Assembly (NCBI GenBank): GCA_965230895.1
Contig: OZ246394.1
Location: 778,627-831,954, forward strand
DNA length: 53,328 nt
Direction: 5' to 3'
Source of the DNA: an uncultured Gammaproteobacteria bacterium
GTDB taxonomy: Bacteria > Patescibacteriota > Microgenomatia > Levybacterales > UBA12049
Shown here: piece by piece, positions 1-53,328 of the stretch
Numbering within the stretch: position 1 is the first letter of the stretch
How the letters are laid out: every line of letters begins with the position of its first letter
Made by a program: the position numbers and the translations under genes
The notes under the pieces: generated by a model
The model's database searches: none
Told to the model about the DNA's origin: nothing
Seen by the model: only the letters and a program-made list of their open reading frames with translations

Positions 1-513
1 TTTCCCTTTATGGACAGAACCCAAAGACTCGCAATTATCTTCAACCAGAATAATTTTCTTTTCGTCACAAATTTTCTTAACCTTTTCTAAATCATCACAA
101 AAACCAAGCAGATTTGTCAGAAATAACATTTTTATATTATTTTTTTCTAAACTTTCTATTAATTTATCACTTGAAACATTTAAGGTATCTATCTCAACAT
201 CGATTGGCACAGCTTCTAAACCTAACTGAATCAATGGCATAACATTTGTAGACCAGGTAAGTGCTGAAAACCCAACTTTGTCTCCAATCTTTATCTTTCC
301 AAGATTAAGTAAGGCTTGGATTATAGCTAAGTTTGCAGAGCTTCCACTATTGAGGAAAATACAATGCTTACGACCTTGCCATTTAGCAAACTTTCTTTCA
401 AATTTTTCGCATTCAGGTCCGAAACTGAGGATATCTGTGTTTTTAATAAAAGCTTCTAGTTCTTTTTTTGTTTGTTTTTCGTTATGAAATGTAGATTTGA
501 TTAGCCTAATCAT
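1..513 (-). CDS. DegT/DnrJ/EryC1/StrS-family PLP-dependent sugar aminotransferase, N-terminal 171 codons (3' end runs off window)
   Basis: Absent from the ORF track because it is open at the window edge. My translation from ATG 513-511 reads MIRLIKSTFHNEKQTKKELEAFIKNTDILSFGPECEKFERKFAKWQG..FLNSGSSANLAIIQAL..LTWSTNVMPLIQLG..VEDNCESLGS, the typical N-terminal pattern of this family. Confidence 0.65.
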   Translation of the reverse strand, partial: MIRLIKSTFHNEKQTKKELEAFIKNTDILSFGPECEKFERKFAKWQGRKHCIFLNSGSSANLAIIQALLNLGKIKIGDKVGFSALTWSTNVMPLIQLGLEAVPIDVEIDTLNVSSDKLIESLEKNNIKMLFLTNLLGFCDDLEKVKKICDEKKIILVEDNCESLGSVHKGK

Positions 514-596
514 ACAAGTAATTTAATCAATATAAAATATTTTACTTGTTTTGTAAAGCAATAAAACACAACAACACTTTCTCAATACAAGTTATT

Positions 597-1406
597 TCAA
601 CTTTTCCTTACATTAATATTTGGATCAGTGGCGGTAATATCTTTCTGATGCTTTGTATAGTAATGAACAATGTGAAGTCTATAAAATACTGTAACGGTCT
701 CCCATAACATCATTATGATAATCTTCCATAGCCTCCGAGAAGATATTGTTGATGCTCCAGTTTTAAAATCAATTTCTACTGGGGCTTCATATATTCTTGT
801 ATATCCGAGTGCATATGCAACAGCAAGAATTTCAATATCAAATGCATATGTTTTTACTAATAATCTTGGTAGCACTGCTTTTATAACATCGCGTTTAAAA
901 AATTTTAAGCCAACCTGTGTATCTCTGACTTTAAAACCAAATAACATTCTTGTGAAGAATCGATATCCCCATGATAAAATTTTCCTGTAGAATGGATAAT
1001 TGACTTTCGAAGCTGAATGCAGCTTAGAGCCAACAATGACATCCGCGTTATACCATTGCATATGGTTAAGTAACATCGAAAATCCGATTGGATCTATGTC
1101 CATTCCTGCATCAATAAATCCGACTACATCACCTTTTGCGTGAATCATTCCATATCGTATAGCATGACCTTTCCCTTGGTTTTCTTTATATGCGAGTACT
1201 TTTACGTTTGAAGATTTTGCTTTTAATGCATTTTCGTAAGTGTTATCTGAGATTCCATCAACAACAACAATAAGTTCATAGTTTATTTCTAAAGCATTTA
1301 GCGCTTTCATTATATTCTTAATATCTTGAGTAATTGTTTTTTCTTGCTTGTACGCGGGGACTACTACTGAGAGAAGTTTTATACCAAAATTACTTTTTTG
1401 TTGCAT
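597..1406 (-). CDS. GT2 glycosyltransferase, polyprenyl-phosphate (DPM1/GtrB-like) type with C-terminal TM segment
   Basis: LSVVVPAYKQE..VVVDGISDNT..NQGKGHAIRYG..GFIDAGMD (DxD-type), with a hydrophobic C-terminus WKIIIMMLWETVTVFY. Confidence 0.8.
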   Translation of the reverse strand: MQQKSNFGIKLLSVVVPAYKQEKTITQDIKNIMKALNALEINYELIVVVDGISDNTYENALKAKSSNVKVLAYKENQGKGHAIRYGMIHAKGDVVGFIDAGMDIDPIGFSMLLNHMQWYNADVIVGSKLHSASKVNYPFYRKILSWGYRFFTRMLFGFKVRDTQVGLKFFKRDVIKAVLPRLLVKTYAFDIEILAVAYALGYTRIYEAPVEIDFKTGASTISSRRLWKIIIMMLWETVTVFYRLHIVHYYTKHQKDITATDPNINVRKS

Positions 1407-2646
1407 GGGGATAGTATAACAAAAGACCTAAAACAAGTAAAAGCACTATAACAAAAGAAATCATCACTATTTGATGAAAGCTATCATGGAATAAGTAGAT
1501 GAGCACTCCTTGCAATAACGCTGCAAGCAATATGGGAATATAAACTATTGTCTTTTTTATCGATAGATAAAAATTAACTATAATAGCAAGGACACAATAG
1601 ATAGACACAAAAAGCCCAAATAAACCGAGGAGCGGAGCAAGGCTTAAGTATTCAACCTTTTTAAGGAAAAATAAAATAGTAAAGTTAGGGAAAAGAAAAT
1701 AAAACAAAGTGAGAAGCAGAGAAAAACTTAGAACTAAGATCAACGATAGAATAAATGTACTGGTGAAATTCTCATTTTTACTATGCTTTTGTACAATGAG
1801 TGGAAACATTACTGAACTTATCGGAGACGAAATATAAAAAATAACTTTCGCAACAAGAGCAACGCCTGCATAAACACCTGCTTGTTCGGGATTAAATAAA
1901 TGTTTTACCAATAGCAAGTCTGTAGATAGAAGCGAAGTTAATCCAAAAAATGCCAGTGCGGAAGGAACTCCATATGAGTATAATTCCTTGGTATCTATAT
2001 GCGGTGTTTTCAAACTCTTTTCAAAAATTGTTCGAAGCGGATAGAATCCCAGGAGATAGAATGCAAAGACTGTAACAAAAAGTGCAATGACAGCTCCACC
2101 TACGGCATATCCTAGGTATACTAAGACAATACCGATTAACAACTTTAGTATTGCTGTAACAATGTTAAGGACAACTTGAGAAGTAAATGCTAATTTTGCT
2201 TGAAGAAAAGCAATATTTATTACCGATAATAAATTAAAGAAAATTGTTGCCGCCGCAATAGCCAAAAGAGATTCATCCTTAATATGAAAAAATGCGCCGA
2301 CTTGTTCAACATAGATAAATAGTAGTGCGGTAACAACTGCTCCTACAATTAATAAAGGTTTTACTATCTTTAAATATAAACCCTTCACCATAGCAAGTTG
2401 ATTTTTTGCAAAATATGTTCCAGCAAACCGTACGACCATAGGAATCAATGCTGTTCCAACTAAAGCTGGATATCCTACCAATGTTGTAATACTTGCAAGG
2501 ATGCCATAATCAGCAACCGACAAATTACGACTCATAAAAAGGTTGAAAAGAAAATTAAAGAAATTTGCACCGACATTACCAACAACTACGATTGTGCTTC
2601 CATAAATGAGGGGATGTTTAATAAGTTTTAATGCCTTTTCTTTCAT
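1390..2646 (-). CDS. Wzx-like polysaccharide flippase (polytopic membrane protein)
   Basis: 418 aa, about 12 hydrophobic helices. The N-terminus (IKHPLIYGSTIVVVGNVGANFFNFLFNLFMSRNLS..DYG) is typical of the polysaccharide-biosynthesis/MOP flippase family. Sits in a glycan operon. Confidence 0.7.
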   Translation of the reverse strand: MKEKALKLIKHPLIYGSTIVVVGNVGANFFNFLFNLFMSRNLSVADYGILASITTLVGYPALVGTALIPMVVRFAGTYFAKNQLAMVKGLYLKIVKPLLIVGAVVTALLFIYVEQVGAFFHIKDESLLAIAAATIFFNLLSVINIAFLQAKLAFTSQVVLNIVTAILKLLIGIVLVYLGYAVGGAVIALFVTVFAFYLLGFYPLRTIFEKSLKTPHIDTKELYSYGVPSALAFFGLTSLLSTDLLLVKHLFNPEQAGVYAGVALVAKVIFYISSPISSVMFPLIVQKHSKNENFTSTFILSLILVLSFSLLLTLFYFLFPNFTILFFLKKVEYLSLAPLLGLFGLFVSIYCVLAIIVNFYLSIKKTIVYIPILLAALLQGVLIYLFHDSFHQIVMISFVIVLLLVLGLLLYYPHATKK

Positions 2647-2647
2647 A

Positions 2648-3688
2648 CTATTTTAAAACACTATTATATACTGCAATAGTCTGCTCTGCTGTCTTTTTCC
2701 AATTAAACTTTTCCGCCTGTTTCAAACTTTTTTTTGAAAGTTCTTTCTGAAGGTTTTTATCGTAAAATACTTTTTCTAATCCAGAAGCAATATTATCGAT
2801 GTCATTTTTATCGACATAATACGCAGCATCTCCTGCGACTTCGGGAAGAGATCCTTCTTCTGTTGTAACGACTGGGCAGCCAGATTGCATTGCTTCTACA
2901 ACAGGTAATCCGAACCCTTCATAGATTGATGGCATCACAAAAACAGTTGCATTATTATAAAGGACGACCAAATCTTCTGTTGGTACAAAACCTAAGATAT
3001 AAATATTTGAATCGTCAGCAGCAAGTTGCTGTACCTCGACAAGATCTCTATTCCATAGATTTGTTCTATCAAAATCTTTTTGTGCTAAACTTTTACCTAC
3101 CATTACAAGCGGTAAATCTTTCTGCTTAACTGCTTTGACAAAATTAGGTAAATTCTTATTCCACGTTACATCTCCAACATACAGTACAAACTTTTCTGGA
3201 AGAGAATATTTATGAATGACCTTTTCTGTCAGCTTATTTATCTGCTTAAATTCCTCACCTGCTGCTAAATAAGTAACGGATACTTTCTTCTCTGGGATTT
3301 TGATGATTTCTACAATATCTTTTTTAGAAGAATTCGAATCGGTAATTATGGCATCTACTTTTTTAAGATTCATTTTTTGCATTTGCCAACGTAGTCCACC
3401 TTTTACTCCAACAGGAAAATGTTCCGGGAAAATAATTGGAGTCAGATCATGTACTGTCACAATCGTTTTATACTTTTTTATTAATGGTAGCGATAAGAAG
3501 AATGGATCAAAATACGGATAGTGGACTATATCGATAGATCCATCTAACTCTTTCTCGTTTGTAAAATATATATATTCGTGTTCGGGGTAATATTTTTGGA
3601 GAGAATTTTTGAGGTGTTCAAGATAGAAGCCAACGCCTCGTATCTTATGTCCTGTATGTAAAGGGGATACATCTAATGCAACTCTCAT
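2648..3688 (-). CDS. GT4 (GT-B fold) glycosyltransferase
   Basis: C-terminal EGFGLPVVEAMQSGCPVVTT motif (EX7E region) and an N-terminal hexose-acceptor domain. Confidence 0.85.
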   Translation of the reverse strand: MRVALDVSPLHTGHKIRGVGFYLEHLKNSLQKYYPEHEYIYFTNEKELDGSIDIVHYPYFDPFFLSLPLIKKYKTIVTVHDLTPIIFPEHFPVGVKGGLRWQMQKMNLKKVDAIITDSNSSKKDIVEIIKIPEKKVSVTYLAAGEEFKQINKLTEKVIHKYSLPEKFVLYVGDVTWNKNLPNFVKAVKQKDLPLVMVGKSLAQKDFDRTNLWNRDLVEVQQLAADDSNIYILGFVPTEDLVVLYNNATVFVMPSIYEGFGLPVVEAMQSGCPVVTTEEGSLPEVAGDAAYYVDKNDIDNIASGLEKVFYDKNLQKELSKKSLKQAEKFNWKKTAEQTIAVYNSVLK

Positions 3689-3706
3689 CTTTCATTACAA
3701 TTCTAC

Positions 3707-4687
3707 TTAACTCTTCAGCTTTTTGTGCCATTCCCATGCTGTTTTAACAATTGTCTCAAGATCTGAATATTTCGGACTAAATCCAAGTTCTGATTTGATT
3801 TTAGTTGCATCGGCTATCAACTGATCAGGATCCCCTGGTCTCTTCTCTACAATTTCTGTTGGGATATCTTTACCGCTAACTTTTTTAACCATCTCAACTA
3901 TCTCTTTATTTGAAAATCCGCTCCCCGTTCCAACATTGTAATACGCCGCACCTCCTGACTTCCAAAGCTTTTCAAGAGACAACATATGAGCTTCACAGAG
4001 ATCTAGGACATGTATATAATCTCTAACGCATGTTCCATCAGGAGTATTATATGTATCTCCAAATAGTTTAAACGTCCGATCTTCCAAAGCAGCTAGAATG
4101 ACATTTGGAATAATATGCGTTTCAGGATCATGACGCTCACCAATACTTGTATCAGTTGATGCTCCTGAGGCATTAAAATAGCGGAGTACAACAAAATTTA
4201 GATCATACATCCTGTGGTACCATTGTAATATCTTCTCTACCATCAATTTGCTTTCACCATATGGACTTTCCGGGTTCTTTGGATGATCTTCATCAATTGG
4301 GAGTTTCGTAGGATTTCCATATACTGCTGCTGTTGACGAGAAAATGAAATTGTTAATATTCTTTTTCTTCATCGCTTCGAGAACATTTAGTGCACCATCA
4401 ATATTGTTCTCAAAATATTTGTTTGGGTGTTGCATTGACTCACCGACTGCAATATAGGCTGCGAAATGGATTACGCCATCAAACTTATGTTCAGAAAAGA
4501 TTTGGGAAACAAAAGATTTTTCCAGTAAGTTCCCTTGGTAAAATGTAGCGCGTGGATCTAATGCATCATGAAAACCCTTCTCAAGACTATCAGCCACTAC
4601 CACTTCGTGTCCGTGTTCAAGAAGAACTTTTACCATGTGGCTACCGATATAGCCGGCTCCACCAGTTACGAGTATTTTCATAGGCAT
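3707..4687 (-). CDS. galE: UDP-glucose 4-epimerase
   Basis: MKILVTGGAGYIGSH Rossmann motif, catalytic SPYGESK (YxxxK), and DGTCVRDYIHV. Confidence 0.9.
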   Translation of the reverse strand: MPMKILVTGGAGYIGSHMVKVLLEHGHEVVVADSLEKGFHDALDPRATFYQGNLLEKSFVSQIFSEHKFDGVIHFAAYIAVGESMQHPNKYFENNIDGALNVLEAMKKKNINNFIFSSTAAVYGNPTKLPIDEDHPKNPESPYGESKLMVEKILQWYHRMYDLNFVVLRYFNASGASTDTSIGERHDPETHIIPNVILAALEDRTFKLFGDTYNTPDGTCVRDYIHVLDLCEAHMLSLEKLWKSGGAAYYNVGTGSGFSNKEIVEMVKKVSGKDIPTEIVEKRPGDPDQLIADATKIKSELGFSPKYSDLETIVKTAWEWHKKLKS

Positions 4688-4738
4688 CTGTATTCTAGCA
4701 AAAACTCAGTCCAAAAGGCTACCTAATTCATGAATTTA

Positions 4739-5608
4739 TTATTTGCCTTTTTTTGAGCGCATGTAGGCTCGAGGAAAACGAAGGGCAGAAAACAGAGAAA
4801 AGATAAATCCTTGATACCCATCTAAAAATCCTTTATGACGGATATAAGTAAGCAAAAACCAATTCGCGGGTTTTAAAAATAGATAATTGAAAGACGATAT
4901 TAGGCTTTTGTTATGACCTTTCTCTCCGAGATCTTTCGCTATTAAATCTATATACCGACTATTTCTTTGCAAATATCGTGCGAATGTTGGTGAATCAACA
5001 TGGTACAGATCATTTTCTAACCAACCTACTCGTCCATCAACAACCATTTGCTCATGAACGTCCTTACAAGGAAGATATGCTTTGTTTTTACGTATTAATC
5101 GTATAACACCATCCGGGTATACTCCACCAAATCGCAAATATCTTCCTAGGAAATAGTTAAGTCGAGGTATAAAAAAAGCAGCATAAGGTCCAGTTACCGT
5201 ACCTATTCTGCCGTCTCTTTTCTCCAATAATTCTTGATGTCGAAGAAATAATGTGCGTTTTGGAAGAGACTTTTGATATTCTTCAATTTCCTCATCAGTC
5301 ATTTCAGAAATTTTTACTATTTCAGATCCAAGTTCAGGGCTTACTCTCTCGTCAGCATCTAATTGGAGAATCCATTCAAATTTTGCCATATCGATAGCTT
5401 TTTGTTTATTAATATGAAAAATTGGGGGATTGTCGGTGACAACAATTCTTGCATCAAAATTCTTTGCAAGAGAAACTGTCTTGTCTGAAGACGAACCATC
5501 AACAATAATGATCTCGTCCGCAAAGCTTTTTACAGAATCTAAACATGCTTTTATATTCTTCTCTTCGTTATATGTAGCGAGTACTACGGATATTTTGCCT
5601 TTACTCAT
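4739..5608 (-). CDS. GT2 glycosyltransferase (WaaE/KdtX-like architecture)
   Basis: Start moved to MSKGKISVVLATYNEE (ATG 5608-5606, 8-nt overlap with the upstream stop). DGSSSDKT, LDADE motif, C-terminal YHV..F..YLQRNSRY helix domain. Confidence 0.75.
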   Translation of the reverse strand: MSKGKISVVLATYNEEKNIKACLDSVKSFADEIIIVDGSSSDKTVSLAKNFDARIVVTDNPPIFHINKQKAIDMAKFEWILQLDADERVSPELGSEIVKISEMTDEEIEEYQKSLPKRTLFLRHQELLEKRDGRIGTVTGPYAAFFIPRLNYFLGRYLRFGGVYPDGVIRLIRKNKAYLPCKDVHEQMVVDGRVGWLENDLYHVDSPTFARYLQRNSRYIDLIAKDLGEKGHNKSLISSFNYLFLKPANWFLLTYIRHKGFLDGYQGFIFSLFSALRFPRAYMRSKKGK

Positions 5609-7241
5609 ATTTATAAATTGCTGTGGCAGTTTCACCATTCGCATAATTGAATTGCTTCATTTTTTGTCCTTTAGATATATTTTCATTACCAACAGTTATA
5701 TAAAGATCTCCACTTTTTAACTGCTCAATACAATCTCCGAAATAGGCATTGTCTATTGTATAACATTTTTCACTTATACGGGCAGACCCGCCACTATTTA
5801 TGTATTTTTGAGGATCATACTGTTTATAAAATAGATAGAATATATATGGCTGTTCAAAACTTTTTGAGAAAATAACTTTATGACTATCTTGAGGGAGGAA
5901 TTCAATTGCTTCTTTGTAGCCATATTGCCAATCTTTTTGATGATCAGTATTTGTATGTACAAAATATTGATGGAGATAGTACACAAAATTGAACAGGAAT
6001 AATCCAACAAAGACAGAAAGAACAAGTTTAAGCAACCAACGCTTTCTAATCATTTGTATTAAAAAGAGTACGCCTGCCGCTTCAAAGATGTGCCATGTTG
6101 GCAAGAATATCAAACTACGCAATGAGTGCGGTGCTTCAAAAGTAAGTGCTGAAGCAATTGGCGCTATTAGAAACCATACAAATAACGGCCATGCTATAGA
6201 AAAATGTCTTGAAAGGAGAAAGTAGATTCCTAAAAGAAGTAGTGGCAAAGTTGCCAAATAAAGCAATCCAAATCCAGGTGCATGATGACGTTTTACTTCA
6301 TCTCCATGTACATAAATCCATAATGGATTGAAATGTGAAAGATAATTAGTAATTAATGTTTGTGCATAAACAATTCTTCTATTGTGAAATAATGCGCCGA
6401 GTGAATCTCCGTTGCTCTGATCTGTTTGCATTTGTTTAATAGGTGAATCAAGGAGCTGCGTTTGCTGATTAGCAAAGAATACACCTTGTCCTCGAGCAAC
6501 GCTATTGGTATTGAAAAGCCATAGTGAGCTCATTAGAACAAAAAAGAAAATAAGTATTGTTGTAAATACTTTTCGTTTTTTTAAATAGGTCCATCCATAA
6601 ATGAGCAAAGCGATAAATATGAAAGGAATTGTGACCTTTTGACTAATATATGTATATGAACTTAATGAAATCAAGAAAGCAGATAAAAAGAAATACCACG
6701 GCTTTTTTACAAATAGCCCTCTGAGGAACAACCATGCACCACTGATGACAAGAAATAAAGAAACATTCGCTTCAAATGCTCCCCTGCTAAATTGAATTGA
6801 CCAGGGAGAGATGGCAAAGAAAAACATTGAAAGCAGTGCTAACTCTGTTGTATATTTATATTTTCTAAATAATTCCAAAACGAATAAGAAAACAAAAACT
6901 ATACTGGCTGTTCCAAAAAATGCGGACGGGAAGCGCACTGCAAAAGGAGTTGGACCAAATATTGCAACAGCAGCTGTATCAAGGTACATATACACTGGTT
7001 GTTTATAATCTCCAAATGCTCGGAACGTAGCAGGTAAACTTTCTCCATATTCGTCTTTCCCTGTGTGCAGTAATGAATAGGCATTGTAGCCAAATGATAC
7101 TTCGTCCCAATCAAGAGAATTTGGAATTGCACCCAATTGATAGAAACGTAGAACAGCGCCTAAAAAAAGAATTACGAAGAATAAAAGTAAGAATAATTTT
7201 CTATTGAGTTTCATAAATCCAGAATATCTCTTCCTTTCCAA
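5601..7241 (-). CDS. GT-C fold membrane glycosyltransferase (ArnT/PMT_2-like)
   Basis: Polytopic. First-loop motif DWDEVSFGYNAYSLLHTGKDEYGESLP..FGDYKQPVYMY. Paralog of 7201-8856. Confidence 0.75.
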   Translation of the reverse strand: MERKRYSGFMKLNRKLFLLLFFVILFLGAVLRFYQLGAIPNSLDWDEVSFGYNAYSLLHTGKDEYGESLPATFRAFGDYKQPVYMYLDTAAVAIFGPTPFAVRFPSAFFGTASIVFVFLFVLELFRKYKYTTELALLSMFFFAISPWSIQFSRGAFEANVSLFLVISGAWLFLRGLFVKKPWYFFLSAFLISLSSYTYISQKVTIPFIFIALLIYGWTYLKKRKVFTTILIFFFVLMSSLWLFNTNSVARGQGVFFANQQTQLLDSPIKQMQTDQSNGDSLGALFHNRRIVYAQTLITNYLSHFNPLWIYVHGDEVKRHHAPGFGLLYLATLPLLLLGIYFLLSRHFSIAWPLFVWFLIAPIASALTFEAPHSLRSLIFLPTWHIFEAAGVLFLIQMIRKRWLLKLVLSVFVGLFLFNFVYYLHQYFVHTNTDHQKDWQYGYKEAIEFLPQDSHKVIFSKSFEQPYIFYLFYKQYDPQKYINSGGSARISEKCYTIDNAYFGDCIEQLKSGDLYITVGNENISKGQKMKQFNYANGETATAIYKYE

Positions 7242-8856
7242 TTATAATCTTTTTTATCCTATTTGTATCTATATTTCTGAATTGGAAATCATCCGGGTAT
7301 CCAATGATAGATACATTTTTCTCTTTAAAAGCGCTGTCAGGTGTACTAAAGATGTATTTATCAAATCGTTCAATTTGACCGAAACCATACTCGTCAGCGG
7401 CAGTCAAGAGAGCCTGTTTCTGATATTTTTCTGGTGGATACTGTAAGTAGAAAAGAAGAAAAATATACGGCTCACCATTCTTCTGCGTTATATAAAACTT
7501 ACTTTTATTGTTGTTATCCTTAATATATTTAGTTACTTCTGCATATCCACATTGCCAAGCGCGAATATTTGTTGGACGTTTTGGATAGTGATTAAAGTAA
7601 AAATCCCATGAATAAAATAGAAAGATAAATTCTGCAACAATTAATAAAGAGACGACTGGGAAGAGTAATTTATTCTTACGTGCTTTCTTTAGGACATGAT
7701 AGACCCCATAAGAGATTACACAAATTAAAGGTACTATAAGAAAGAGTGTTCTGGTGAGTGATTCACCATTCCAAGAAAGCGCAGCGGCCAATGGTGAAAC
7801 AAGAACAATACTTAGTAGAAAGTATCTCCATCGTTGTTTATTTTTAAATAAATAGTAGAACCCGATGACTATGAATATATATTCCACAAGAGTCATCGGA
7901 GACAATGATTTGTATCCAAATCGGAGGTTGCTATCTCCATTAAGTGCAAGAAATTGCGGAGAAAAATATGTAACTTCGTTCGTAAGAATATCTCTGACTC
8001 CAACCGTTAATTTATTGTAGAATATCTGAGATCCACCCTCATTACGCAGTTCAATAATTTTTAGTTTAAAGCCAAGATTATTAAATAAGAGTAAATTCTC
8101 AACTCTTGTAGGCTTGTATATAAAGTCTGCAATGGAACCAATAGCAATTGTAACGACGATAAGCCCAATTACCAAAAGCTTACTTTTAAGCTTTTTCTTG
8201 TAGATAAAATACCCAAAAGCAAAAACAAGGAAAAAGATAGCAAAAAGTCTACTCGATTGGTACGCAAAAAGTGAAAGCAACAAACTACCACTGAAAAATA
8301 AAGCATCTCTTAAATATTCTCGCTTAATGAACTTTATAAAGAAATACGAGCTCAAACTAATTAAAAATGCTGCTAGTAGCGCTTCATGTGCGTGCCTGCC
8401 AACAATACCTTTTGCAACAGAGACACTAACGAGTAAAGCACCAATTGCAGCGATCTCATTTTTTTCAAATAGCTCTTTTATCAGGAAATACACTACAAAT
8501 GGGAAAAGCAATGAAATGAAAATATTTAAAGATCGAACACCTACTTCATTTAAACCAAGCGTTGCAATAAATGGAACTGAAAGGTAAGAATATAATGGCA
8601 TTTTATAGTCACCAAACGACTTGAGTCTTACCGGTAACGTATTTCCGTATTCGTCAGCGCCTGTTTTTAATAGAGAATATGCATTGTATCCAAAAGCCGC
8701 TTCATCAGCATTAATACAAGGAGGTGATTCATTAAATTTAAATAAAGAGAAGAACAGAGATAAACAAAGAGAGATACATAATAGAAAAAGTACTGACTTT
8801 TTTGTAGAGATACGGTCAAGTATTGAACTAGATGGTCGAGACATCTTCTTTTTCAT
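7201..8856 (-). CDS. GT-C fold membrane glycosyltransferase (ArnT/PMT_2-like), tandem paralog
   Basis: NADEAAFGYNAYSLLKTGADEYGNTLP..FGDYKMPLYSY. The C-terminal soluble domain is alignable to 5601-7241 (EPYIFLLFYLQYPPEKY vs QPYIFYLFYKQYDPQKY). Confidence 0.75.
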   Translation of the reverse strand: MKKKMSRPSSSILDRISTKKSVLFLLCISLCLSLFFSLFKFNESPPCINADEAAFGYNAYSLLKTGADEYGNTLPVRLKSFGDYKMPLYSYLSVPFIATLGLNEVGVRSLNIFISLLFPFVVYFLIKELFEKNEIAAIGALLVSVSVAKGIVGRHAHEALLAAFLISLSSYFFIKFIKREYLRDALFFSGSLLLSLFAYQSSRLFAIFFLVFAFGYFIYKKKLKSKLLVIGLIVVTIAIGSIADFIYKPTRVENLLLFNNLGFKLKIIELRNEGGSQIFYNKLTVGVRDILTNEVTYFSPQFLALNGDSNLRFGYKSLSPMTLVEYIFIVIGFYYLFKNKQRWRYFLLSIVLVSPLAAALSWNGESLTRTLFLIVPLICVISYGVYHVLKKARKNKLLFPVVSLLIVAEFIFLFYSWDFYFNHYPKRPTNIRAWQCGYAEVTKYIKDNNNKSKFYITQKNGEPYIFLLFYLQYPPEKYQKQALLTAADEYGFGQIERFDKYIFSTPDSAFKEKNVSIIGYPDDFQFRNIDTNRIKKIIIGKEEIFWIYETQ

Positions 8857-8876
8857 GTATATGTTCTCTATTAATA

Positions 8877-9593
8877 CTAATTAATAAAACGATATTTTAC
8901 TAGGGTCCAAACAGCTTTCACACCATCTCGGACTGTATTTAATTTTTTGCCTTCTTCATAGCCTCGAGGATTTGTGGAAATAGGCACTTCTTTTATTTTA
9001 TGCCCTTGCTTAAGGAGTTTTGCGGTAATCTCTGGTTCTAGCTCAAATCCTCTTGCTTTTAAAGTAATATTTTTTAGCGCTTTTTTAGGAAAAAGTTTAT
9101 AACAACATTCCATGTCAGTTAACCAATTCCCAAAGAATACACTGGTAATAAGACTTAATGCCTTATTACCCATATAATGAGCAAAAAAGCGCAGAGTTCT
9201 CTCATCTTTTGAAAAATCCGGCATTCGATTTAAACGGGTTCCATAAACAACTTGTGCATCTCCACTCGCAACGAGTGCTATCAGTTTTTTAATATCTTGA
9301 GGATCATATTCTAAGTCTGCGTCTTGAATAATTATGTAGCTGCCTTTTGCTTTTTTAATTCCTGTTCTTACTGCAGCTCCTTTTCCTTGATTTAGTTTAT
9401 GATGAATTATTTTATAATTTGATTTTGTACTTCTAATTTTTGAAAGGGCTTTTGCGGTCCCATCAGTTGATCCATCGTTTACAATAATTATTTCTTTAGT
9501 TTTTACTGGAAGTTTTACTGCAAATACTTTTCGGACAACTTGGGCAATAGTTTTTTCTTCATTGAAAACAGGGATTATAATTGTTAGGTCCAT
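8877..9593 (-). CDS. GT2 polyprenyl-phosphate glycosyltransferase (DPM1-like)
   Basis: LTIIIPVFNEE..VNDGSTDGT..NQGKGAAVRTG..IIIQDADLEYDP. Confidence 0.8.
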   Translation of the reverse strand: MDLTIIIPVFNEEKTIAQVVRKVFAVKLPVKTKEIIIVNDGSTDGTAKALSKIRSTKSNYKIIHHKLNQGKGAAVRTGIKKAKGSYIIIQDADLEYDPQDIKKLIALVASGDAQVVYGTRLNRMPDFSKDERTLRFFAHYMGNKALSLITSVFFGNWLTDMECCYKLFPKKALKNITLKARGFELEPEITAKLLKQGHKIKEVPISTNPRGYEEGKKLNTVRDGVKAVWTLVKYRFIN

Positions 9594-9640
9594 TAGCGAA
9601 TTATACTTTTGACAATTGTATCATTGATAAGACAATAACT

Positions 9641-10720
9641 CTAGATGTTTCCTTGAAGAATAGTATTAAGACTTTTACAAAAAGATTCAGCGCTAAAATC
9701 CAATGCTCTTTTTTCAGCATTTTCAGACAATTTTTTTCGTAGTTTTTCGTTCTTTATAAGTTTTAACGTTTTCTCTTTAAATTCCGCTTTTGAATTCCAC
9801 AATAATCCGCTTAATCCATCAGTAACAATCTCCGTTTGTCCCCCAGCATTAATAACAACTGGAACCGATCCTGAACCCATTGCTTCAACAGTTGATATTC
9901 CAAAATGTTCAGCAAGCTCAGGCTTTTTCTGTAGATCTTCACCAAAACCAGATGCATGCCAATAAATTTTTGATCTATGATAAATTTCAAAAAGTTTTTC
10001 ATTGGAAATATTGATGAGAAATTTAATTGGATAACCTGTAGCTTCTTTTTGTAGCGTGTCAAACGACTCTTCATCTTCTTTACGTACACCAGCGGCAATA
10101 ATAAATTCCCAACCTTTCAAACCATCATTAATCAATTCTTTAAAAGTATTTACCATAAAATGTTGCTTCTTATAGTCATCCTTAATACCTTCAATTTCTC
10201 TATATCTCCCAACATGTATAATCATATTTTCTTTTGATGTCTTTTTATTATGAAGCTTCACTGGCGGGTACAAGATAGCATCTCTTATGTTTGGGAAAAG
10301 TTTTTTATTATATTGCTTAGTAAAGTTTGAATTATAAAATACTCCTGCAATTCTTTGTCGTTTAAATTGTGATAGTATGCTATTTGGTTCTATTGCTTCA
10401 AGAGGTTGTTGTATATGCAAAAATAGCTTCGATGAAAGTGTTAGAGGGATACTACCATCGCTTAAAACTATAATAACATCGAATTGATGTGTTGCTTTAA
10501 GACGCTGCCATTGGCTTACAGTAGTAGAGAAAATATTTGTATGAAGTTTCACTTTATCAAGATTTAAAGAGAATCTTTTTGCAACAGCCTCTAAATCTTC
10601 CTTTGAATCCCAAAATACAAAAACTTCATTTTCAGAGGCTAAACATGATGCGATAGACATCATGTACTTCTCACCACCACCAAGATCATCAAGATACGGA
10701 TCGTAAATACCTATTCTCAT
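9641..10720 (-). CDS. GT4 (GT-B fold) glycosyltransferase
   Basis: EHFGISTVEAMGSGSVPVVINAGGQTEIV motif. Confidence 0.8.
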   Translation of the reverse strand: MRIGIYDPYLDDLGGGEKYMMSIASCLASENEVFVFWDSKEDLEAVAKRFSLNLDKVKLHTNIFSTTVSQWQRLKATHQFDVIIVLSDGSIPLTLSSKLFLHIQQPLEAIEPNSILSQFKRQRIAGVFYNSNFTKQYNKKLFPNIRDAILYPPVKLHNKKTSKENMIIHVGRYREIEGIKDDYKKQHFMVNTFKELINDGLKGWEFIIAAGVRKEDEESFDTLQKEATGYPIKFLINISNEKLFEIYHRSKIYWHASGFGEDLQKKPELAEHFGISTVEAMGSGSVPVVINAGGQTEIVTDGLSGLLWNSKAEFKEKTLKLIKNEKLRKKLSENAEKRALDFSAESFCKSLNTILQGNI

Positions 10721-10768
10721 TCCTAGATTGTAACAATTTTTGAATCTCTTGCATACTCATAAGCCCCC

Positions 10769-11041
10769 ATGTTAGTATTAGATACATCTATGGAAGCTGC
10801 ATGGCAGAATGCCTTAATTTATATTCTCTATATCTGGTCATTAATTTGGAAAGGGATAGCACTTTGGCGCGCAGCTCATTATAAACAAAGAAACTGGTTC
10901 GTTGTAATTTTAGTAGTCAATACAATTGGTCTTTTGGAGATTCTATATCTCCTGCGCTTTTCAAAGAAAAAGCTTACAATAGAAGAAATGAAAGGCTGGA
11001 GAAACAACTTCGTAAAACGGGTACCTGAATCTGATAAATAA
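10769..11041 (+). CDS. Small 2-TM membrane protein (DUF5652-like)
   Basis: WKGIALWRAAHYKQRNWFVVILVVNTIGLLEILYL pattern. It is the only plus-strand gene inside the glycan array. The start may be MEAAW at 10790. Confidence 0.5.
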   Translation: MLVLDTSMEAAWQNALIYILYIWSLIWKGIALWRAAHYKQRNWFVVILVVNTIGLLEILYLLRFSKKKLTIEEMKGWRNNFVKRVPESDK

Positions 11042-11806
11042 CTATCTTAGATCTTTCTGTTGCATTTCCCAAAGTCGAGCATATGTAATGAACATACTAT
11101 ATGACTGAAAAATACTTTCAATCAATCCTGCTGTACCGAGCTTATATCCTTTCTGCTTCACAAATGAATCATAAAATGCAGTTGTCATAACTCGAAAAAA
11201 TCTCCACCAACTCATTTTAGGATGCGCAGCTTTATATCGTAACTCCGCTTCAATTTTTGACCAATGGATTGTTTTATTAAGCATGCTTGTAAGATCCTGA
11301 TGTGTATAGTGTTTAATAACTCCTTGCTCTATATCACCAATTGGACCATCCACACGAGGTGATTCATGAACGTCTCCATACCATTCAAGTAACTTTGCTT
11401 TTTTAAAAAGTCTCTCTAGCTTTTCGAAATTAGGCCAAGGATTATTACCCAGATAATAGTTCTGTCTCAGCAAACGATATGCGGAATTGAGGTCTCTTTT
11501 ACTCTCTACTATTTCTTTAATAGATTCAATAAGCTCTGCAGATAAGCGTTCATCTACATCCAGATAAAGCACCCATTTCCCTTTTGCCTTTTTAAGACCA
11601 AGATTTCTTTTTTTTGCAAAACTTTCCGAGACATACGGGTAAACGGATGCACCCATATGCTTCGCAATTTCCGGAGTACGATCTGACGAATTATCATCGA
11701 TAACAAGGATTTCGTCACAGAACGAGACTGAATCAATACAGTCTGCGATCAGGTTTTCTGCGTTCTTGGCTAATATTACTGCTGATATCTTCATATTCTT
11801 AGTCAT
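11042..11806 (-). CDS. GT2 glycosyltransferase (WaaE/KdtX-like)
   Basis: ISAVILAKNAE..VIDDNSSDRT..YLDVDE..IKHYTHQDLTSMLNKT. Confidence 0.75.
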   Translation of the reverse strand: MTKNMKISAVILAKNAENLIADCIDSVSFCDEILVIDDNSSDRTPEIAKHMGASVYPYVSESFAKKRNLGLKKAKGKWVLYLDVDERLSAELIESIKEIVESKRDLNSAYRLLRQNYYLGNNPWPNFEKLERLFKKAKLLEWYGDVHESPRVDGPIGDIEQGVIKHYTHQDLTSMLNKTIHWSKIEAELRYKAAHPKMSWWRFFRVMTTAFYDSFVKQKGYKLGTAGLIESIFQSYSMFITYARLWEMQQKDLR

Positions 11807-11813
11807 CTTTATA

Positions 11814-12728
11814 TCATATTTTGAGTTTTCTTTTTGTCTTTAAAATATTCTTTTTTAAAGGACTCGACTCTTCTTCAATTTTTTTATTATAAAGCCAATA
11901 TTGTATCTCCTTTTGCGATTTATAAATATTCTCGAGCCCGTCTGTGACTTCCTTTTCATCGACTTGCGTAAATCCTTCTTTCTCCCAAATTTTTAGATAG
12001 ATTGTAAATTCATAAAATGCCATAAGCACGGAGAGTACTAATCCATGAAGACCATCTTTATATCCTTTTCGAGCAAAAAACCTACTGAGGAATTCTTGAA
12101 ACGGTGCAGAAAAAAGCTTGTGCCAAGAAAAAGAGACTTTTGCAGCTATTCTTTCATTTGCAGTTACAGTTGTGTAGTTATCCAGCTTTTGTAAAAATTG
12201 TGATATCGACTCGTAATTATCATGAGTAATTGCATACTCCTCCTGAGGTCCAAGATCGAGTATTGGACCATTTATTTTAGGCTGGCTATGTATTTCGTCT
12301 GACCAGATGACAGAGCCCTTTTTGAAGAAACGCATATTGTAGTCTGGCCACCAGCCAGTATGCATTATCCACTTCTTAAATATAAAATTCTTTCTCGGGA
12401 TGCGGATACATGTCGCTAATGTCCCGCTTTCAACATGTGATTGTAGTTTTGCCGCAAGTGTCTCAGGTATTTGCTCATCTGCATCAAGAATTAGCACCCA
12501 ATCATTTGAAGCTTTTTGTATTGCAAAATTACGACTTGGCTCTACAAATCCTTGGCTCTTGTGAGGATAAATTTTGTCAGTAAATTTTTTAGCAATTGCG
12601 ACAGTATTATCTGTTGAGCCATCGTCTACAACAACAACTTCGTTAGCCCATGCGACTGATTCTAATGTTTTTTTAATTGTCTTTTCGCCATTAAGAACAG
12701 TAATGACAACCGATATTTTATTTTTCAT
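11814..12728 (-). CDS. GT2 glycosyltransferase (WaaE/KdtX-like), tandem paralog
   Basis: ISVVITVLNGE..VVDDGSTDNT..ILDADE..ITHDNYESISQFLQKLDNYT. Confidence 0.75.
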   Translation of the reverse strand: MKNKISVVITVLNGEKTIKKTLESVAWANEVVVVDDGSTDNTVAIAKKFTDKIYPHKSQGFVEPSRNFAIQKASNDWVLILDADEQIPETLAAKLQSHVESGTLATCIRIPRKNFIFKKWIMHTGWWPDYNMRFFKKGSVIWSDEIHSQPKINGPILDLGPQEEYAITHDNYESISQFLQKLDNYTTVTANERIAAKVSFSWHKLFSAPFQEFLSRFFARKGYKDGLHGLVLSVLMAFYEFTIYLKIWEKEGFTQVDEKEVTDGLENIYKSQKEIQYWLYNKKIEEESSPLKKNILKTKRKLKI

Positions 12729-14167
12729 TTCTTTAATAGAAATCTTTTAATTTCAAAAAGCTCTTTCTTCGCTACGAGATAAAAGCTTGCAGTATAGCTA
12801 ATTGCACCAAGGAAGATTACTACGCCAAGGGTAATAAAGTCTGTAACAAACCATTTAGCTGCTCCAAAAACAATTATACCCATTACAACAGAGCAAAGGA
12901 ATGGTTTGTAGACATTTTTAATAAATTCAAATGTAATTTTTCTTTTGACGAGATAGACGGTATAAAGAATTGTAAGCGAGATAAGAAAAGACGCAGCTGC
13001 AACACCATTGTATCCATATGAGTATATGAGAAGCGGTGTCAGTATCCAAGTTCCGATTGTCCATATAACCATTAACGATAATGTCGTTTTAACTCTTCCA
13101 GTTGCATCAAGAACGTTTATTAATATTCCAGACAGTGAAGATATAGCGGCGTTAAGACAGAAAAATACCAAACTTATAATTGCTGGTTCCCATTTATGCC
13201 ATTGAGGAATGAATTTAATGAAGTAAGGCCCTGTAACAATAATACCGATAAGAACTGGAAACATAAGGCTTGATACAAAAAATAATGATTTTTCAATTGC
13301 TTTTTTCATAACTTCTGTATTCTCTTGAATACGTGAATATGTTGAAAATGTAACTTTGGTGACACTATCGACAATATATCTATAGGCGAGAAAAGCAATT
13401 CTCTGGGCAAATCCGATGTACCCTATTTCAGTGAAAGAGAGAAATTTGGTTAAAATAACAGTAAGTAGATCATCTTTAACTGTTGCAAGAATATTCTTTG
13501 CCTGGAATTGTGCGCCAAACTTCAGATGGCTGAGCGACTCTCTATTTATTCCTAAACCAATCTTCCATGGCGATATGTAGTAATATAATGGCACTGTTGC
13601 AATACTTGAAGCTAAGAATGCATATGTATAACTTTCAAGGCGGTAACCTTGAAGTATTAGAACTATTAAGAGGACATTGAAAATAAGTGATTCTGCAATT
13701 TGAGGAATTACTAACTTTTGGAATTGAATCTTTCTCTCCAAAAGAATCGATGGGATAGTTTTAAATGATGAAATAAATATCGTTGCAACTAATGCTACTA
13801 GAAGACCTTCACCTGCTTCTCCAAGTTTAAAGTATGTACTTATATAATCTTTAAAAGCAAAAACAATTAAGAATATTAAAAATGTAATACTAGCTTGCAA
13901 TGTAAAACTTGTTTTTAAATCTTCTTGTGTCAATGCTTCCTTCTTTTGGACTAATGCAGCACCCAAACCAAAATCAGTAAAGAAACTAATAATTCGTTGG
14001 ATAGCTATAACTGCGACATAAATACCAACATCTGCTGGAACAAGGATACTTAATATAATTAACGAAGCTGCCGTTTGAATTATCTGAAGAATAAATGTAC
14101 GAGAAACTAGAGCGATAATTGAACGCATTGATGCCCGCCCAAGTTGTTTAAGATTAAGCTCTTCCAT
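12725..14167 (-). CDS. Wzx-like polysaccharide flippase
   Basis: Polytopic, with SRTFILQIIQTAASLIILSIL..DVGIY..GLGAALVQKK typical of the O-unit flippase family. Start chosen at MEELNLKQ (ATG 14167-14165) rather than the track's upstream ATG. Confidence 0.7.
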   Translation of the reverse strand: MEELNLKQLGRASMRSIIALVSRTFILQIIQTAASLIILSILVPADVGIYVAVIAIQRIISFFTDFGLGAALVQKKEALTQEDLKTSFTLQASITFLIFLIVFAFKDYISTYFKLGEAGEGLLVALVATIFISSFKTIPSILLERKIQFQKLVIPQIAESLIFNVLLIVLILQGYRLESYTYAFLASSIATVPLYYYISPWKIGLGINRESLSHLKFGAQFQAKNILATVKDDLLTVILTKFLSFTEIGYIGFAQRIAFLAYRYIVDSVTKVTFSTYSRIQENTEVMKKAIEKSLFFVSSLMFPVLIGIIVTGPYFIKFIPQWHKWEPAIISLVFFCLNAAISSLSGILINVLDATGRVKTTLSLMVIWTIGTWILTPLLIYSYGYNGVAAASFLISLTILYTVYLVKRKITFEFIKNVYKPFLCSVVMGIIVFGAAKWFVTDFITLGVVIFLGAISYTASFYLVAKKELFEIKRFLLKK

Positions 14168-14885
14168 ATCGAAGATCGTACCATAAAGAAAAACTTTCAA
14201 TAATCGCCCGGATGATAACACGTACATTGCCACCACTTTGGTCTCCATGTTTTCTTGGATAATGGGTTACTTTAACTTGGGCAATCTTCAAATTATATTT
14301 TTTTGCTTTTGCTAATATTTCTGTCGTTAACATAGCCCCTTCTGATTTCAGCGGTGAGATGGCATCTACCGCTTCTTTCTTAAATAGTTTAAACCCGCAA
14401 TCAATATCTCTGAAATAAAACCTAAAGAAAATAAAATCCCAAACCTTTAATAAGTTCATAAGTATATGTCGAAACGGATGATCAATTCTTTTATCTCGGT
14501 AACCAATAACAATATCATTGTCGCTAATCTTATCAATAAACTTATCTACTTCAGAAAAATCAAATTGGCCATCACCATCGTTAAAAACGATATATTTATA
14601 TTTAGAATTTTTGAACCCCTCACGAAGAGCGGCACCATATCCCCTATTTGGCTGATGAGAAACAACGCGTAATCTCTTATCCTTCGCTGCTAACTTCTTA
14701 GCATACTGAAGAGTTTTATCTGTTGATCCATCATCTACCATGATTATCTCCCATTTATCTGCAACAGCGTCTGCAACGGTACTTGCATTTTTAACTACTC
14801 GATTGATATTTAATTCTTCATTCCAAAATGGGAAAAATATTGATAGTGAAGGCAATTTACTTCTTTTTTGTTTTTCCTTTTTCAT
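14154..14885 (-). CDS. GT2 polyprenyl-phosphate glycosyltransferase (ArnC/DPM1-like)
   Basis: LSIFFPFWNEE..MVDDGSTDKT..NRGYGAALREG..VFNDGDGQFD. Start chosen at MKKEKQ (14885). Confidence 0.75.
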   Translation of the reverse strand: MKKEKQKRSKLPSLSIFFPFWNEELNINRVVKNASTVADAVADKWEIIMVDDGSTDKTLQYAKKLAAKDKRLRVVSHQPNRGYGAALREGFKNSKYKYIVFNDGDGQFDFSEVDKFIDKISDNDIVIGYRDKRIDHPFRHILMNLLKVWDFIFFRFYFRDIDCGFKLFKKEAVDAISPLKSEGAMLTTEILAKAKKYNLKIAQVKVTHYPRKHGDQSGGNVRVIIRAIIESFSLWYDLRYGRA

Positions 14886-16593
14886 CCTTGCGCTTGGCCT
14901 TTCCACTTGAGATTATACCAGCTACAAGTACCAGAACTCCAGTAAGAGTTGCTGCGTTTGCGGTCTTTTCTATCGGTGTCTCAATAAAATCTGCATCAAT
15001 TGTATGTTCGCCCTTTGGTACGGTTACTTGTAGTCCTGTCGATGTATTTTTAAACGGAATAACTTTATTATCTACTTTGATTTGCCAGGCTGGGAAATAA
15101 GCAATATTTAATCGAACGTTCTCTTCCTTCTTCATAGATACCTTTGCACTGATATGCTGAGATGTTGATTGAAGAGAGGTAACTTTCCCCAAATCAGTAT
15201 TAACTTCAATTTTATTCTTAGGAAATTGCTCTTTAGTTTGGGGCTTTTGAAAACCTGCTGGCATGTATTCATCAGATATCTTTGCCGTCTCCCATTGAAG
15301 AAAAGAAGTTTCAGTATAGTGTTGTGATGATTTCTGAATGGAGGAAGAAGGTTTAAAGACATCAACGTTTACATAAATAATTGCCACAATAAGAACCATG
15401 CAAATAGCTATCCTTTTTTTGCCAGAGAGAAGTAATACTGTTGCACCACCAATGAAAGAAGCAAAAAAGCTCACAAGAAGAAGGAACCTCCAAGGGAATT
15501 GGAAAAACGACATCAATGAAATCGTATCCCAAATAAATTTAGAATATTCAAGGGTAAGAAAAATTGTGATGAAAAAGCCAATGAACCCAACGAGAATTGA
15601 GTTGAAAACTCTTTTATTTTTTCTAAACAAAAAGAGAGGAATCAGTGATAATAGTGCAAGAGCAATATGCACTTTACCAATTTTGAAAGACATACCATCA
15701 ATGCATCCAGGCACAGAGCCACCATATGCCCATGGGCTATTCAAAAGTTGAGAAAAACATACAAAATGATCTGAGTAATCAGAACCTCCTCCAATGACAG
15801 ATAATACATTTGTGTACTGCATTTCAAAAGGAACAGGCAACCAATAAAAAGCGGAAAGAAGTAACCCTAACAGTATACTGAAAATAAGATAAGACCCCCC
15901 CACAAATTTCCTCTGCGTACGAATGATGAGTATTAAAATGAACAGTATCACAAACGGCGTCACCATCATTGCTGTCAAATTATGAGAAAGTACTATGCAA
16001 CCATATGCAATTGCAGATATACAAACCCACATCCAACGGGTTCTCTTTAGAGCCATTTTTGTATCTGTGTCTTTTTCTTGAGAAGATAATGTATTATTTT
16101 GAAAAAGTTTATAGAGTCCTAAAAAGATGAGGGGAACAAACGCATACGCCCACAGCTCTGCAATAGCACCTCGAACATAGATATTTAAAGCATGATATGG
16201 TGCATAAATATAAAGAACGCCAGAAACGAGCGCTCCAAGCTTCCCCCAAAATTCTCGAGCGAGCAAATACATAAAAACCCCTGCAAGGATTGTTCCCAAT
16301 CCAATCATAACTTTGGTAGCAATTAAACTATCAAACCCTACAACGTTAATCAGTCCCCCCACATAATAAGCAAAAGGCGCGTAGAAATTGAATATTGGAT
16401 ATCCATAACCATATCCTAAATTCTCGACCCAACGTACGGGGAATACTCCATCCGAAAGTGCGTTTTTCATTTCAGAGACTCGTGCAACTTGCGTATCATC
16501 ATGCATTGGGTAAAAGCCTGATGAGAATAAAGGTAAAACTGCAGGGATGCTAAGAACTAGCAAAAGAATCAATAAAAGCGTATTCTTTTTCAT
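14857..16593 (-). CDS. Large polytopic membrane protein, GT-C-like (COG5617/YfhO-style)
   Basis: N-terminal loop YPMHDDTQVARVSEM..GYGYGYPIFNFYAP, more than 10 TM helices, C-terminal extracytoplasmic beta-rich domain. Confidence 0.55.
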   Translation of the reverse strand: MKKNTLLLILLLVLSIPAVLPLFSSGFYPMHDDTQVARVSEMKNALSDGVFPVRWVENLGYGYGYPIFNFYAPFAYYVGGLINVVGFDSLIATKVMIGLGTILAGVFMYLLAREFWGKLGALVSGVLYIYAPYHALNIYVRGAIAELWAYAFVPLIFLGLYKLFQNNTLSSQEKDTDTKMALKRTRWMWVCISAIAYGCIVLSHNLTAMMVTPFVILFILILIIRTQRKFVGGSYLIFSILLGLLLSAFYWLPVPFEMQYTNVLSVIGGGSDYSDHFVCFSQLLNSPWAYGGSVPGCIDGMSFKIGKVHIALALLSLIPLFLFRKNKRVFNSILVGFIGFFITIFLTLEYSKFIWDTISLMSFFQFPWRFLLLVSFFASFIGGATVLLLSGKKRIAICMVLIVAIIYVNVDVFKPSSSIQKSSQHYTETSFLQWETAKISDEYMPAGFQKPQTKEQFPKNKIEVNTDLGKVTSLQSTSQHISAKVSMKKEENVRLNIAYFPAWQIKVDNKVIPFKNTSTGLQVTVPKGEHTIDADFIETPIEKTANAATLTGVLVLVAGIISSGKAKRKDEKGKTKKK

Positions 16594-16594
16594 G

Positions 16595-18115
16595 TTATTG
16601 CTGCTGTAATTCGTAGAGGGTATAGAACGAATCTTTATCTTCCTTTTGGACTTGTATTACCTTTTTGAGAGGCCATGTCTTTGGGGCAAGCCCTATGCCT
16701 TCACAAGAGCCGCACGGTTGATAAAATACAACATACGTTGGCATGGTTTTACTGACATCTAATAATTCCTGAGGAGGTGTGCTATCTAATGGCCAATACC
16801 CCTGAACTTTAATATTTGGATTATCTTTTAGATATACTTCCAAAGCATATGGCATTAAGCCAAAGGTCCCTTGTGTTGCAACATAGATCTTTTCTGTTTT
16901 TGCTTTTTCTTCAAGGAATTTTACAGTCTCTTTTACACCATATCCAGATGGCCAATCAGTTACAAACTGCTCTCTATCACCTTGCGGAATTGCTGCTTTA
17001 GGGAAATTGGTCATGATATGGAAATCAGTGACAACCCACATACCGATAAAGACAACTGCAATAAGTACCTTTAACCAACCAGTCTTCACATATGTTATTA
17101 ATGTGTATAGTGAAAATGCTCCAAGCAGAAGTAATGGCATGGTCATAAAAAGAATAAACCGTGGATAAATAACTTTTCCAAAAAAAGCTAAAGCCATAAA
17201 TGGCACAATAAACCAAACGAGAAGAAGGAGCTTTTCTTTTGTAAATTTACGCGTGACAAAGAATGAGGAAATTGCCAAGATGAAAAAAGGAATTGTCATG
17301 TAACCCAGAAGCCAGCCACCAAGTCCGTTCAAGTTCCCAAACACATATGCAAATGGACTTTGGAACCATTCGCTAAAGGAGTAAATAAATGTTAAGTTTT
17401 TCTCACCAATAATATGATAAAACGGAGAAAGTCGTAGGATAGAATAAATTGCCTGTGCAAGAATAAAAGCGACGATAGCAAAACCGAACCATTTAAAGAG
17501 CTTTTTACGGTCGAACTTTTCCTTGAATGGAAAAAGTAAGAGTGAAAAAGGGAGCAAAATAAATCCAAAGTTAGCACTTGTTTTGGTGAGCATTCCTCCT
17601 CCGACAATCATTCCAAGAAGCAAAGCCAAATCTAAACGGACATATCTCGCGAGTAAAACTGAGAAGTACAGTGACCATATAATAAACATAGCCACCATAG
17701 AATCATACAACGCCATTCTGTCGTAAACGAGCGAAAACGGATAAAGGACATAGAGGATACTTGCGGTAATCCCAATAAACTTATTTTTGAATAATTCTCG
17801 ACCAAGAAGAAATATTCCTATCATCGAAGCAAACCCTGCAAAGACTGAAACGAGTCTACCAGCGACGACAGGATCTTTTACAAATTCAATAAGGATCATT
17901 GCCGCCCAAATAAATGAAGGCTGCTTGCCATCAGTTAATGAGATAAATCTCCATGTTGCATCAGCATTGGCAATCTGCGCCCAGCGAATATAAATTGCTT
18001 CGTCTGTAAAAATAGGGAGAGCATTAAGATGATAGAGACGGGTAAAAAAATACAAACCAGCCAGTAAAACAAAGAATGCACTGAGATAGAGATGTTTTCT
18101 TATATAACGCATCAT
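16595..18115 (-). CDS. GT-C fold membrane glycosyltransferase (ArnT-like)
   Basis: FTDEAIYIRWAQ first-loop motif, polytopic, C-terminal soluble domain. Confidence 0.7.
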   Translation of the reverse strand: MMRYIRKHLYLSAFFVLLAGLYFFTRLYHLNALPIFTDEAIYIRWAQIANADATWRFISLTDGKQPSFIWAAMILIEFVKDPVVAGRLVSVFAGFASMIGIFLLGRELFKNKFIGITASILYVLYPFSLVYDRMALYDSMVAMFIIWSLYFSVLLARYVRLDLALLLGMIVGGGMLTKTSANFGFILLPFSLLLFPFKEKFDRKKLFKWFGFAIVAFILAQAIYSILRLSPFYHIIGEKNLTFIYSFSEWFQSPFAYVFGNLNGLGGWLLGYMTIPFFILAISSFFVTRKFTKEKLLLLVWFIVPFMALAFFGKVIYPRFILFMTMPLLLLGAFSLYTLITYVKTGWLKVLIAVVFIGMWVVTDFHIMTNFPKAAIPQGDREQFVTDWPSGYGVKETVKFLEEKAKTEKIYVATQGTFGLMPYALEVYLKDNPNIKVQGYWPLDSTPPQELLDVSKTMPTYVVFYQPCGSCEGIGLAPKTWPLKKVIQVQKEDKDSFYTLYELQQQ

Positions 18116-18132
18116 GATTATTATACTTAAAA

Positions 18133-19602
18133 CTATGCCTTTTCAGCAATTAGGTGATTGAGCTTCAATTTCTTAAGAATAGTACTAATATAATCTTCTT
18201 TGTATGTGTATAAAAGATACAATTTTATTGATGGAATAAAAATAAAGATATATGTAATGATGGGCCAAATGATTGATGGTGTATTAATACGATAAATAAC
18301 CCACAGTAAAGGATAAGCGAATAACGAAGTAAAAGTTAGAAGCATAGTTGCCAAAGAAAGCTTTTTATCAGATATGAACGGTATAAGCGGCAAGATCCAA
18401 AGAACATACCAATTCCAATAAGCGGCACTTACAAATAAAAGATAAACAAAAAGCACAAATGCATACGCATGCATTGGATCGATTTTCTTTTTCCAGACGT
18501 ACCAAACAAAAAGTATAACCCACAACAAAAATATCACAAATATATACTGAACAAGTTGTGGTTGGAGTTGCATTATAACTGTCGGAAGAGATTGCCAATA
18601 AACTCCACCGTTATATGCGACTCGTTGAAGGAACTCGAAGATATTAACTTGCATAAGCACAAAGAAGAGAACATTCATAATAATGAAACTACCCGCAAAG
18701 AGTACTGATCCAGCATAATTTCTTTGTCTGAAAAGAGATAATAAGAAAAAGAATAATAAGACAATAGGAATAAGTTTTATTTGGACAGCTAATGATAAAA
18801 CAATGCCTGATAATATCCAGACCTTTTGACGGAATAATAAAAAGCTCAATAAGGTAAAGAAGATCATCATACTATCGTTATGGCCCGAACCAAATATTTC
18901 GAGTACAAAGAGAGGATTCCAAAAGACAAAAATCAGTCCCCAATTAATAGAATGTCGTTTATCTTTTCTGAGCAAAAGGTATAAAACATAAAAAATTCCA
19001 ATAGCAAATATTGCAGGTACTATTTTATAAAGAATAACAAGTGTCGCCAGATCGTTTTGTCCTACATATGATGGAATGATGTACAGAAGAAAATGCATAC
19101 CACCATAGACACTCGTGGTATCTTTCCAATCTGCCAGTACTCCAAATTGATCATCAGGGAAAGCTGCGGGTTTTGTATGCCATATATTCTCATTATGTAC
19201 AGTCGCTACACGCTCCGAGAAGATATATGAAAATATATCTGTAGAAAGAATGGGAAAGGAAACAAACGTTATTACTTGAAATATCGCAGCAAAAAGAATT
19301 ACCTGTTTTAGCGTAAACTTGGTTCTTAGAGCTACTATATAAAGTATAATTGCGACTGTAGAAACTACAGCAAATAGAATAGTAGGGATAGAATTTAGAC
19401 CATATCCAGCAAGTAATGTTTGTGTTGCGAACAATGGTTCTTTAAGTTCAGGATATAAATTACCTATTCCGATAATCGCACGGGGGTCACGGAATAATAA
19501 TATCCATGACAATAATGTATACACAAGAAAACAACAACTTAATAATATACCTATCTTAAATGGTGAGAAAAAACTAGCGTGTCTCATGTTTTTTAAGTAC
19601 AT
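18133..19602 (-). CDS. Polytopic membrane protein, DUF2029/GT87-like putative glycosyltransferase
   Basis: TDIFSYIFSERV..WHTKPAAFPDD motif. Paralogous to 20656-21891 (YDIFNYIFDAKIV). Confidence 0.5.
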   Translation of the reverse strand: MYLKNMRHASFFSPFKIGILLSCCFLVYTLLSWILLFRDPRAIIGIGNLYPELKEPLFATQTLLAGYGLNSIPTILFAVVSTVAIILYIVALRTKFTLKQVILFAAIFQVITFVSFPILSTDIFSYIFSERVATVHNENIWHTKPAAFPDDQFGVLADWKDTTSVYGGMHFLLYIIPSYVGQNDLATLVILYKIVPAIFAIGIFYVLYLLLRKDKRHSINWGLIFVFWNPLFVLEIFGSGHNDSMMIFFTLLSFLLFRQKVWILSGIVLSLAVQIKLIPIVLLFFFLLSLFRQRNYAGSVLFAGSFIIMNVLFFVLMQVNIFEFLQRVAYNGGVYWQSLPTVIMQLQPQLVQYIFVIFLLWVILFVWYVWKKKIDPMHAYAFVLFVYLLFVSAAYWNWYVLWILPLIPFISDKKLSLATMLLTFTSLFAYPLLWVIYRINTPSIIWPIITYIFIFIPSIKLYLLYTYKEDYISTILKKLKLNHLIAEKA

Positions 19603-20659
19603 AAAGAATAAACCAAAAGCTTAGAGCATACGTAAACGGTAACAATAAAAGGAAATATCTCGACCACACAGGAACAAACGAAAGGAATAACGTATACAAA
19701 AGCATCCATATGCTAACTAATACCCATGCACTTTTACGGTACTTTCTCAATATAAAAAATGATGCTAGCAATGCAAGAAGAACTGACAATAGCCACCCAA
19801 TATGCCATTCGCTTACTATAGAGACTTGGCCCCACCAGTTGGCATATTTCCCAGTAAAGAGTATTTCCCAAGGCGCGGTTAATGTTCCTTTTGCCCCACC
19901 TGCATAAAAATCTATAATCCATTTTTGAACGGAGAGAAATTCCATTACTGATTTTCCGTGAAGGAAAAATTGAAAATATGTAAGTACAAAAACAATTCCA
20001 GCAATTGGCAGTGTAATAAGATATTTTCTAAGCGGTATAAACTGCTTTGTAAATAATAGATATAATCCTGACGTTCCGATAACGAGTGGTAACGTAGATG
20101 CTGTAGATTTTGTGGCTGCCATAAGACCTAAGAATATAGCTGAACCAATAAATTTCTTTTTCAAGAAGAAATAGAAAGTCATAAGCAATAATCCAAGATA
20201 CAGTAAATCAAGGAAAGGAGCACGAAGCTGCGTATAAAAGAGAGGTTCGAGAGAAAAGATAAAAACTGGTATTAGTGCAAATAGCTTATTTTTAAATAAA
20301 AGCGTATTTACAAGATAAAAAGAAACGAGCACAAAGATACCTGAAAGCAATGCGAAGATATTTTGATTTTTAAAAAGTAGCTCTGATAATCCAATGAGGT
20401 ACTTCCCAAACGGAGGTAGCTCAGCATTTAATGTCGTAGGATCACGTCCTTGCATATATTCCCATGCTGCATGGGTGTACAGCCCATCATCTCCAATTGG
20501 TTCCTCGGAATCTACTTTAGCCCATTGAGAGTTATTATATTTTTGTTCCCAATATTTAGCATTAAACGGTGTTGTATATTCAGTACGATATTCAAATACT
20601 CGAAAGAGAAAATGCGCAACAACAAGAACAATTAATACTATGAATAACTTATTTTTCAT
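19574..20659 (-). CDS. PMT-like (GT39-type) membrane glycosyltransferase
   Basis: DDGLYTHAAWEY..ELPPFGKYLIGL resembles the PMT loop-1 DE/HPPLGK motif. Confidence 0.6.
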   Translation of the reverse strand: MKNKLFIVLIVLVVAHFLFRVFEYRTEYTTPFNAKYWEQKYNNSQWAKVDSEEPIGDDGLYTHAAWEYMQGRDPTTLNAELPPFGKYLIGLSELLFKNQNIFALLSGIFVLVSFYLVNTLLFKNKLFALIPVFIFSLEPLFYTQLRAPFLDLLYLGLLLMTFYFFLKKKFIGSAIFLGLMAATKSTASTLPLVIGTSGLYLLFTKQFIPLRKYLITLPIAGIVFVLTYFQFFLHGKSVMEFLSVQKWIIDFYAGGAKGTLTAPWEILFTGKYANWWGQVSIVSEWHIGWLLSVLLALLASFFILRKYRKSAWVLVSIWMLLYTLFLSFVPVWSRYFLLLLPFTYALSFWFILYVLKKHETR

Positions 20660-21891
20660 TTTTTCTTTTTCTTCTTTTTAACATTAATTGCAAATAAAAC
20701 TTGTTTATAAAAGAAGTATGCAGTGATGACTAAGAAAGCCGCACTATAACTTAAAAAATTCATATCAGAAATTATTTGAGGTACGGGTTTATCCCAATTC
20801 CCAAGAAACAAAAAAGGTGTGTAATTCATAAGCGCAACAAATGAGACAATAACTACAGGAATTAAGACATAATACCTATATGCTATAAGTGCGGCAAAAG
20901 CAAAGACATCAATAAGATACCATGGTTGAAAGTTACCTCTATATGATTGAGCAATTACTCCACCTATTAAAAGGACTACAGCCATACCAATCAAAAATCC
21001 CCATCGTCTACTGATTCTTTCTGCTTTCATCCTTTGAATAATAACGAAGAGCGGCAAAAGTACTGCAGTCGCGAATTTAATTCCTATGGAAAGTAGTAAT
21101 ACTCCATATGCTTTACCATATTTTTCTCCAACCAACATGTAAAATGCAAACAAGGCAAAAAACATCATAACAATATCAATATGGGCACTCACAACACTTT
21201 CAATAAGAACTAACGGATTTAAACCAAAGAAGATGATTCCCATTACTTCACGATCTGGCGTGACAGCTTTCAATATTTTCCCAATAAAATACACCGAACC
21301 TACAAAACTAGCTACCATGAGTAATTTAAAGAGAATGAATGTCGGCAGGAAAAATTGAAATCCAATAAAAGACAATGGAACTGTTAAAACCAACCAAAAA
21401 GGTCCGTATGGATACTCTCTATGTGTCCATCGCATGAAAGAAAGCATAGGATCTTGAGGATAATCAAGTGCTTTTTGAACATACGGATTGTCTCCATAAT
21501 GAGTAACTATTTTTGCGTCAAAGATGTAATTAAAAATATCATATGAGAAAGCATTATATGAAAAGGTTAAAATAATTGTTGCGGCACCGATGAGTATCCA
21601 CGCAAAGTTTTTCCTTATTTTCCCTTTTGCTGCTAATGTCAAAAATGTAATATAGAAACCAAAAAGGATAACTACAATTGCGATAAAAAGTGCAGCTGAA
21701 AGTGGACGTTCAAAATATCCAATTTGCTGAAATGACCTGACAATTTCCTGAAGCGCAGCATTTCGAGAGAGCGCGAGACTGAGGTCTATCTGAGTAAAAC
21801 TATAAAGAAATAATCCAATTAATGGAATACAAAAGCAGAAAAGCAGGATATAGTCCTTTAAAGATACATTTTGAAAAAGTTTTTTTACCAT
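20656..21891 (-). CDS. Polytopic membrane protein, DUF2029/GT87-like putative glycosyltransferase
   Basis: YDIFNYIFDAKIVTHYGDNPY..YPYGPFW, about 10 TM helices. Confidence 0.5.
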   Translation of the reverse strand: MVKKLFQNVSLKDYILLFCFCIPLIGLFLYSFTQIDLSLALSRNAALQEIVRSFQQIGYFERPLSAALFIAIVVILFGFYITFLTLAAKGKIRKNFAWILIGAATIILTFSYNAFSYDIFNYIFDAKIVTHYGDNPYVQKALDYPQDPMLSFMRWTHREYPYGPFWLVLTVPLSFIGFQFFLPTFILFKLLMVASFVGSVYFIGKILKAVTPDREVMGIIFFGLNPLVLIESVVSAHIDIVMMFFALFAFYMLVGEKYGKAYGVLLLSIGIKFATAVLLPLFVIIQRMKAERISRRWGFLIGMAVVLLIGGVIAQSYRGNFQPWYLIDVFAFAALIAYRYYVLIPVVIVSFVALMNYTPFLFLGNWDKPVPQIISDMNFLSYSAAFLVITAYFFYKQVLFAINVKKKKKKK

Positions 21892-22649
21892 TAATTATAT
21901 CTTCCTGCCAACACATTTCTCTTAATTTTTATCAGATCTTTTACACCCTGAATAGCATCTCGTACAGGATTCACACGACGTGTCTCTACATGCAGCCAAT
22001 GGACAGGAACTTCCTTTATCTTATATCCACTTCTACGGGCTATATAAAGAAGCTCTATATCAGAACCAAAAGTTATAGCTGTTCCTTTTACTTTTTCAAA
22101 ACCATTCTTTAACTTTTTCAATTTTGTAAAGACCTCATCAGCTGCTTTTGCGGTAAACATCTTAAAACCACATTGCGTATCTGTTATATCATTAATACCT
22201 ATGACCATTTTCCGCATAATAATTGCACTTCTTGAGATAAATAATCGAATGCCTGGTGCTCCTTTTCTCTGCGTGCTTCTTGAACCAATTGCGATATCGT
22301 AATCTCCACTTTCCAAGTATGGAAGCAGATTATCAACTTCTTCAATAGGAGTTGCCTGATCCATATCGGTAAAAAGTCGATATTGTCCTGATGCACGAAG
22401 CATGCCAGTTGTAACAGCTCCAGCTTTTCCATAATGTGGATTTTTAATAAGAATGAAGTGAGGGTTTTCTTTTATAAACTTCTCTATAAATTCGACACTA
22501 CCGTCCTTGGACCCGTCGTCCGCGATAATAACTTCGTAGGAAATCTTTTTCTTTTCGAGGAAATGCTGTACTTTCTCAAGCACACCTTTCTGGAGATTAG
22601 CCATCTCGTCATAGCAAGGGATAACTACTGAAAGGAATATTTTATTCAC
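21891..22649 (-). CDS. GT2 polyprenyl-phosphate glycosyltransferase
   Basis: LSVVIPCYDE..IADDGSKDGS..GKAGAVTTG..LFTDMDQATP. Confidence 0.8.
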   Translation of the reverse strand: MNKIFLSVVIPCYDEMANLQKGVLEKVQHFLEKKKISYEVIIADDGSKDGSVEFIEKFIKENPHFILIKNPHYGKAGAVTTGMLRASGQYRLFTDMDQATPIEEVDNLLPYLESGDYDIAIGSRSTQRKGAPGIRLFISRSAIIMRKMVIGINDITDTQCGFKMFTAKAADEVFTKLKKLKNGFEKVKGTAITFGSDIELLYIARRSGYKIKEVPVHWLHVETRRVNPVRDAIQGVKDLIKIKRNVLAGRYN

Positions 22650-22697
22650 TCTAGAATTATACCACTATTAAGCTGGTTCAGGAATGCATATCACAAA

Positions 22698-22706
22698 TGA
22701 TATACT
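22698..22706 (+). promoter_or_regulatory. Candidate extended -10 (TGaTATACT) giving a near-leaderless transcript for 22713-24257
   Basis: TGATATACT lies 6 nt upstream of ATG 22713. No convincing -35 and no SD. Confidence 0.3.
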
Positions 22707-22712
22707 TAACCA

Positions 22713-24257
22713 ATGAGGAAGTATTCTTCAATTTTATCTAGTATTCTTATTCTTTTCTTCCTACTCGCCTTCTATTTTTTCCTTTATAAGATGTATGTCC
22801 CCTTTATTAATTCGTTTGGATGTTTTGATGAATGTATGAACATTGGTGGGGGTTATTTCATGACGCAAGGAAAGGCACTCTTCTCACAAGTATGGTTCAA
22901 TCATCAACCATTCATGGGATATCTTAGCTACATAATCCAGACAATCTTTCAACCAATTAACATCTACGAACTACTTCTACGCCATTTCCAATTCCTGATG
23001 GTATTTAGCTTCATAGCAAGTTTCTTTATTATAAAACGATTTGGATGGGCAGGTCTGGGATTTGTAGTTGTATATGAGCTTTCAAAGTTTTATATATTTG
23101 GAAATCGATTTCTTGGCGAATCTTTGGTAGCATATGTGCTTGTCTACATGGTAGGTTTAATCTGGCTCAAATACTCTGATAAGCCTATTTATAAGGTAGA
23201 ATATATAGCAAGTGCAATAATGCTTTGGTTTGTTCTTTTTACGAGAGAACCATTTTCCCTTACAGCCTTAGCCGCTTACGCCATATTATTATGGAAACCC
23301 AAAGAAATATATAAGAAGATCTCTTTGGCAGTTCTTGCGGCGCTTACGAGCATTACGTTATTATTGCAACCTTTTCAAGAATACTTTTACAATCTTTTTG
23401 TAGTCACAAGCAATGCAACTACAGGAAATGAATTACAAAATAATTTAGCAGGAGAAGGAGTCCTTAAGGTCTTCTTTTATCCACTTTTCGTAATCTTCGA
23501 TGCATTTACAAAACAGTTTAACGAATTTTGGATGCTGTTGACTGGACTCTGCGTACTTTTTATTATTGCATCAATATATGTTCTCGTTGTACGAAAAAAA
23601 TATTGGTTTATTGCTGTTTTGTACCTATTACTTGGTTTAACAAATTTGCGTTATTTGCCGTTTGGAGAAACATATTATAGTGCGTTCCACATTATCCCAT
23701 GGTTTGCTATGGTCGTATTTTCAACGTGGCTTGTCATCTTGGATAAATTTGGTCAATATAAAAAATTTTGTATTCCATTGGTAACCATTTTTATTGGAGT
23801 ATTCATACTCTATATGACTCAACCAAATACCTTTTTTAAGCACCCTGCAGACCCGCAACGAGATCTTTTAGTTAATTATGGAGAAGTAATGAATGTAGGA
23901 TCTATTGTGAATACGCTTTCCGCACCTCAGAATACACTTTTTATAGATAGAGCCGGAGCAAATGATTCAATGGCATTAGCTTACTTTACAGCACAAAGGC
24001 CTTCCTCTTATGCATACTCATGGTATGTATATTTCGCCCCAGGCTATCCTCGATACACTCAAGCAAGAGGAAAAATGTTTCAAGTGTCTCCACCAGATTT
24101 CTACTATTCAGGAGCTATTGATAAAGATGTGAAGAAGAATTACCAACAGCTTTTTATTAATAACAAGCCTAGTAAACTGTATGTAAAAAAAGCTGTTTAT
24201 CAGAAAATCTCCCAGGATCGTTTTCAAAAAGCCAAAGAACATGGGCTTACGAAATAA
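22713..24257 (+). CDS. Polytopic membrane protein, GT-C-like
   Basis: FGCFDECMNIGGGYF loop motif, more than 10 TM helices, C-terminal soluble domain. Divergent from the main array. Confidence 0.5.
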   Translation: MRKYSSILSSILILFFLLAFYFFLYKMYVPFINSFGCFDECMNIGGGYFMTQGKALFSQVWFNHQPFMGYLSYIIQTIFQPINIYELLLRHFQFLMVFSFIASFFIIKRFGWAGLGFVVVYELSKFYIFGNRFLGESLVAYVLVYMVGLIWLKYSDKPIYKVEYIASAIMLWFVLFTREPFSLTALAAYAILLWKPKEIYKKISLAVLAALTSITLLLQPFQEYFYNLFVVTSNATTGNELQNNLAGEGVLKVFFYPLFVIFDAFTKQFNEFWMLLTGLCVLFIIASIYVLVVRKKYWFIAVLYLLLGLTNLRYLPFGETYYSAFHIIPWFAMVVFSTWLVILDKFGQYKKFCIPLVTIFIGVFILYMTQPNTFFKHPADPQRDLLVNYGEVMNVGSIVNTLSAPQNTLFIDRAGANDSMALAYFTAQRPSSYAYSWYVYFAPGYPRYTQARGKMFQVSPPDFYYSGAIDKDVKKNYQQLFINNKPSKLYVKKAVYQKISQDRFQKAKEHGLTK

Positions 24258-24273
24258 ATTGTTCATTGAAACT

Positions 24274-24678
24274 ATGAAGAAAAAGTATATTGATAAGCTC
24301 ACCTATATCCTCATTAGACATCGACGTGTCCTGGCTACTTTAAGCCAAGGGAAAGATACGTGGATGCTCCCTGGTGGAAAAAGAGAAGGAAACGAGACAG
24401 ATATCGCAGCACTCTCTCGTGAAGTCAAAGAAGAACTCACAGTCGACCTTATTGAAGATACGATTAAACCATACGGAGTTTTTGAAGCTCAAGCGCATGG
24501 TAAACCCAAAGGTACAATTGTACGAATGACCTGTTATACCGGAAATTGCAGTGGACTTTTAAAGGCAAATGCAGAAATAGAAAGAATTGATTTTCATTCT
24601 TATGCAGAACGAGAGATATGCTCTGAGGCAAGTAAGCTTATTTATGATGATCTTAAGAAGAAAGATCTCATCGATTAG
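24274..24678 (+). CDS. NUDIX hydrolase
   Basis: Nudix box GGKREGNETDIAALSREVKEELTV. Start uncertain (24241 or 24274). Confidence 0.8.
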   Translation: MKKKYIDKLTYILIRHRRVLATLSQGKDTWMLPGGKREGNETDIAALSREVKEELTVDLIEDTIKPYGVFEAQAHGKPKGTIVRMTCYTGNCSGLLKANAEIERIDFHSYAEREICSEASKLIYDDLKKKDLID

Positions 24679-25354
24679 TATGTGCAATCTTGCTGCCAAA
24701 TTTTCTTTTTGTTGCTTGGAAGAGAACGTTTTTCGTCGCCCCTGAACCTGAAACATCAACATATCCTGCCACATGCTTCTTATCTGCAAATGTATCTCTT
24801 GAATCAAAGAAGACCACGCCTGAATCAGGATGAATCGCTACTGGAGAGACATCAAAACTTGGTCTTCCAACCACGTCTCGAAGGTATCTGCTATGGATCA
24901 TCGCTGTATGGTAATCAGTTGAAAGTGGTGAAAGAATTCCGACATTTGGATTTAATAAGTCATCACCGAATATGGTTATTTCATTACCATTATTATAAAA
25001 GCTTTGAACTGCAATTGCCCAATCCCTATCAAAACTATCAACTGAATCAAGCATCACCATAGCTGATATATCAGGTGGAAGGTTCTTCTTTGCAAGTGGC
25101 GGATAAGAATCATATCGTTCTTGCATGAACTCTAATTCCCTATCAAGCCGATCTCTCGTCTTAGCAGCTTCTAACTGGGATTTGGGAGCAATTACAAGCT
25201 GAGAAGAAGTAGTTATCAATTGTTCTGCATCAAAAAGAGGATCAATCGCTTCATCACCTTCGAGACTATAAAACGCAGCATTGCGCATTCGTCGACTGAC
25301 TAAGAGTGTCTCCTCAATGCGTTGAGTATCTTTGTTTGAAAGCTCTACTGGCAT
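24668..25354 (-). CDS. Hypothetical protein
   Basis: 228-aa ORF with no motif I recognise. Confidence 0.45.
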   Translation of the reverse strand: MPVELSNKDTQRIEETLLVSRRMRNAAFYSLEGDEAIDPLFDAEQLITTSSQLVIAPKSQLEAAKTRDRLDRELEFMQERYDSYPPLAKKNLPPDISAMVMLDSVDSFDRDWAIAVQSFYNNGNEITIFGDDLLNPNVGILSPLSTDYHTAMIHSRYLRDVVGRPSFDVSPVAIHPDSGVVFFDSRDTFADKKHVAGYVDVSGSGATKNVLFQATKRKFGSKIAHTNR

Positions 25355-25410
25355 AAGGCTGGCATTATAACAATTTTCATTATAATTTTCAATATTATAG
25401 GATCATGTTA

Positions 25411-25439
25411 TTGCTTAGTTTGCCTCCATAAGGTAAAAT
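25411..25439 (+). promoter_or_regulatory. Candidate sigma70-type promoter of tRNA-Glu
   Basis: TTGCTT (25411-16), 17-nt spacer, TAAAAT (25434-39), 14 nt before the tRNA 5' end. Confidence 0.45.
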
Positions 25440-25453
25440 AGAGCCTAGTGATC

Positions 25454-25530
25454 GGCCCCATCGTCTAGCGGCCTAGGACGTCAGGTTCTCATCCTGAAGA
25501 TCGCGGGTTCGATTCCCGCTGGGGTCACCA
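25454..25530 (+). tRNA. tRNA-Glu (anticodon CTC), CCA encoded
   Basis: Hand-folded. Acceptor GGCCCCA/TGGGGTC, D stem GTCT/GGAC, anticodon stem TCAGG/CCTGA with loop TTCTCAT, 5-nt variable loop, T stem GCGGG/CCCGC with loop TTCGATT, discriminator A plus CCA. Confidence 0.9.
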
Positions 25531-27044
25531 AACGCGACGCTTGTGTCATTAAGTGATCGAATATATTGATATAATGGGCTAATCGTGGTGTTCGAAATGC
25601 CTGGATAGCTCCATGACAGTTTTGAGGCAAATATCGAACTCAGCAAGATTTTTTGTAAAGTTAGGTTCGAATTCGTATATGTTTGCCCCAAGTTTTCGAA
25701 ATACTCTTTTATAAAAGATATAATATCTTCAAGATTATATTTTCTAAGTAGTACATCACTTTTAGCTACCTGTAACGCCGTTATTTTCTCTTCTAGAAAT
25801 TTATTTTGTTCTCTGAATATTTCGTCCGAATATATGCCACTGAGGTTTTTTTCAATCAAGGCTTGTCGTAATGCATAGAGCTTGGTAAGTTCTGTATCCG
25901 CTTCATCTTTTTTCTTCTGGAGTTGTGATAGCCTTTTTATATACGTTCGTCGTAACAGTGCTATAAAAAGCTTAAGACACTCTTCCGTAGGTGTTACTTC
26001 CTCCAATAGCTCTATTAGCTTTTTGTGAACATCTCCAACTGCAACAGAGGAAGCTCCGCATCTGTCTCTACAAAAATAGTAGGCATAACGACTTGTCTTC
26101 CCCTTTGACCATGCACCTGTAAAAACCATGCCGCATTTACCACAAGTCATAACTCTTCTTAAAGGAAAATCCGTATTGTCTTTATTTTTCTTGGCAAGAG
26201 GAGTTGCTATATTGGTATTCCTTCCGTCCAAGATGGCTTGTATTCGATAGAACTGTTGTTCTGTTACCATAGGAGGGTGTTGACCTCTAATCTCTTCAGG
26301 AGATTTTGTTGAAGTTAAAATTCCCATATAGAATTTATTTCTAAAAATTCTATTTACTGTTTGTTTAACAATCAGATTTTCTTTCCCTTTCAAGGTTATA
26401 CGAAGTCCTAAATCATTCATGATTTTTGCCATTTCAGCAAGAGTCTTGCTTCCTGTTGCCATTAATTCCCATGCTTGTTGCAATTTATCGAATGTTTGAG
26501 GGTCTTTTGTTACATAGCCATTTTGATTAAGGTAACCAAATGGTACAACTCCAGTGTGCAGTCCAGCAAGAAATCTTGCTCTCATACCGTTTTTTGTTCT
26601 TTCTGATCTAACATCATTATCAAGCTGTGCAAAACCTGCAAGCATTGTTTCAATAAGTTTTTCTGTTGGGCTATTTCCTGTAGGTTCGGTAGCTGAAAGT
26701 AAGGTAATTTCACATTCTGCTAATTTTTTTCTGATCGCTAAATAGTCAGCGGTTTGTCGCGAAATACGATCAAGTCTGTAAACAAAAACAGCACTGAAAG
26801 ACTGCTTATTTTTTCTACAATATTCAAGGAGTTTGATAAGAACAGGTCTGCCAAGAATAGTTTTTGCAGATCGACCTTCTTCTTTAAATACTTCTATTAT
26901 TTCAAACCCTCGTCGTAAAGCTTCTTTTCGACACAATTCCTCTTGTGTTCCAAGAGAGAAGTTATCTACCTGTTCTTCTGTGGAAACGCGTAAATATATT
27001 ATGGCTTTTTTGGGTTTTACATCATCTTTGTAGGCATTCATCAT
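25473..27044 (-). CDS. Large serine recombinase (integrase)
   Basis: AIIYLRVSTEEQ (catalytic Ser), VFVYRLDRISRQ, recombinase domain, zinc ribbon CGKCG..YYFCRDRC, long coiled coil. The last 19 codons plus the stop lie on the reverse complement of tRNA-Glu. Confidence 0.9.
   Translation of the reverse strand: MMNAYKDDVKPKKAIIYLRVSTEEQVDNFSLGTQEELCRKEALRRGFEIIEVFKEEGRSAKTILGRPVLIKLLEYCRKNKQSFSAVFVYRLDRISRQTADYLAIRKKLAECEITLLSATEPTGNSPTEKLIETMLAGFAQLDNDVRSERTKNGMRARFLAGLHTGVVPFGYLNQNGYVTKDPQTFDKLQQAWELMATGSKTLAEMAKIMNDLGLRITLKGKENLIVKQTVNRIFRNKFYMGILTSTKSPEEIRGQHPPMVTEQQFYRIQAILDGRNTNIATPLAKKNKDNTDFPLRRVMTCGKCGMVFTGAWSKGKTSRYAYYFCRDRCGASSVAVGDVHKKLIELLEEVTPTEECLKLFIALLRRTYIKRLSQLQKKKDEADTELTKLYALRQALIEKNLSGIYSDEIFREQNKFLEEKITALQVAKSDVLLRKYNLEDIISFIKEYFENLGQTYTNSNLTLQKILLSSIFASKLSWSYPGISNTTISPLYQYIRSLNDTSVAFGDPSGNRTRDLQDENLTS
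25521..25530 (+). repeat. Left copy of the 10-bp direct repeat GGGGTCACCA (candidate attL core, tRNA 3' end)
   Basis: Exact 10-mer also present at 52186-52195 in the same orientation. Confidence 0.5.
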
Positions 27045-27325
27045 TAGGTTGTTTTAAGTAATTCCTGTAACGTTTTTCCTTCAAATGTTTGCCTTTCAAA
27101 ATCATCAAGCCATGTGTCTGCAAGGTGTTCAAAGTCTGCAACAAGACACTCTAATTGTTCGTCTGTATATTGATTAGCAGTATCACCAAGAATTGTTCTT
27201 GCTTTGGCTGTCTTACTTTGTTGTTGAGGCTCAGAAATGAGGCTATTCAGTGCTTGAAATGATGTATTTGTTAAATCTAAAGTCTGCATACTATTACTAT
27301 CAATATATGGATAGTATATATCCAA
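27044..27325 (-). CDS. Small acidic hypothetical protein, translationally coupled to the recombinase (TAATG overlap)
   Basis: 93 aa; its stop overlaps the recombinase ATG by 1 nt. Confidence 0.5.
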   Translation of the reverse strand: MDIYYPYIDSNSMQTLDLTNTSFQALNSLISEPQQQSKTAKARTILGDTANQYTDEQLECLVADFEHLADTWLDDFERQTFEGKTLQELLKTT

Positions 27326-27399
27326 ATAGGGATAGTTGTCAAGAGGAAATTAGGCTTTTACCACGCAAAAGACATCGATAATAGCAAACACTATGAGGA

Positions 27400-28209
27400 T
27401 TAGTTATAGAAGACTATTTTGCCGCGCTGTACGGACTTTGTAGAGACTTTTTTATCTTCGGTACGTATTTCATAATAAGACTCTATTTTATTGTTTCTCA
27501 GGCTTTTGAAGGACGCCGCATACATTTTATTTTGCATAGGGTAAATTACGTTGATGAGGTCGTCAACAGATGAACTCATATTATTCACCATTATCGATGC
27601 CTTTTGCGTGGCAAAATCATATTCACCGACATACAAAGTATCTTTATCATAATAGATGGCTGTAATGACCTTTGATGATTTATAGACCTGCTCTTGAGAA
27701 AGCGTTTGGGTATTTATGACGAGTAGTTCATTGTCTTGTTTGTTTGTATCTGGGCGGGTAACACAGAAGATTTCTGTTGAAGATTTTATAAATGCTTGGT
27801 CACACAATATATTTAAATTCTTCTTATTATAATATGTTTCAAAACCTAGCTTATTATAAATTGAGTTTCCTTGGAAGTAGTCCAAAATAACTTCATTCAT
27901 GTCCTTTTCTTTCTTTTTGGTTTTCATATTGTATATCTCAGACTTCCAATCATTAGGATGTACGACAATGAGATAGGGATAATGAATTGATATACGATCC
28001 GGGTATAGAGACAATTGTTCTTTTAAAGAGAAAAAAGTTAATGTAGGTTGTGAAAAAACAACGATATTATCTACTGCTTTTTGTTGCTGTATTTTTGCAG
28101 GAATATATTTTAAATACATGACGATACCGTAGATAACGAAAAAAGCTATCACGATAAGCAATACTCCAATCTTTAACTTATTTCGTGTTTCAGTACTTAG
28201 ATCATTCAT
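27400..28209 (-). CDS. Bitopic membrane protein (T4SS-associated, VirB8/TcpC-position analog)
   Basis: Single N-terminal TM (IGVLLIVIAFFVIYGIVMYL) plus a ~220-aa outside domain. Function inferred from position only. Confidence 0.4.
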   Translation of the reverse strand: MNDLSTETRNKLKIGVLLIVIAFFVIYGIVMYLKYIPAKIQQQKAVDNIVVFSQPTLTFFSLKEQLSLYPDRISIHYPYLIVVHPNDWKSEIYNMKTKKKEKDMNEVILDYFQGNSIYNKLGFETYYNKKNLNILCDQAFIKSSTEIFCVTRPDTNKQDNELLVINTQTLSQEQVYKSSKVITAIYYDKDTLYVGEYDFATQKASIMVNNMSSSVDDLINVIYPMQNKMYAASFKSLRNNKIESYYEIRTEDKKVSTKSVQRGKIVFYN

Positions 28210-28681
28210 ACGTAACTTTCGTTGGTTTCTTTTTGAGCTTCGTTACCACAATATGCTCATCCTCTTGCCCGTTTCTTCGTGTATAAAACAGAGTTTGTGT
28301 CAATGACTTTATTCGTGTCACTTCGTTGCCATGGTCATCTACAAAAGATTGGTGATAGGTATTTTCTTTTATAAATAATTTTGATATGAGTGCAAGAGGA
28401 AGGAGAAATTGCGGAAAGAGCAATATGGCTATAAAACAATATCCAGATAAAACATGATTGGGAACATTATGCGCAAAAGAAAATTTATTCACAACCTTTA
28501 ATAGTGAATGCTCAAGGTACGGAAATATTTTCCAGAAAAAGAACACATAGACGGTACACGTAAAAAGCACAGTTAAAATATCACGTATCGACTTATCTGG
28601 TAAGTAATAACAATACCAAATGGCAAGTCCCGTAAAAAATAACAGATATGGTTTAAACAAGAGTTTTTTTAATATTTGCAT
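28202..28681 (-). CDS. Polytopic small membrane protein (T4SS operon)
   Basis: 3-4 hydrophobic helices; overlaps neighbours. Confidence 0.4.
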   Translation of the reverse strand: MQILKKLLFKPYLLFFTGLAIWYCYYLPDKSIRDILTVLFTCTVYVFFFWKIFPYLEHSLLKVVNKFSFAHNVPNHVLSGYCFIAILLFPQFLLPLALISKLFIKENTYHQSFVDDHGNEVTRIKSLTQTLFYTRRNGQEDEHIVVTKLKKKPTKVTYE

Positions 28682-28684
28682 AGC

Positions 28685-29440
28685 TTATTGTATATACCCT
28701 AACGGATTAACCGGTGTCCATACTCCATTATTATTGACTCGAATTTCATAATGTAAATGTTCACCAGTCGTAAATCCGGTATCACCCATCGTTCCAATTG
28801 GTTTGCCTGCCGTTAATGTCTCGCCACTGGTTACAAAGATTTTATTTAAATGCATATCTATTGTTTTAATCGAATTATCATTATTCAAAATCTCGACGGT
28901 ATGCGATCCATATTGGTCAACATAATAATTTACTTTTCCATTCATGGTTGCGTATACGGCAACATCACCAGTGGTCTTAAATGTTGCATTTGACTGATAA
29001 TACGCATCATCAGGTACAAAATCAACTCCTGTATGAACTCCACCAAAAAATGTATAGCTTGGATCCATAAACCCTGCTGTGATTTTAACAAATGTTAAAC
29101 CTGATCCACCTAAAGGATTTTGTATTGGAATATCTGTAGAGACAAAACTACCATCTGCAGGGAGTGAGATATTACTTGCGTTGGCATTTTTGGTAAAAGA
29201 TGGATTAGTGAATATACCAATAATCGCAATAAACAAAACTACAATGAGTACGACTCCGTTGAGTAAAATCGTCAAAACCATTCCTCGAAATTGCACCAGC
29301 AGTTCGGCAGCTAAAGGGAATGGGATAAAGATATAGGCAACAGCTCGAACTATCCAATCCAAAATCAACTCAAATGGATTATTTAGGAGAAGCTGTCCTT
29401 TATCCACTACGTTTTTTAGATTATAAATGTGCTTGACCAT
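28685..29440 (-). CDS. Membrane-anchored M23 peptidase (cell-wall hydrolase of the transfer apparatus)
   Basis: HTGVDF and GEHLHYEIR metal-ligand motifs, with N-terminal TM helices. Confidence 0.8.
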   Translation of the reverse strand: MVKHIYNLKNVVDKGQLLLNNPFELILDWIVRAVAYIFIPFPLAAELLVQFRGMVLTILLNGVVLIVVLFIAIIGIFTNPSFTKNANASNISLPADGSFVSTDIPIQNPLGGSGLTFVKITAGFMDPSYTFFGGVHTGVDFVPDDAYYQSNATFKTTGDVAVYATMNGKVNYYVDQYGSHTVEILNNDNSIKTIDMHLNKIFVTSGETLTAGKPIGTMGDTGFTTGEHLHYEIRVNNNGVWTPVNPLGYIQ

Positions 29441-29441
29441 C

Positions 29442-31607
29442 CTAGTTACTCTTCTTCATTTCAATCAGACTATCCTCATGGGGAAGAGACAAAATATCAA
29501 CACGCATATGTTCATTTTGTCGATAGAGAACAATCTCTCCAATCTCAAGTTCTCCCAATTGTCTTTTCTCCTCATCAGTCATTGGAAATATATTTTCCAT
29601 CAGCGGTATTGTTGCATAAGATTGTTTCAGAAGAATTTTTGTTTCCGAATTGGTAATAATTGCTTTGCCTAAATCATTATCAAGAAAGTCCTGAATGTCT
29701 TGCGTTATGGAGACAACTCCCATGTTTCGTTTTCTTGCTTGTTTGACAAGCTTTCTATAAAAGACTGCAACATCCGTATCAACCAGCAAATTGTGTGCCT
29801 CATCAATAAATAACATTTTCTTTCGTTTTGATCGTTGATTAGACAAACTCCAAATGAGTGAGGTAAGTAAATACATTGCTGGTGCTTTTTCTTCAGTTTC
29901 GCCAAGAGGAGAAAGATTGAAAACAATAAGATCATTATCTAAATGAATTTCTCGCTCTGCATTAAAAACACCTTGTAGACTTCCTTTGTCTAAAATCATT
30001 AAATCTGCATGCATCGGTGTTCCCTTTAACTCTTTTAAGAACATTGAGAATGTTGGTTTAACCTTTGGATACTTCTCGTAAAGCTTTACTAAGACATTAT
30101 CGAGAACCGCACCGTCATATCGTTCAGTACGAATAAAGAATTTGAAAAAGGTTTTGAGAACCCCAATGTGATCGAGAATATCATTTGGATCATCGGAGGC
30201 AATCGAAAAAGGATTAATGCCATTATCCCGTGAGAAATCGACAACTTCTCCACCCATTTCTTTTGCAAAGTGTATGTATTCTCCTTCAGGATCAATGATG
30301 ATGATTTGTGTATTTCGCATATAGAGTCGTGTAGCAAGTAGTTTTGCTGTCACCGATTTTCCCATACCGGATTGTCCGAAGATGTTAATGTTGCTATTAT
30401 TAATATTTCGTTCATCAATAGTGAAAGGATTTACAAACACTAAACTGTTATGGTATCGATTCACACCAAGAAAAATTCCTTTTGGATCGTGAATTTGTTT
30501 GGCGACGAATGGTGTGAGATAGGCAACTGCCGATGATTGTAATATCCTATTTTGATTCAGACGATCTTCATTAAATGGTAGCGTAGTTTCAAATGCCTTT
30601 TTCTGTCCATAGATATATTTAGTTAAGGTAAGTTCAAGTCCATCAGTAAAATTCTTTAACTCTTTGTGCAGTTGTTTTAATTCATTTTTATCTTGCGCTT
30701 GAATGGAGAGGTAGAACGAATAGATAAATCCTTTTTCATACTCATGCACAAGTTCATAAATAAATTGGCTTATCTCCTCAATACTTTTCTCGACCTGTTG
30801 ATCTTTGAGTTTTCCTTTCTGCTGCCGTTCTGATTGCTTGAGTTCTAGGACAGATAACCGCTCTTTTGCTTTTTTGATCAGCTCCTGGCTATTTGAAGGC
30901 TCAATAAACATACTGATCGTGAATGGTAAGTGAGATGTTGCAAGTTTGAAGAGAACATCATCAGTTAAAAACGCTGGTACATCGGTTAAATAATAGGTTG
31001 CAATTAACTTCTCATCCAAGGTAATATGCGTACTTTTCGCTTTTGTATTTTCTGGTTTGTACAATCGTGCGCCATTAGCATCCAGCCGAATACCATCTTG
31101 GATTTTGCCAAGGGTGATATTCATTTCTGATCCTTTTGCTTTCGTCAGTGCGTCTTTGTATTCTTGTTTTTCGTAACGATATAATCGTATATTTCTCATT
31201 AATGTCTTGGGAGAAATAGACCATAAGAGTTTAGGCTCTGTAAGTCCAATAATGGGATTATTAATGGCTTTGTCTACGATTTGCTCGCGATACTGTTCGA
31301 GTAACCCTTCCAAACGCTGAATTTCCTGTTTATATATTTTGAGTACTTTCTTCTCTGTTGTCGCAAGTGGATGGTTCTCTAATTTTTTCAATTCCTCAAG
31401 TCCACCATAAATTTCCTGATTATGAGAAGCGAGTGTTTGGATCTTTTGTAATGTTTTGTTTTCATATCCAATTTTTTCTTGCAATGCTTCTAACTTTTGA
31501 GCTGCAATTTTATTCTTGCTCTGCAGATCTGCATAGAGATGTACACCAAGATCAAATTGCAGTTTCTTCTTTTTCAATTTGGTAAGTAATGAATCTTTCT
31601 TTCTCAT
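29442..31607 (-). CDS. VirB4/TrbE-like T4SS ATPase with N-terminal coiled-coil extension
   Basis: Walker A GQSGMGKSV and Walker B MLFIDEAHNLL. About 190 N-terminal residues are heptad-like and K/E/L-rich. Confidence 0.85.
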   Translation of the reverse strand: MRKKDSLLTKLKKKKLQFDLGVHLYADLQSKNKIAAQKLEALQEKIGYENKTLQKIQTLASHNQEIYGGLEELKKLENHPLATTEKKVLKIYKQEIQRLEGLLEQYREQIVDKAINNPIIGLTEPKLLWSISPKTLMRNIRLYRYEKQEYKDALTKAKGSEMNITLGKIQDGIRLDANGARLYKPENTKAKSTHITLDEKLIATYYLTDVPAFLTDDVLFKLATSHLPFTISMFIEPSNSQELIKKAKERLSVLELKQSERQQKGKLKDQQVEKSIEEISQFIYELVHEYEKGFIYSFYLSIQAQDKNELKQLHKELKNFTDGLELTLTKYIYGQKKAFETTLPFNEDRLNQNRILQSSAVAYLTPFVAKQIHDPKGIFLGVNRYHNSLVFVNPFTIDERNINNSNINIFGQSGMGKSVTAKLLATRLYMRNTQIIIIDPEGEYIHFAKEMGGEVVDFSRDNGINPFSIASDDPNDILDHIGVLKTFFKFFIRTERYDGAVLDNVLVKLYEKYPKVKPTFSMFLKELKGTPMHADLMILDKGSLQGVFNAEREIHLDNDLIVFNLSPLGETEEKAPAMYLLTSLIWSLSNQRSKRKKMLFIDEAHNLLVDTDVAVFYRKLVKQARKRNMGVVSITQDIQDFLDNDLGKAIITNSETKILLKQSYATIPLMENIFPMTDEEKRQLGELEIGEIVLYRQNEHMRVDILSLPHEDSLIEMKKSN

Positions 31608-32422
31608 AGTGTATTTCGAAATTGACTTTGAAAATAAGTGATAAGCTGCTTTTCTGTTAATTGCATTGTTTGAATTCGTTCGAGTGCCAAGCTACTTGTA
31701 AACCGTCGTTGTGTATCATCCAGTTTCTGTGCTGCTTCCAGAAAATGTTTATCATCAGTTCCAAGAAGTGGTACTGAGAACACAGCATAGTATTTCATCA
31801 GTTGAAAAGTATTTTGCTCAACAAGCGCAGAAAGCTCTTTAATATAATTCTCAACTAATCCATTAACCTTCTCATTTGCAGTTTCGTAAAGTGAATAATA
31901 ATGTTCGTGATAGTCTTCAACAGTTGCTGTTTCTTTTCGTGAAATGAGCTGCACTTTCATTGGAAGTGTATGAAGCATCGTTTTTATATGATGATAATAT
32001 CGCTCCCGTTCTTCATCATTGAGAAGAGCGATATCAAATGGGCGTATTTCATAAACGGCAATAAGTTTTTTCTTACGAATTATATAATTACCTACCACCT
32101 TAAAATCTCCCGTTGTTTTCTCAAGCTCTCTCATTGTGAATTGCTTCTTTGCAAAGCTATATGATACTGCTCGAGGTATAATTTTATATAACGGTTGATG
32201 ATCAATCTTCAGTGTTGCCACGAGTGCATAAAAAAGTTCTACAAGAAAAATTGTTGCGATAATAAGACCCACTTGATCAACTCTGAGAACAACTTTATAC
32301 ATGAGTAGTGTGAGGAGTGCTAATGCTATACCTCCGATCAAAAAGACCACGGTATCGGTAAAGAACATTGTTCTAAAAATATGTTCTCGTAGATTATCTT
32401 TATAGACGCGTATTGTTCTCAT
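31604..32422 (-). CDS. VirB3-like membrane hairpin protein with cytoplasmic domain
   Basis: Two TM helices, then a domain resembling the VirB4 N-terminal region (IAVYEIRPFDIALLNDEERERYYHHIKTMLHTL). Lies directly upstream of VirB4 with a 4-nt overlap. Confidence 0.5.
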   Translation of the reverse strand: MRTIRVYKDNLREHIFRTMFFTDTVVFLIGGIALALLTLLMYKVVLRVDQVGLIIATIFLVELFYALVATLKIDHQPLYKIIPRAVSYSFAKKQFTMRELEKTTGDFKVVGNYIIRKKKLIAVYEIRPFDIALLNDEERERYYHHIKTMLHTLPMKVQLISRKETATVEDYHEHYYSLYETANEKVNGLVENYIKELSALVEQNTFQLMKYYAVFSVPLLGTDDKHFLEAAQKLDDTQRRFTSSLALERIQTMQLTEKQLITYFQSQFRNTL

Positions 32423-33957
32423 TTTTTAGTATTTCCTTTCTTCTCCTGTTGTATAGAGTGTTTAAATGGCTGTCTTACTCTTGGTTGCTCAGAACTAGGT
32501 TCATTCTTCATAGTGGGCTGGTTAGGAAAGTGAGAATTGTAACTGCCCCGTTTTATTGTTGAGAAATGTGTACGTGATTGTTTCGACTCTTTATCAGCTT
32601 TTGCAGATTGTATATTTGTACCCTGTGATTGTGGAGTAGCAGTTTCAGTCTGATTTTTTGTTGGTCTTTTCTGCATTGATTCTTTTCTCTCCTGCGTCGT
32701 GTTTTTTGTATAAGTTCGTGATGATTCAGTATGGGTGTTGTTTGTCGATTGTTTATTGGTATTTGCAGAGCGATACCCAGAATCTTTATATTCAGTCCCT
32801 GATGCATTTGGCATGTTTCTATCAGCAGTAGGCTTAGTACTTGGTTTTAAAAGTCCAATCTTGCGACCAATATATGTCCCAGCATAACTCCTTGCTCCAA
32901 CAGCGTGTCCTGTTATCGCACCACGTTTTATTTCTCGAACACTACCAGTTAATGCGCCGCTTCCCATCATACTTTGCGCATTGGCACTCATCATCGACCA
33001 CCCGTCACCGAAAATACGGCCGATAAAGATGTTAACCCCTCCTAGAAAAATCAGTGATCCCGAGAAAAGGAAAAGTGTTCCCATTGATCCACCATGTGAG
33101 GTAATAATACTGCCGAGGAGTGAGGAAACAATAGCAAAGCCTAAGACAAAAGCAGGTTGTTGAATGAGGAATGTAAACCATGTTTTAAAATATGTATTGG
33201 TAATATTTTCTGTTTTCTCGGAAAGTGCAAAGGGGAGCACAAGTGGAAAGATAACACTTAAGAAGAGGAGGGAGATAAAGCGAATCATTGCTTGGAAGAC
33301 AATGTAGAGAAAACCGATGAGAAAGAAGCCAATGGCAATAATGAGGACAATCATTTGAATAAGCGTATTGCCATTAACAATAAGCGTTGGGAATTGAGAT
33401 GACATTCCAGTTAGTCTTCGAAACTCCTCCGTATTGACATAAGCTTGAACAAAGGTTGCTATGTTATAAGCATTTTGCGCGATAATTTTTTCATTAAGGA
33501 GATTAATAAACTGAATGCTATATGAAAGAATAGAAGGGGTTACAATGAAAAGGACAACAACAAATACTAATCGTTTGAAGAAGTTTTTTAACTGCATCGT
33601 ATTATCGTGTGTAATATGTGAGAGCGCAGTATAGGAGACGATCAGCACAAAGATTGGAATTGCGATATCAGAAAAGATTGTTCGAAATTGACTGAGTCCT
33701 GATAATGCTGTTCCGTCTTTAAGAGTGATTGTATCTCCAAGTAATTCAGGTGTGTTAAAAATTAGTCCACTTGAAACCCAATCAAACCCAGAAAAGAAAC
33801 TGTTGAGTACACCACTTCCTGATGCCTGCGGTTCATTTGTAACATTTTGCTGGATAGATAACGTTGGAGAAAGTGCTTGAGCGTTAACTGGTTTTACCCC
33901 AAGAAGAAATACGATGAGAAGCAAAAAAATGCTAGACAATACTTTCATGGATAACAA
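32419..33957 (-). CDS. VirB6-like polytopic channel protein with long disordered C-terminal tail
   Basis: Signal peptide (..VKPVNAQA), about 6 TM helices, and ~150 aa of T/S/N/K/Q-rich low-complexity tail. Confidence 0.55.
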   Translation of the reverse strand: MLSMKVLSSIFLLLIVFLLGVKPVNAQALSPTLSIQQNVTNEPQASGSGVLNSFFSGFDWVSSGLIFNTPELLGDTITLKDGTALSGLSQFRTIFSDIAIPIFVLIVSYTALSHITHDNTMQLKNFFKRLVFVVVLFIVTPSILSYSIQFINLLNEKIIAQNAYNIATFVQAYVNTEEFRRLTGMSSQFPTLIVNGNTLIQMIVLIIAIGFFLIGFLYIVFQAMIRFISLLFLSVIFPLVLPFALSEKTENITNTYFKTWFTFLIQQPAFVLGFAIVSSLLGSIITSHGGSMGTLFLFSGSLIFLGGVNIFIGRIFGDGWSMMSANAQSMMGSGALTGSVREIKRGAITGHAVGARSYAGTYIGRKIGLLKPSTKPTADRNMPNASGTEYKDSGYRSANTNKQSTNNTHTESSRTYTKNTTQERKESMQKRPTKNQTETATPQSQGTNIQSAKADKESKQSRTHFSTIKRGSYNSHFPNQPTMKNEPSSEQPRVRQPFKHSIQQEKKGNTKK

Positions 33958-33977
33958 GATCTTTCAAAGGCAGAGGA

Positions 33978-34235
33978 TTATTGGCCACCAAGAAATGTTT
34001 TTAGTACATTTGCAATTGTTGTTGAACCAAAGACGAGGAGTCCACCAACAAGGATATTAAATATCCAATGTTTGAGTCGTGCTTTTCTTTCGATGTCATC
34101 TCCGCTTCCGACGAGTGCAATTCCAATACCTGCGATTGAAAGTGCCATTACTGGAAGGGAATAAAATTGAAGCGTTGCTACTAGCCCCCAAAGGAGTTGG
34201 TCGAGTCCAGCGAATTGTATTGGTGTTCCTTGCAT
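33978..34235 (-). CDS. VirB2/TrbC-like small 2-TM protein (pilin-like)
   Basis: 85 aa with two hydrophobic helices separated by a charged loop (DDIERKARLKH). First gene of the T4SS block. No SD, so the start is uncertain. Confidence 0.45.
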   Translation of the reverse strand: MQGTPIQFAGLDQLLWGLVATLQFYSLPVMALSIAGIGIALVGSGDDIERKARLKHWIFNILVGGLLVFGSTTIANVLKTFLGGQ

Positions 34236-34245
34236 ACGTTAGATA

Positions 34246-34282
34246 ATAAAAAAGCCCATGTATTGCGTTTGCAATAATGGGC
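34246..34282 (-). terminator. Intrinsic-terminator-like hairpin plus U-tract
   Basis: Minus strand reads GCCCATTATTGC-AAAC-GCAATAcATGGGC followed by TTTTTT. The hairpin is 34254-34282 and the T-run 34248-34253. It ends 12 nt before the ATG of 33978-34235. Confidence 0.6.
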
Positions 34283-34301
34283 AAGTTATTTGTTGAAGTA
34301 T

Positions 34302-34331
34302 TTTATACCAGAGAAACTAGATTGAAGTCAA
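34302..34331 (-). promoter_or_regulatory. Candidate promoter of the T4SS operon
   Basis: Minus strand: TTGACT (34331-26), 18-nt spacer, TGgTATAAA (-10 at 34307-02). Confidence 0.5.
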
Positions 34332-34388
34332 GAAGGAATATATAGAAATTCTAATAAACATCTTGTATTTACAGCATTTGAAAGGGAA

Positions 34389-35321
34389 TTAATTTATTTG
34401 AACAGTATAGTCTGCTGTTTGTACATTCCCCTCATGTTGGAACTGGGTAAATAACTTATATACTCCAGGATCAGGGAATGTTGTGGAGAAATTAATTTTT
34501 GGTCCTGTACTTGGTTCTCCTTGTTGCATAGCCATCATATTATGTCCTTTAGATGAAGTACTATCTGCCGTAGTCATTGCATGGGTATGGATGAAGTCGA
34601 GTGTGCCTTCTTTTAGGATAACAGTATGCCCAAGGGCTCCTAGATAATTTTCTAAGTTTGTGACGGGTTTTCCATTTTTGGAAACATTTACACTGTAAGT
34701 AAGTTCTTTCTGTGCTTTAGCATCCCCTGAAAGGCCTGAAGTTATTGTATATAAACCATATGATTTTGTCTGTTGTGCGTCTGGCCTTGCTTGTTTTGCC
34801 ACATAGCTATTCATATTGCCAACATTGATATCTTGATATACAGTAACTGGAAGTTTTTGTGGGTTATCATCACCAGGAGTAAAGTCAGGAAAAAGGCGGT
34901 ATGGACCATTCTCTGGAAAGGTAACATCAACACTAAATTCTCCAGTTGCTTCATTAAATGTTGGGTGAAGATGTTGAAAATCTTGTAAATCTTTTCTAAC
35001 TGTTATAAAGTGCATGATTTTTTCATGTACCATATCAAAGTTCTTTAACACCACACCTTTATCGTTTTTTATTTTATACGCAATAGTTGTTTTTTGCCCA
35101 GGCTTTACATTATTCGTGTCAGAGATAACCTCGAGCTCGTAGCCTCTATGTGACTGATCGGCAGGACCACGAGTCATATCTGACATATTATGCCCCATTG
35201 ATGAATTATCATCTATCATAGTTCTAGGAAAGAAATAGATTATACCGACTACAATAATCGCTACTATAATAATTGCTGGGATTAGAATTTTTTTATTCAT
35301 ATATTGTTGCTTCATACCCAA
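34389..35321 (-). CDS. Secreted/anchored His/Met-rich protein with an internally duplicated beta-sandwich-like domain (putative metal binding)
   Basis: N-terminal TM, MGHNMSDM and KGHNMMAMQQ stretches. Repeated pattern ..MHFITVRKDLQDFQHLHP..VTFPENGPYRLF / ..GHTVILKEGTLDFIHTHA..TTFPDPGVYKLF. Start uncertain (35321/35300). Confidence 0.5.
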   Translation of the reverse strand: MGMKQQYMNKKILIPAIIIVAIIVVGIIYFFPRTMIDDNSSMGHNMSDMTRGPADQSHRGYELEVISDTNNVKPGQKTTIAYKIKNDKGVVLKNFDMVHEKIMHFITVRKDLQDFQHLHPTFNEATGEFSVDVTFPENGPYRLFPDFTPGDDNPQKLPVTVYQDINVGNMNSYVAKQARPDAQQTKSYGLYTITSGLSGDAKAQKELTYSVNVSKNGKPVTNLENYLGALGHTVILKEGTLDFIHTHAMTTADSTSSKGHNMMAMQQGEPSTGPKINFSTTFPDPGVYKLFTQFQHEGNVQTADYTVQIN

Positions 35322-35508
35322 GTGTTTCTATAATTGTCATAAGTTTTTCTTCAGGAACTTTGTTGGGGTCAAAGGTAACTTCTGTTTGTTGCTTGGCATA
35401 GCTTGTGCTTGATTCTTTAACTCCATTGGTATCTTCAAGTCCCCCATCAATATTAAATGCACAACTTGTGCAATGCATTCCATTTATGTTAAATTTTATA
35501 GTTTTCAT
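35293..35508 (-). CDS. copZ: HMA-domain copper chaperone
   Basis: MKTIKFNINGMHCTSCAFNI (MxCxxC). Start moved to ATG 35508. Confidence 0.85.
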   Translation of the reverse strand: MKTIKFNINGMHCTSCAFNIDGGLEDTNGVKESSTSYAKQQTEVTFDPNKVPEEKLMTIIETLGYEATIYE

Positions 35509-35510
35509 AG

Positions 35511-36560
35511 TTATATTACATTTATTGTTCCACGAAACATTCCCATACTGCACATAAAAGCAAGCTCTCCTGGTTCTGTTGGAGCTGTAAAGGTAATTTT
35601 ATCTGATGAACCAATTGGAACAACTTTTTGGATATTCATTGAAGGAAGTGTAAATGATTGTGTACATCCTCCTCCACCTGTATTTTTAAGATTTAACGTA
35701 ACTTGAGAGCCTGCTTTAACCGTTATGTTATCTGGATTGTACCCGGACTCTTCAATGGTAATTGTAGCTTCGTTAACTGGTCGAGCTTTTGCATTACTTT
35801 GGGTGGCAGCGCTTGCTACGGAGGATGAAACTTCACAATAACTAATCGCACAGAAGAAGTTCTTGCTGATATTCTCAAGTGTTATCTTACTTCCTGTAAG
35901 TGCCAGAACATTATTGAGATTAAAGACAGCAAGAAGGATAAGTGCAAATGCCGCAAGTTTGGTAAATTTTTGCTGCATACTTTCTCCAAGCCGAGTTGCT
36001 AAGTAGCCAAATACGAAGAATAGTGGAGATGTTCCAAGTACAAATGCAAAGAGAATAGCTGCACCTGAAAGAGGGTTACCTGATGCAATTGCAAGCGCCA
36101 TCATTGCCTGTGTAGTGCCGCATGGGATAAATACAGTAAAGGCACCAACAATTGCTGGAGCTAATATACTATTACTTTTCGACTCTTTTCTAACTAATCG
36201 TGTCAAGAAACGGGGAGGTTGGATAATAAAATAACGGAATATTGGATGTACATTAAGTAAATTAAACGCTGTACCTAACATGAAAATGCCAACTGCAAAT
36301 TGTAGTACAATATTTGCAGTAAGAGATAATTGGAATAGAGAGCCAAACCATCCAAGTAAAAATCCAAGAATAGTATAAGCTGCAAGTTTAGCCGCTAAGA
36401 AAGAAAGTATAGGAAGTGCGTTCCCAGAACGCTTAGTATCTTCTTTTAGTTTTTGTTCATGACGTTGAGCTATTGTGGCAGCCAATAAGCCACCTTGTAC
36501 TGCAAGGCAGGTTAACGCGCCTGCAAATAATCCTGTTAAAAAAATAGTAATTAAGTTCAT
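35511..36560 (-). CDS. DsbD_2/TauE-like permease fused to a C-terminal cupredoxin-like domain
   Basis: TCLAVQGG and FIPCGTTQ membrane Cys motifs. C-terminal ITVKAGSQVTLNLKN..LAFMCSMGMFRGTINVI. Confidence 0.6.
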   Translation of the reverse strand: MNLITIFLTGLFAGALTCLAVQGGLLAATIAQRHEQKLKEDTKRSGNALPILSFLAAKLAAYTILGFLLGWFGSLFQLSLTANIVLQFAVGIFMLGTAFNLLNVHPIFRYFIIQPPRFLTRLVRKESKSNSILAPAIVGAFTVFIPCGTTQAMMALAIASGNPLSGAAILFAFVLGTSPLFFVFGYLATRLGESMQQKFTKLAAFALILLAVFNLNNVLALTGSKITLENISKNFFCAISYCEVSSSVASAATQSNAKARPVNEATITIEESGYNPDNITVKAGSQVTLNLKNTGGGGCTQSFTLPSMNIQKVVPIGSSDKITFTAPTEPGELAFMCSMGMFRGTINVI

Positions 36561-36562
36561 AG

Positions 36563-36991
36563 TTATTCTATAATTATTTTACCCGTCATCCCTAGTGCCT
36601 TATGATTTTTAACTGAACAGTAATATTCAAATGTGCCTATTTTGCTTGCTGCAAATTCAACTGTTTGTGTATCTTTTTCTTCAAGCAATTGAGTCGCCAC
36701 ATTTAATTCATCAATTCTAAAATCATGTAGACCTTCAATATTATGGAATATTATCTTTATTGTTTCTCCTTTTTTGACACGCATTAGACCGGGCTGAAAC
36801 ATATAGTTTGATCCAATAACATCAAACTCGCGCACATTGCCCATGAGTGTGCCAGTTACTGAACTCTGCTGAGTATTTTGTAACATATCCTCTTTGTTGT
36901 CCCAGCCAAATAAATCACTAAGTGGCTTATACATTGACAAAGCTAGGAAAAAAATAAGTATTCCTATGGTTATTTTCTTCCAAGTTGGCAT
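36563..36991 (-). CDS. Membrane-anchored type-1 cupredoxin (plastocyanin/amicyanin-like)
   Basis: EGLHDF ... YYCSVKNHKALGM (H, C-x4-H-x4-M ligand pattern). Confidence 0.75.
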   Translation of the reverse strand: MPTWKKITIGILIFFLALSMYKPLSDLFGWDNKEDMLQNTQQSSVTGTLMGNVREFDVIGSNYMFQPGLMRVKKGETIKIIFHNIEGLHDFRIDELNVATQLLEEKDTQTVEFAASKIGTFEYYCSVKNHKALGMTGKIIIE

Positions 36992-37058
36992 AATTTAAGT
37001 CTACGACTAATTGTAGTAGATCATTGTAAATATATCAACTTCTTTAATTACCATATTA

Positions 37059-37655
37059 TTATTGATCGAGCTGAGCATATACAACTAATCGTTCAGCATA
37101 AGTATTAGATTTGTCATTCCAAGTTCCCTGACAGGTAATAAGGTTAAGCATAGGTTTTTCAGAATCTCCAAACACTTCCTTTAAAGGAAAGTTATCATAA
37201 GGATATTTAGCTAGCTTAATCACTGAAAAAGTTTGTTTTTCCCCTTTATCATCAATTACTGTGATTTTATCTCCTTTTTGAAGTTTGTTTAAGTCCCAGA
37301 AGACAGCGGGAGAGCCATCCTTTTTATCATAATGACCTGCAAGCACTGCGTTTCCAGTCTGCCCTGGTAGAAACCCTGGTTTGTACCAGGCTGTGTTATC
37401 TGCGTCTTTTGGTACATCCATTCTACCTTCCTTGTCGTTTCCAACTTCTTCAATATTGGTGTCTACATTGATACTTGGTATTTGAACTTTTTGAGGTATA
37501 CTTGGCTGAGATTTCTTAATAGAATTAGCAGTTTGTTCTTTATTTATTTGGGCAGAAAGTACTAATTGTTTATCGGAATTTGAGAGATAAGCTCCAGCCC
37601 CTATTCCTACAGATATACCTATAATAATGATTAATGTTATTAATTTATTTTTCAT
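37059..37655 (-). CDS. Sortase-family transpeptidase (class E/F-like)
   Basis: N-terminal TM, LAGHYD, LNLITCQG (TLxTC), ERLVVYA (Arg). Confidence 0.8.
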   Translation of the reverse strand: MKNKLITLIIIIGISVGIGAGAYLSNSDKQLVLSAQINKEQTANSIKKSQPSIPQKVQIPSINVDTNIEEVGNDKEGRMDVPKDADNTAWYKPGFLPGQTGNAVLAGHYDKKDGSPAVFWDLNKLQKGDKITVIDDKGEKQTFSVIKLAKYPYDNFPLKEVFGDSEKPMLNLITCQGTWNDKSNTYAERLVVYAQLDQ

Positions 37656-37667
37656 AAATATTTTTTA

Positions 37668-37708
37668 GAACATGATGCGTTAATAATTTATTTTAACGCA
37701 TCATGTTC
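37668..37708 (-). promoter_or_regulatory. Perfect 16-bp stem hairpin between the small peptide gene and the sortase
   Basis: GAACATGATGCGTTAA (37668-83), 9-nt loop, TTAACGCATCATGTTC (37693-708). No U-tract on the transcribed strand. Confidence 0.6.
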
Positions 37709-37729
37709 CTTAGCTCTTATTAAACCAAT

Positions 37730-37900
37730 TTATTCAGCTCTACCCGTTGCTGGTGCTGAACTTGGCATCGCAGCACTGGTTGTTGGTGTTACTGTTGTCG
37801 TATTATTTGTCGTGTTTGCTGTTTGTGCAAATGTCATTGTTGCCGCTGCCATTGCTGAAATTGCAAATACTCCTGTTGCTATTGTTACTTTTTTAAACAT
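37730..37900 (-). CDS. Small secreted Thr-rich peptide (56 aa)
   Basis: Strong SD GAAAGGAGGTGATAAT before ATG 37900. Signal-like MFKKVTIATGVFAISAMAAATMTFA. Mature part QTANTTNNTTTVTPTTSAAMPSSAPATGRAE. Confidence 0.5.
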   Translation of the reverse strand: MFKKVTIATGVFAISAMAAATMTFAQTANTTNNTTTVTPTTSAAMPSSAPATGRAE

Positions 37901-37961
37901 ATTATCACCTCCTTTCAAATATTTCGTATTAATTAATTTCGACTACTGATGCATGCATTGA

Positions 37962-38816
37962 CTATTTAAGCTGTTGATCTATAACCGTTTTGAATGAACT
38001 CAACGGTTGTGCACCGATAAGTGGCGTACCGATAATTGTACCGTTAGAAGAGGACTTACCGATAAAAAATGATGGGGTTCCAGATGCGCCAACACTTCCT
38101 GCATTCGCTATATCTTTATCTACTTCAGCTTTATATTTACCTCCATCAAGGCAAGCTTGCAGATCATTACCATTGAGTCCTAAGTCATCAGCTATAATTG
38201 GAAGTTGATCAAGCGCAAGTCCCGTTCCATTAGATGTGGTTCGCTTAAATATCTCGTCATGATATTTGAAATATATTTCGTCTCCGCCTTGTTCTCTAGC
38301 ACATTCTGCTGCCTCAGCTTCCTTAGGTGCATTTTGATGGAAAGAAAGGGGCAGATCACGATACACAAGTTTTACTTTCCCTGTATCGATATATTCCTTT
38401 TTTAGCTGTGATAATGTATCGTCGTAAAATTGTTTGCAAAATGGGCACTCATAATCAGAAAATTCAATAATTGTTACTTTTGCATTTTTATCTCCCAAAA
38501 TAGGATCATCATCGATTGATACTTTTTTAGGGCTTAAATCTTCAGTAGGAACAGCTTGTGGTGCTTGAGCATTGTTTGCTGCTTGAACAGTAGAAGGACT
38601 AGTTGTGTTTGCTTTTTGAGCACCCTCTAAGTACAGTACTTTATTTGTTAACATTCCTAGCATAAATGCAAAAATAATTAATACGATAGTAAGAAAGCCA
38701 TTGGTGGTACGAAGAAAAGCAAATTTTGGAATTGCTATATTTACATAACCTGAAGATTTTTCTTTTTCTACCTGGGTTAATTCTTGATTTTTTACTAGAG
38801 AAGAATTTTTTGGCAT
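37962..38816 (-). CDS. Membrane-anchored DsbA-family thiol:disulfide oxidoreductase
   Basis: FSDYECPFCKQFY (CxxC) thioredoxin fold, with an N-terminal TM. Confidence 0.8.
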   Translation of the reverse strand: MPKNSSLVKNQELTQVEKEKSSGYVNIAIPKFAFLRTTNGFLTIVLIIFAFMLGMLTNKVLYLEGAQKANTTSPSTVQAANNAQAPQAVPTEDLSPKKVSIDDDPILGDKNAKVTIIEFSDYECPFCKQFYDDTLSQLKKEYIDTGKVKLVYRDLPLSFHQNAPKEAEAAECAREQGGDEIYFKYHDEIFKRTTSNGTGLALDQLPIIADDLGLNGNDLQACLDGGKYKAEVDKDIANAGSVGASGTPSFFIGKSSSNGTIIGTPLIGAQPLSSFKTVIDQQLK

Positions 38817-38828
38817 AACGAGTTTATC

Positions 38829-38866
38829 TACTACACAGTGTAGTAATAGATGATGGCCTATGTCAA
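38829..38866 (-). promoter_or_regulatory. Candidate promoter with a 17-bp perfect palindromic operator (BlaI/CopY-type TACA..TGTA box)
   Basis: Minus strand: TTGACA (38866-61), 18 nt, TACACT (38842-37). Palindrome TACTACAC-A-GTGTAGTA (38829-38845) covers the -10. Confidence 0.55.
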
Positions 38867-38884
38867 GTGTAAGTTTACTACGGG

Positions 38885-39898
38885 TTAATGCTTAACAGGA
38901 GAATACATATGCGAAGCCTTTTGTATTGGTTGCTCTTTACTGCTTGATGTTGAAGGAAGTGCATTTAAATTTTGCTCGCTTTTACATGAGTTCATGCATG
39001 CTCCATCTGTGCAGAGCATAACGACATCATGGTCTACATGATGGACTTCTTCTGCGTATATAGGACTTACCATAACAACTCCAACAAGGAATGTCGAGAA
39101 AAGGGTAATAAGCAAATGCTTTACTCTAAATAGCCTACGTCCATAATCCTTATCTAGTAAGAAATATATTCTTGGTTCAAGTGTGTCATAATCCGCAATT
39201 GATGCAAGTGCGACATTCTTCATAGATGGAAATGCAAGAAGTTTTTTCAGTGCTGAGACGAGAGGATATTGAGAACCTACTTTGTTGATTGCAAATGTAT
39301 CAGCTTTTATTTCCCTATCTATACGATATTTTTTAATAAAATCTCCGAGTAATGGAAAAAATGGGAGAAGCGAATACGCTACCGAAGCGATTATCATAGT
39401 AAAGGTATCATGATTTTCGAGATGGTACTGCTCGTGTCGTAATACAGCTTCGAGTTCTTTTTGATTAAGTTTTGCCACTATACCTGTCGATATATAAATC
39501 TTTGGACTTTTTATTCCAAGGCAATAAGCAAAGGGCTTATCAGATTTAATAATAATTGTCTCTTGCTCTAATCCCAAATGTGTTAATAGCGTAAACAAAT
39601 TTTTATGAACAATTTTTTTATCATGTAATTTTCGTCGCAGTATAATTACTTTAATACTTAAAACAATAAATTTTAGAAATGAGACAGCGACGAGTAAAAA
39701 AAGTATAACAAGAGGTGTAATGCTTAAAAAATAGGGGATAGGTTCTATGTATGTTGTAATAAATGATTGACAATAATAGACTGCATGATTAAGCAATGGA
39801 GTAAGCTTTTGAGCAATGATAAATAACAGACTGCTTGCTGTCAAAACTAATCCAGAAAAAAAAACAAGATTTTTATTTACGTTTATCATACTCATCAA
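38885..39898 (-). CDS. BlaR1/MecR1-family M56 membrane metalloprotease without a penicillin-binding sensor domain
   Basis: RHEQYHLENHD (HExxH) in a polytopic protein. Tail after the last TM: EEVHHVDHDVVMLCTDGACMNSCKSE. Overlaps the BlaI-like gene. Confidence 0.8.
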   Translation of the reverse strand: MMSMINVNKNLVFFSGLVLTASSLLFIIAQKLTPLLNHAVYYCQSFITTYIEPIPYFLSITPLVILFLLVAVSFLKFIVLSIKVIILRRKLHDKKIVHKNLFTLLTHLGLEQETIIIKSDKPFAYCLGIKSPKIYISTGIVAKLNQKELEAVLRHEQYHLENHDTFTMIIASVAYSLLPFFPLLGDFIKKYRIDREIKADTFAINKVGSQYPLVSALKKLLAFPSMKNVALASIADYDTLEPRIYFLLDKDYGRRLFRVKHLLITLFSTFLVGVVMVSPIYAEEVHHVDHDVVMLCTDGACMNSCKSEQNLNALPSTSSSKEQPIQKASHMYSPVKH

Positions 39899-40259
39899 GC
39901 ATGTCCAAAAAATATTGTCGTTTTTTTTCTGGTAAATTGTCTACACTCTCTGCAAAAGAAGCGATAGCTGTATCGCCATATGAATTTATAAATTTTCTTA
40001 AAAATGATTGGGCGATACTCTTACTATATTTTTCCTTCGTAATTTTTGGTGAATATAGATATCCGTTCTTATCTTCTTTTCGGTCTAGCAAACCTTTATC
40101 AAATAGCCGTTGTAGTATAGTTGCTACTGTTGTATAAGCAAGCTTTTTGTCTTTTTCAAGTACTTTAAGAACATCTCTCCCTGAACAACTTTTATTTTCC
40201 CAAAGTATATCCATGATCTTTTGTTCTAATTCTCCCAAGGTAGTTGATTTCATGTCCAT
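39873..40259 (-). CDS. BlaI/MecI/CopY-family winged-helix repressor
   Basis: LGELEQKIMDILWE..AYTTVATILQRLFDKGLLDR. No C-terminal CxCxxxxCxC copper motif. Confidence 0.85.
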   Translation of the reverse strand: MDMKSTTLGELEQKIMDILWENKSCSGRDVLKVLEKDKKLAYTTVATILQRLFDKGLLDRKEDKNGYLYSPKITKEKYSKSIAQSFLRKFINSYGDTAIASFAESVDNLPEKKRQYFLDMLDEYDKRK

Positions 40260-40309
40260 ATAATACCAGACATGCTATAAGATTTACAATCATGACAGAA
40301 AATTATTGG

Positions 40310-41299
40310 TCATTTCAAGTATTTGTTAAATACTTCTTTAGTTCTTTCAGCAATTAGATCCCAACCTAAGTTTCTAAAGTTGTGATCCTGTCCTTCGTAT
40401 TCAAAGTATTCAACTTGTTTACCTTCTTTTTTGAGTGCCGTATTAAGTTCCCGTGACCACTCAGGGTTTACTTCTGTATCCTCAAGTCCTTGGTGGATGC
40501 TTATTGGTGCAGTAAGATATGTGAGGTAATTAATAGGAGAAACACTCTTTAAGCTTGGATTAATTGAGACAGAACCTTTGTTAGTTCTTCCATAGAATCC
40601 TAAATTATCTGCTGCATCAGCACTTGTAGGTGCCCACAGAACAATTGCTTTAACTTTATCTGTTACTTCAGCAGTTCTTAAAGATACCTCTCCTCCCATA
40701 CTATGTCCCCACATGCCAATTCTATTTGTATCCGCTTGTGGAATGTTTTTTATTGAAGCAATAAGATTCAAAACATCAATAGCATATTCTGGACGATGTC
40801 CACCTCTATTGCCTGAATCGTTCTCTGAATTACCATGCCCTCTGTAATCTGAGGCAAGAGTAATATAGCCTTCTGGTACTAGTATATCTGCAATATTTCG
40901 AGTGCCATCACCGCTTTTAAATTCAGTTGGAGAATAATAACCATGATTAAGAACTATAATTGGAAACGGTCCTTCTCCTTGTGGGATATTCATCACTCCA
41001 TAGATTTTTAAATTATCGGAGGGATAGGAGATTAAATAACTAGTATAAGGATCCGATTGAGCAAGCGTTTTTTCAATTTTGATATCTCCACCTGTAAAGT
41101 TTCTCTTGCGTAAATCTTCAATAAAATTTGGAGAACTTCCGATTGTATTTTCAAGTGAATGATCTGTCTCCAGTGCATTATCTTGTGATTTACTATCTGG
41201 TTGTTTAGGGTTAGCAATTTTAAAACCTTGCCATAATACAAATACTCCCAAACATAAAAGTACAAGTAATGCGATAGTTGACGTTTTTTTTAATTTCAT
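40310..41299 (-). CDS. Secreted alpha/beta hydrolase (S9/dienelactone-hydrolase-like)
   Basis: GMWGHSMGG nucleophile elbow. Start chosen at MKLKKTST (41299). Confidence 0.7.
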   Translation of the reverse strand: MKLKKTSTIALLVLLCLGVFVLWQGFKIANPKQPDSKSQDNALETDHSLENTIGSSPNFIEDLRKRNFTGGDIKIEKTLAQSDPYTSYLISYPSDNLKIYGVMNIPQGEGPFPIIVLNHGYYSPTEFKSGDGTRNIADILVPEGYITLASDYRGHGNSENDSGNRGGHRPEYAIDVLNLIASIKNIPQADTNRIGMWGHSMGGEVSLRTAEVTDKVKAIVLWAPTSADAADNLGFYGRTNKGSVSINPSLKSVSPINYLTYLTAPISIHQGLEDTEVNPEWSRELNTALKKEGKQVEYFEYEGQDHNFRNLGWDLIAERTKEVFNKYLK

Positions 41300-41316
41300 A
41301 GTGGATTTAATAGTTG

Positions 41317-42021
41317 TTAATGCGTAGACCAAGAAATTATTTCGTTTAGGTTTTCATTTTTCTTTATTTTACTGATTACTTTATTAGTATTGGTTGCTAT
41401 TACATAGATATCACTATCTTTTGAGTTTCTTGTATATAGTTTTGTTGCATCTTTCGATAGTGCTACTTCATGAGGTAGGCTTTCAGGTTGTAACTGTATC
41501 ATTTGTTCAACTTTATAATTTGAAGTATTTATTTTATAGATAGCATTCCCTGTCTCAGCTGCTATATAAGCAGACTTATTATCTGGCGTAAAGACAAGAT
41601 CACCCAGATGTATGTTATTTCCCATTTGTATCCTTTCTTTAACAGTATTTGTACTGAGATCAATTACTAGTACTTGGTCGCTTGTCATCATCAGATGCAG
41701 GTGTTCTTTGGCATTTCTATGAAATGCGCTTAGCTGATCCTGAGAAGCACTTGCTGTTACCCAAACATATTGTTTACTTGGTGCCATTTGAATATCATGA
41801 GGGGAAAGTTCTACCGTAATGTTTTCCTCCTTAGAAGAAAGACTAATTGAAGTAATTTCTTTATTTGTCTTTGCATCCTCAATAATAACTTGGTTTCCCA
41901 CAGCCTTAAAAACAAGTTCTTCCGAGTTTGACTTTAACCTATCGGAAAATATAAATGAGATTGCACCAATTGCAATAATGACTACAAGAATAATTCCAAT
42001 TAATATTTTTTTCTTATGCAT
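41317..42021 (-). CDS. Membrane-anchored YVTN-type beta-propeller repeat protein
   Basis: N-terminal TM. Repeated ..YVWVTASAS.., ..AYIAAETGNAIYKINTSNYKV.., ..LYTRNSKDSDIYVIATNTNKV. Confidence 0.55.
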   Translation of the reverse strand: MHKKKILIGIILVVIIAIGAISFIFSDRLKSNSEELVFKAVGNQVIIEDAKTNKEITSISLSSKEENITVELSPHDIQMAPSKQYVWVTASASQDQLSAFHRNAKEHLHLMMTSDQVLVIDLSTNTVKERIQMGNNIHLGDLVFTPDNKSAYIAAETGNAIYKINTSNYKVEQMIQLQPESLPHEVALSKDATKLYTRNSKDSDIYVIATNTNKVISKIKKNENLNEIISWSTH

Positions 42022-42039
42022 AGGGTTTGATGTTCCTAA

Positions 42040-44265
42040 TTAAATTTTCACTCGCTTTAGAAGTAGCGAATTTGTAACTACAGATATTGAACTACTTGCC
42101 ATAGCTACAGAGGCAAAAATAGGATTAAGGAGAGGTCCTCCAAATGGAAAGAGAACCCCCATAGCAACGGGAATGAGCACGATATTATACCCAAATGCCC
42201 AGAACAGATTCAGTTTTATTGTTCGCATTGTCTTTTTAGACAGTTCAAACGCTGCTGCTACACTTCGCAAATCTTTATTAATAAGTGTTATATCAGCAGC
42301 TTCAATGGCAATATCAGTTCCTGTTCCCATAGCTATACCCACATCAGCAGCCGCAATTGCAGGAGCATCATTAATTCCATCACCAACCATTGCTACTTGT
42401 TTGCCTTCTGCTTGTAATTTTCGTACTTCTGCTTCTTTCTGATCAGGTAAGACTTCAGCGAGTATTCGTTTAATTCCAAGTTGCGAAGCGATAGCCTTTG
42501 CTGCTCTTTCGTTATCACCAGTGATCATAATAACTTCTATGCCTCGTTTTACAAGCCGAGCAACGCCCTCTTTGGCTGTATCCTTAATCGTATCTGCAAC
42601 GGCAATCAGCCCAAGGAGCTTTCCCTCAGATGCAAGAAGCATAACTGTTTTGCCTTCATTCTCAAGTTTCTCAATGTCATACTGAACTTGTTTCAGGATC
42701 TCTATTTTCTCTCTATCCATTAATCGCTTATTGCCAAAGAATACTTTTCTCTTTCCGATAGTTCCTTCAACCCCATGTCCAGCAATACCATTAAACTTTG
42801 TTACAGGGAAGACTTTTACTTTCTGAGTTTCAGCATATTTTACAATTGCTTCAGCTAGTGAATGCTCTGAGCCTTTTTCGATAGATGCAGCAAGTTCTAA
42901 TACATCATCCTTTTTAGCTTTATTGAGTGGAATAATATCCGTTACTTCAGGTTTACCTTTGGTAAGCGTGCCAGTTTTATCAAACACAATTGCAGTTATC
43001 TTATTAGCAATTTCCAAACTGGATGCTTCTTTGAAAAGTATCCCATGTTCCGCACCTTTTCCAGTACCCACCATAATCGCTGTTGGAGTAGCCAATCCCA
43101 TTGCACAAGGACATGCAATGATAAGAACTGCTACTGTATTAAGTAGAGCAAAAAGAAATGCAGGGTTTGGACCAAATATATACCAGATACCAAATGTTAA
43201 AAAGGCAAGCATAATAACTATTGGGACAAAGTAGGATGAGACAACATCTGCAAGCTTTTGGATTGGTGCTTTACTGCCTTGTGCTTCTTCGACGAGCTTT
43301 ATAATTTGAGCAAGCATAGTATCTGAACCTACTTTAGTCGCTTTATAGGTAAAGGATCCGGTTTTGTTGATCGTTGCCCCAATGACCGTGTCTCCTTTTG
43401 CAATATCGACAGGTATACTTTCTCCTGTAACAACCGATTGATCGATACTTGATTCACCATCAATGACCGTTCCATCAACTGGGATTTTCTCACCTGGTCT
43501 TACTCGAAGAACATCACCAATTTGTACCTCTTCAAATGGAATATCCACTTCTTTGCCCTCTCGTATTACTCGGGCTGTTTTTGCTTGCAGTCCAATGAGT
43601 TTTTTAATCGCCTGAGAAGTTCCTGATTTCGCTTGGGCTTCAAAATACCTCCCTAAGAGAATAAGTCCAATGACGATCACAGAAACATCGAAATAGGGCA
43701 TATGTTCTATACCTAAGTTCATGACCACTTCAGGGAAAAATGTAACAAATACTGAATATGCAAAAGCCACTGTTGTTCCAAGTGCCACCAATGTATCCAT
43801 GTTTGCTGTGCGATGTTTTAAAGCAGGTATTGTTGCCTTATAAAATTCTAGTCCTGCCCAAAATTGAATTGGTATAGCAAGCAATAATTGTGTGAAAGGA
43901 TTTTGCAAGATTGCTGGTGCTGTATTCATCAAACCGGGAAAACTTCCCCAAAGTAAAAACGCTCCAGAGGTCAGACTAGCAATAACCTTTACTTTGAGAT
44001 TGGCCAGCTCTTTTTTCTTTTCTTCTTCTCTCAGTTCTTCATTTTTTTCTTTGAGATCTAATGTATATCCTGTTTGAGAAACTGATTCAGCAAGCTGCTC
44101 TGGAGTGCAGTTATTTTCATCATAGGTGACAGTTGCTTTTGTTGTTGCTAAATTCACTACAGCATCTGTAACCCCAGGTGTTTTCTTCAACGCCCGTTCT
44201 GTAACTCTAACACATGAAGCACAATGCATGCCTTTAATTGGAAATGATTTTTTAACTTCACTCAT
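42040..44265 (-). CDS. copA: Cu(I)-translocating P1B-type ATPase
   Basis: HMA GMHCASC, CPC in the TM region, [15 protein letters not shown]. Confidence 0.95.
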
Positions 44266-44267
44266 AT

Positions 44268-44627
44268 TTATGTAACTATGATTTTCCCATGGAACATATT
44301 CATACCACAGGCAAAACCAAATTCTCCTTTCTCTTTTGGCGTTACTTCAATCGTAACTTTTTTATTGAGCGGCAAATATTTTTTGATGCGGAAATCTCCT
44401 AATACAACTTCTTCCAAACAACTTGAAGGGTCTTTTCTCGTGAATGAAATTCTTGTAGTTTTATTTACGGGTATAGAAATAGTATTGGGAGAGTAACCAC
44501 CTTCAACTGTAATATCTACAGAGTCAGTAACAGAAAAAACTTCTTCTTTTTTCATGAGGAAGAACCAATAAGTAAAGGTCATTCCTGCTAGCATAAATAG
44601 TGCGACTAAAATTTTATCAAGTTCCAT
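44268..44627 (-). CDS. Membrane-anchored cupredoxin-like domain protein
   Basis: Start moved to MELDKIL (SD AAGGAGGT upstream). [17 protein letters not shown], the same C-x-M-x-M-F-x-G motif as the tail of 35511-36560. Confidence 0.6.
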
Positions 44628-44680
44628 AATTTGTGTTACCTCCTTGGAAGAAGCGCAGATTTGCACCTCTTCTAAAAAGA

Positions 44681-45103
44681 TTACTGGGTAAATCCCCAAT
44701 CTTTTTGCCATTGTTGCATTTGGCTAATTTCACTTTCTTGTGCAGAAATAATGTTTTTGGATAGATCTTTTATTTCTTGATGACCTGCATTTGCTTCAGC
44801 TGCTTTTGCCATCTCAATAGCACCTTGATGATGAGCAATCATTCCTTCAATAAATGCTTTATCAAAATCATCACCAGACTTACCTTCTAAAGCAGTCTTC
44901 ATATCTGCCATACTCATTTGATCCATTGTCGTACTACCATGAGTCATTCCTTCCATTGAGTCATTTGATGGAACCATCGCTGATGGTGTTGTATTAGTTG
45001 TTGCTAATTTTGAAGCGGCCGTCATTTGGCTTGCTACAACTGTTCCAGAAATTACAGCTCCTACAATTAAACCAACAATTCCATATGTTAATGTTTTTTT
45101 CAT
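44681..45103 (-). CDS. DUF305-family (ferritin-like four-helix) metal-resistance protein
   Basis: DKAFIEGMIAHHQGAIEMAKAA and ISAQESEISQMQQW. Confidence 0.75.
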   Translation of the reverse strand: MKKTLTYGIVGLIVGAVISGTVVASQMTAASKLATTNTTPSAMVPSNDSMEGMTHGSTTMDQMSMADMKTALEGKSGDDFDKAFIEGMIAHHQGAIEMAKAAEANAGHQEIKDLSKNIISAQESEISQMQQWQKDWGFTQ

Positions 45104-45122
45104 ATATTCACCTCCTTTACTT

Positions 45123-45911
45123 TTATTTTACCGTTACTATTCCCCCGATACTTGCGTTAATGTGATCGTGATATGTCCATACACCTTTTTTATCAAAGAC
45201 ATATCGATATATACTGCCTTTTTTCGTTGGCTTGAACTGGTCAAATGTTGGTAAATCTGTATGGGATGGATGGGGAGCTGAAGCAACCCACATATCAGTA
45301 CTACTTTCGTTAACAAATTCAACCATACTACCTTGAGTGACTTCAATTTTCTCTGGTATAAAACCTTTGTCAGTATATTTCACTTTTATCATACTTTGCA
45401 TACCAGCCATATTGTGGCCCAACATTGCTGAAGAATCACCTTCGGTAATAGTAGCGGGGAGTGATTTGCCTGTTTTAACATAATTAGCTGTCATCGTCCC
45501 GTTTTCGTCTAACATCGGACGGTCAAAATCATTAAATACCCCATCATCTCCATAATCCTCGTAAATCATCACAATAAGTTTTTTATTAGAAATATCTGCA
45601 TTTCCTAACGGTATAGTTATATTTGCGTATGTTCCTTTATCTAAAGGTTTACTTATCTCCACAACTTGACTTAGCTTATCTCCTTCCATCTCACGTACAA
45701 CAAGAAATCCTTTTTTTGATAAAGTTACGCTTTTAACGAGTACTTTATCTTTTGGTTCTTGAGGAAATACTTGTAATGTCTCTTGTTTTGTAGTCTTATT
45801 TCCTGATGCGTTCTTCTCATGTTTATCTGTCTGTTGATTAAAATAAAGGTAGAGTCCAAAAGCTACCATTAAAAATAGTACAAATGTAATTAGTATTTTT
45901 TGTATCTTCAT
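45123..45911 (-). CDS. Membrane-anchored protein with a C-terminal cupredoxin-like domain
   Basis: N-terminal TM. C-terminus FIPEKIEVTQGSMVEFVNES..HPSH..WTYHDHINASIGGIVTVK. Confidence 0.5.
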   Translation of the reverse strand: MKIQKILITFVLFLMVAFGLYLYFNQQTDKHEKNASGNKTTKQETLQVFPQEPKDKVLVKSVTLSKKGFLVVREMEGDKLSQVVEISKPLDKGTYANITIPLGNADISNKKLIVMIYEDYGDDGVFNDFDRPMLDENGTMTANYVKTGKSLPATITEGDSSAMLGHNMAGMQSMIKVKYTDKGFIPEKIEVTQGSMVEFVNESSTDMWVASAPHPSHTDLPTFDQFKPTKKGSIYRYVFDKKGVWTYHDHINASIGGIVTVK

Positions 45912-45913
45912 AT

Positions 45914-46186
45914 CTAACTTTTTTTCTTAAATACTTGCATTACTTCATTTATTGTTTCTTCTTTATTTCCTTTGCTAATCGCGTCCGCAACACAAGTCTT
46001 TAAATGGTTTTCTAGAATGACATTTCCAGTTTCCTTTAATCCGCTTTGCACTGCCTGCAATTGATGCATAACATCAATGCAATACGTGTCAGTCTCGACC
46101 ATGGAAATAACTTTATCAATGTGTCCTCGAGCAATCTTTAATCTGTGAAGAATTCGTTCTTGTTGATCTTTTGGTCTATAAGCCAT
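45914..46186 (-). CDS. csoR: CsoR/RcnR-family metal-sensing repressor
   Basis: RLKIARGHIDKV..DTYCIDVMHQLQAV..HLKTCV (C-H-C ligands). Start at ATG 46186-84. Confidence 0.85.
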   Translation of the reverse strand: MAYRPKDQQERILHRLKIARGHIDKVISMVETDTYCIDVMHQLQAVQSGLKETGNVILENHLKTCVADAISKGNKEETINEVMQVFKKKS

Positions 46187-46235
46187 ATATCCCCCCAATA
46201 GGGATATATTACTACACCCTGTAGGAGATTGTCAA
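46185..46235 (-). promoter_or_regulatory. Candidate cargo-operon promoter carrying two operator-like boxes
   Basis: Minus strand: TTGACA (46235-30), 18 nt, TAATAT (46211-06). The spacer holds TACTACAC-c-cTGTAGgA (46210-26, plus-strand reading). ATATATCCC-N7-GGGATATAT (46185-46209) overlaps the csoR ATG. Confidence 0.55.
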
Positions 46236-46415
46236 TATGTTTAATGAAGCATCTAAAATGCACTATCGGAAATAAAAAAAACATTTCGGAGGATACTGTA
46301 CAAAGTTTTTTATAGTCTGTGGAATATATAAGAAGCAATTCACGTTATCAGTTCTTCTAGAACATCATTAAAGGTACTATTGATACTATCCGTGTCATTT
46401 TTTGCTATCTCTCCT

Positions 46416-46667
46416 TTATCTATTTTTTTTTTCAAGTTTTAATATCTTTTCTGTCGCAATCATAAGATTGTTTTCTATTTGAACATGTTTTTGATTATGA
46501 ATGGCGTGAGTTACCCCAAATACAATATCCAACGATTCGTCTTCGTCTAAAAAGAGTAAAATTTTTGTCATAAGCAGGGTGTGCATATTATCGCTCGAAA
46601 AAAGATCATTCTGCCAACCTTTATCTTGCAATTGCTTTTTTAGCTCTTCTGTAGTATTCATAATCAT
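46416..46667 (-). CDS. Hypothetical small protein, divergent from the XRE gene
   Basis: 83-aa ORF with no recognised motif. Confidence 0.4.
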   Translation of the reverse strand: MIMNTTEELKKQLQDKGWQNDLFSSDNMHTLLMTKILLFLDEDESLDIVFGVTHAIHNQKHVQIENNLMIATEKILKLEKKNR

Positions 46668-46709
46668 TAACTAATGACTTAATAAAATAGTCATTTTTAA
46701 TCTTAAATA

Positions 46710-46725
46710 TTAAGTTATAACTTAA
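46710..46725. promoter_or_regulatory. Perfect 16-bp palindrome TTAAGTTATAACTTAA in the divergent intergenic region (operator candidate)
   Basis: Self-complementary, 35 nt upstream of the XRE ORF. AT-rich, so chance occurrence is plausible. Confidence 0.3.
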
Positions 46726-46760
46726 TAAACTTTTTGTCAAGTTCCTGCTACGTTTAAGGA

Positions 46761-46988
46761 GTGAATACGAAAAAAAAGATTTCCCAAAAAGACTATAAAT
46801 TTGCACGATATCTTCAAAAAATTAGGCAATCAAAAAATGTCACGCAAGAAGAATTAGCTGAAAAGATTGGCGTGTCACAAACGTGGATTGCTTATATTGA
46901 AACTGGCAGGAATAAACCTAACTTAAAAATGCTTGAAAAGATAGGAAAAGCCTTAGGTGTGAAAGTAAAAGATTTAATTCCTTTTTAA
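46761..46988 (+). CDS. XRE-family HTH regulator
   Basis: QKIRQSKNVTQEELAEKIGVSQTWIAYIETGRNKP. The GTG start overlaps the SD-like AAGGAG, so the start is uncertain. Confidence 0.75.
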   Translation: MNTKKKISQKDYKFARYLQKIRQSKNVTQEELAEKIGVSQTWIAYIETGRNKPNLKMLEKIGKALGVKVKDLIPF

Positions 46989-47119
46989 TTTCATAATACG
47001 GATTATACAATATATATATTATATACCTGTTATAGCAACTGTACTCTCTTAAAATTTTCTGTTATTATACTTTTTCTAATCAAGCCTCTGTCCACTTAAA
47101 TATTCTGCCTCAGAATGCC

Positions 47120-49606
47120 GTGTACAATTATCAATTATTTACCAATTTAGATAGTATTCCTAATCTCTTGTTTTTTACTTTTCTTTTTTGTTTCATGATT
47201 GCTCTCATTTGTAAGCTAATATATATCTGGCTAAAAATTCGCTCAAATTACTCATTGCTTGAAGTTATTCCACCACATACAGCCAAACAAAGTCCTTTTG
47301 CGACTGAACAGTTTTTTACGACATTGCATTCGCTAATACAACAAAGGTCAACTATTGAAAAACTTCTTGGAACAAAAAAACTCATTGCACTTGAGATTGT
47401 CTCGAGTAAAAATAGTGGTATAAGATTTTTAGTACGAGTAGTACATGAAGATGCAGCAGTTATCAAGAAATATATACTCTCGTTACTTCCCGGCGCACAA
47501 ATTGCTGTTGTTAATGATTACCTACCAATATCAACACAAGATAACTGGCGTACAGTTACGCTCAAATTAGCAAAACATTTTTCTCATTCTCTTCAGGAGC
47601 AAATACATCTCACTCAGCATGATCCAATGACATATATTACCGGACAAATGACCAACCTTGAGAAAGATGAACTTATTGCTGTGCAATATATTCTCACACC
47701 GGCAACGAAGCAAAGTATTCGACCTGAACTACTTCTTAATCTAATTGCATTTATCATCCTTACACCAACAACACTTGTGAGTTGGCTTATATCCCATGAT
47801 AAGAAAACAGAAGCACTTCCATTTTGGCTGTTTGCTACAAAGAAACATGATAAGAAAGATATTAACGAAAAAGTACAGAAAGAACTCTTTACAGCGACCA
47901 TCAGACTGTATGTGACGCAAACGGCCAGACAGCACGTAACAACTCGTCTCAAAGGGCTTGTTACATCCTTTGCAAGTTTCCGAAGTGCGAACCAACAGGC
48001 ATTGCGTGTAAAGAAACTTTTGTCAATGTTTGCAGAGACTTCTTTGCTGAAAACAGTATTCTTTCTGCAACTGAAATATCGACTGCTTTCTCTAACAAAT
48101 AATCCTGTCCTTTCCACTTCAGAAGTTGCTGGGCTGTTTCATTTCCCAACAGCTTTGAATCAAACAGAAGATATTGTTAAAAGTAAATCCACTATTCTAC
48201 CTGCACCACTTAGTCTGAAAAGGACTGATAAACCATACGATATATTTTTTGCTCAGAATATTTTTGCTGAGACAGTAACTCCAATAGGTCTTACTAAAGA
48301 TGAAAGACGACGACATGTTTATGTTTTAGGAGCTACTGGAATGGGGAAGACAACACTTCTTGCAACAATGATCCGAGAAGATATTAAGAATGGTAAAGGT
48401 GTCTGTGTTATAGATCCTCATGGGAATTTAATTGAACAGATATTACCACTTATTCCAAAAGAGCGAGCAAAAGATGTCATTCTTTTTGACCCAGATGATA
48501 CTGAATTTCCTATTGGTCTCAATTTGCTTGCACTTCCAAAAAATCTTTCGAGTCAGGAGCTTCTACGCCAAAAAGAGCATGTCACGAGTAATCTCATTTC
48601 GGTTATTACAAAAATGTATGCTGCCCGCTTTACTGGGCCAAGAATGGAATATATTCTTCGAAATACGATTCTCACAGCACTTGAAACAGAGCAGCCAACA
48701 CTTTTTACTATCCAACAACTTCTTGTTGATGCCCCATATCGAAAAAAGGTTGTAGCAACACTCAAGAGCCCGATGCTAAAACTCTTCTGGACCAAAGAAT
48801 TTGCCCAAATGGGATCGTTCCAAAAAGCAGATGCAGTCGCACCAATTACGAACAAAATTGGTAAGTTTCTCACATCCTCCCTTGCAGCTAATATCCTCGG
48901 ACAAAAAGAAACAAAGCTTAATTTCTCAGATATTATGGATTCAAATAAAATCCTGTTGTGTGATCTCACAAAGGGGAATATAGGGGAGGATATGAGTACT
49001 ATGTTTGGTTCTCTCATTATTGCAGGAGTCCAACTTGCCGCACAGCGCAGGGCAAGAATTCCTGAAAAGCAAAGAGTGGATTTTTACTTATATATCGATG
49101 AATTCCAAAACTTCGCAACGAGCTCGTTTGCACAAATTATGAGTGAAGCAAGAAAGTATCGGCTCAATGCTATTTTGGCACATCAAACGATTGCCCAAAT
49201 AGAAGATCATGACTTGGTAAAAGTGATTCTTGCCAATACCGGAAGTATTATTAGTTTCCGAACTGGTGGACCACTTGATGAAGAATTTATCCTGCCATTC
49301 TTTGCACCCAATGTCGCCAAAAATGAAATCACCAATCTAACGCCATACCATTTTTATATGAAGATCAATAATGATACGCCGCAAGAGTGTTTTTCAGGAG
49401 AAACAATCTATCAAGAGATTCCAGAAAAGAGAGCATTCATCGACCAAATGAAAACCCACTCAAAAGAACAATACGCAAGTAATAAGAAACAAGTTGAACA
49501 AGAAATTCAGGAAACATTTCTGAATCAGACATCCATACCCAAACGATCAAAAGAGATAAAAAATACCATGAAAAAAGACTTACCAGAAGAGCAAATTCCA
49601 TACTAA
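47120..49606 (+). CDS. VirD4/TraG/TraD-like type IV coupling protein with a long N-terminal membrane extension
   Basis: Walker A GATGMGKTT, Walker B YLYIDEFQNF, RKYRLNAILAHQTIAQ. N-terminal ~370 aa with TM helices. GTG start as in the track is uncertain. Confidence 0.8.
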   Translation: MYNYQLFTNLDSIPNLLFFTFLFCFMIALICKLIYIWLKIRSNYSLLEVIPPHTAKQSPFATEQFFTTLHSLIQQRSTIEKLLGTKKLIALEIVSSKNSGIRFLVRVVHEDAAVIKKYILSLLPGAQIAVVNDYLPISTQDNWRTVTLKLAKHFSHSLQEQIHLTQHDPMTYITGQMTNLEKDELIAVQYILTPATKQSIRPELLLNLIAFIILTPTTLVSWLISHDKKTEALPFWLFATKKHDKKDINEKVQKELFTATIRLYVTQTARQHVTTRLKGLVTSFASFRSANQQALRVKKLLSMFAETSLLKTVFFLQLKYRLLSLTNNPVLSTSEVAGLFHFPTALNQTEDIVKSKSTILPAPLSLKRTDKPYDIFFAQNIFAETVTPIGLTKDERRRHVYVLGATGMGKTTLLATMIREDIKNGKGVCVIDPHGNLIEQILPLIPKERAKDVILFDPDDTEFPIGLNLLALPKNLSSQELLRQKEHVTSNLISVITKMYAARFTGPRMEYILRNTILTALETEQPTLFTIQQLLVDAPYRKKVVATLKSPMLKLFWTKEFAQMGSFQKADAVAPITNKIGKFLTSSLAANILGQKETKLNFSDIMDSNKILLCDLTKGNIGEDMSTMFGSLIIAGVQLAAQRRARIPEKQRVDFYLYIDEFQNFATSSFAQIMSEARKYRLNAILAHQTIAQIEDHDLVKVILANTGSIISFRTGGPLDEEFILPFFAPNVAKNEITNLTPYHFYMKINNDTPQECFSGETIYQEIPEKRAFIDQMKTHSKEQYASNKKQVEQEIQETFLNQTSIPKRSKEIKNTMKKDLPEEQIPY

Positions 49607-49707
49607 AAAGTGTCTATAACGTTACACACAAATAATGGTTAATATTGAGGCTATTATTTAAAAAAGTCTGTCACCCTATCCCTATAAAGAGAGATGAAAT
49701 AATATTT

Positions 49708-50478
49708 ATGCAAAATAAAGATATCACCAAAACGCAAAACAGCATCTTCTTCCTACTCTATAAATTCCGTTTCCTTCATACCAATCAAATCCAAAAACTA
49801 CTCAATCACAAATATAATACACGCATCAATACATGGCTTAACGACCTCACAAAACAAGAATACCTCCAAAGACAGTATGATACACGAACCATTATTAAAA
49901 AACCGGCAGTCTATACATTAACCAAAAAAGCCCGAACACTCTTAAAATCGAATAACAGCTATTCACTGGCAGCCTTAAATAAAATCTATCGTGAAAAACA
50001 CCGATCACAAACCTTTATTACTCATTGCCTGCTTATTGCAGATATCTATTTAACACTGCTATCAAAAAACGGGAAAGACGAAACTATCACGTTTGAGACA
50101 AAAAATACTCTCTCGGACTATGACTATTTCCCCCAAGACATACTTGACGCCTATATCGCCATCAAAAGCCCAACGAGCATCAATCGCTACTTCACAACCG
50201 TAATTGATCCTACTCCTCGTCTGTATATCGCAAAAGGCATTGTACGGCAGTATTTTACCTATTGGCAAAGTAGCAATTGGGAAGAGAACACCGATAAGCC
50301 CTTTCCTGCAATTCTTCTCATTTGCCCTGATGAAAAAGTGCAACGAATGCTGGGTTATTACATTGCCAAAACACTCCATGAAGAACAATCAGATATACAT
50401 TTTTACCTTTCAACATTCGAGGAGGTAAAAAAGAGAGGATTTGTCAATATAACCACCGCTGTAGTATCTTTGGGATAG
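49708..50478 (+). CDS. Replication-relaxation (Replic_Relax-like) family protein
   Basis: N-terminal winged-helix-like IFFLLYKFRFLHTNQIQKLL and the general layout of this family. Lies directly after the coupling protein. Family call from memory of the pattern, not from a search. Confidence 0.55.
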   Translation: MQNKDITKTQNSIFFLLYKFRFLHTNQIQKLLNHKYNTRINTWLNDLTKQEYLQRQYDTRTIIKKPAVYTLTKKARTLLKSNNSYSLAALNKIYREKHRSQTFITHCLLIADIYLTLLSKNGKDETITFETKNTLSDYDYFPQDILDAYIAIKSPTSINRYFTTVIDPTPRLYIAKGIVRQYFTYWQSSNWEENTDKPFPAILLICPDEKVQRMLGYYIAKTLHEEQSDIHFYLSTFEEVKKRGFVNITTAVVSLG

Positions 50479-50504
50479 TGGGGCATATAATCCATGCCCC
50501 ACTA
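50476..50504. terminator. Hairpin between convergent genes (11-bp stem)
   Basis: TAGTGGGGCAT-ataatcc-ATGCCCCACTA, starting at the stop codon of 49708-50478. Confidence 0.55.
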
Positions 50505-50520
50505 TTTCCACTATCCCTAG

Positions 50521-50955
50521 TTATCCTGTGTACGTTATTATATCGTCATAAATCTTACGTATGACGTAATCCATGCTTATGTCCTGTCCTTGTGTACACC
50601 GTCCCCACCAAATGCCATACTTGTTATCCAGAACCGGCTCACCTTCCGCTAACAGCTTTTTACTCAGCCAAGGTGAAACTAATCTCCATTCACAGATTTC
50701 CTGCGGCTGCTGATTTTCTTCGTAACATGCCTGACATTGGCCATTCTCACTATCTAAGCAGCTAAATTCACCTGAACAAATAACACATACTGCAGGAGAA
50801 AGTAATTGCCCATCAAATGGACGATAGAAATTTGAAACGTCATCAAGAAAAAATAGCTGCGTCCGAAACGCCTCTTCAACTAAAGCAGTCTGACAAACAC
50901 ATACTTCTCGCTCAAGCAATGCATATAAACTTTTCTCATGTTCCTTTATTGTCAT
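50521..50955 (-). CDS. Cys-rich hypothetical protein (zinc-ribbon-like CxxC..CxxC)
   Basis: Start at MTIKEHEK with SD GAAGGAGGTGAG. CVICSGEFSCLDSENGQCQAC. Visibly GC-richer than the surroundings. Confidence 0.5.
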   Translation of the reverse strand: MTIKEHEKSLYALLEREVCVCQTALVEEAFRTQLFFLDDVSNFYRPFDGQLLSPAVCVICSGEFSCLDSENGQCQACYEENQQPQEICEWRLVSPWLSKKLLAEGEPVLDNKYGIWWGRCTQGQDISMDYVIRKIYDDIITYTG

Positions 50956-51020
50956 ATTCTCACCTCCTTCCTTTTTAGTATTTAGGTATTGATACATGGG
51001 GAGCTTTCACTCCCCATGAG

Positions 51021-51365
51021 TTACATCTGAGTTCCATGCTCCCGAATATGCTGCCTTTTTACTTCTGAAAGCCTGCAGGGAGTAAAGTAGATATCCCGTT
51101 CTATTGGTAATCCTCTTATACCGATTGCTCCTTGTTTTGCTGTTTCTAACTGGCTGAGAGTGAAATAACCCAGTTCATCCTCAAAACCGACCACATAGCC
51201 ATAAAACAGAAAGTCATTATTATCTGTTTCCTCACCCTCCATCGCGTACCATGTCCATGACCCGACTGGATCAAAAAATTTACATATGACCATTGGATCT
51301 GCTTCATTTTCTTGCGAGTAGAGAGTCGGCATAGCGCTTATCATTTCTTCTGTAAGTAATTTCAT
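51021..51365 (-). CDS. DUF2958-like protein (typical of conjugative-element leading regions)
   Basis: Start at MKLLTEEM with SD AAAGGAGGTG. PTLYSQENEADPMVICKFFDPVGSWTWYAMEGE..FYGYVVGFEDELGYFTLSQLE pattern. Confidence 0.6.
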   Translation of the reverse strand: MKLLTEEMISAMPTLYSQENEADPMVICKFFDPVGSWTWYAMEGEETDNNDFLFYGYVVGFEDELGYFTLSQLETAKQGAIGIRGLPIERDIYFTPCRLSEVKRQHIREHGTQM

Positions 51366-51402
51366 TAATTCACCTCCTTTCTGCGTACCCATAATTTTTT
51401 GT

Positions 51403-51518
51403 CGTTGGGCGCCCGCGCCCGACGTACATGACAGCAGTCCAAGCGGGAAGTGAATTTGCAAGGGCGGCGTCTAGAGACGCCGTGCATTTACCCTTGCAAA
51501 GAGAAACCGAAGAGGTTT
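51403..51518 (-). other. GC-rich structured region (three hairpins) upstream of the DUF2958 gene
   Basis: 9-bp stem 51403-51424. Composite 17-bp stem 51455-51500 (TTTGCAAGGG/CCCTTGCAAA plus CGGCGTC/GACGCCG with an 8-nt bulge). 5-bp stem 51504-51518. Confidence 0.45.
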
Positions 51519-51603
51519 TTGAAAGATGCTTAATAAGAGTAAGATTGGCTAAATAAAAAAAGAAGAGTATAATGACGATTAAGTCTTAAAGCAGCCTAAA
51601 ACT

Positions 51604-51864
51604 ATGCCTAATACATCAATCAAGAATAAAGGATCTGAATGGAGAAAAGTGGATCTTCATGTTCACACACCCTCAACTAAACTTAATAATCAATACAAGC
51701 CAAATGGTGTTGATGTATGGGATAAATTCAGTGAAGAAATTGAAAAATCTGACGTAGCATGTATAGGCATAACCGATTACTATTCGGTAGATAACTACTT
51801 TACATTTATAGAAAAATTTAAAAGCAAATTCCCAACTTGCCTGCTTTTAATAACAGGCGATTAA
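51604..51864 (+). pseudogene. Truncated N-terminal PHP-domain fragment (of a large PHP-ATPase-type gene)
   Basis: WRKVDLHVHTPSTK..IGITDYYSV is the start of a PHP phosphoesterase domain. The ORF stops after 86 aa and no continuation exists in any frame. Confidence 0.5.
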
Positions 51865-51897
51865 AATATCATAAATAAAGTGATATACTATACACAT

Positions 51898-52110
51898 ATG
51901 GATAGCAAAGTTCAGAGAGAAGTTGGCAAAAAGCTTAAAGCAGTACGAGAAAAGAAGGATTTGACGCAAGTGGAAGTAGCAACGAAGGCAGACGTAAATG
52001 TAAATTATTACGCACGTATTGAACGGGGAGAAGAAAATCCCTCTCTTGATATCCTTCAGAGAATTATTAAAGCATTAAAAGTGAAGTCGTCCGAGATTTT
52101 ACCATTTTGA
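51898..52110 (+). CDS. XRE-family HTH regulator
   Basis: LKAVREKKDLTQVEVATKADVNVNYYARIERGEENP. The C-terminus ..EILPF parallels ..DLIPF of 46761-46988. Confidence 0.75.
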   Translation: MDSKVQREVGKKLKAVREKKDLTQVEVATKADVNVNYYARIERGEENPSLDILQRIIKALKVKSSEILPF

Positions 52111-52185
52111 GCGGGATTAATTTTGGTTATATTTCTCCATAAGATTGGTAACCCACTCTAAAAAGAGTTCGAAATAAAACTCATC

Positions 52186-52195
52186 GGGGTCACCA
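52186..52195 (+). repeat. Right copy of the 10-bp direct repeat GGGGTCACCA (candidate attR core)
   Basis: Exact match to the tRNA 3' end at 25521-25530. Confidence 0.5.
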
Positions 52196-52208
52196 GGAGT
52201 TCTAATTT

Positions 52209-52391
52209 CTACATGTATGCCTTAAATTTGTTGGCTATACCGCGTATCCCGATAATTAAGAAGAGAATACTTGCTACGAAACAGACAGCCATTTGTTCAG
52301 CTGTGCCTTGGTTATTACTTAAAATAAGTACCAGAACATCCAATAATGCGCCAATAATTGTCAAAATTATATAAAATCTTAATAAATTCAT
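52209..52391 (-). CDS. Small 2-TM membrane protein
   Basis: 60 aa with two hydrophobic helices. Confidence 0.4.
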   Translation of the reverse strand: MNLLRFYIILTIIGALLDVLVLILSNNQGTAEQMAVCFVASILFLIIGIRGIANKFKAYM

Positions 52392-52490
52392 ATGTAGTAT
52401 CTCGACATTTTATCAAAAAAATCTATTTTAGAGAATAAATATGAACTGAACTTGCAAAAGCTTAAATCACATCTATATGGCAAGATTTAT

Positions 52491-53328
52491 TTACAGAGGA
52501 TACGTGGTAATCCACAATTTACTGCCAGACCAGAGCTTGAGAGTATCACCGCTTCTGAACGGATACTGGTCCATCTTCACGCCAAAGGTATGCGATCCTG
52601 CTGAAAGATTTGGAATACAAAGATTCCTTCCAACTTCATAAGTTATACCTGCTGCAGAGAAAGGAGCGACAACTCCCCGAATTTGATAATCAGTACCATC
52701 AACAACCATACTATAAAGCATACCGGTAATTGCACTGACGGTGTCATTTTCCATCATAAGAGAGCTTTTAATACAGACATCGCTTGCCGTGGGGAGAGTC
52801 ACACTTCCAAAGTTTGCAATCGTACTTGTCGTTGTTGTTGTATCTGAACTAAGAGACAATTCAGTTACAGGTTTTGCCATAACCCACAATTTACTGCCAA
52901 CCCTAATCTTTATAGTGTCTCCACTTCTAAATGGAAACTGGTCAATATTTACACCAAATGTATGCGATCCTGCTGATAAATTTGGAATACAAAGATATCG
53001 AGGAACATCATTTGCGATACCTAGGTCAGAGAAAGACGCAGCAACTCCTCGAATTTGATATGATGTACCATCAACAACCATACTATAAAGCAAGCCTTTG
53101 CTATAGCTATCATTTTCTAAGCCCAGTGAGGCCATGATGCAGACATCACTTGCTGCAGGGAGAGTCACACTTCCAAAGTTCGCAGTTGTACTCGTTGTTG
53201 TTGTTGTGTCTGTACCAAGCGTTAACTCAGTAACAGGGTCTGTGGTAACCCAAAGTTTACTGTCCGCCCACATCTTGAGTGTATCACCAGTCCTGAAAGG
53301 ATACTGATCTATGTTGACTCCAAATGTA
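52491..53328 (-). CDS. Tandem-repeat beta-rich surface-type protein, C-terminal part (5' end beyond window)
   Basis: Units of about 122-124 aa: KLWV..PVTEL.L..DTTTTTST.ANFGSVTLP.ASDVCI..LYSMVVDGT.YQIRGV..CIPNLSAGSHTFGV..D.FPFRSGDT.K. The frame stays open to the window end. Confidence 0.6.
   Translation of the reverse strand, partial: TFGVNIDQYPFRTGDTLKMWADSKLWVTTDPVTELTLGTDTTTTTSTTANFGSVTLPAASDVCIMASLGLENDSYSKGLLYSMVVDGTSYQIRGVAASFSDLGIANDVPRYLCIPNLSAGSHTFGVNIDQFPFRSGDTIKIRVGSKLWVMAKPVTELSLSSDTTTTTSTIANFGSVTLPTASDVCIKSSLMMENDTVSAITGMLYSMVVDGTDYQIRGVVAPFSAAGITYEVGRNLCIPNLSAGSHTFGVKMDQYPFRSGDTLKLWSGSKLWITTYPL
52509..53328 (-). repeat. DNA-level tandem repeat, period 372/366 nt, at least 2.2 copies
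   Basis: Unit starts AA(T/C)CCA(C/A)A(A/G)(T/T)TTTACTG at 52509, 52881 and 53247. Confidence 0.7.

Follow-up and report, generated by a model that had tools for sequence, protein, structure and literature searches.

A BlaI/BlaR1-type gene pair with a conserved Cys/His tail in a Patescibacteria copper island: a candidate proteolytic copper switch

The gene pair

The window analysed here is a stretch of 53,328 nucleotides from an uncultured bacterium placed by GTDB in the Patescibacteriota (contig OZ246394.1, positions 778,627 to 831,954). At its centre of interest lie two genes:

39873-40259, minus strand: BlaI/CopY-family winged-helix repressor, 128 aa (PF03965, 95.3 bits)
38885-39889, minus strand: M56 (BlaR1-type) membrane zinc metalloprotease, 334 aa plus stop (PF05569, 56.9 bits)

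The blaI and M56 genes overlap by 17 nt when the ATG at 39889 is taken as the M56 start (MINVNK..., 334 aa), which the homologues and the database entry favour over TTG 39898. The same 17-nt overlap is present in the other family loci whose gene calls were read. The M56 protein passes the Pfam cutoff for Peptidase_M56 (PF05569, cutoff 31, E 2.4e-15), is also matched by M48, and falls below the NCBIfam equivalog cutoffs for BlaR1/MecR1 (35.4 vs. 400 bits and 19.9 vs. 1200 bits for NF000326 and NF033108). Its size is 334–337 aa compared to 585 aa for BlaR1, the chain ends 58 aa past the last transmembrane (TM) helix, and no transpeptidase/PBP domain was found in it by a Pfam scan. The initial annotation, made from the sequence alone, had described an M56 protease with an HEQYH motif and no penicillin-binding domain; both features are present as described, the motif at residues 152–156.

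The repressor exceeds the cutoff of 22.6 bits for Penicillinase_R (PF03965) and, at 53.5 bits, remains under the cutoff of 121.95 for CopY_TcrY (TIGR02698). It aligns ungapped to S. aureus BlaI (1SD4, E 8.7e-12); among the solved BlaI/MecI structures 1OKR is matched as well (E 3e-10). Its single Cys, at position 25, is Ser or Gly in relatives. C-terminal Cys, and hence the CxCx4CxC Cu(I)/Zn site of CopY, occur in none of the 26 aligned family repressors, which confirms across the family what had been proposed for this one protein. The most conserved C-terminal motif of the repressor family, SYGDTAIAS/FAESVDNLP, lies at the position of the N101/F102 scissile bond of S. aureus BlaI (slashes mark cleavage positions here and below).

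The copper island

The pair is flanked on both sides by genes of copper and thiol metabolism:

40310-46186, minus strand: upstream copper operon (profile matches), made up of the next seven genes
45914-46186, minus strand: csoR
45123-45911, minus strand: DUF7282/cupredoxin
44681-45103, minus strand: DUF305/CopM-like protein
44268-44711, minus strand: CupA homologue (CupA 2MRY/4F2E, E 3.5e-23)
42040-44265, minus strand: CopA P1B-ATPase
41317-42021, minus strand: beta-propeller protein
40310-41332, minus strand: alpha/beta hydrolase
37962-38816, minus strand: membrane-anchored DsbA/BdbD-like thiol-disulfide oxidoreductase, CPFC active site (Thioredoxin_4/DSBA)
34389-36991, minus strand: genes behind operator O2 (Pfam), made up of the next four
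36563-36991, minus strand: cupredoxin
35511-36560, minus strand: DsbD_2/CcdA-cupredoxin fusion with a CSMGM motif
35293-35553, minus strand: HMA protein
34389-35321, minus strand: YtkA-like His/Met-rich protein

CopA is of the CPC type, and a multicopper oxidase is found among the wider family neighbourhood. The DsbA-like protein has BdbD and actinobacterial DsbA among its relatives in the PDB, with weaker matches to ScsC copper-resistance proteins; its gene is the first under operator O1 and lies directly after the M56 gene in 19 of 25 family loci. The copper context recognized at the outset (CsoR, CopA, an HMA/CopZ-like protein, cupredoxins and a DsbA-like protein) is thus borne out. The island sits within an ICE-like element; an att-type direct repeat of the tRNA-Glu end was not found inside the window.

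A search with the M56 protein yielded 205 homologues. The tail-bearing family forms ~198 clusters at 50% identity, and its named members are Patescibacteria. Their neighbours are almost always csoR, copA, cupA-like, dsbA-like, DsbD_2-cupredoxin and HMA genes. Homologues of CopA, CsoR, DsbD_2-cupredoxin or HMA were located near 20 of the 26 distinct tail-bearing loci, and five of the six loci lacking these four genes are contigs of <7.1 kb. Counted over these same four genes, the figure for distant M56 loci is only 1 of 45, and distant M56 relatives without the tail do not share the copper context. It had been suggested that homologues unconnected with metal genes would argue against a metal-related role; this comparison shows the family to be tied to them. 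No CusRS/CopRS-type two-component system was seen in the loci examined. A search of sequencing runs for transcript evidence found the sequence only in DNA runs, from a bioreactor and from rhizosphere.

The protease and its extracytoplasmic tail

Three elements of the M56 protein are considered in what follows:

39731-39811, minus strand: outer loop, residues 27-53, equivalent to EL1 of BlaR1 (alignment, AF2, comparison with BlaR1)
39422-39436, minus strand: HEQYH zinc-binding/catalytic motif, H152, E153 and H156 (alignment)
38888-39061, minus strand: 58-aa tail, residues 277-334, predicted to be extracytoplasmic (alignments, AF2)

H152, E153 and H156 and the downstream E193/D197 of the ExxxD gluzincin motif are invariant in 112 sequences and also in distant relatives. 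C123, near the active site, was considered as a copper-specific trait and rejected, since it is equally conserved in M56 proteins of Chloroflexota that have no copper context. The AF2 model, which was used for secondary structure and pLDDT, has a pLDDT of 85 and a pTM of 0.80. The top five Foldseek matches were all S. aureus BlaR1, the best being 8EXP (E 4e-6, probability 1.0), with a TM-score of 0.45 normalised to the query.

In BlaR1 the C-terminus is outside, and EL1 and helix alpha3 constitute the signalling path (PMC9834060). The equivalent outer loop of the window's protein is predicted by AF2 to be a beta-hairpin that runs straight into a long helix, 53-89, toward the protease domain. 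It carries H35 (97% conserved) and the invariant motif Y38-Y39-C40-Q41. Residues 83-110, following this helix, include 6 Lys/Arg in 28, and the tail is net acidic. From homology to BlaR1 and this distribution of charge the tail is predicted to be extracytoplasmic; the topology check that had been called for, drawing on the charge pattern, AF2 and the C-out orientation of BlaR1, places it outside the membrane.

The tail includes an SPase-like junction, P-I-Y-A/E-E, the strand E281-x-H283-H284-x-x-H287-D288, then C293-x4-C298-x3-C302, and a C-terminal Y-S/T-P. AF2 places strands at 278-283 and 288-293 and helices at 298-302 and 305-309. The segment first quoted from it was exact in sequence and in its three Cys, but has 26 residues rather than 25 and three His rather than four.

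Conservation of the tail among homologues had been named as a test, and the tail is conserved in 112 homologues and ~198 clusters. C40 of the outer loop and C302 of the tail are invariant in 112 of 112 homologues, while C293 and C298 are both present in 101 and both absent in the remaining 11. In the same set H35 and H283 are 97% conserved and E281 and D288 >90%. The Cys framework is kept down to 33–37% identity, across the clusters; the deeply conserved feature is four Cys (C40 and the tail Cx4-5Cx3C) with E281, H283 and D288. The His-rich HHxxHD stretch is limited to the window's subclade, and some members (e.g., L027) lack H283 and D288. C40 is found only in CPR clades whose tails also contain Cys. 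The Cys are lost in pairs, as structural disulfides would be, and therefore need not be ligands.

Covariation by MI-APC (243 sequences, Neff 209) backs each of the two hairpins, that of the loop and that of the tail. Loop-tail coupling was absent from it, with 1 pair in the top 100 vs. 1.8 expected, and a loop-tail contact consequently has no independent support. A profile of the tail only, made from 47 tails, was run against a collection of 5.8 billion proteins; five candidates were collected, none of them scored.

Candidate operators

A candidate operator palindrome, CTACTACA-N3-TGTAGTAG, precedes dsbA, the cupredoxin operon and csoR in the window:

38828-38846, minus strand: O1, TTACTACACTGTGTAGTAG, a 17-bp perfect palindrome overlapping the -10 of the dsbA promoter
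38837-38842 and 38861-38866: -10 (TACACT) and -35 (TTGACA) of the dsbA promoter
37001-37019, minus strand: O2, CTACTACAATTAGTCGTAG, overlapping the -10 (TACAAT) of the promoter of the cupredoxin/DsbD_2-cupredoxin/HMA/YtkA-like operon
46209-46227, minus strand: O3, degenerate (2 of 16 positions mismatched), between the -35 and -10 of the csoR promoter
46187-46207, minus strand: CsoR-type box, ATATCCCTATTGGGGGGATAT, immediately ahead of the start codon of csoR (ATG, 46186)

The window holds 4 operator sites vs. 0.13 expected. The family loci have 58 sites in 383 kb, compared to 4 in 543 kb of non-family loci, and those 4 are all in three CPR loci, 3 of them just after an M56 gene and 1 upstream. 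In 23 of 25 distinct family loci the operator lies downstream of M56 and overlaps a promoter -10. Perfect copies occupy the place equivalent to O3 in two other loci (L003 and L010). A good operator for blaI itself was not found in the window. The consensus promoter scan was overall at chance (50 sites vs. 45.5 expected) and its sole use here is that the three operator-bearing promoters rank among its best matches.

The half-sites TACA-N3-TGTA resemble GACA-N3-TGTC of PetR, the regulator of a cyanobacterial pair described below. From this resemblance to the family and from co-occurrence, the BlaI-like protein is the likely binder of the palindrome. CsoR was rejected as the TACA-N3-TGTA binder: a separate, classic CsoR box (ATATCCC-N4-GGGGGGATAT) adjoins O3, and the palindrome is also present in loci without csoR (L005, L009, L024, L026 and L030). 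The CsoR-type box is kept before csoR in 11 other loci and gives the csoR-copA operon a second control element, independent of the palindrome.

Relation to known regulators

Copper sensing in bacteria has been credited to a few families, CueR, CsoR, CopY and CusRS/CopRS; PetRP is a recent addition, a photosynthetic switch. A copper-responsive BlaI/BlaR-type pair has been characterised, contrary to the initial annotation, which knew of no such example. This is PetR/PetP (slr0240/slr0241) of Synechocystis sp. PCC 6803, in which the M48/M56 protease PetP, itself lacking a PBP domain, breaks PetR down solely in the presence of copper (Garcia-Canas et al., PNAS 2021; bioRxiv 10.1101/2020.07.31.226407). 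[quoted passage not shown] An operator core, the inverted repeat xACA-N3-TGTx, is common to both. PetP differs: as described, it has four TM helices and carries no outside domain at its C-terminus, its proposed ligands being two Met in the TM2-TM3 loop. The PetR regulon differs as well, since it consists of petE, petJ and two small genes, and so of photosynthetic electron carriers of a cyanobacterium rather than genes of copper homeostasis or resistance; in the window the operators precede dsbA, cupredoxin/DsbD_2/HMA and csoR-copA genes rather than a petE/petJ switch.

BlaR1/BlaI and MecR1/MecI of S. aureus and B. licheniformis share with the window's pair a cytoplasm-facing M56 gluzincin domain, an EL1 directly before the helix that leads to the protease, a sensor (a proposed one here) beyond the last TM helix, where an SPase-like site is also found, TACA/TGTA operators, and a cut in the C-terminal dimerisation region of the repressor at the N101/F102 equivalent, which is predicted here. 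They differ in that the window's M56 protein has no penicillin-binding sensor, is 334 aa long vs. ~585 aa and has one helix rather than two before EL1; in addition, the repressor gene comes first and the regulon has no beta-lactamase or PBP.

CopY/TcrY of E. hirae and of the S. pneumoniae copY-cupA-copA operon are similar in their BlaI-fold repressor, cupA-copA-type operon and TACA..TGTA box. CopY, however, senses Cu(I) itself through its C-terminal CxCx4CxC and needs no protease, while the window's repressor lacks this motif; the spacer of the cop box is 2 nt and that of the window operator 3 nt. C. difficile CenIR, M. tuberculosis BlaI/BlaR and the atypical P. aeruginosa BlaIR are also two-gene systems of regulated proteolysis with a non-beta-lactam outside segment, but their signals are unknown or non-metal, their tails unrelated and their surroundings devoid of copper genes. 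Pairing of a separate extracytoplasmic copper sensor with a cytoplasmic Cu(I) sensor is familiar from CusRS/CopRS beside CueR/CsoR, which are unrelated proteins acting by phosphorelay rather than proteolysis.

A proposed copper switch and its alternatives

On balance these data favour, by somewhat more than an even chance, a regulated-proteolysis switch of the BlaI/BlaR1 type that has been turned into an extracytoplasmic sensor of copper, or of thiophilic metals, for a mobile copper-defence island of Patescibacteria (CPR). A dimer of the BlaI-like protein would bind CTACTACA-N3-TGTAGTAG at the promoters of dsbA-sortase, cupredoxin/DsbD_2-cupredoxin/HMA and, more weakly, csoR-cupA-copA. The M56 protein would cross the membrane three times, with its zinc-protease domain in the cytoplasm, and the sensor would be formed by the EL1-equivalent loop (H35, C40) and the 58-aa tail (E281, H283, H284, H287, D288, C293, C298, C302). 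Binding of copper to the His, acidic and Cys residues, or a copper-driven change in the C40-C302 and C293-C298 pairs, would rearrange loop and tail, and helix 53-89 would relay the signal to the protease, as in BlaR1. The protease would then cut the repressor near S101/F102, with derepression of the regulon as the presumed outcome. In parallel CsoR, through its own box in the csoR promoter, would report cytoplasmic Cu(I).

The more specific idea, that outer loop and Cys/His tail make up a very small metal-binding domain which detects copper directly on the outside and thereby gates proteolysis of the repressor, is put forward tentatively and has rather less than an even chance of being right. 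In a variant, signal peptidase may cut at P-I-Y-A/E-E, leaving the tail held only through C40-C302, and metal or redox state may decide whether it is shed.

An envelope sensor of thiol-disulfide state is an unlikely alternative. The DsbA-like protein, itself under the control of the switch, would act on the four outside Cys, and their oxidation state rather than metal would set protease activity in a homeostatic loop for oxidative folding; the part of copper would be indirect only, through thiols that it blocks or wrong disulfides that it catalyses. Such a loop fits the gene order, in which the operator is followed first by the DsbA-like gene in 19 of 25 loci and then by DsbD_2/CcdA. It also fits the Cys pairs, which are the most deeply conserved feature of the tail and are lost pairwise, and the His-rich stretch, which many members do without. 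The wider regulon and neighbourhood, however, are specifically those of copper (CsoR, CPC-type CopA, CupA, HMA, cupredoxins, multicopper oxidase), the operator is also found in csoR-copA promoters, and conservation extends beyond the Cys to E281, H283 and D288.

On a rather improbable explanation the tail would serve structure or turnover: when a larger sensor domain was lost, a stub stapled by disulfides would have remained together with a signal-peptidase site, and the signal would be perceived elsewhere, for example in the membrane or cytoplasmic part of M56 or through another island protein that docks on it. PetP senses copper without any tail, the P-[VI]-x-A/x-E junction resembles the SPase site at which the BlaR1 sensor is shed, and the failure to detect loop-tail covariation is in keeping with a stub. 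Invariant C123, next to the active-site strand, would suit perception within M56, but its equal conservation in the Chloroflexota proteins weakens the point. Strong purifying selection extends over ~30 tail residues, including E281, H283, D288 and M291, which is more than two disulfides would need. It is very improbable that the pair answers a non-metal envelope signal such as cell-wall damage, antibiotics or peptides and merely travels with copper genes: BlaR-like proteins do have very diverse outside domains, with signals mostly unknown (PMC13492132), and the island is inside an ICE-like element, but the link to copper and thiol genes holds among members of 33–78% identity in different genomes and gene orders, the operator is located in the promoters of those same genes, and no beta-lactamase or PBP gene is consistently near the family loci.

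If the proposed copper switch is correct, protease-based copper sensing would reach genuine copper-defence genes as well as the Patescibacteria, a very large radiation of uncultured bacteria, and would be found on a mobile element by which the island is spread. Should copper be sensed directly outside the cell, this would be the first case of a copper-resistance regulon under the control of regulated proteolysis, and the CPR would have an extracytoplasmic copper sensor in place of a CusRS/CopRS-type two-component system. With its obvious candidate ligands, the system could reveal how PetP-type proteases sense copper, and could make metal perception by a sensor-less BlaR/PetP-type protease directly testable. 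The candidate sensor is small and defined by sequence, consisting of four Cys plus a handful of acidic residues and His. The protein that carries it has 334 aa and should suit a heterologous host. The conserved operator provides a handle for regulon prediction in hundreds of metagenome-assembled genomes.

The gene pair and its copper island

The conclusion best supported by the present analysis is that the pair is a conserved BlaI/M56 switch linked to copper islands, with a distinctive Cys/His tail predicted to lie outside the cell and a defined putative operator. All genes of the island in the window are on the minus strand, from 46186 down to 34389, in the order:

from 46186, minus strand, csoR, then a DUF7282/cupredoxin protein and a DUF305 (CopM-like) protein
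44268-44711, minus strand, clear homologue, 147 aa, of the Cu(I) chaperone CupA (S. pneumoniae CupA 2MRY/4F2E, E 3.5e-23), with a CGMNM motif
next, minus strand, CopA, with an HMA domain and an E1-E2 ATPase core
next, minus strand, beta-propeller protein, then alpha/beta hydrolase
39873-40259, minus strand, BlaI-family repressor of 128 aa (Penicillinase_R, 95.3 bits)
38885-39898, minus strand, M56 ORF of 337 aa (Pfam Peptidase_M56 and M48)
next, minus strand, membrane-anchored DsbA/BdbD-like oxidoreductase
37059-37918, minus strand, 62-aa secreted protein, then sortase
next, minus strand, cupredoxin, then a DsbD_2(CcdA)-cupredoxin fusion (35511-36560) with a CSMGM motif similar to that of CupA
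last, to 34389, minus strand, HMA protein, then YtkA-like His/Met-rich protein

Profile matches thus bear out the copper context first proposed for the pair (CsoR, CopA, HMA/CopZ-like protein, cupredoxins and DsbA-like protein). The fusion of DsbD_2/CcdA, a thiol-reductant transporter, to a Cu(I)-binding cupredoxin domain appears to be uncharacterized.

Homologues and the database entry start the M56 protein at ATG 39889 (MINVNK...), which gives 334 aa and the 17-nt overlap with blaI that the gene calls read at other loci also show. The protein carries HEQYH and matches Peptidase_M56 at 56.9 bits (cutoff 31) in addition to M48. The Pfam search found no penicillin-binding domain in it, and the NCBIfam BlaR1 models, with a cutoff of 400 bits, reached 35. 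These scores agree with the initial annotation, which had described a BlaR1/BlaI-type pair without the beta-lactam sensor at 38885-40259. An invariant Cys, C123 (39521-39523), belongs to an FA[FY]CLG strand that shortly precedes HExxH; Chloroflexota M56 proteins outside any copper context conserve it too, and S. aureus BlaR1 has Trp instead.

The repressor was also said to lack the C-terminal Cys motif of CopY, and it does. It scores 53.5 bits with the NCBIfam CopY/TcrY model (cutoff 121.95), and 26 aligned family members have zero to two Cys each, of which none is conserved or C-terminal. Towards the C-terminus the most strongly conserved motif, SFGDTAIAS/FAESIDKLP, aligns without gaps to the N101/F102 scissile bond of S. 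aureus BlaI. Release of the repressor by proteolysis would fit these features; direct metal binding would not.

Topology and conservation of the tail

Hydropathy indicates full transmembrane segments at M56 residues 8-26, 55-82 and 259-277, and a hydrophobic re-entrant stretch at 163-181. The 28 residues that follow the second segment (83-110) include six Lys/Arg, and the tail, residues 277-334, has a net acidic charge. An AF2 model built with 112 homologues as input (pLDDT 85, pTM 0.80) begins with helix 6-29, a beta-hairpin at 36-50 and a long helix, 53-89, leading to the protease domain; it ends with helix 256-274, a second hairpin at 278-293 and short helices at 298-302 and 305-309, with residues 315-328 disordered. 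In Foldseek the top five matches all belong to S. aureus BlaR1 (8EXP, E 4e-6).

Cryo-EM of BlaR1 has shown that its C-terminal sensor lies outside the cell and is contacted by an outside loop, EL1, which helix alpha3 links to the protease (PMC9834060). Since M56 helix 53-89 falls on alpha3 in a sequence alignment, loop 27-53 is the predicted equivalent of EL1 and the tail the predicted replacement of the sensor domain, both on the outside. The initial annotation had left the side of the tail to prediction; hydropathy, charge and the alignment to BlaR1 all place it outside. A P-[VI]-x-A/x-E junction (39050-39064, residues 276-280) resembles a signal peptidase I site; in S. aureus BlaR1 such a site has been mapped in the corresponding position, after the last transmembrane helix (PMC9834060).

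The homologue search returned 205 proteins, nearly all of 300-345 aa, and those named to organism are Patescibacteria (Levy-, Woese- and Daviesbacteria). Among 112 aligned sequences C40 in the loop, C302 in the tail and P276 are invariant, H35 and H283 are conserved at 97%, and E281, D288 and A279 at 90% or more. C293 and C298 are both present in 101 and both absent in 11. This pattern of conservation and joint loss suggests two pairs, C40 with C302 and C293 with C298, either disulfide-bonded or sharing a ligand; simple covariation gave no support for a contact between loop and tail. When 1.84 billion representatives were searched with a profile, 198 clusters reached E <= 1e-30, and C40 and a Cx4-6Cx3C tail recur in them; E-x-H...D...C-x5-C-x3-C is kept in loci L022-L027 at 33-37% identity. 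The tail is therefore conserved among homologues. As first quoted, its sequence and its three Cys were exact; it has three His, not four, in 26 quoted residues, and the HHxxHD run is confined to the window's subclade within the 198 clusters.

A [FY]-[ST]-P motif, preceded by a variable Ser/Asn/Thr-rich linker, recurs 3-6 residues from the C-terminus in nearly all family members (window 38888-38910, M56 327-334). Distant Chloroflexota M56 proteins lack C40, which is present in other CPR clades with different tails, either Cys-rich (L041, L044) or with a single Cys (L073). L041, L044 and L071 represent CPR clades with unrelated tails that also have 3-5 Cys; L041 and L044 combine Cys at the C40 position with the same operator behind the M56 gene, and L041 adjoins homologues of CopA, DsbD_2 and HMA. 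BlaR-like proteins of CPR bacteria may quite generally have Cys-rich outside tails.

Homologue neighbourhoods

When the island proteins were compared by tblastn with 80 fetched loci, homologues of CopA, CsoR, DsbD_2-cupredoxin or HMA were found in 20 of the 26 distinct tail-bearing loci, and all but one of the six loci without them are contigs of less than 7.1 kb. By the same four-gene count only one of 45 distant M56 loci, L041, had any; L045, also CPR, gave only DsbA- and cupredoxin-like matches. These distant loci are mostly from Chloroflexota, and 43 have a BlaI partner. The association of homologues with metal genes thus holds. A DsbA-like gene immediately follows the M56 gene in 19 of 25 loci, and the order hydrolase-blaI-M56-dsbA-DsbD_2/cupredoxin-HMA, with csoR/copA upstream, is shared by Woesebacteria CP065002.1, Daviesbacteria and others.

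Full-length members in CPR-style copper islands also occur in GTDB records titled "uncultured Gammaproteobacteria bacterium" (L010, L013-L015, L017, L019, L020 and L026). Their gene content, and 46-56% identity to Levy-/Woesebacteria proteins, suggest that these titles are wrong or placeholders.

A putative operator

The 69-nt gap between the M56 stop and dsbA contains a perfect 17-bp palindrome, TACTACAC-T-GTGTAGTA, located 15 nt past TTGACA, with its left half forming the -10 (TACACT). A scan of the window for CTACTACA-N3-TGTAGTAG with up to three mismatches found four sites against 0.13 expected, three of them at promoters (O1 to O3); a classic CsoR box, a different element, is listed with them:

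38829-38845, O1, before dsbA
37001-37019, O2, before the cupredoxin operon
46209-46227, O3, before csoR
46187-46207, CsoR box ATATCCCTATTGGGGGGATAT, in the csoR promoter directly before ATG 46186

In 23 of 25 distinct loci the palindrome is found no more than about 100 nt past the M56 stop, and in several it precedes csoR. Many loci have a further copy immediately ahead of blaI, a position that implies autoregulation; the window has none there. Family loci have 58 sites per 383 kb compared to 4 per 543 kb in non-family loci, and all four of the latter are in three CPR loci, three just after M56 and one upstream. The CsoR box is kept before csoR in 11 other loci, with or without the palindrome, and the palindrome occurs also in loci without csoR. 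On these grounds it is assigned, as a putative site, to the BlaI-like repressor.

In the csoR promoter the two operators are back to back (46187-46227), a degenerate palindrome between -35 and -10 and the CsoR box before the ATG; the layout recurs in L003, L006, L008 and L010. The true csoR start is probably ATG 46186 (90 aa), not TTG 46198. In many CPR loci a start codon lies a few bases past the operator/-10 (e.g., ...TGTAGTATG; L003 9623, L005 9620 and 11043, L009 10997, L024 1657 and others), which implies leaderless mRNAs for blaI and some downstream genes. The 62-aa ORF encodes a signal peptide and a Thr/Asn-rich region and ends in ...SAPATGRAE; with the adjacent sortase gene it may form a sortase substrate pair under O1.

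Proposed mechanism and alternatives

Copper would be perceived by the outside loop and tail, through coordination by His, Asp/Glu and possibly Cys, or through a copper-driven change in their thiol state. The signal would run down helix 53-89 to the cytoplasmic protease, which would cut the repressor and derepress the three island promoters. Cytoplasmic Cu(I) would be sensed separately by CsoR. In E. coli, CueR and CusRS give the same two-compartment logic. The regulated DsbA-like/DsbD_2 pair bears a distant resemblance to the Scs copper-tolerance system (ScsC matches, E about 1e-7).

The main alternative is an envelope thiol-redox sensor, a reading that overlaps with copper sensing.

The initial annotation was aware of no characterized example. 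This does not stand: PetR/PetP of Synechocystis is a characterized, copper-responsive BlaI/BlaR-type pair, in which PetP, without a PBP domain, degrades PetR only with copper (bioRxiv 10.1101/2020.07.31.226407). The present pair is therefore not a new category. The PetR site, GACA-N3-TGTC, parallels TACA-N3-TGTA in half-sites and spacing. The PetRP regulon consists of four genes unrelated to copper resistance, and two loop Met residues have been proposed as the sensing site of PetP (bioRxiv 10.1101/2020.07.31.226407). By analogy the tail could be purely structural or serve turnover, with sensing elsewhere; we consider this improbable. The position of the operator makes a non-metal signal unlikely. 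According to a 2026 study of C. difficile CenIR, a PBP domain is missing from most annotated BlaR-like proteins, whose outside segments are diverse (PMC13492132). A limited full-text literature search found neither this clade nor its tail or operator described.

The mobile element

The copper island is carried by an ICE-like element, whose genes are seen at 25454-34235 and 47120-50478:

25454-25530, tRNA-Glu
25473-27044, serine recombinase, overlapping tRNA-Glu
next, M23 peptidase
29442-31607, VirB4-like ATPase
32419-33957, TrbL/VirB6
33978-34235, TrbC/VirB2 pilin
47120-49606, VirD4-like coupling protein
49645-50478, Replic_Relax protein

A search of the window for an att repeat found none. 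Related islands are also beside mobility genes, a recombinase in L003 and a VirD4-like gene in L008. For the 1.61-Mb contig that has the window's protein, a second M56 copy, 77% identical (P0003; L001, L002), is on record, with a blaI 90% identical, a dsbA 74% identical and a perfect operator; the genome may carry two such modules.
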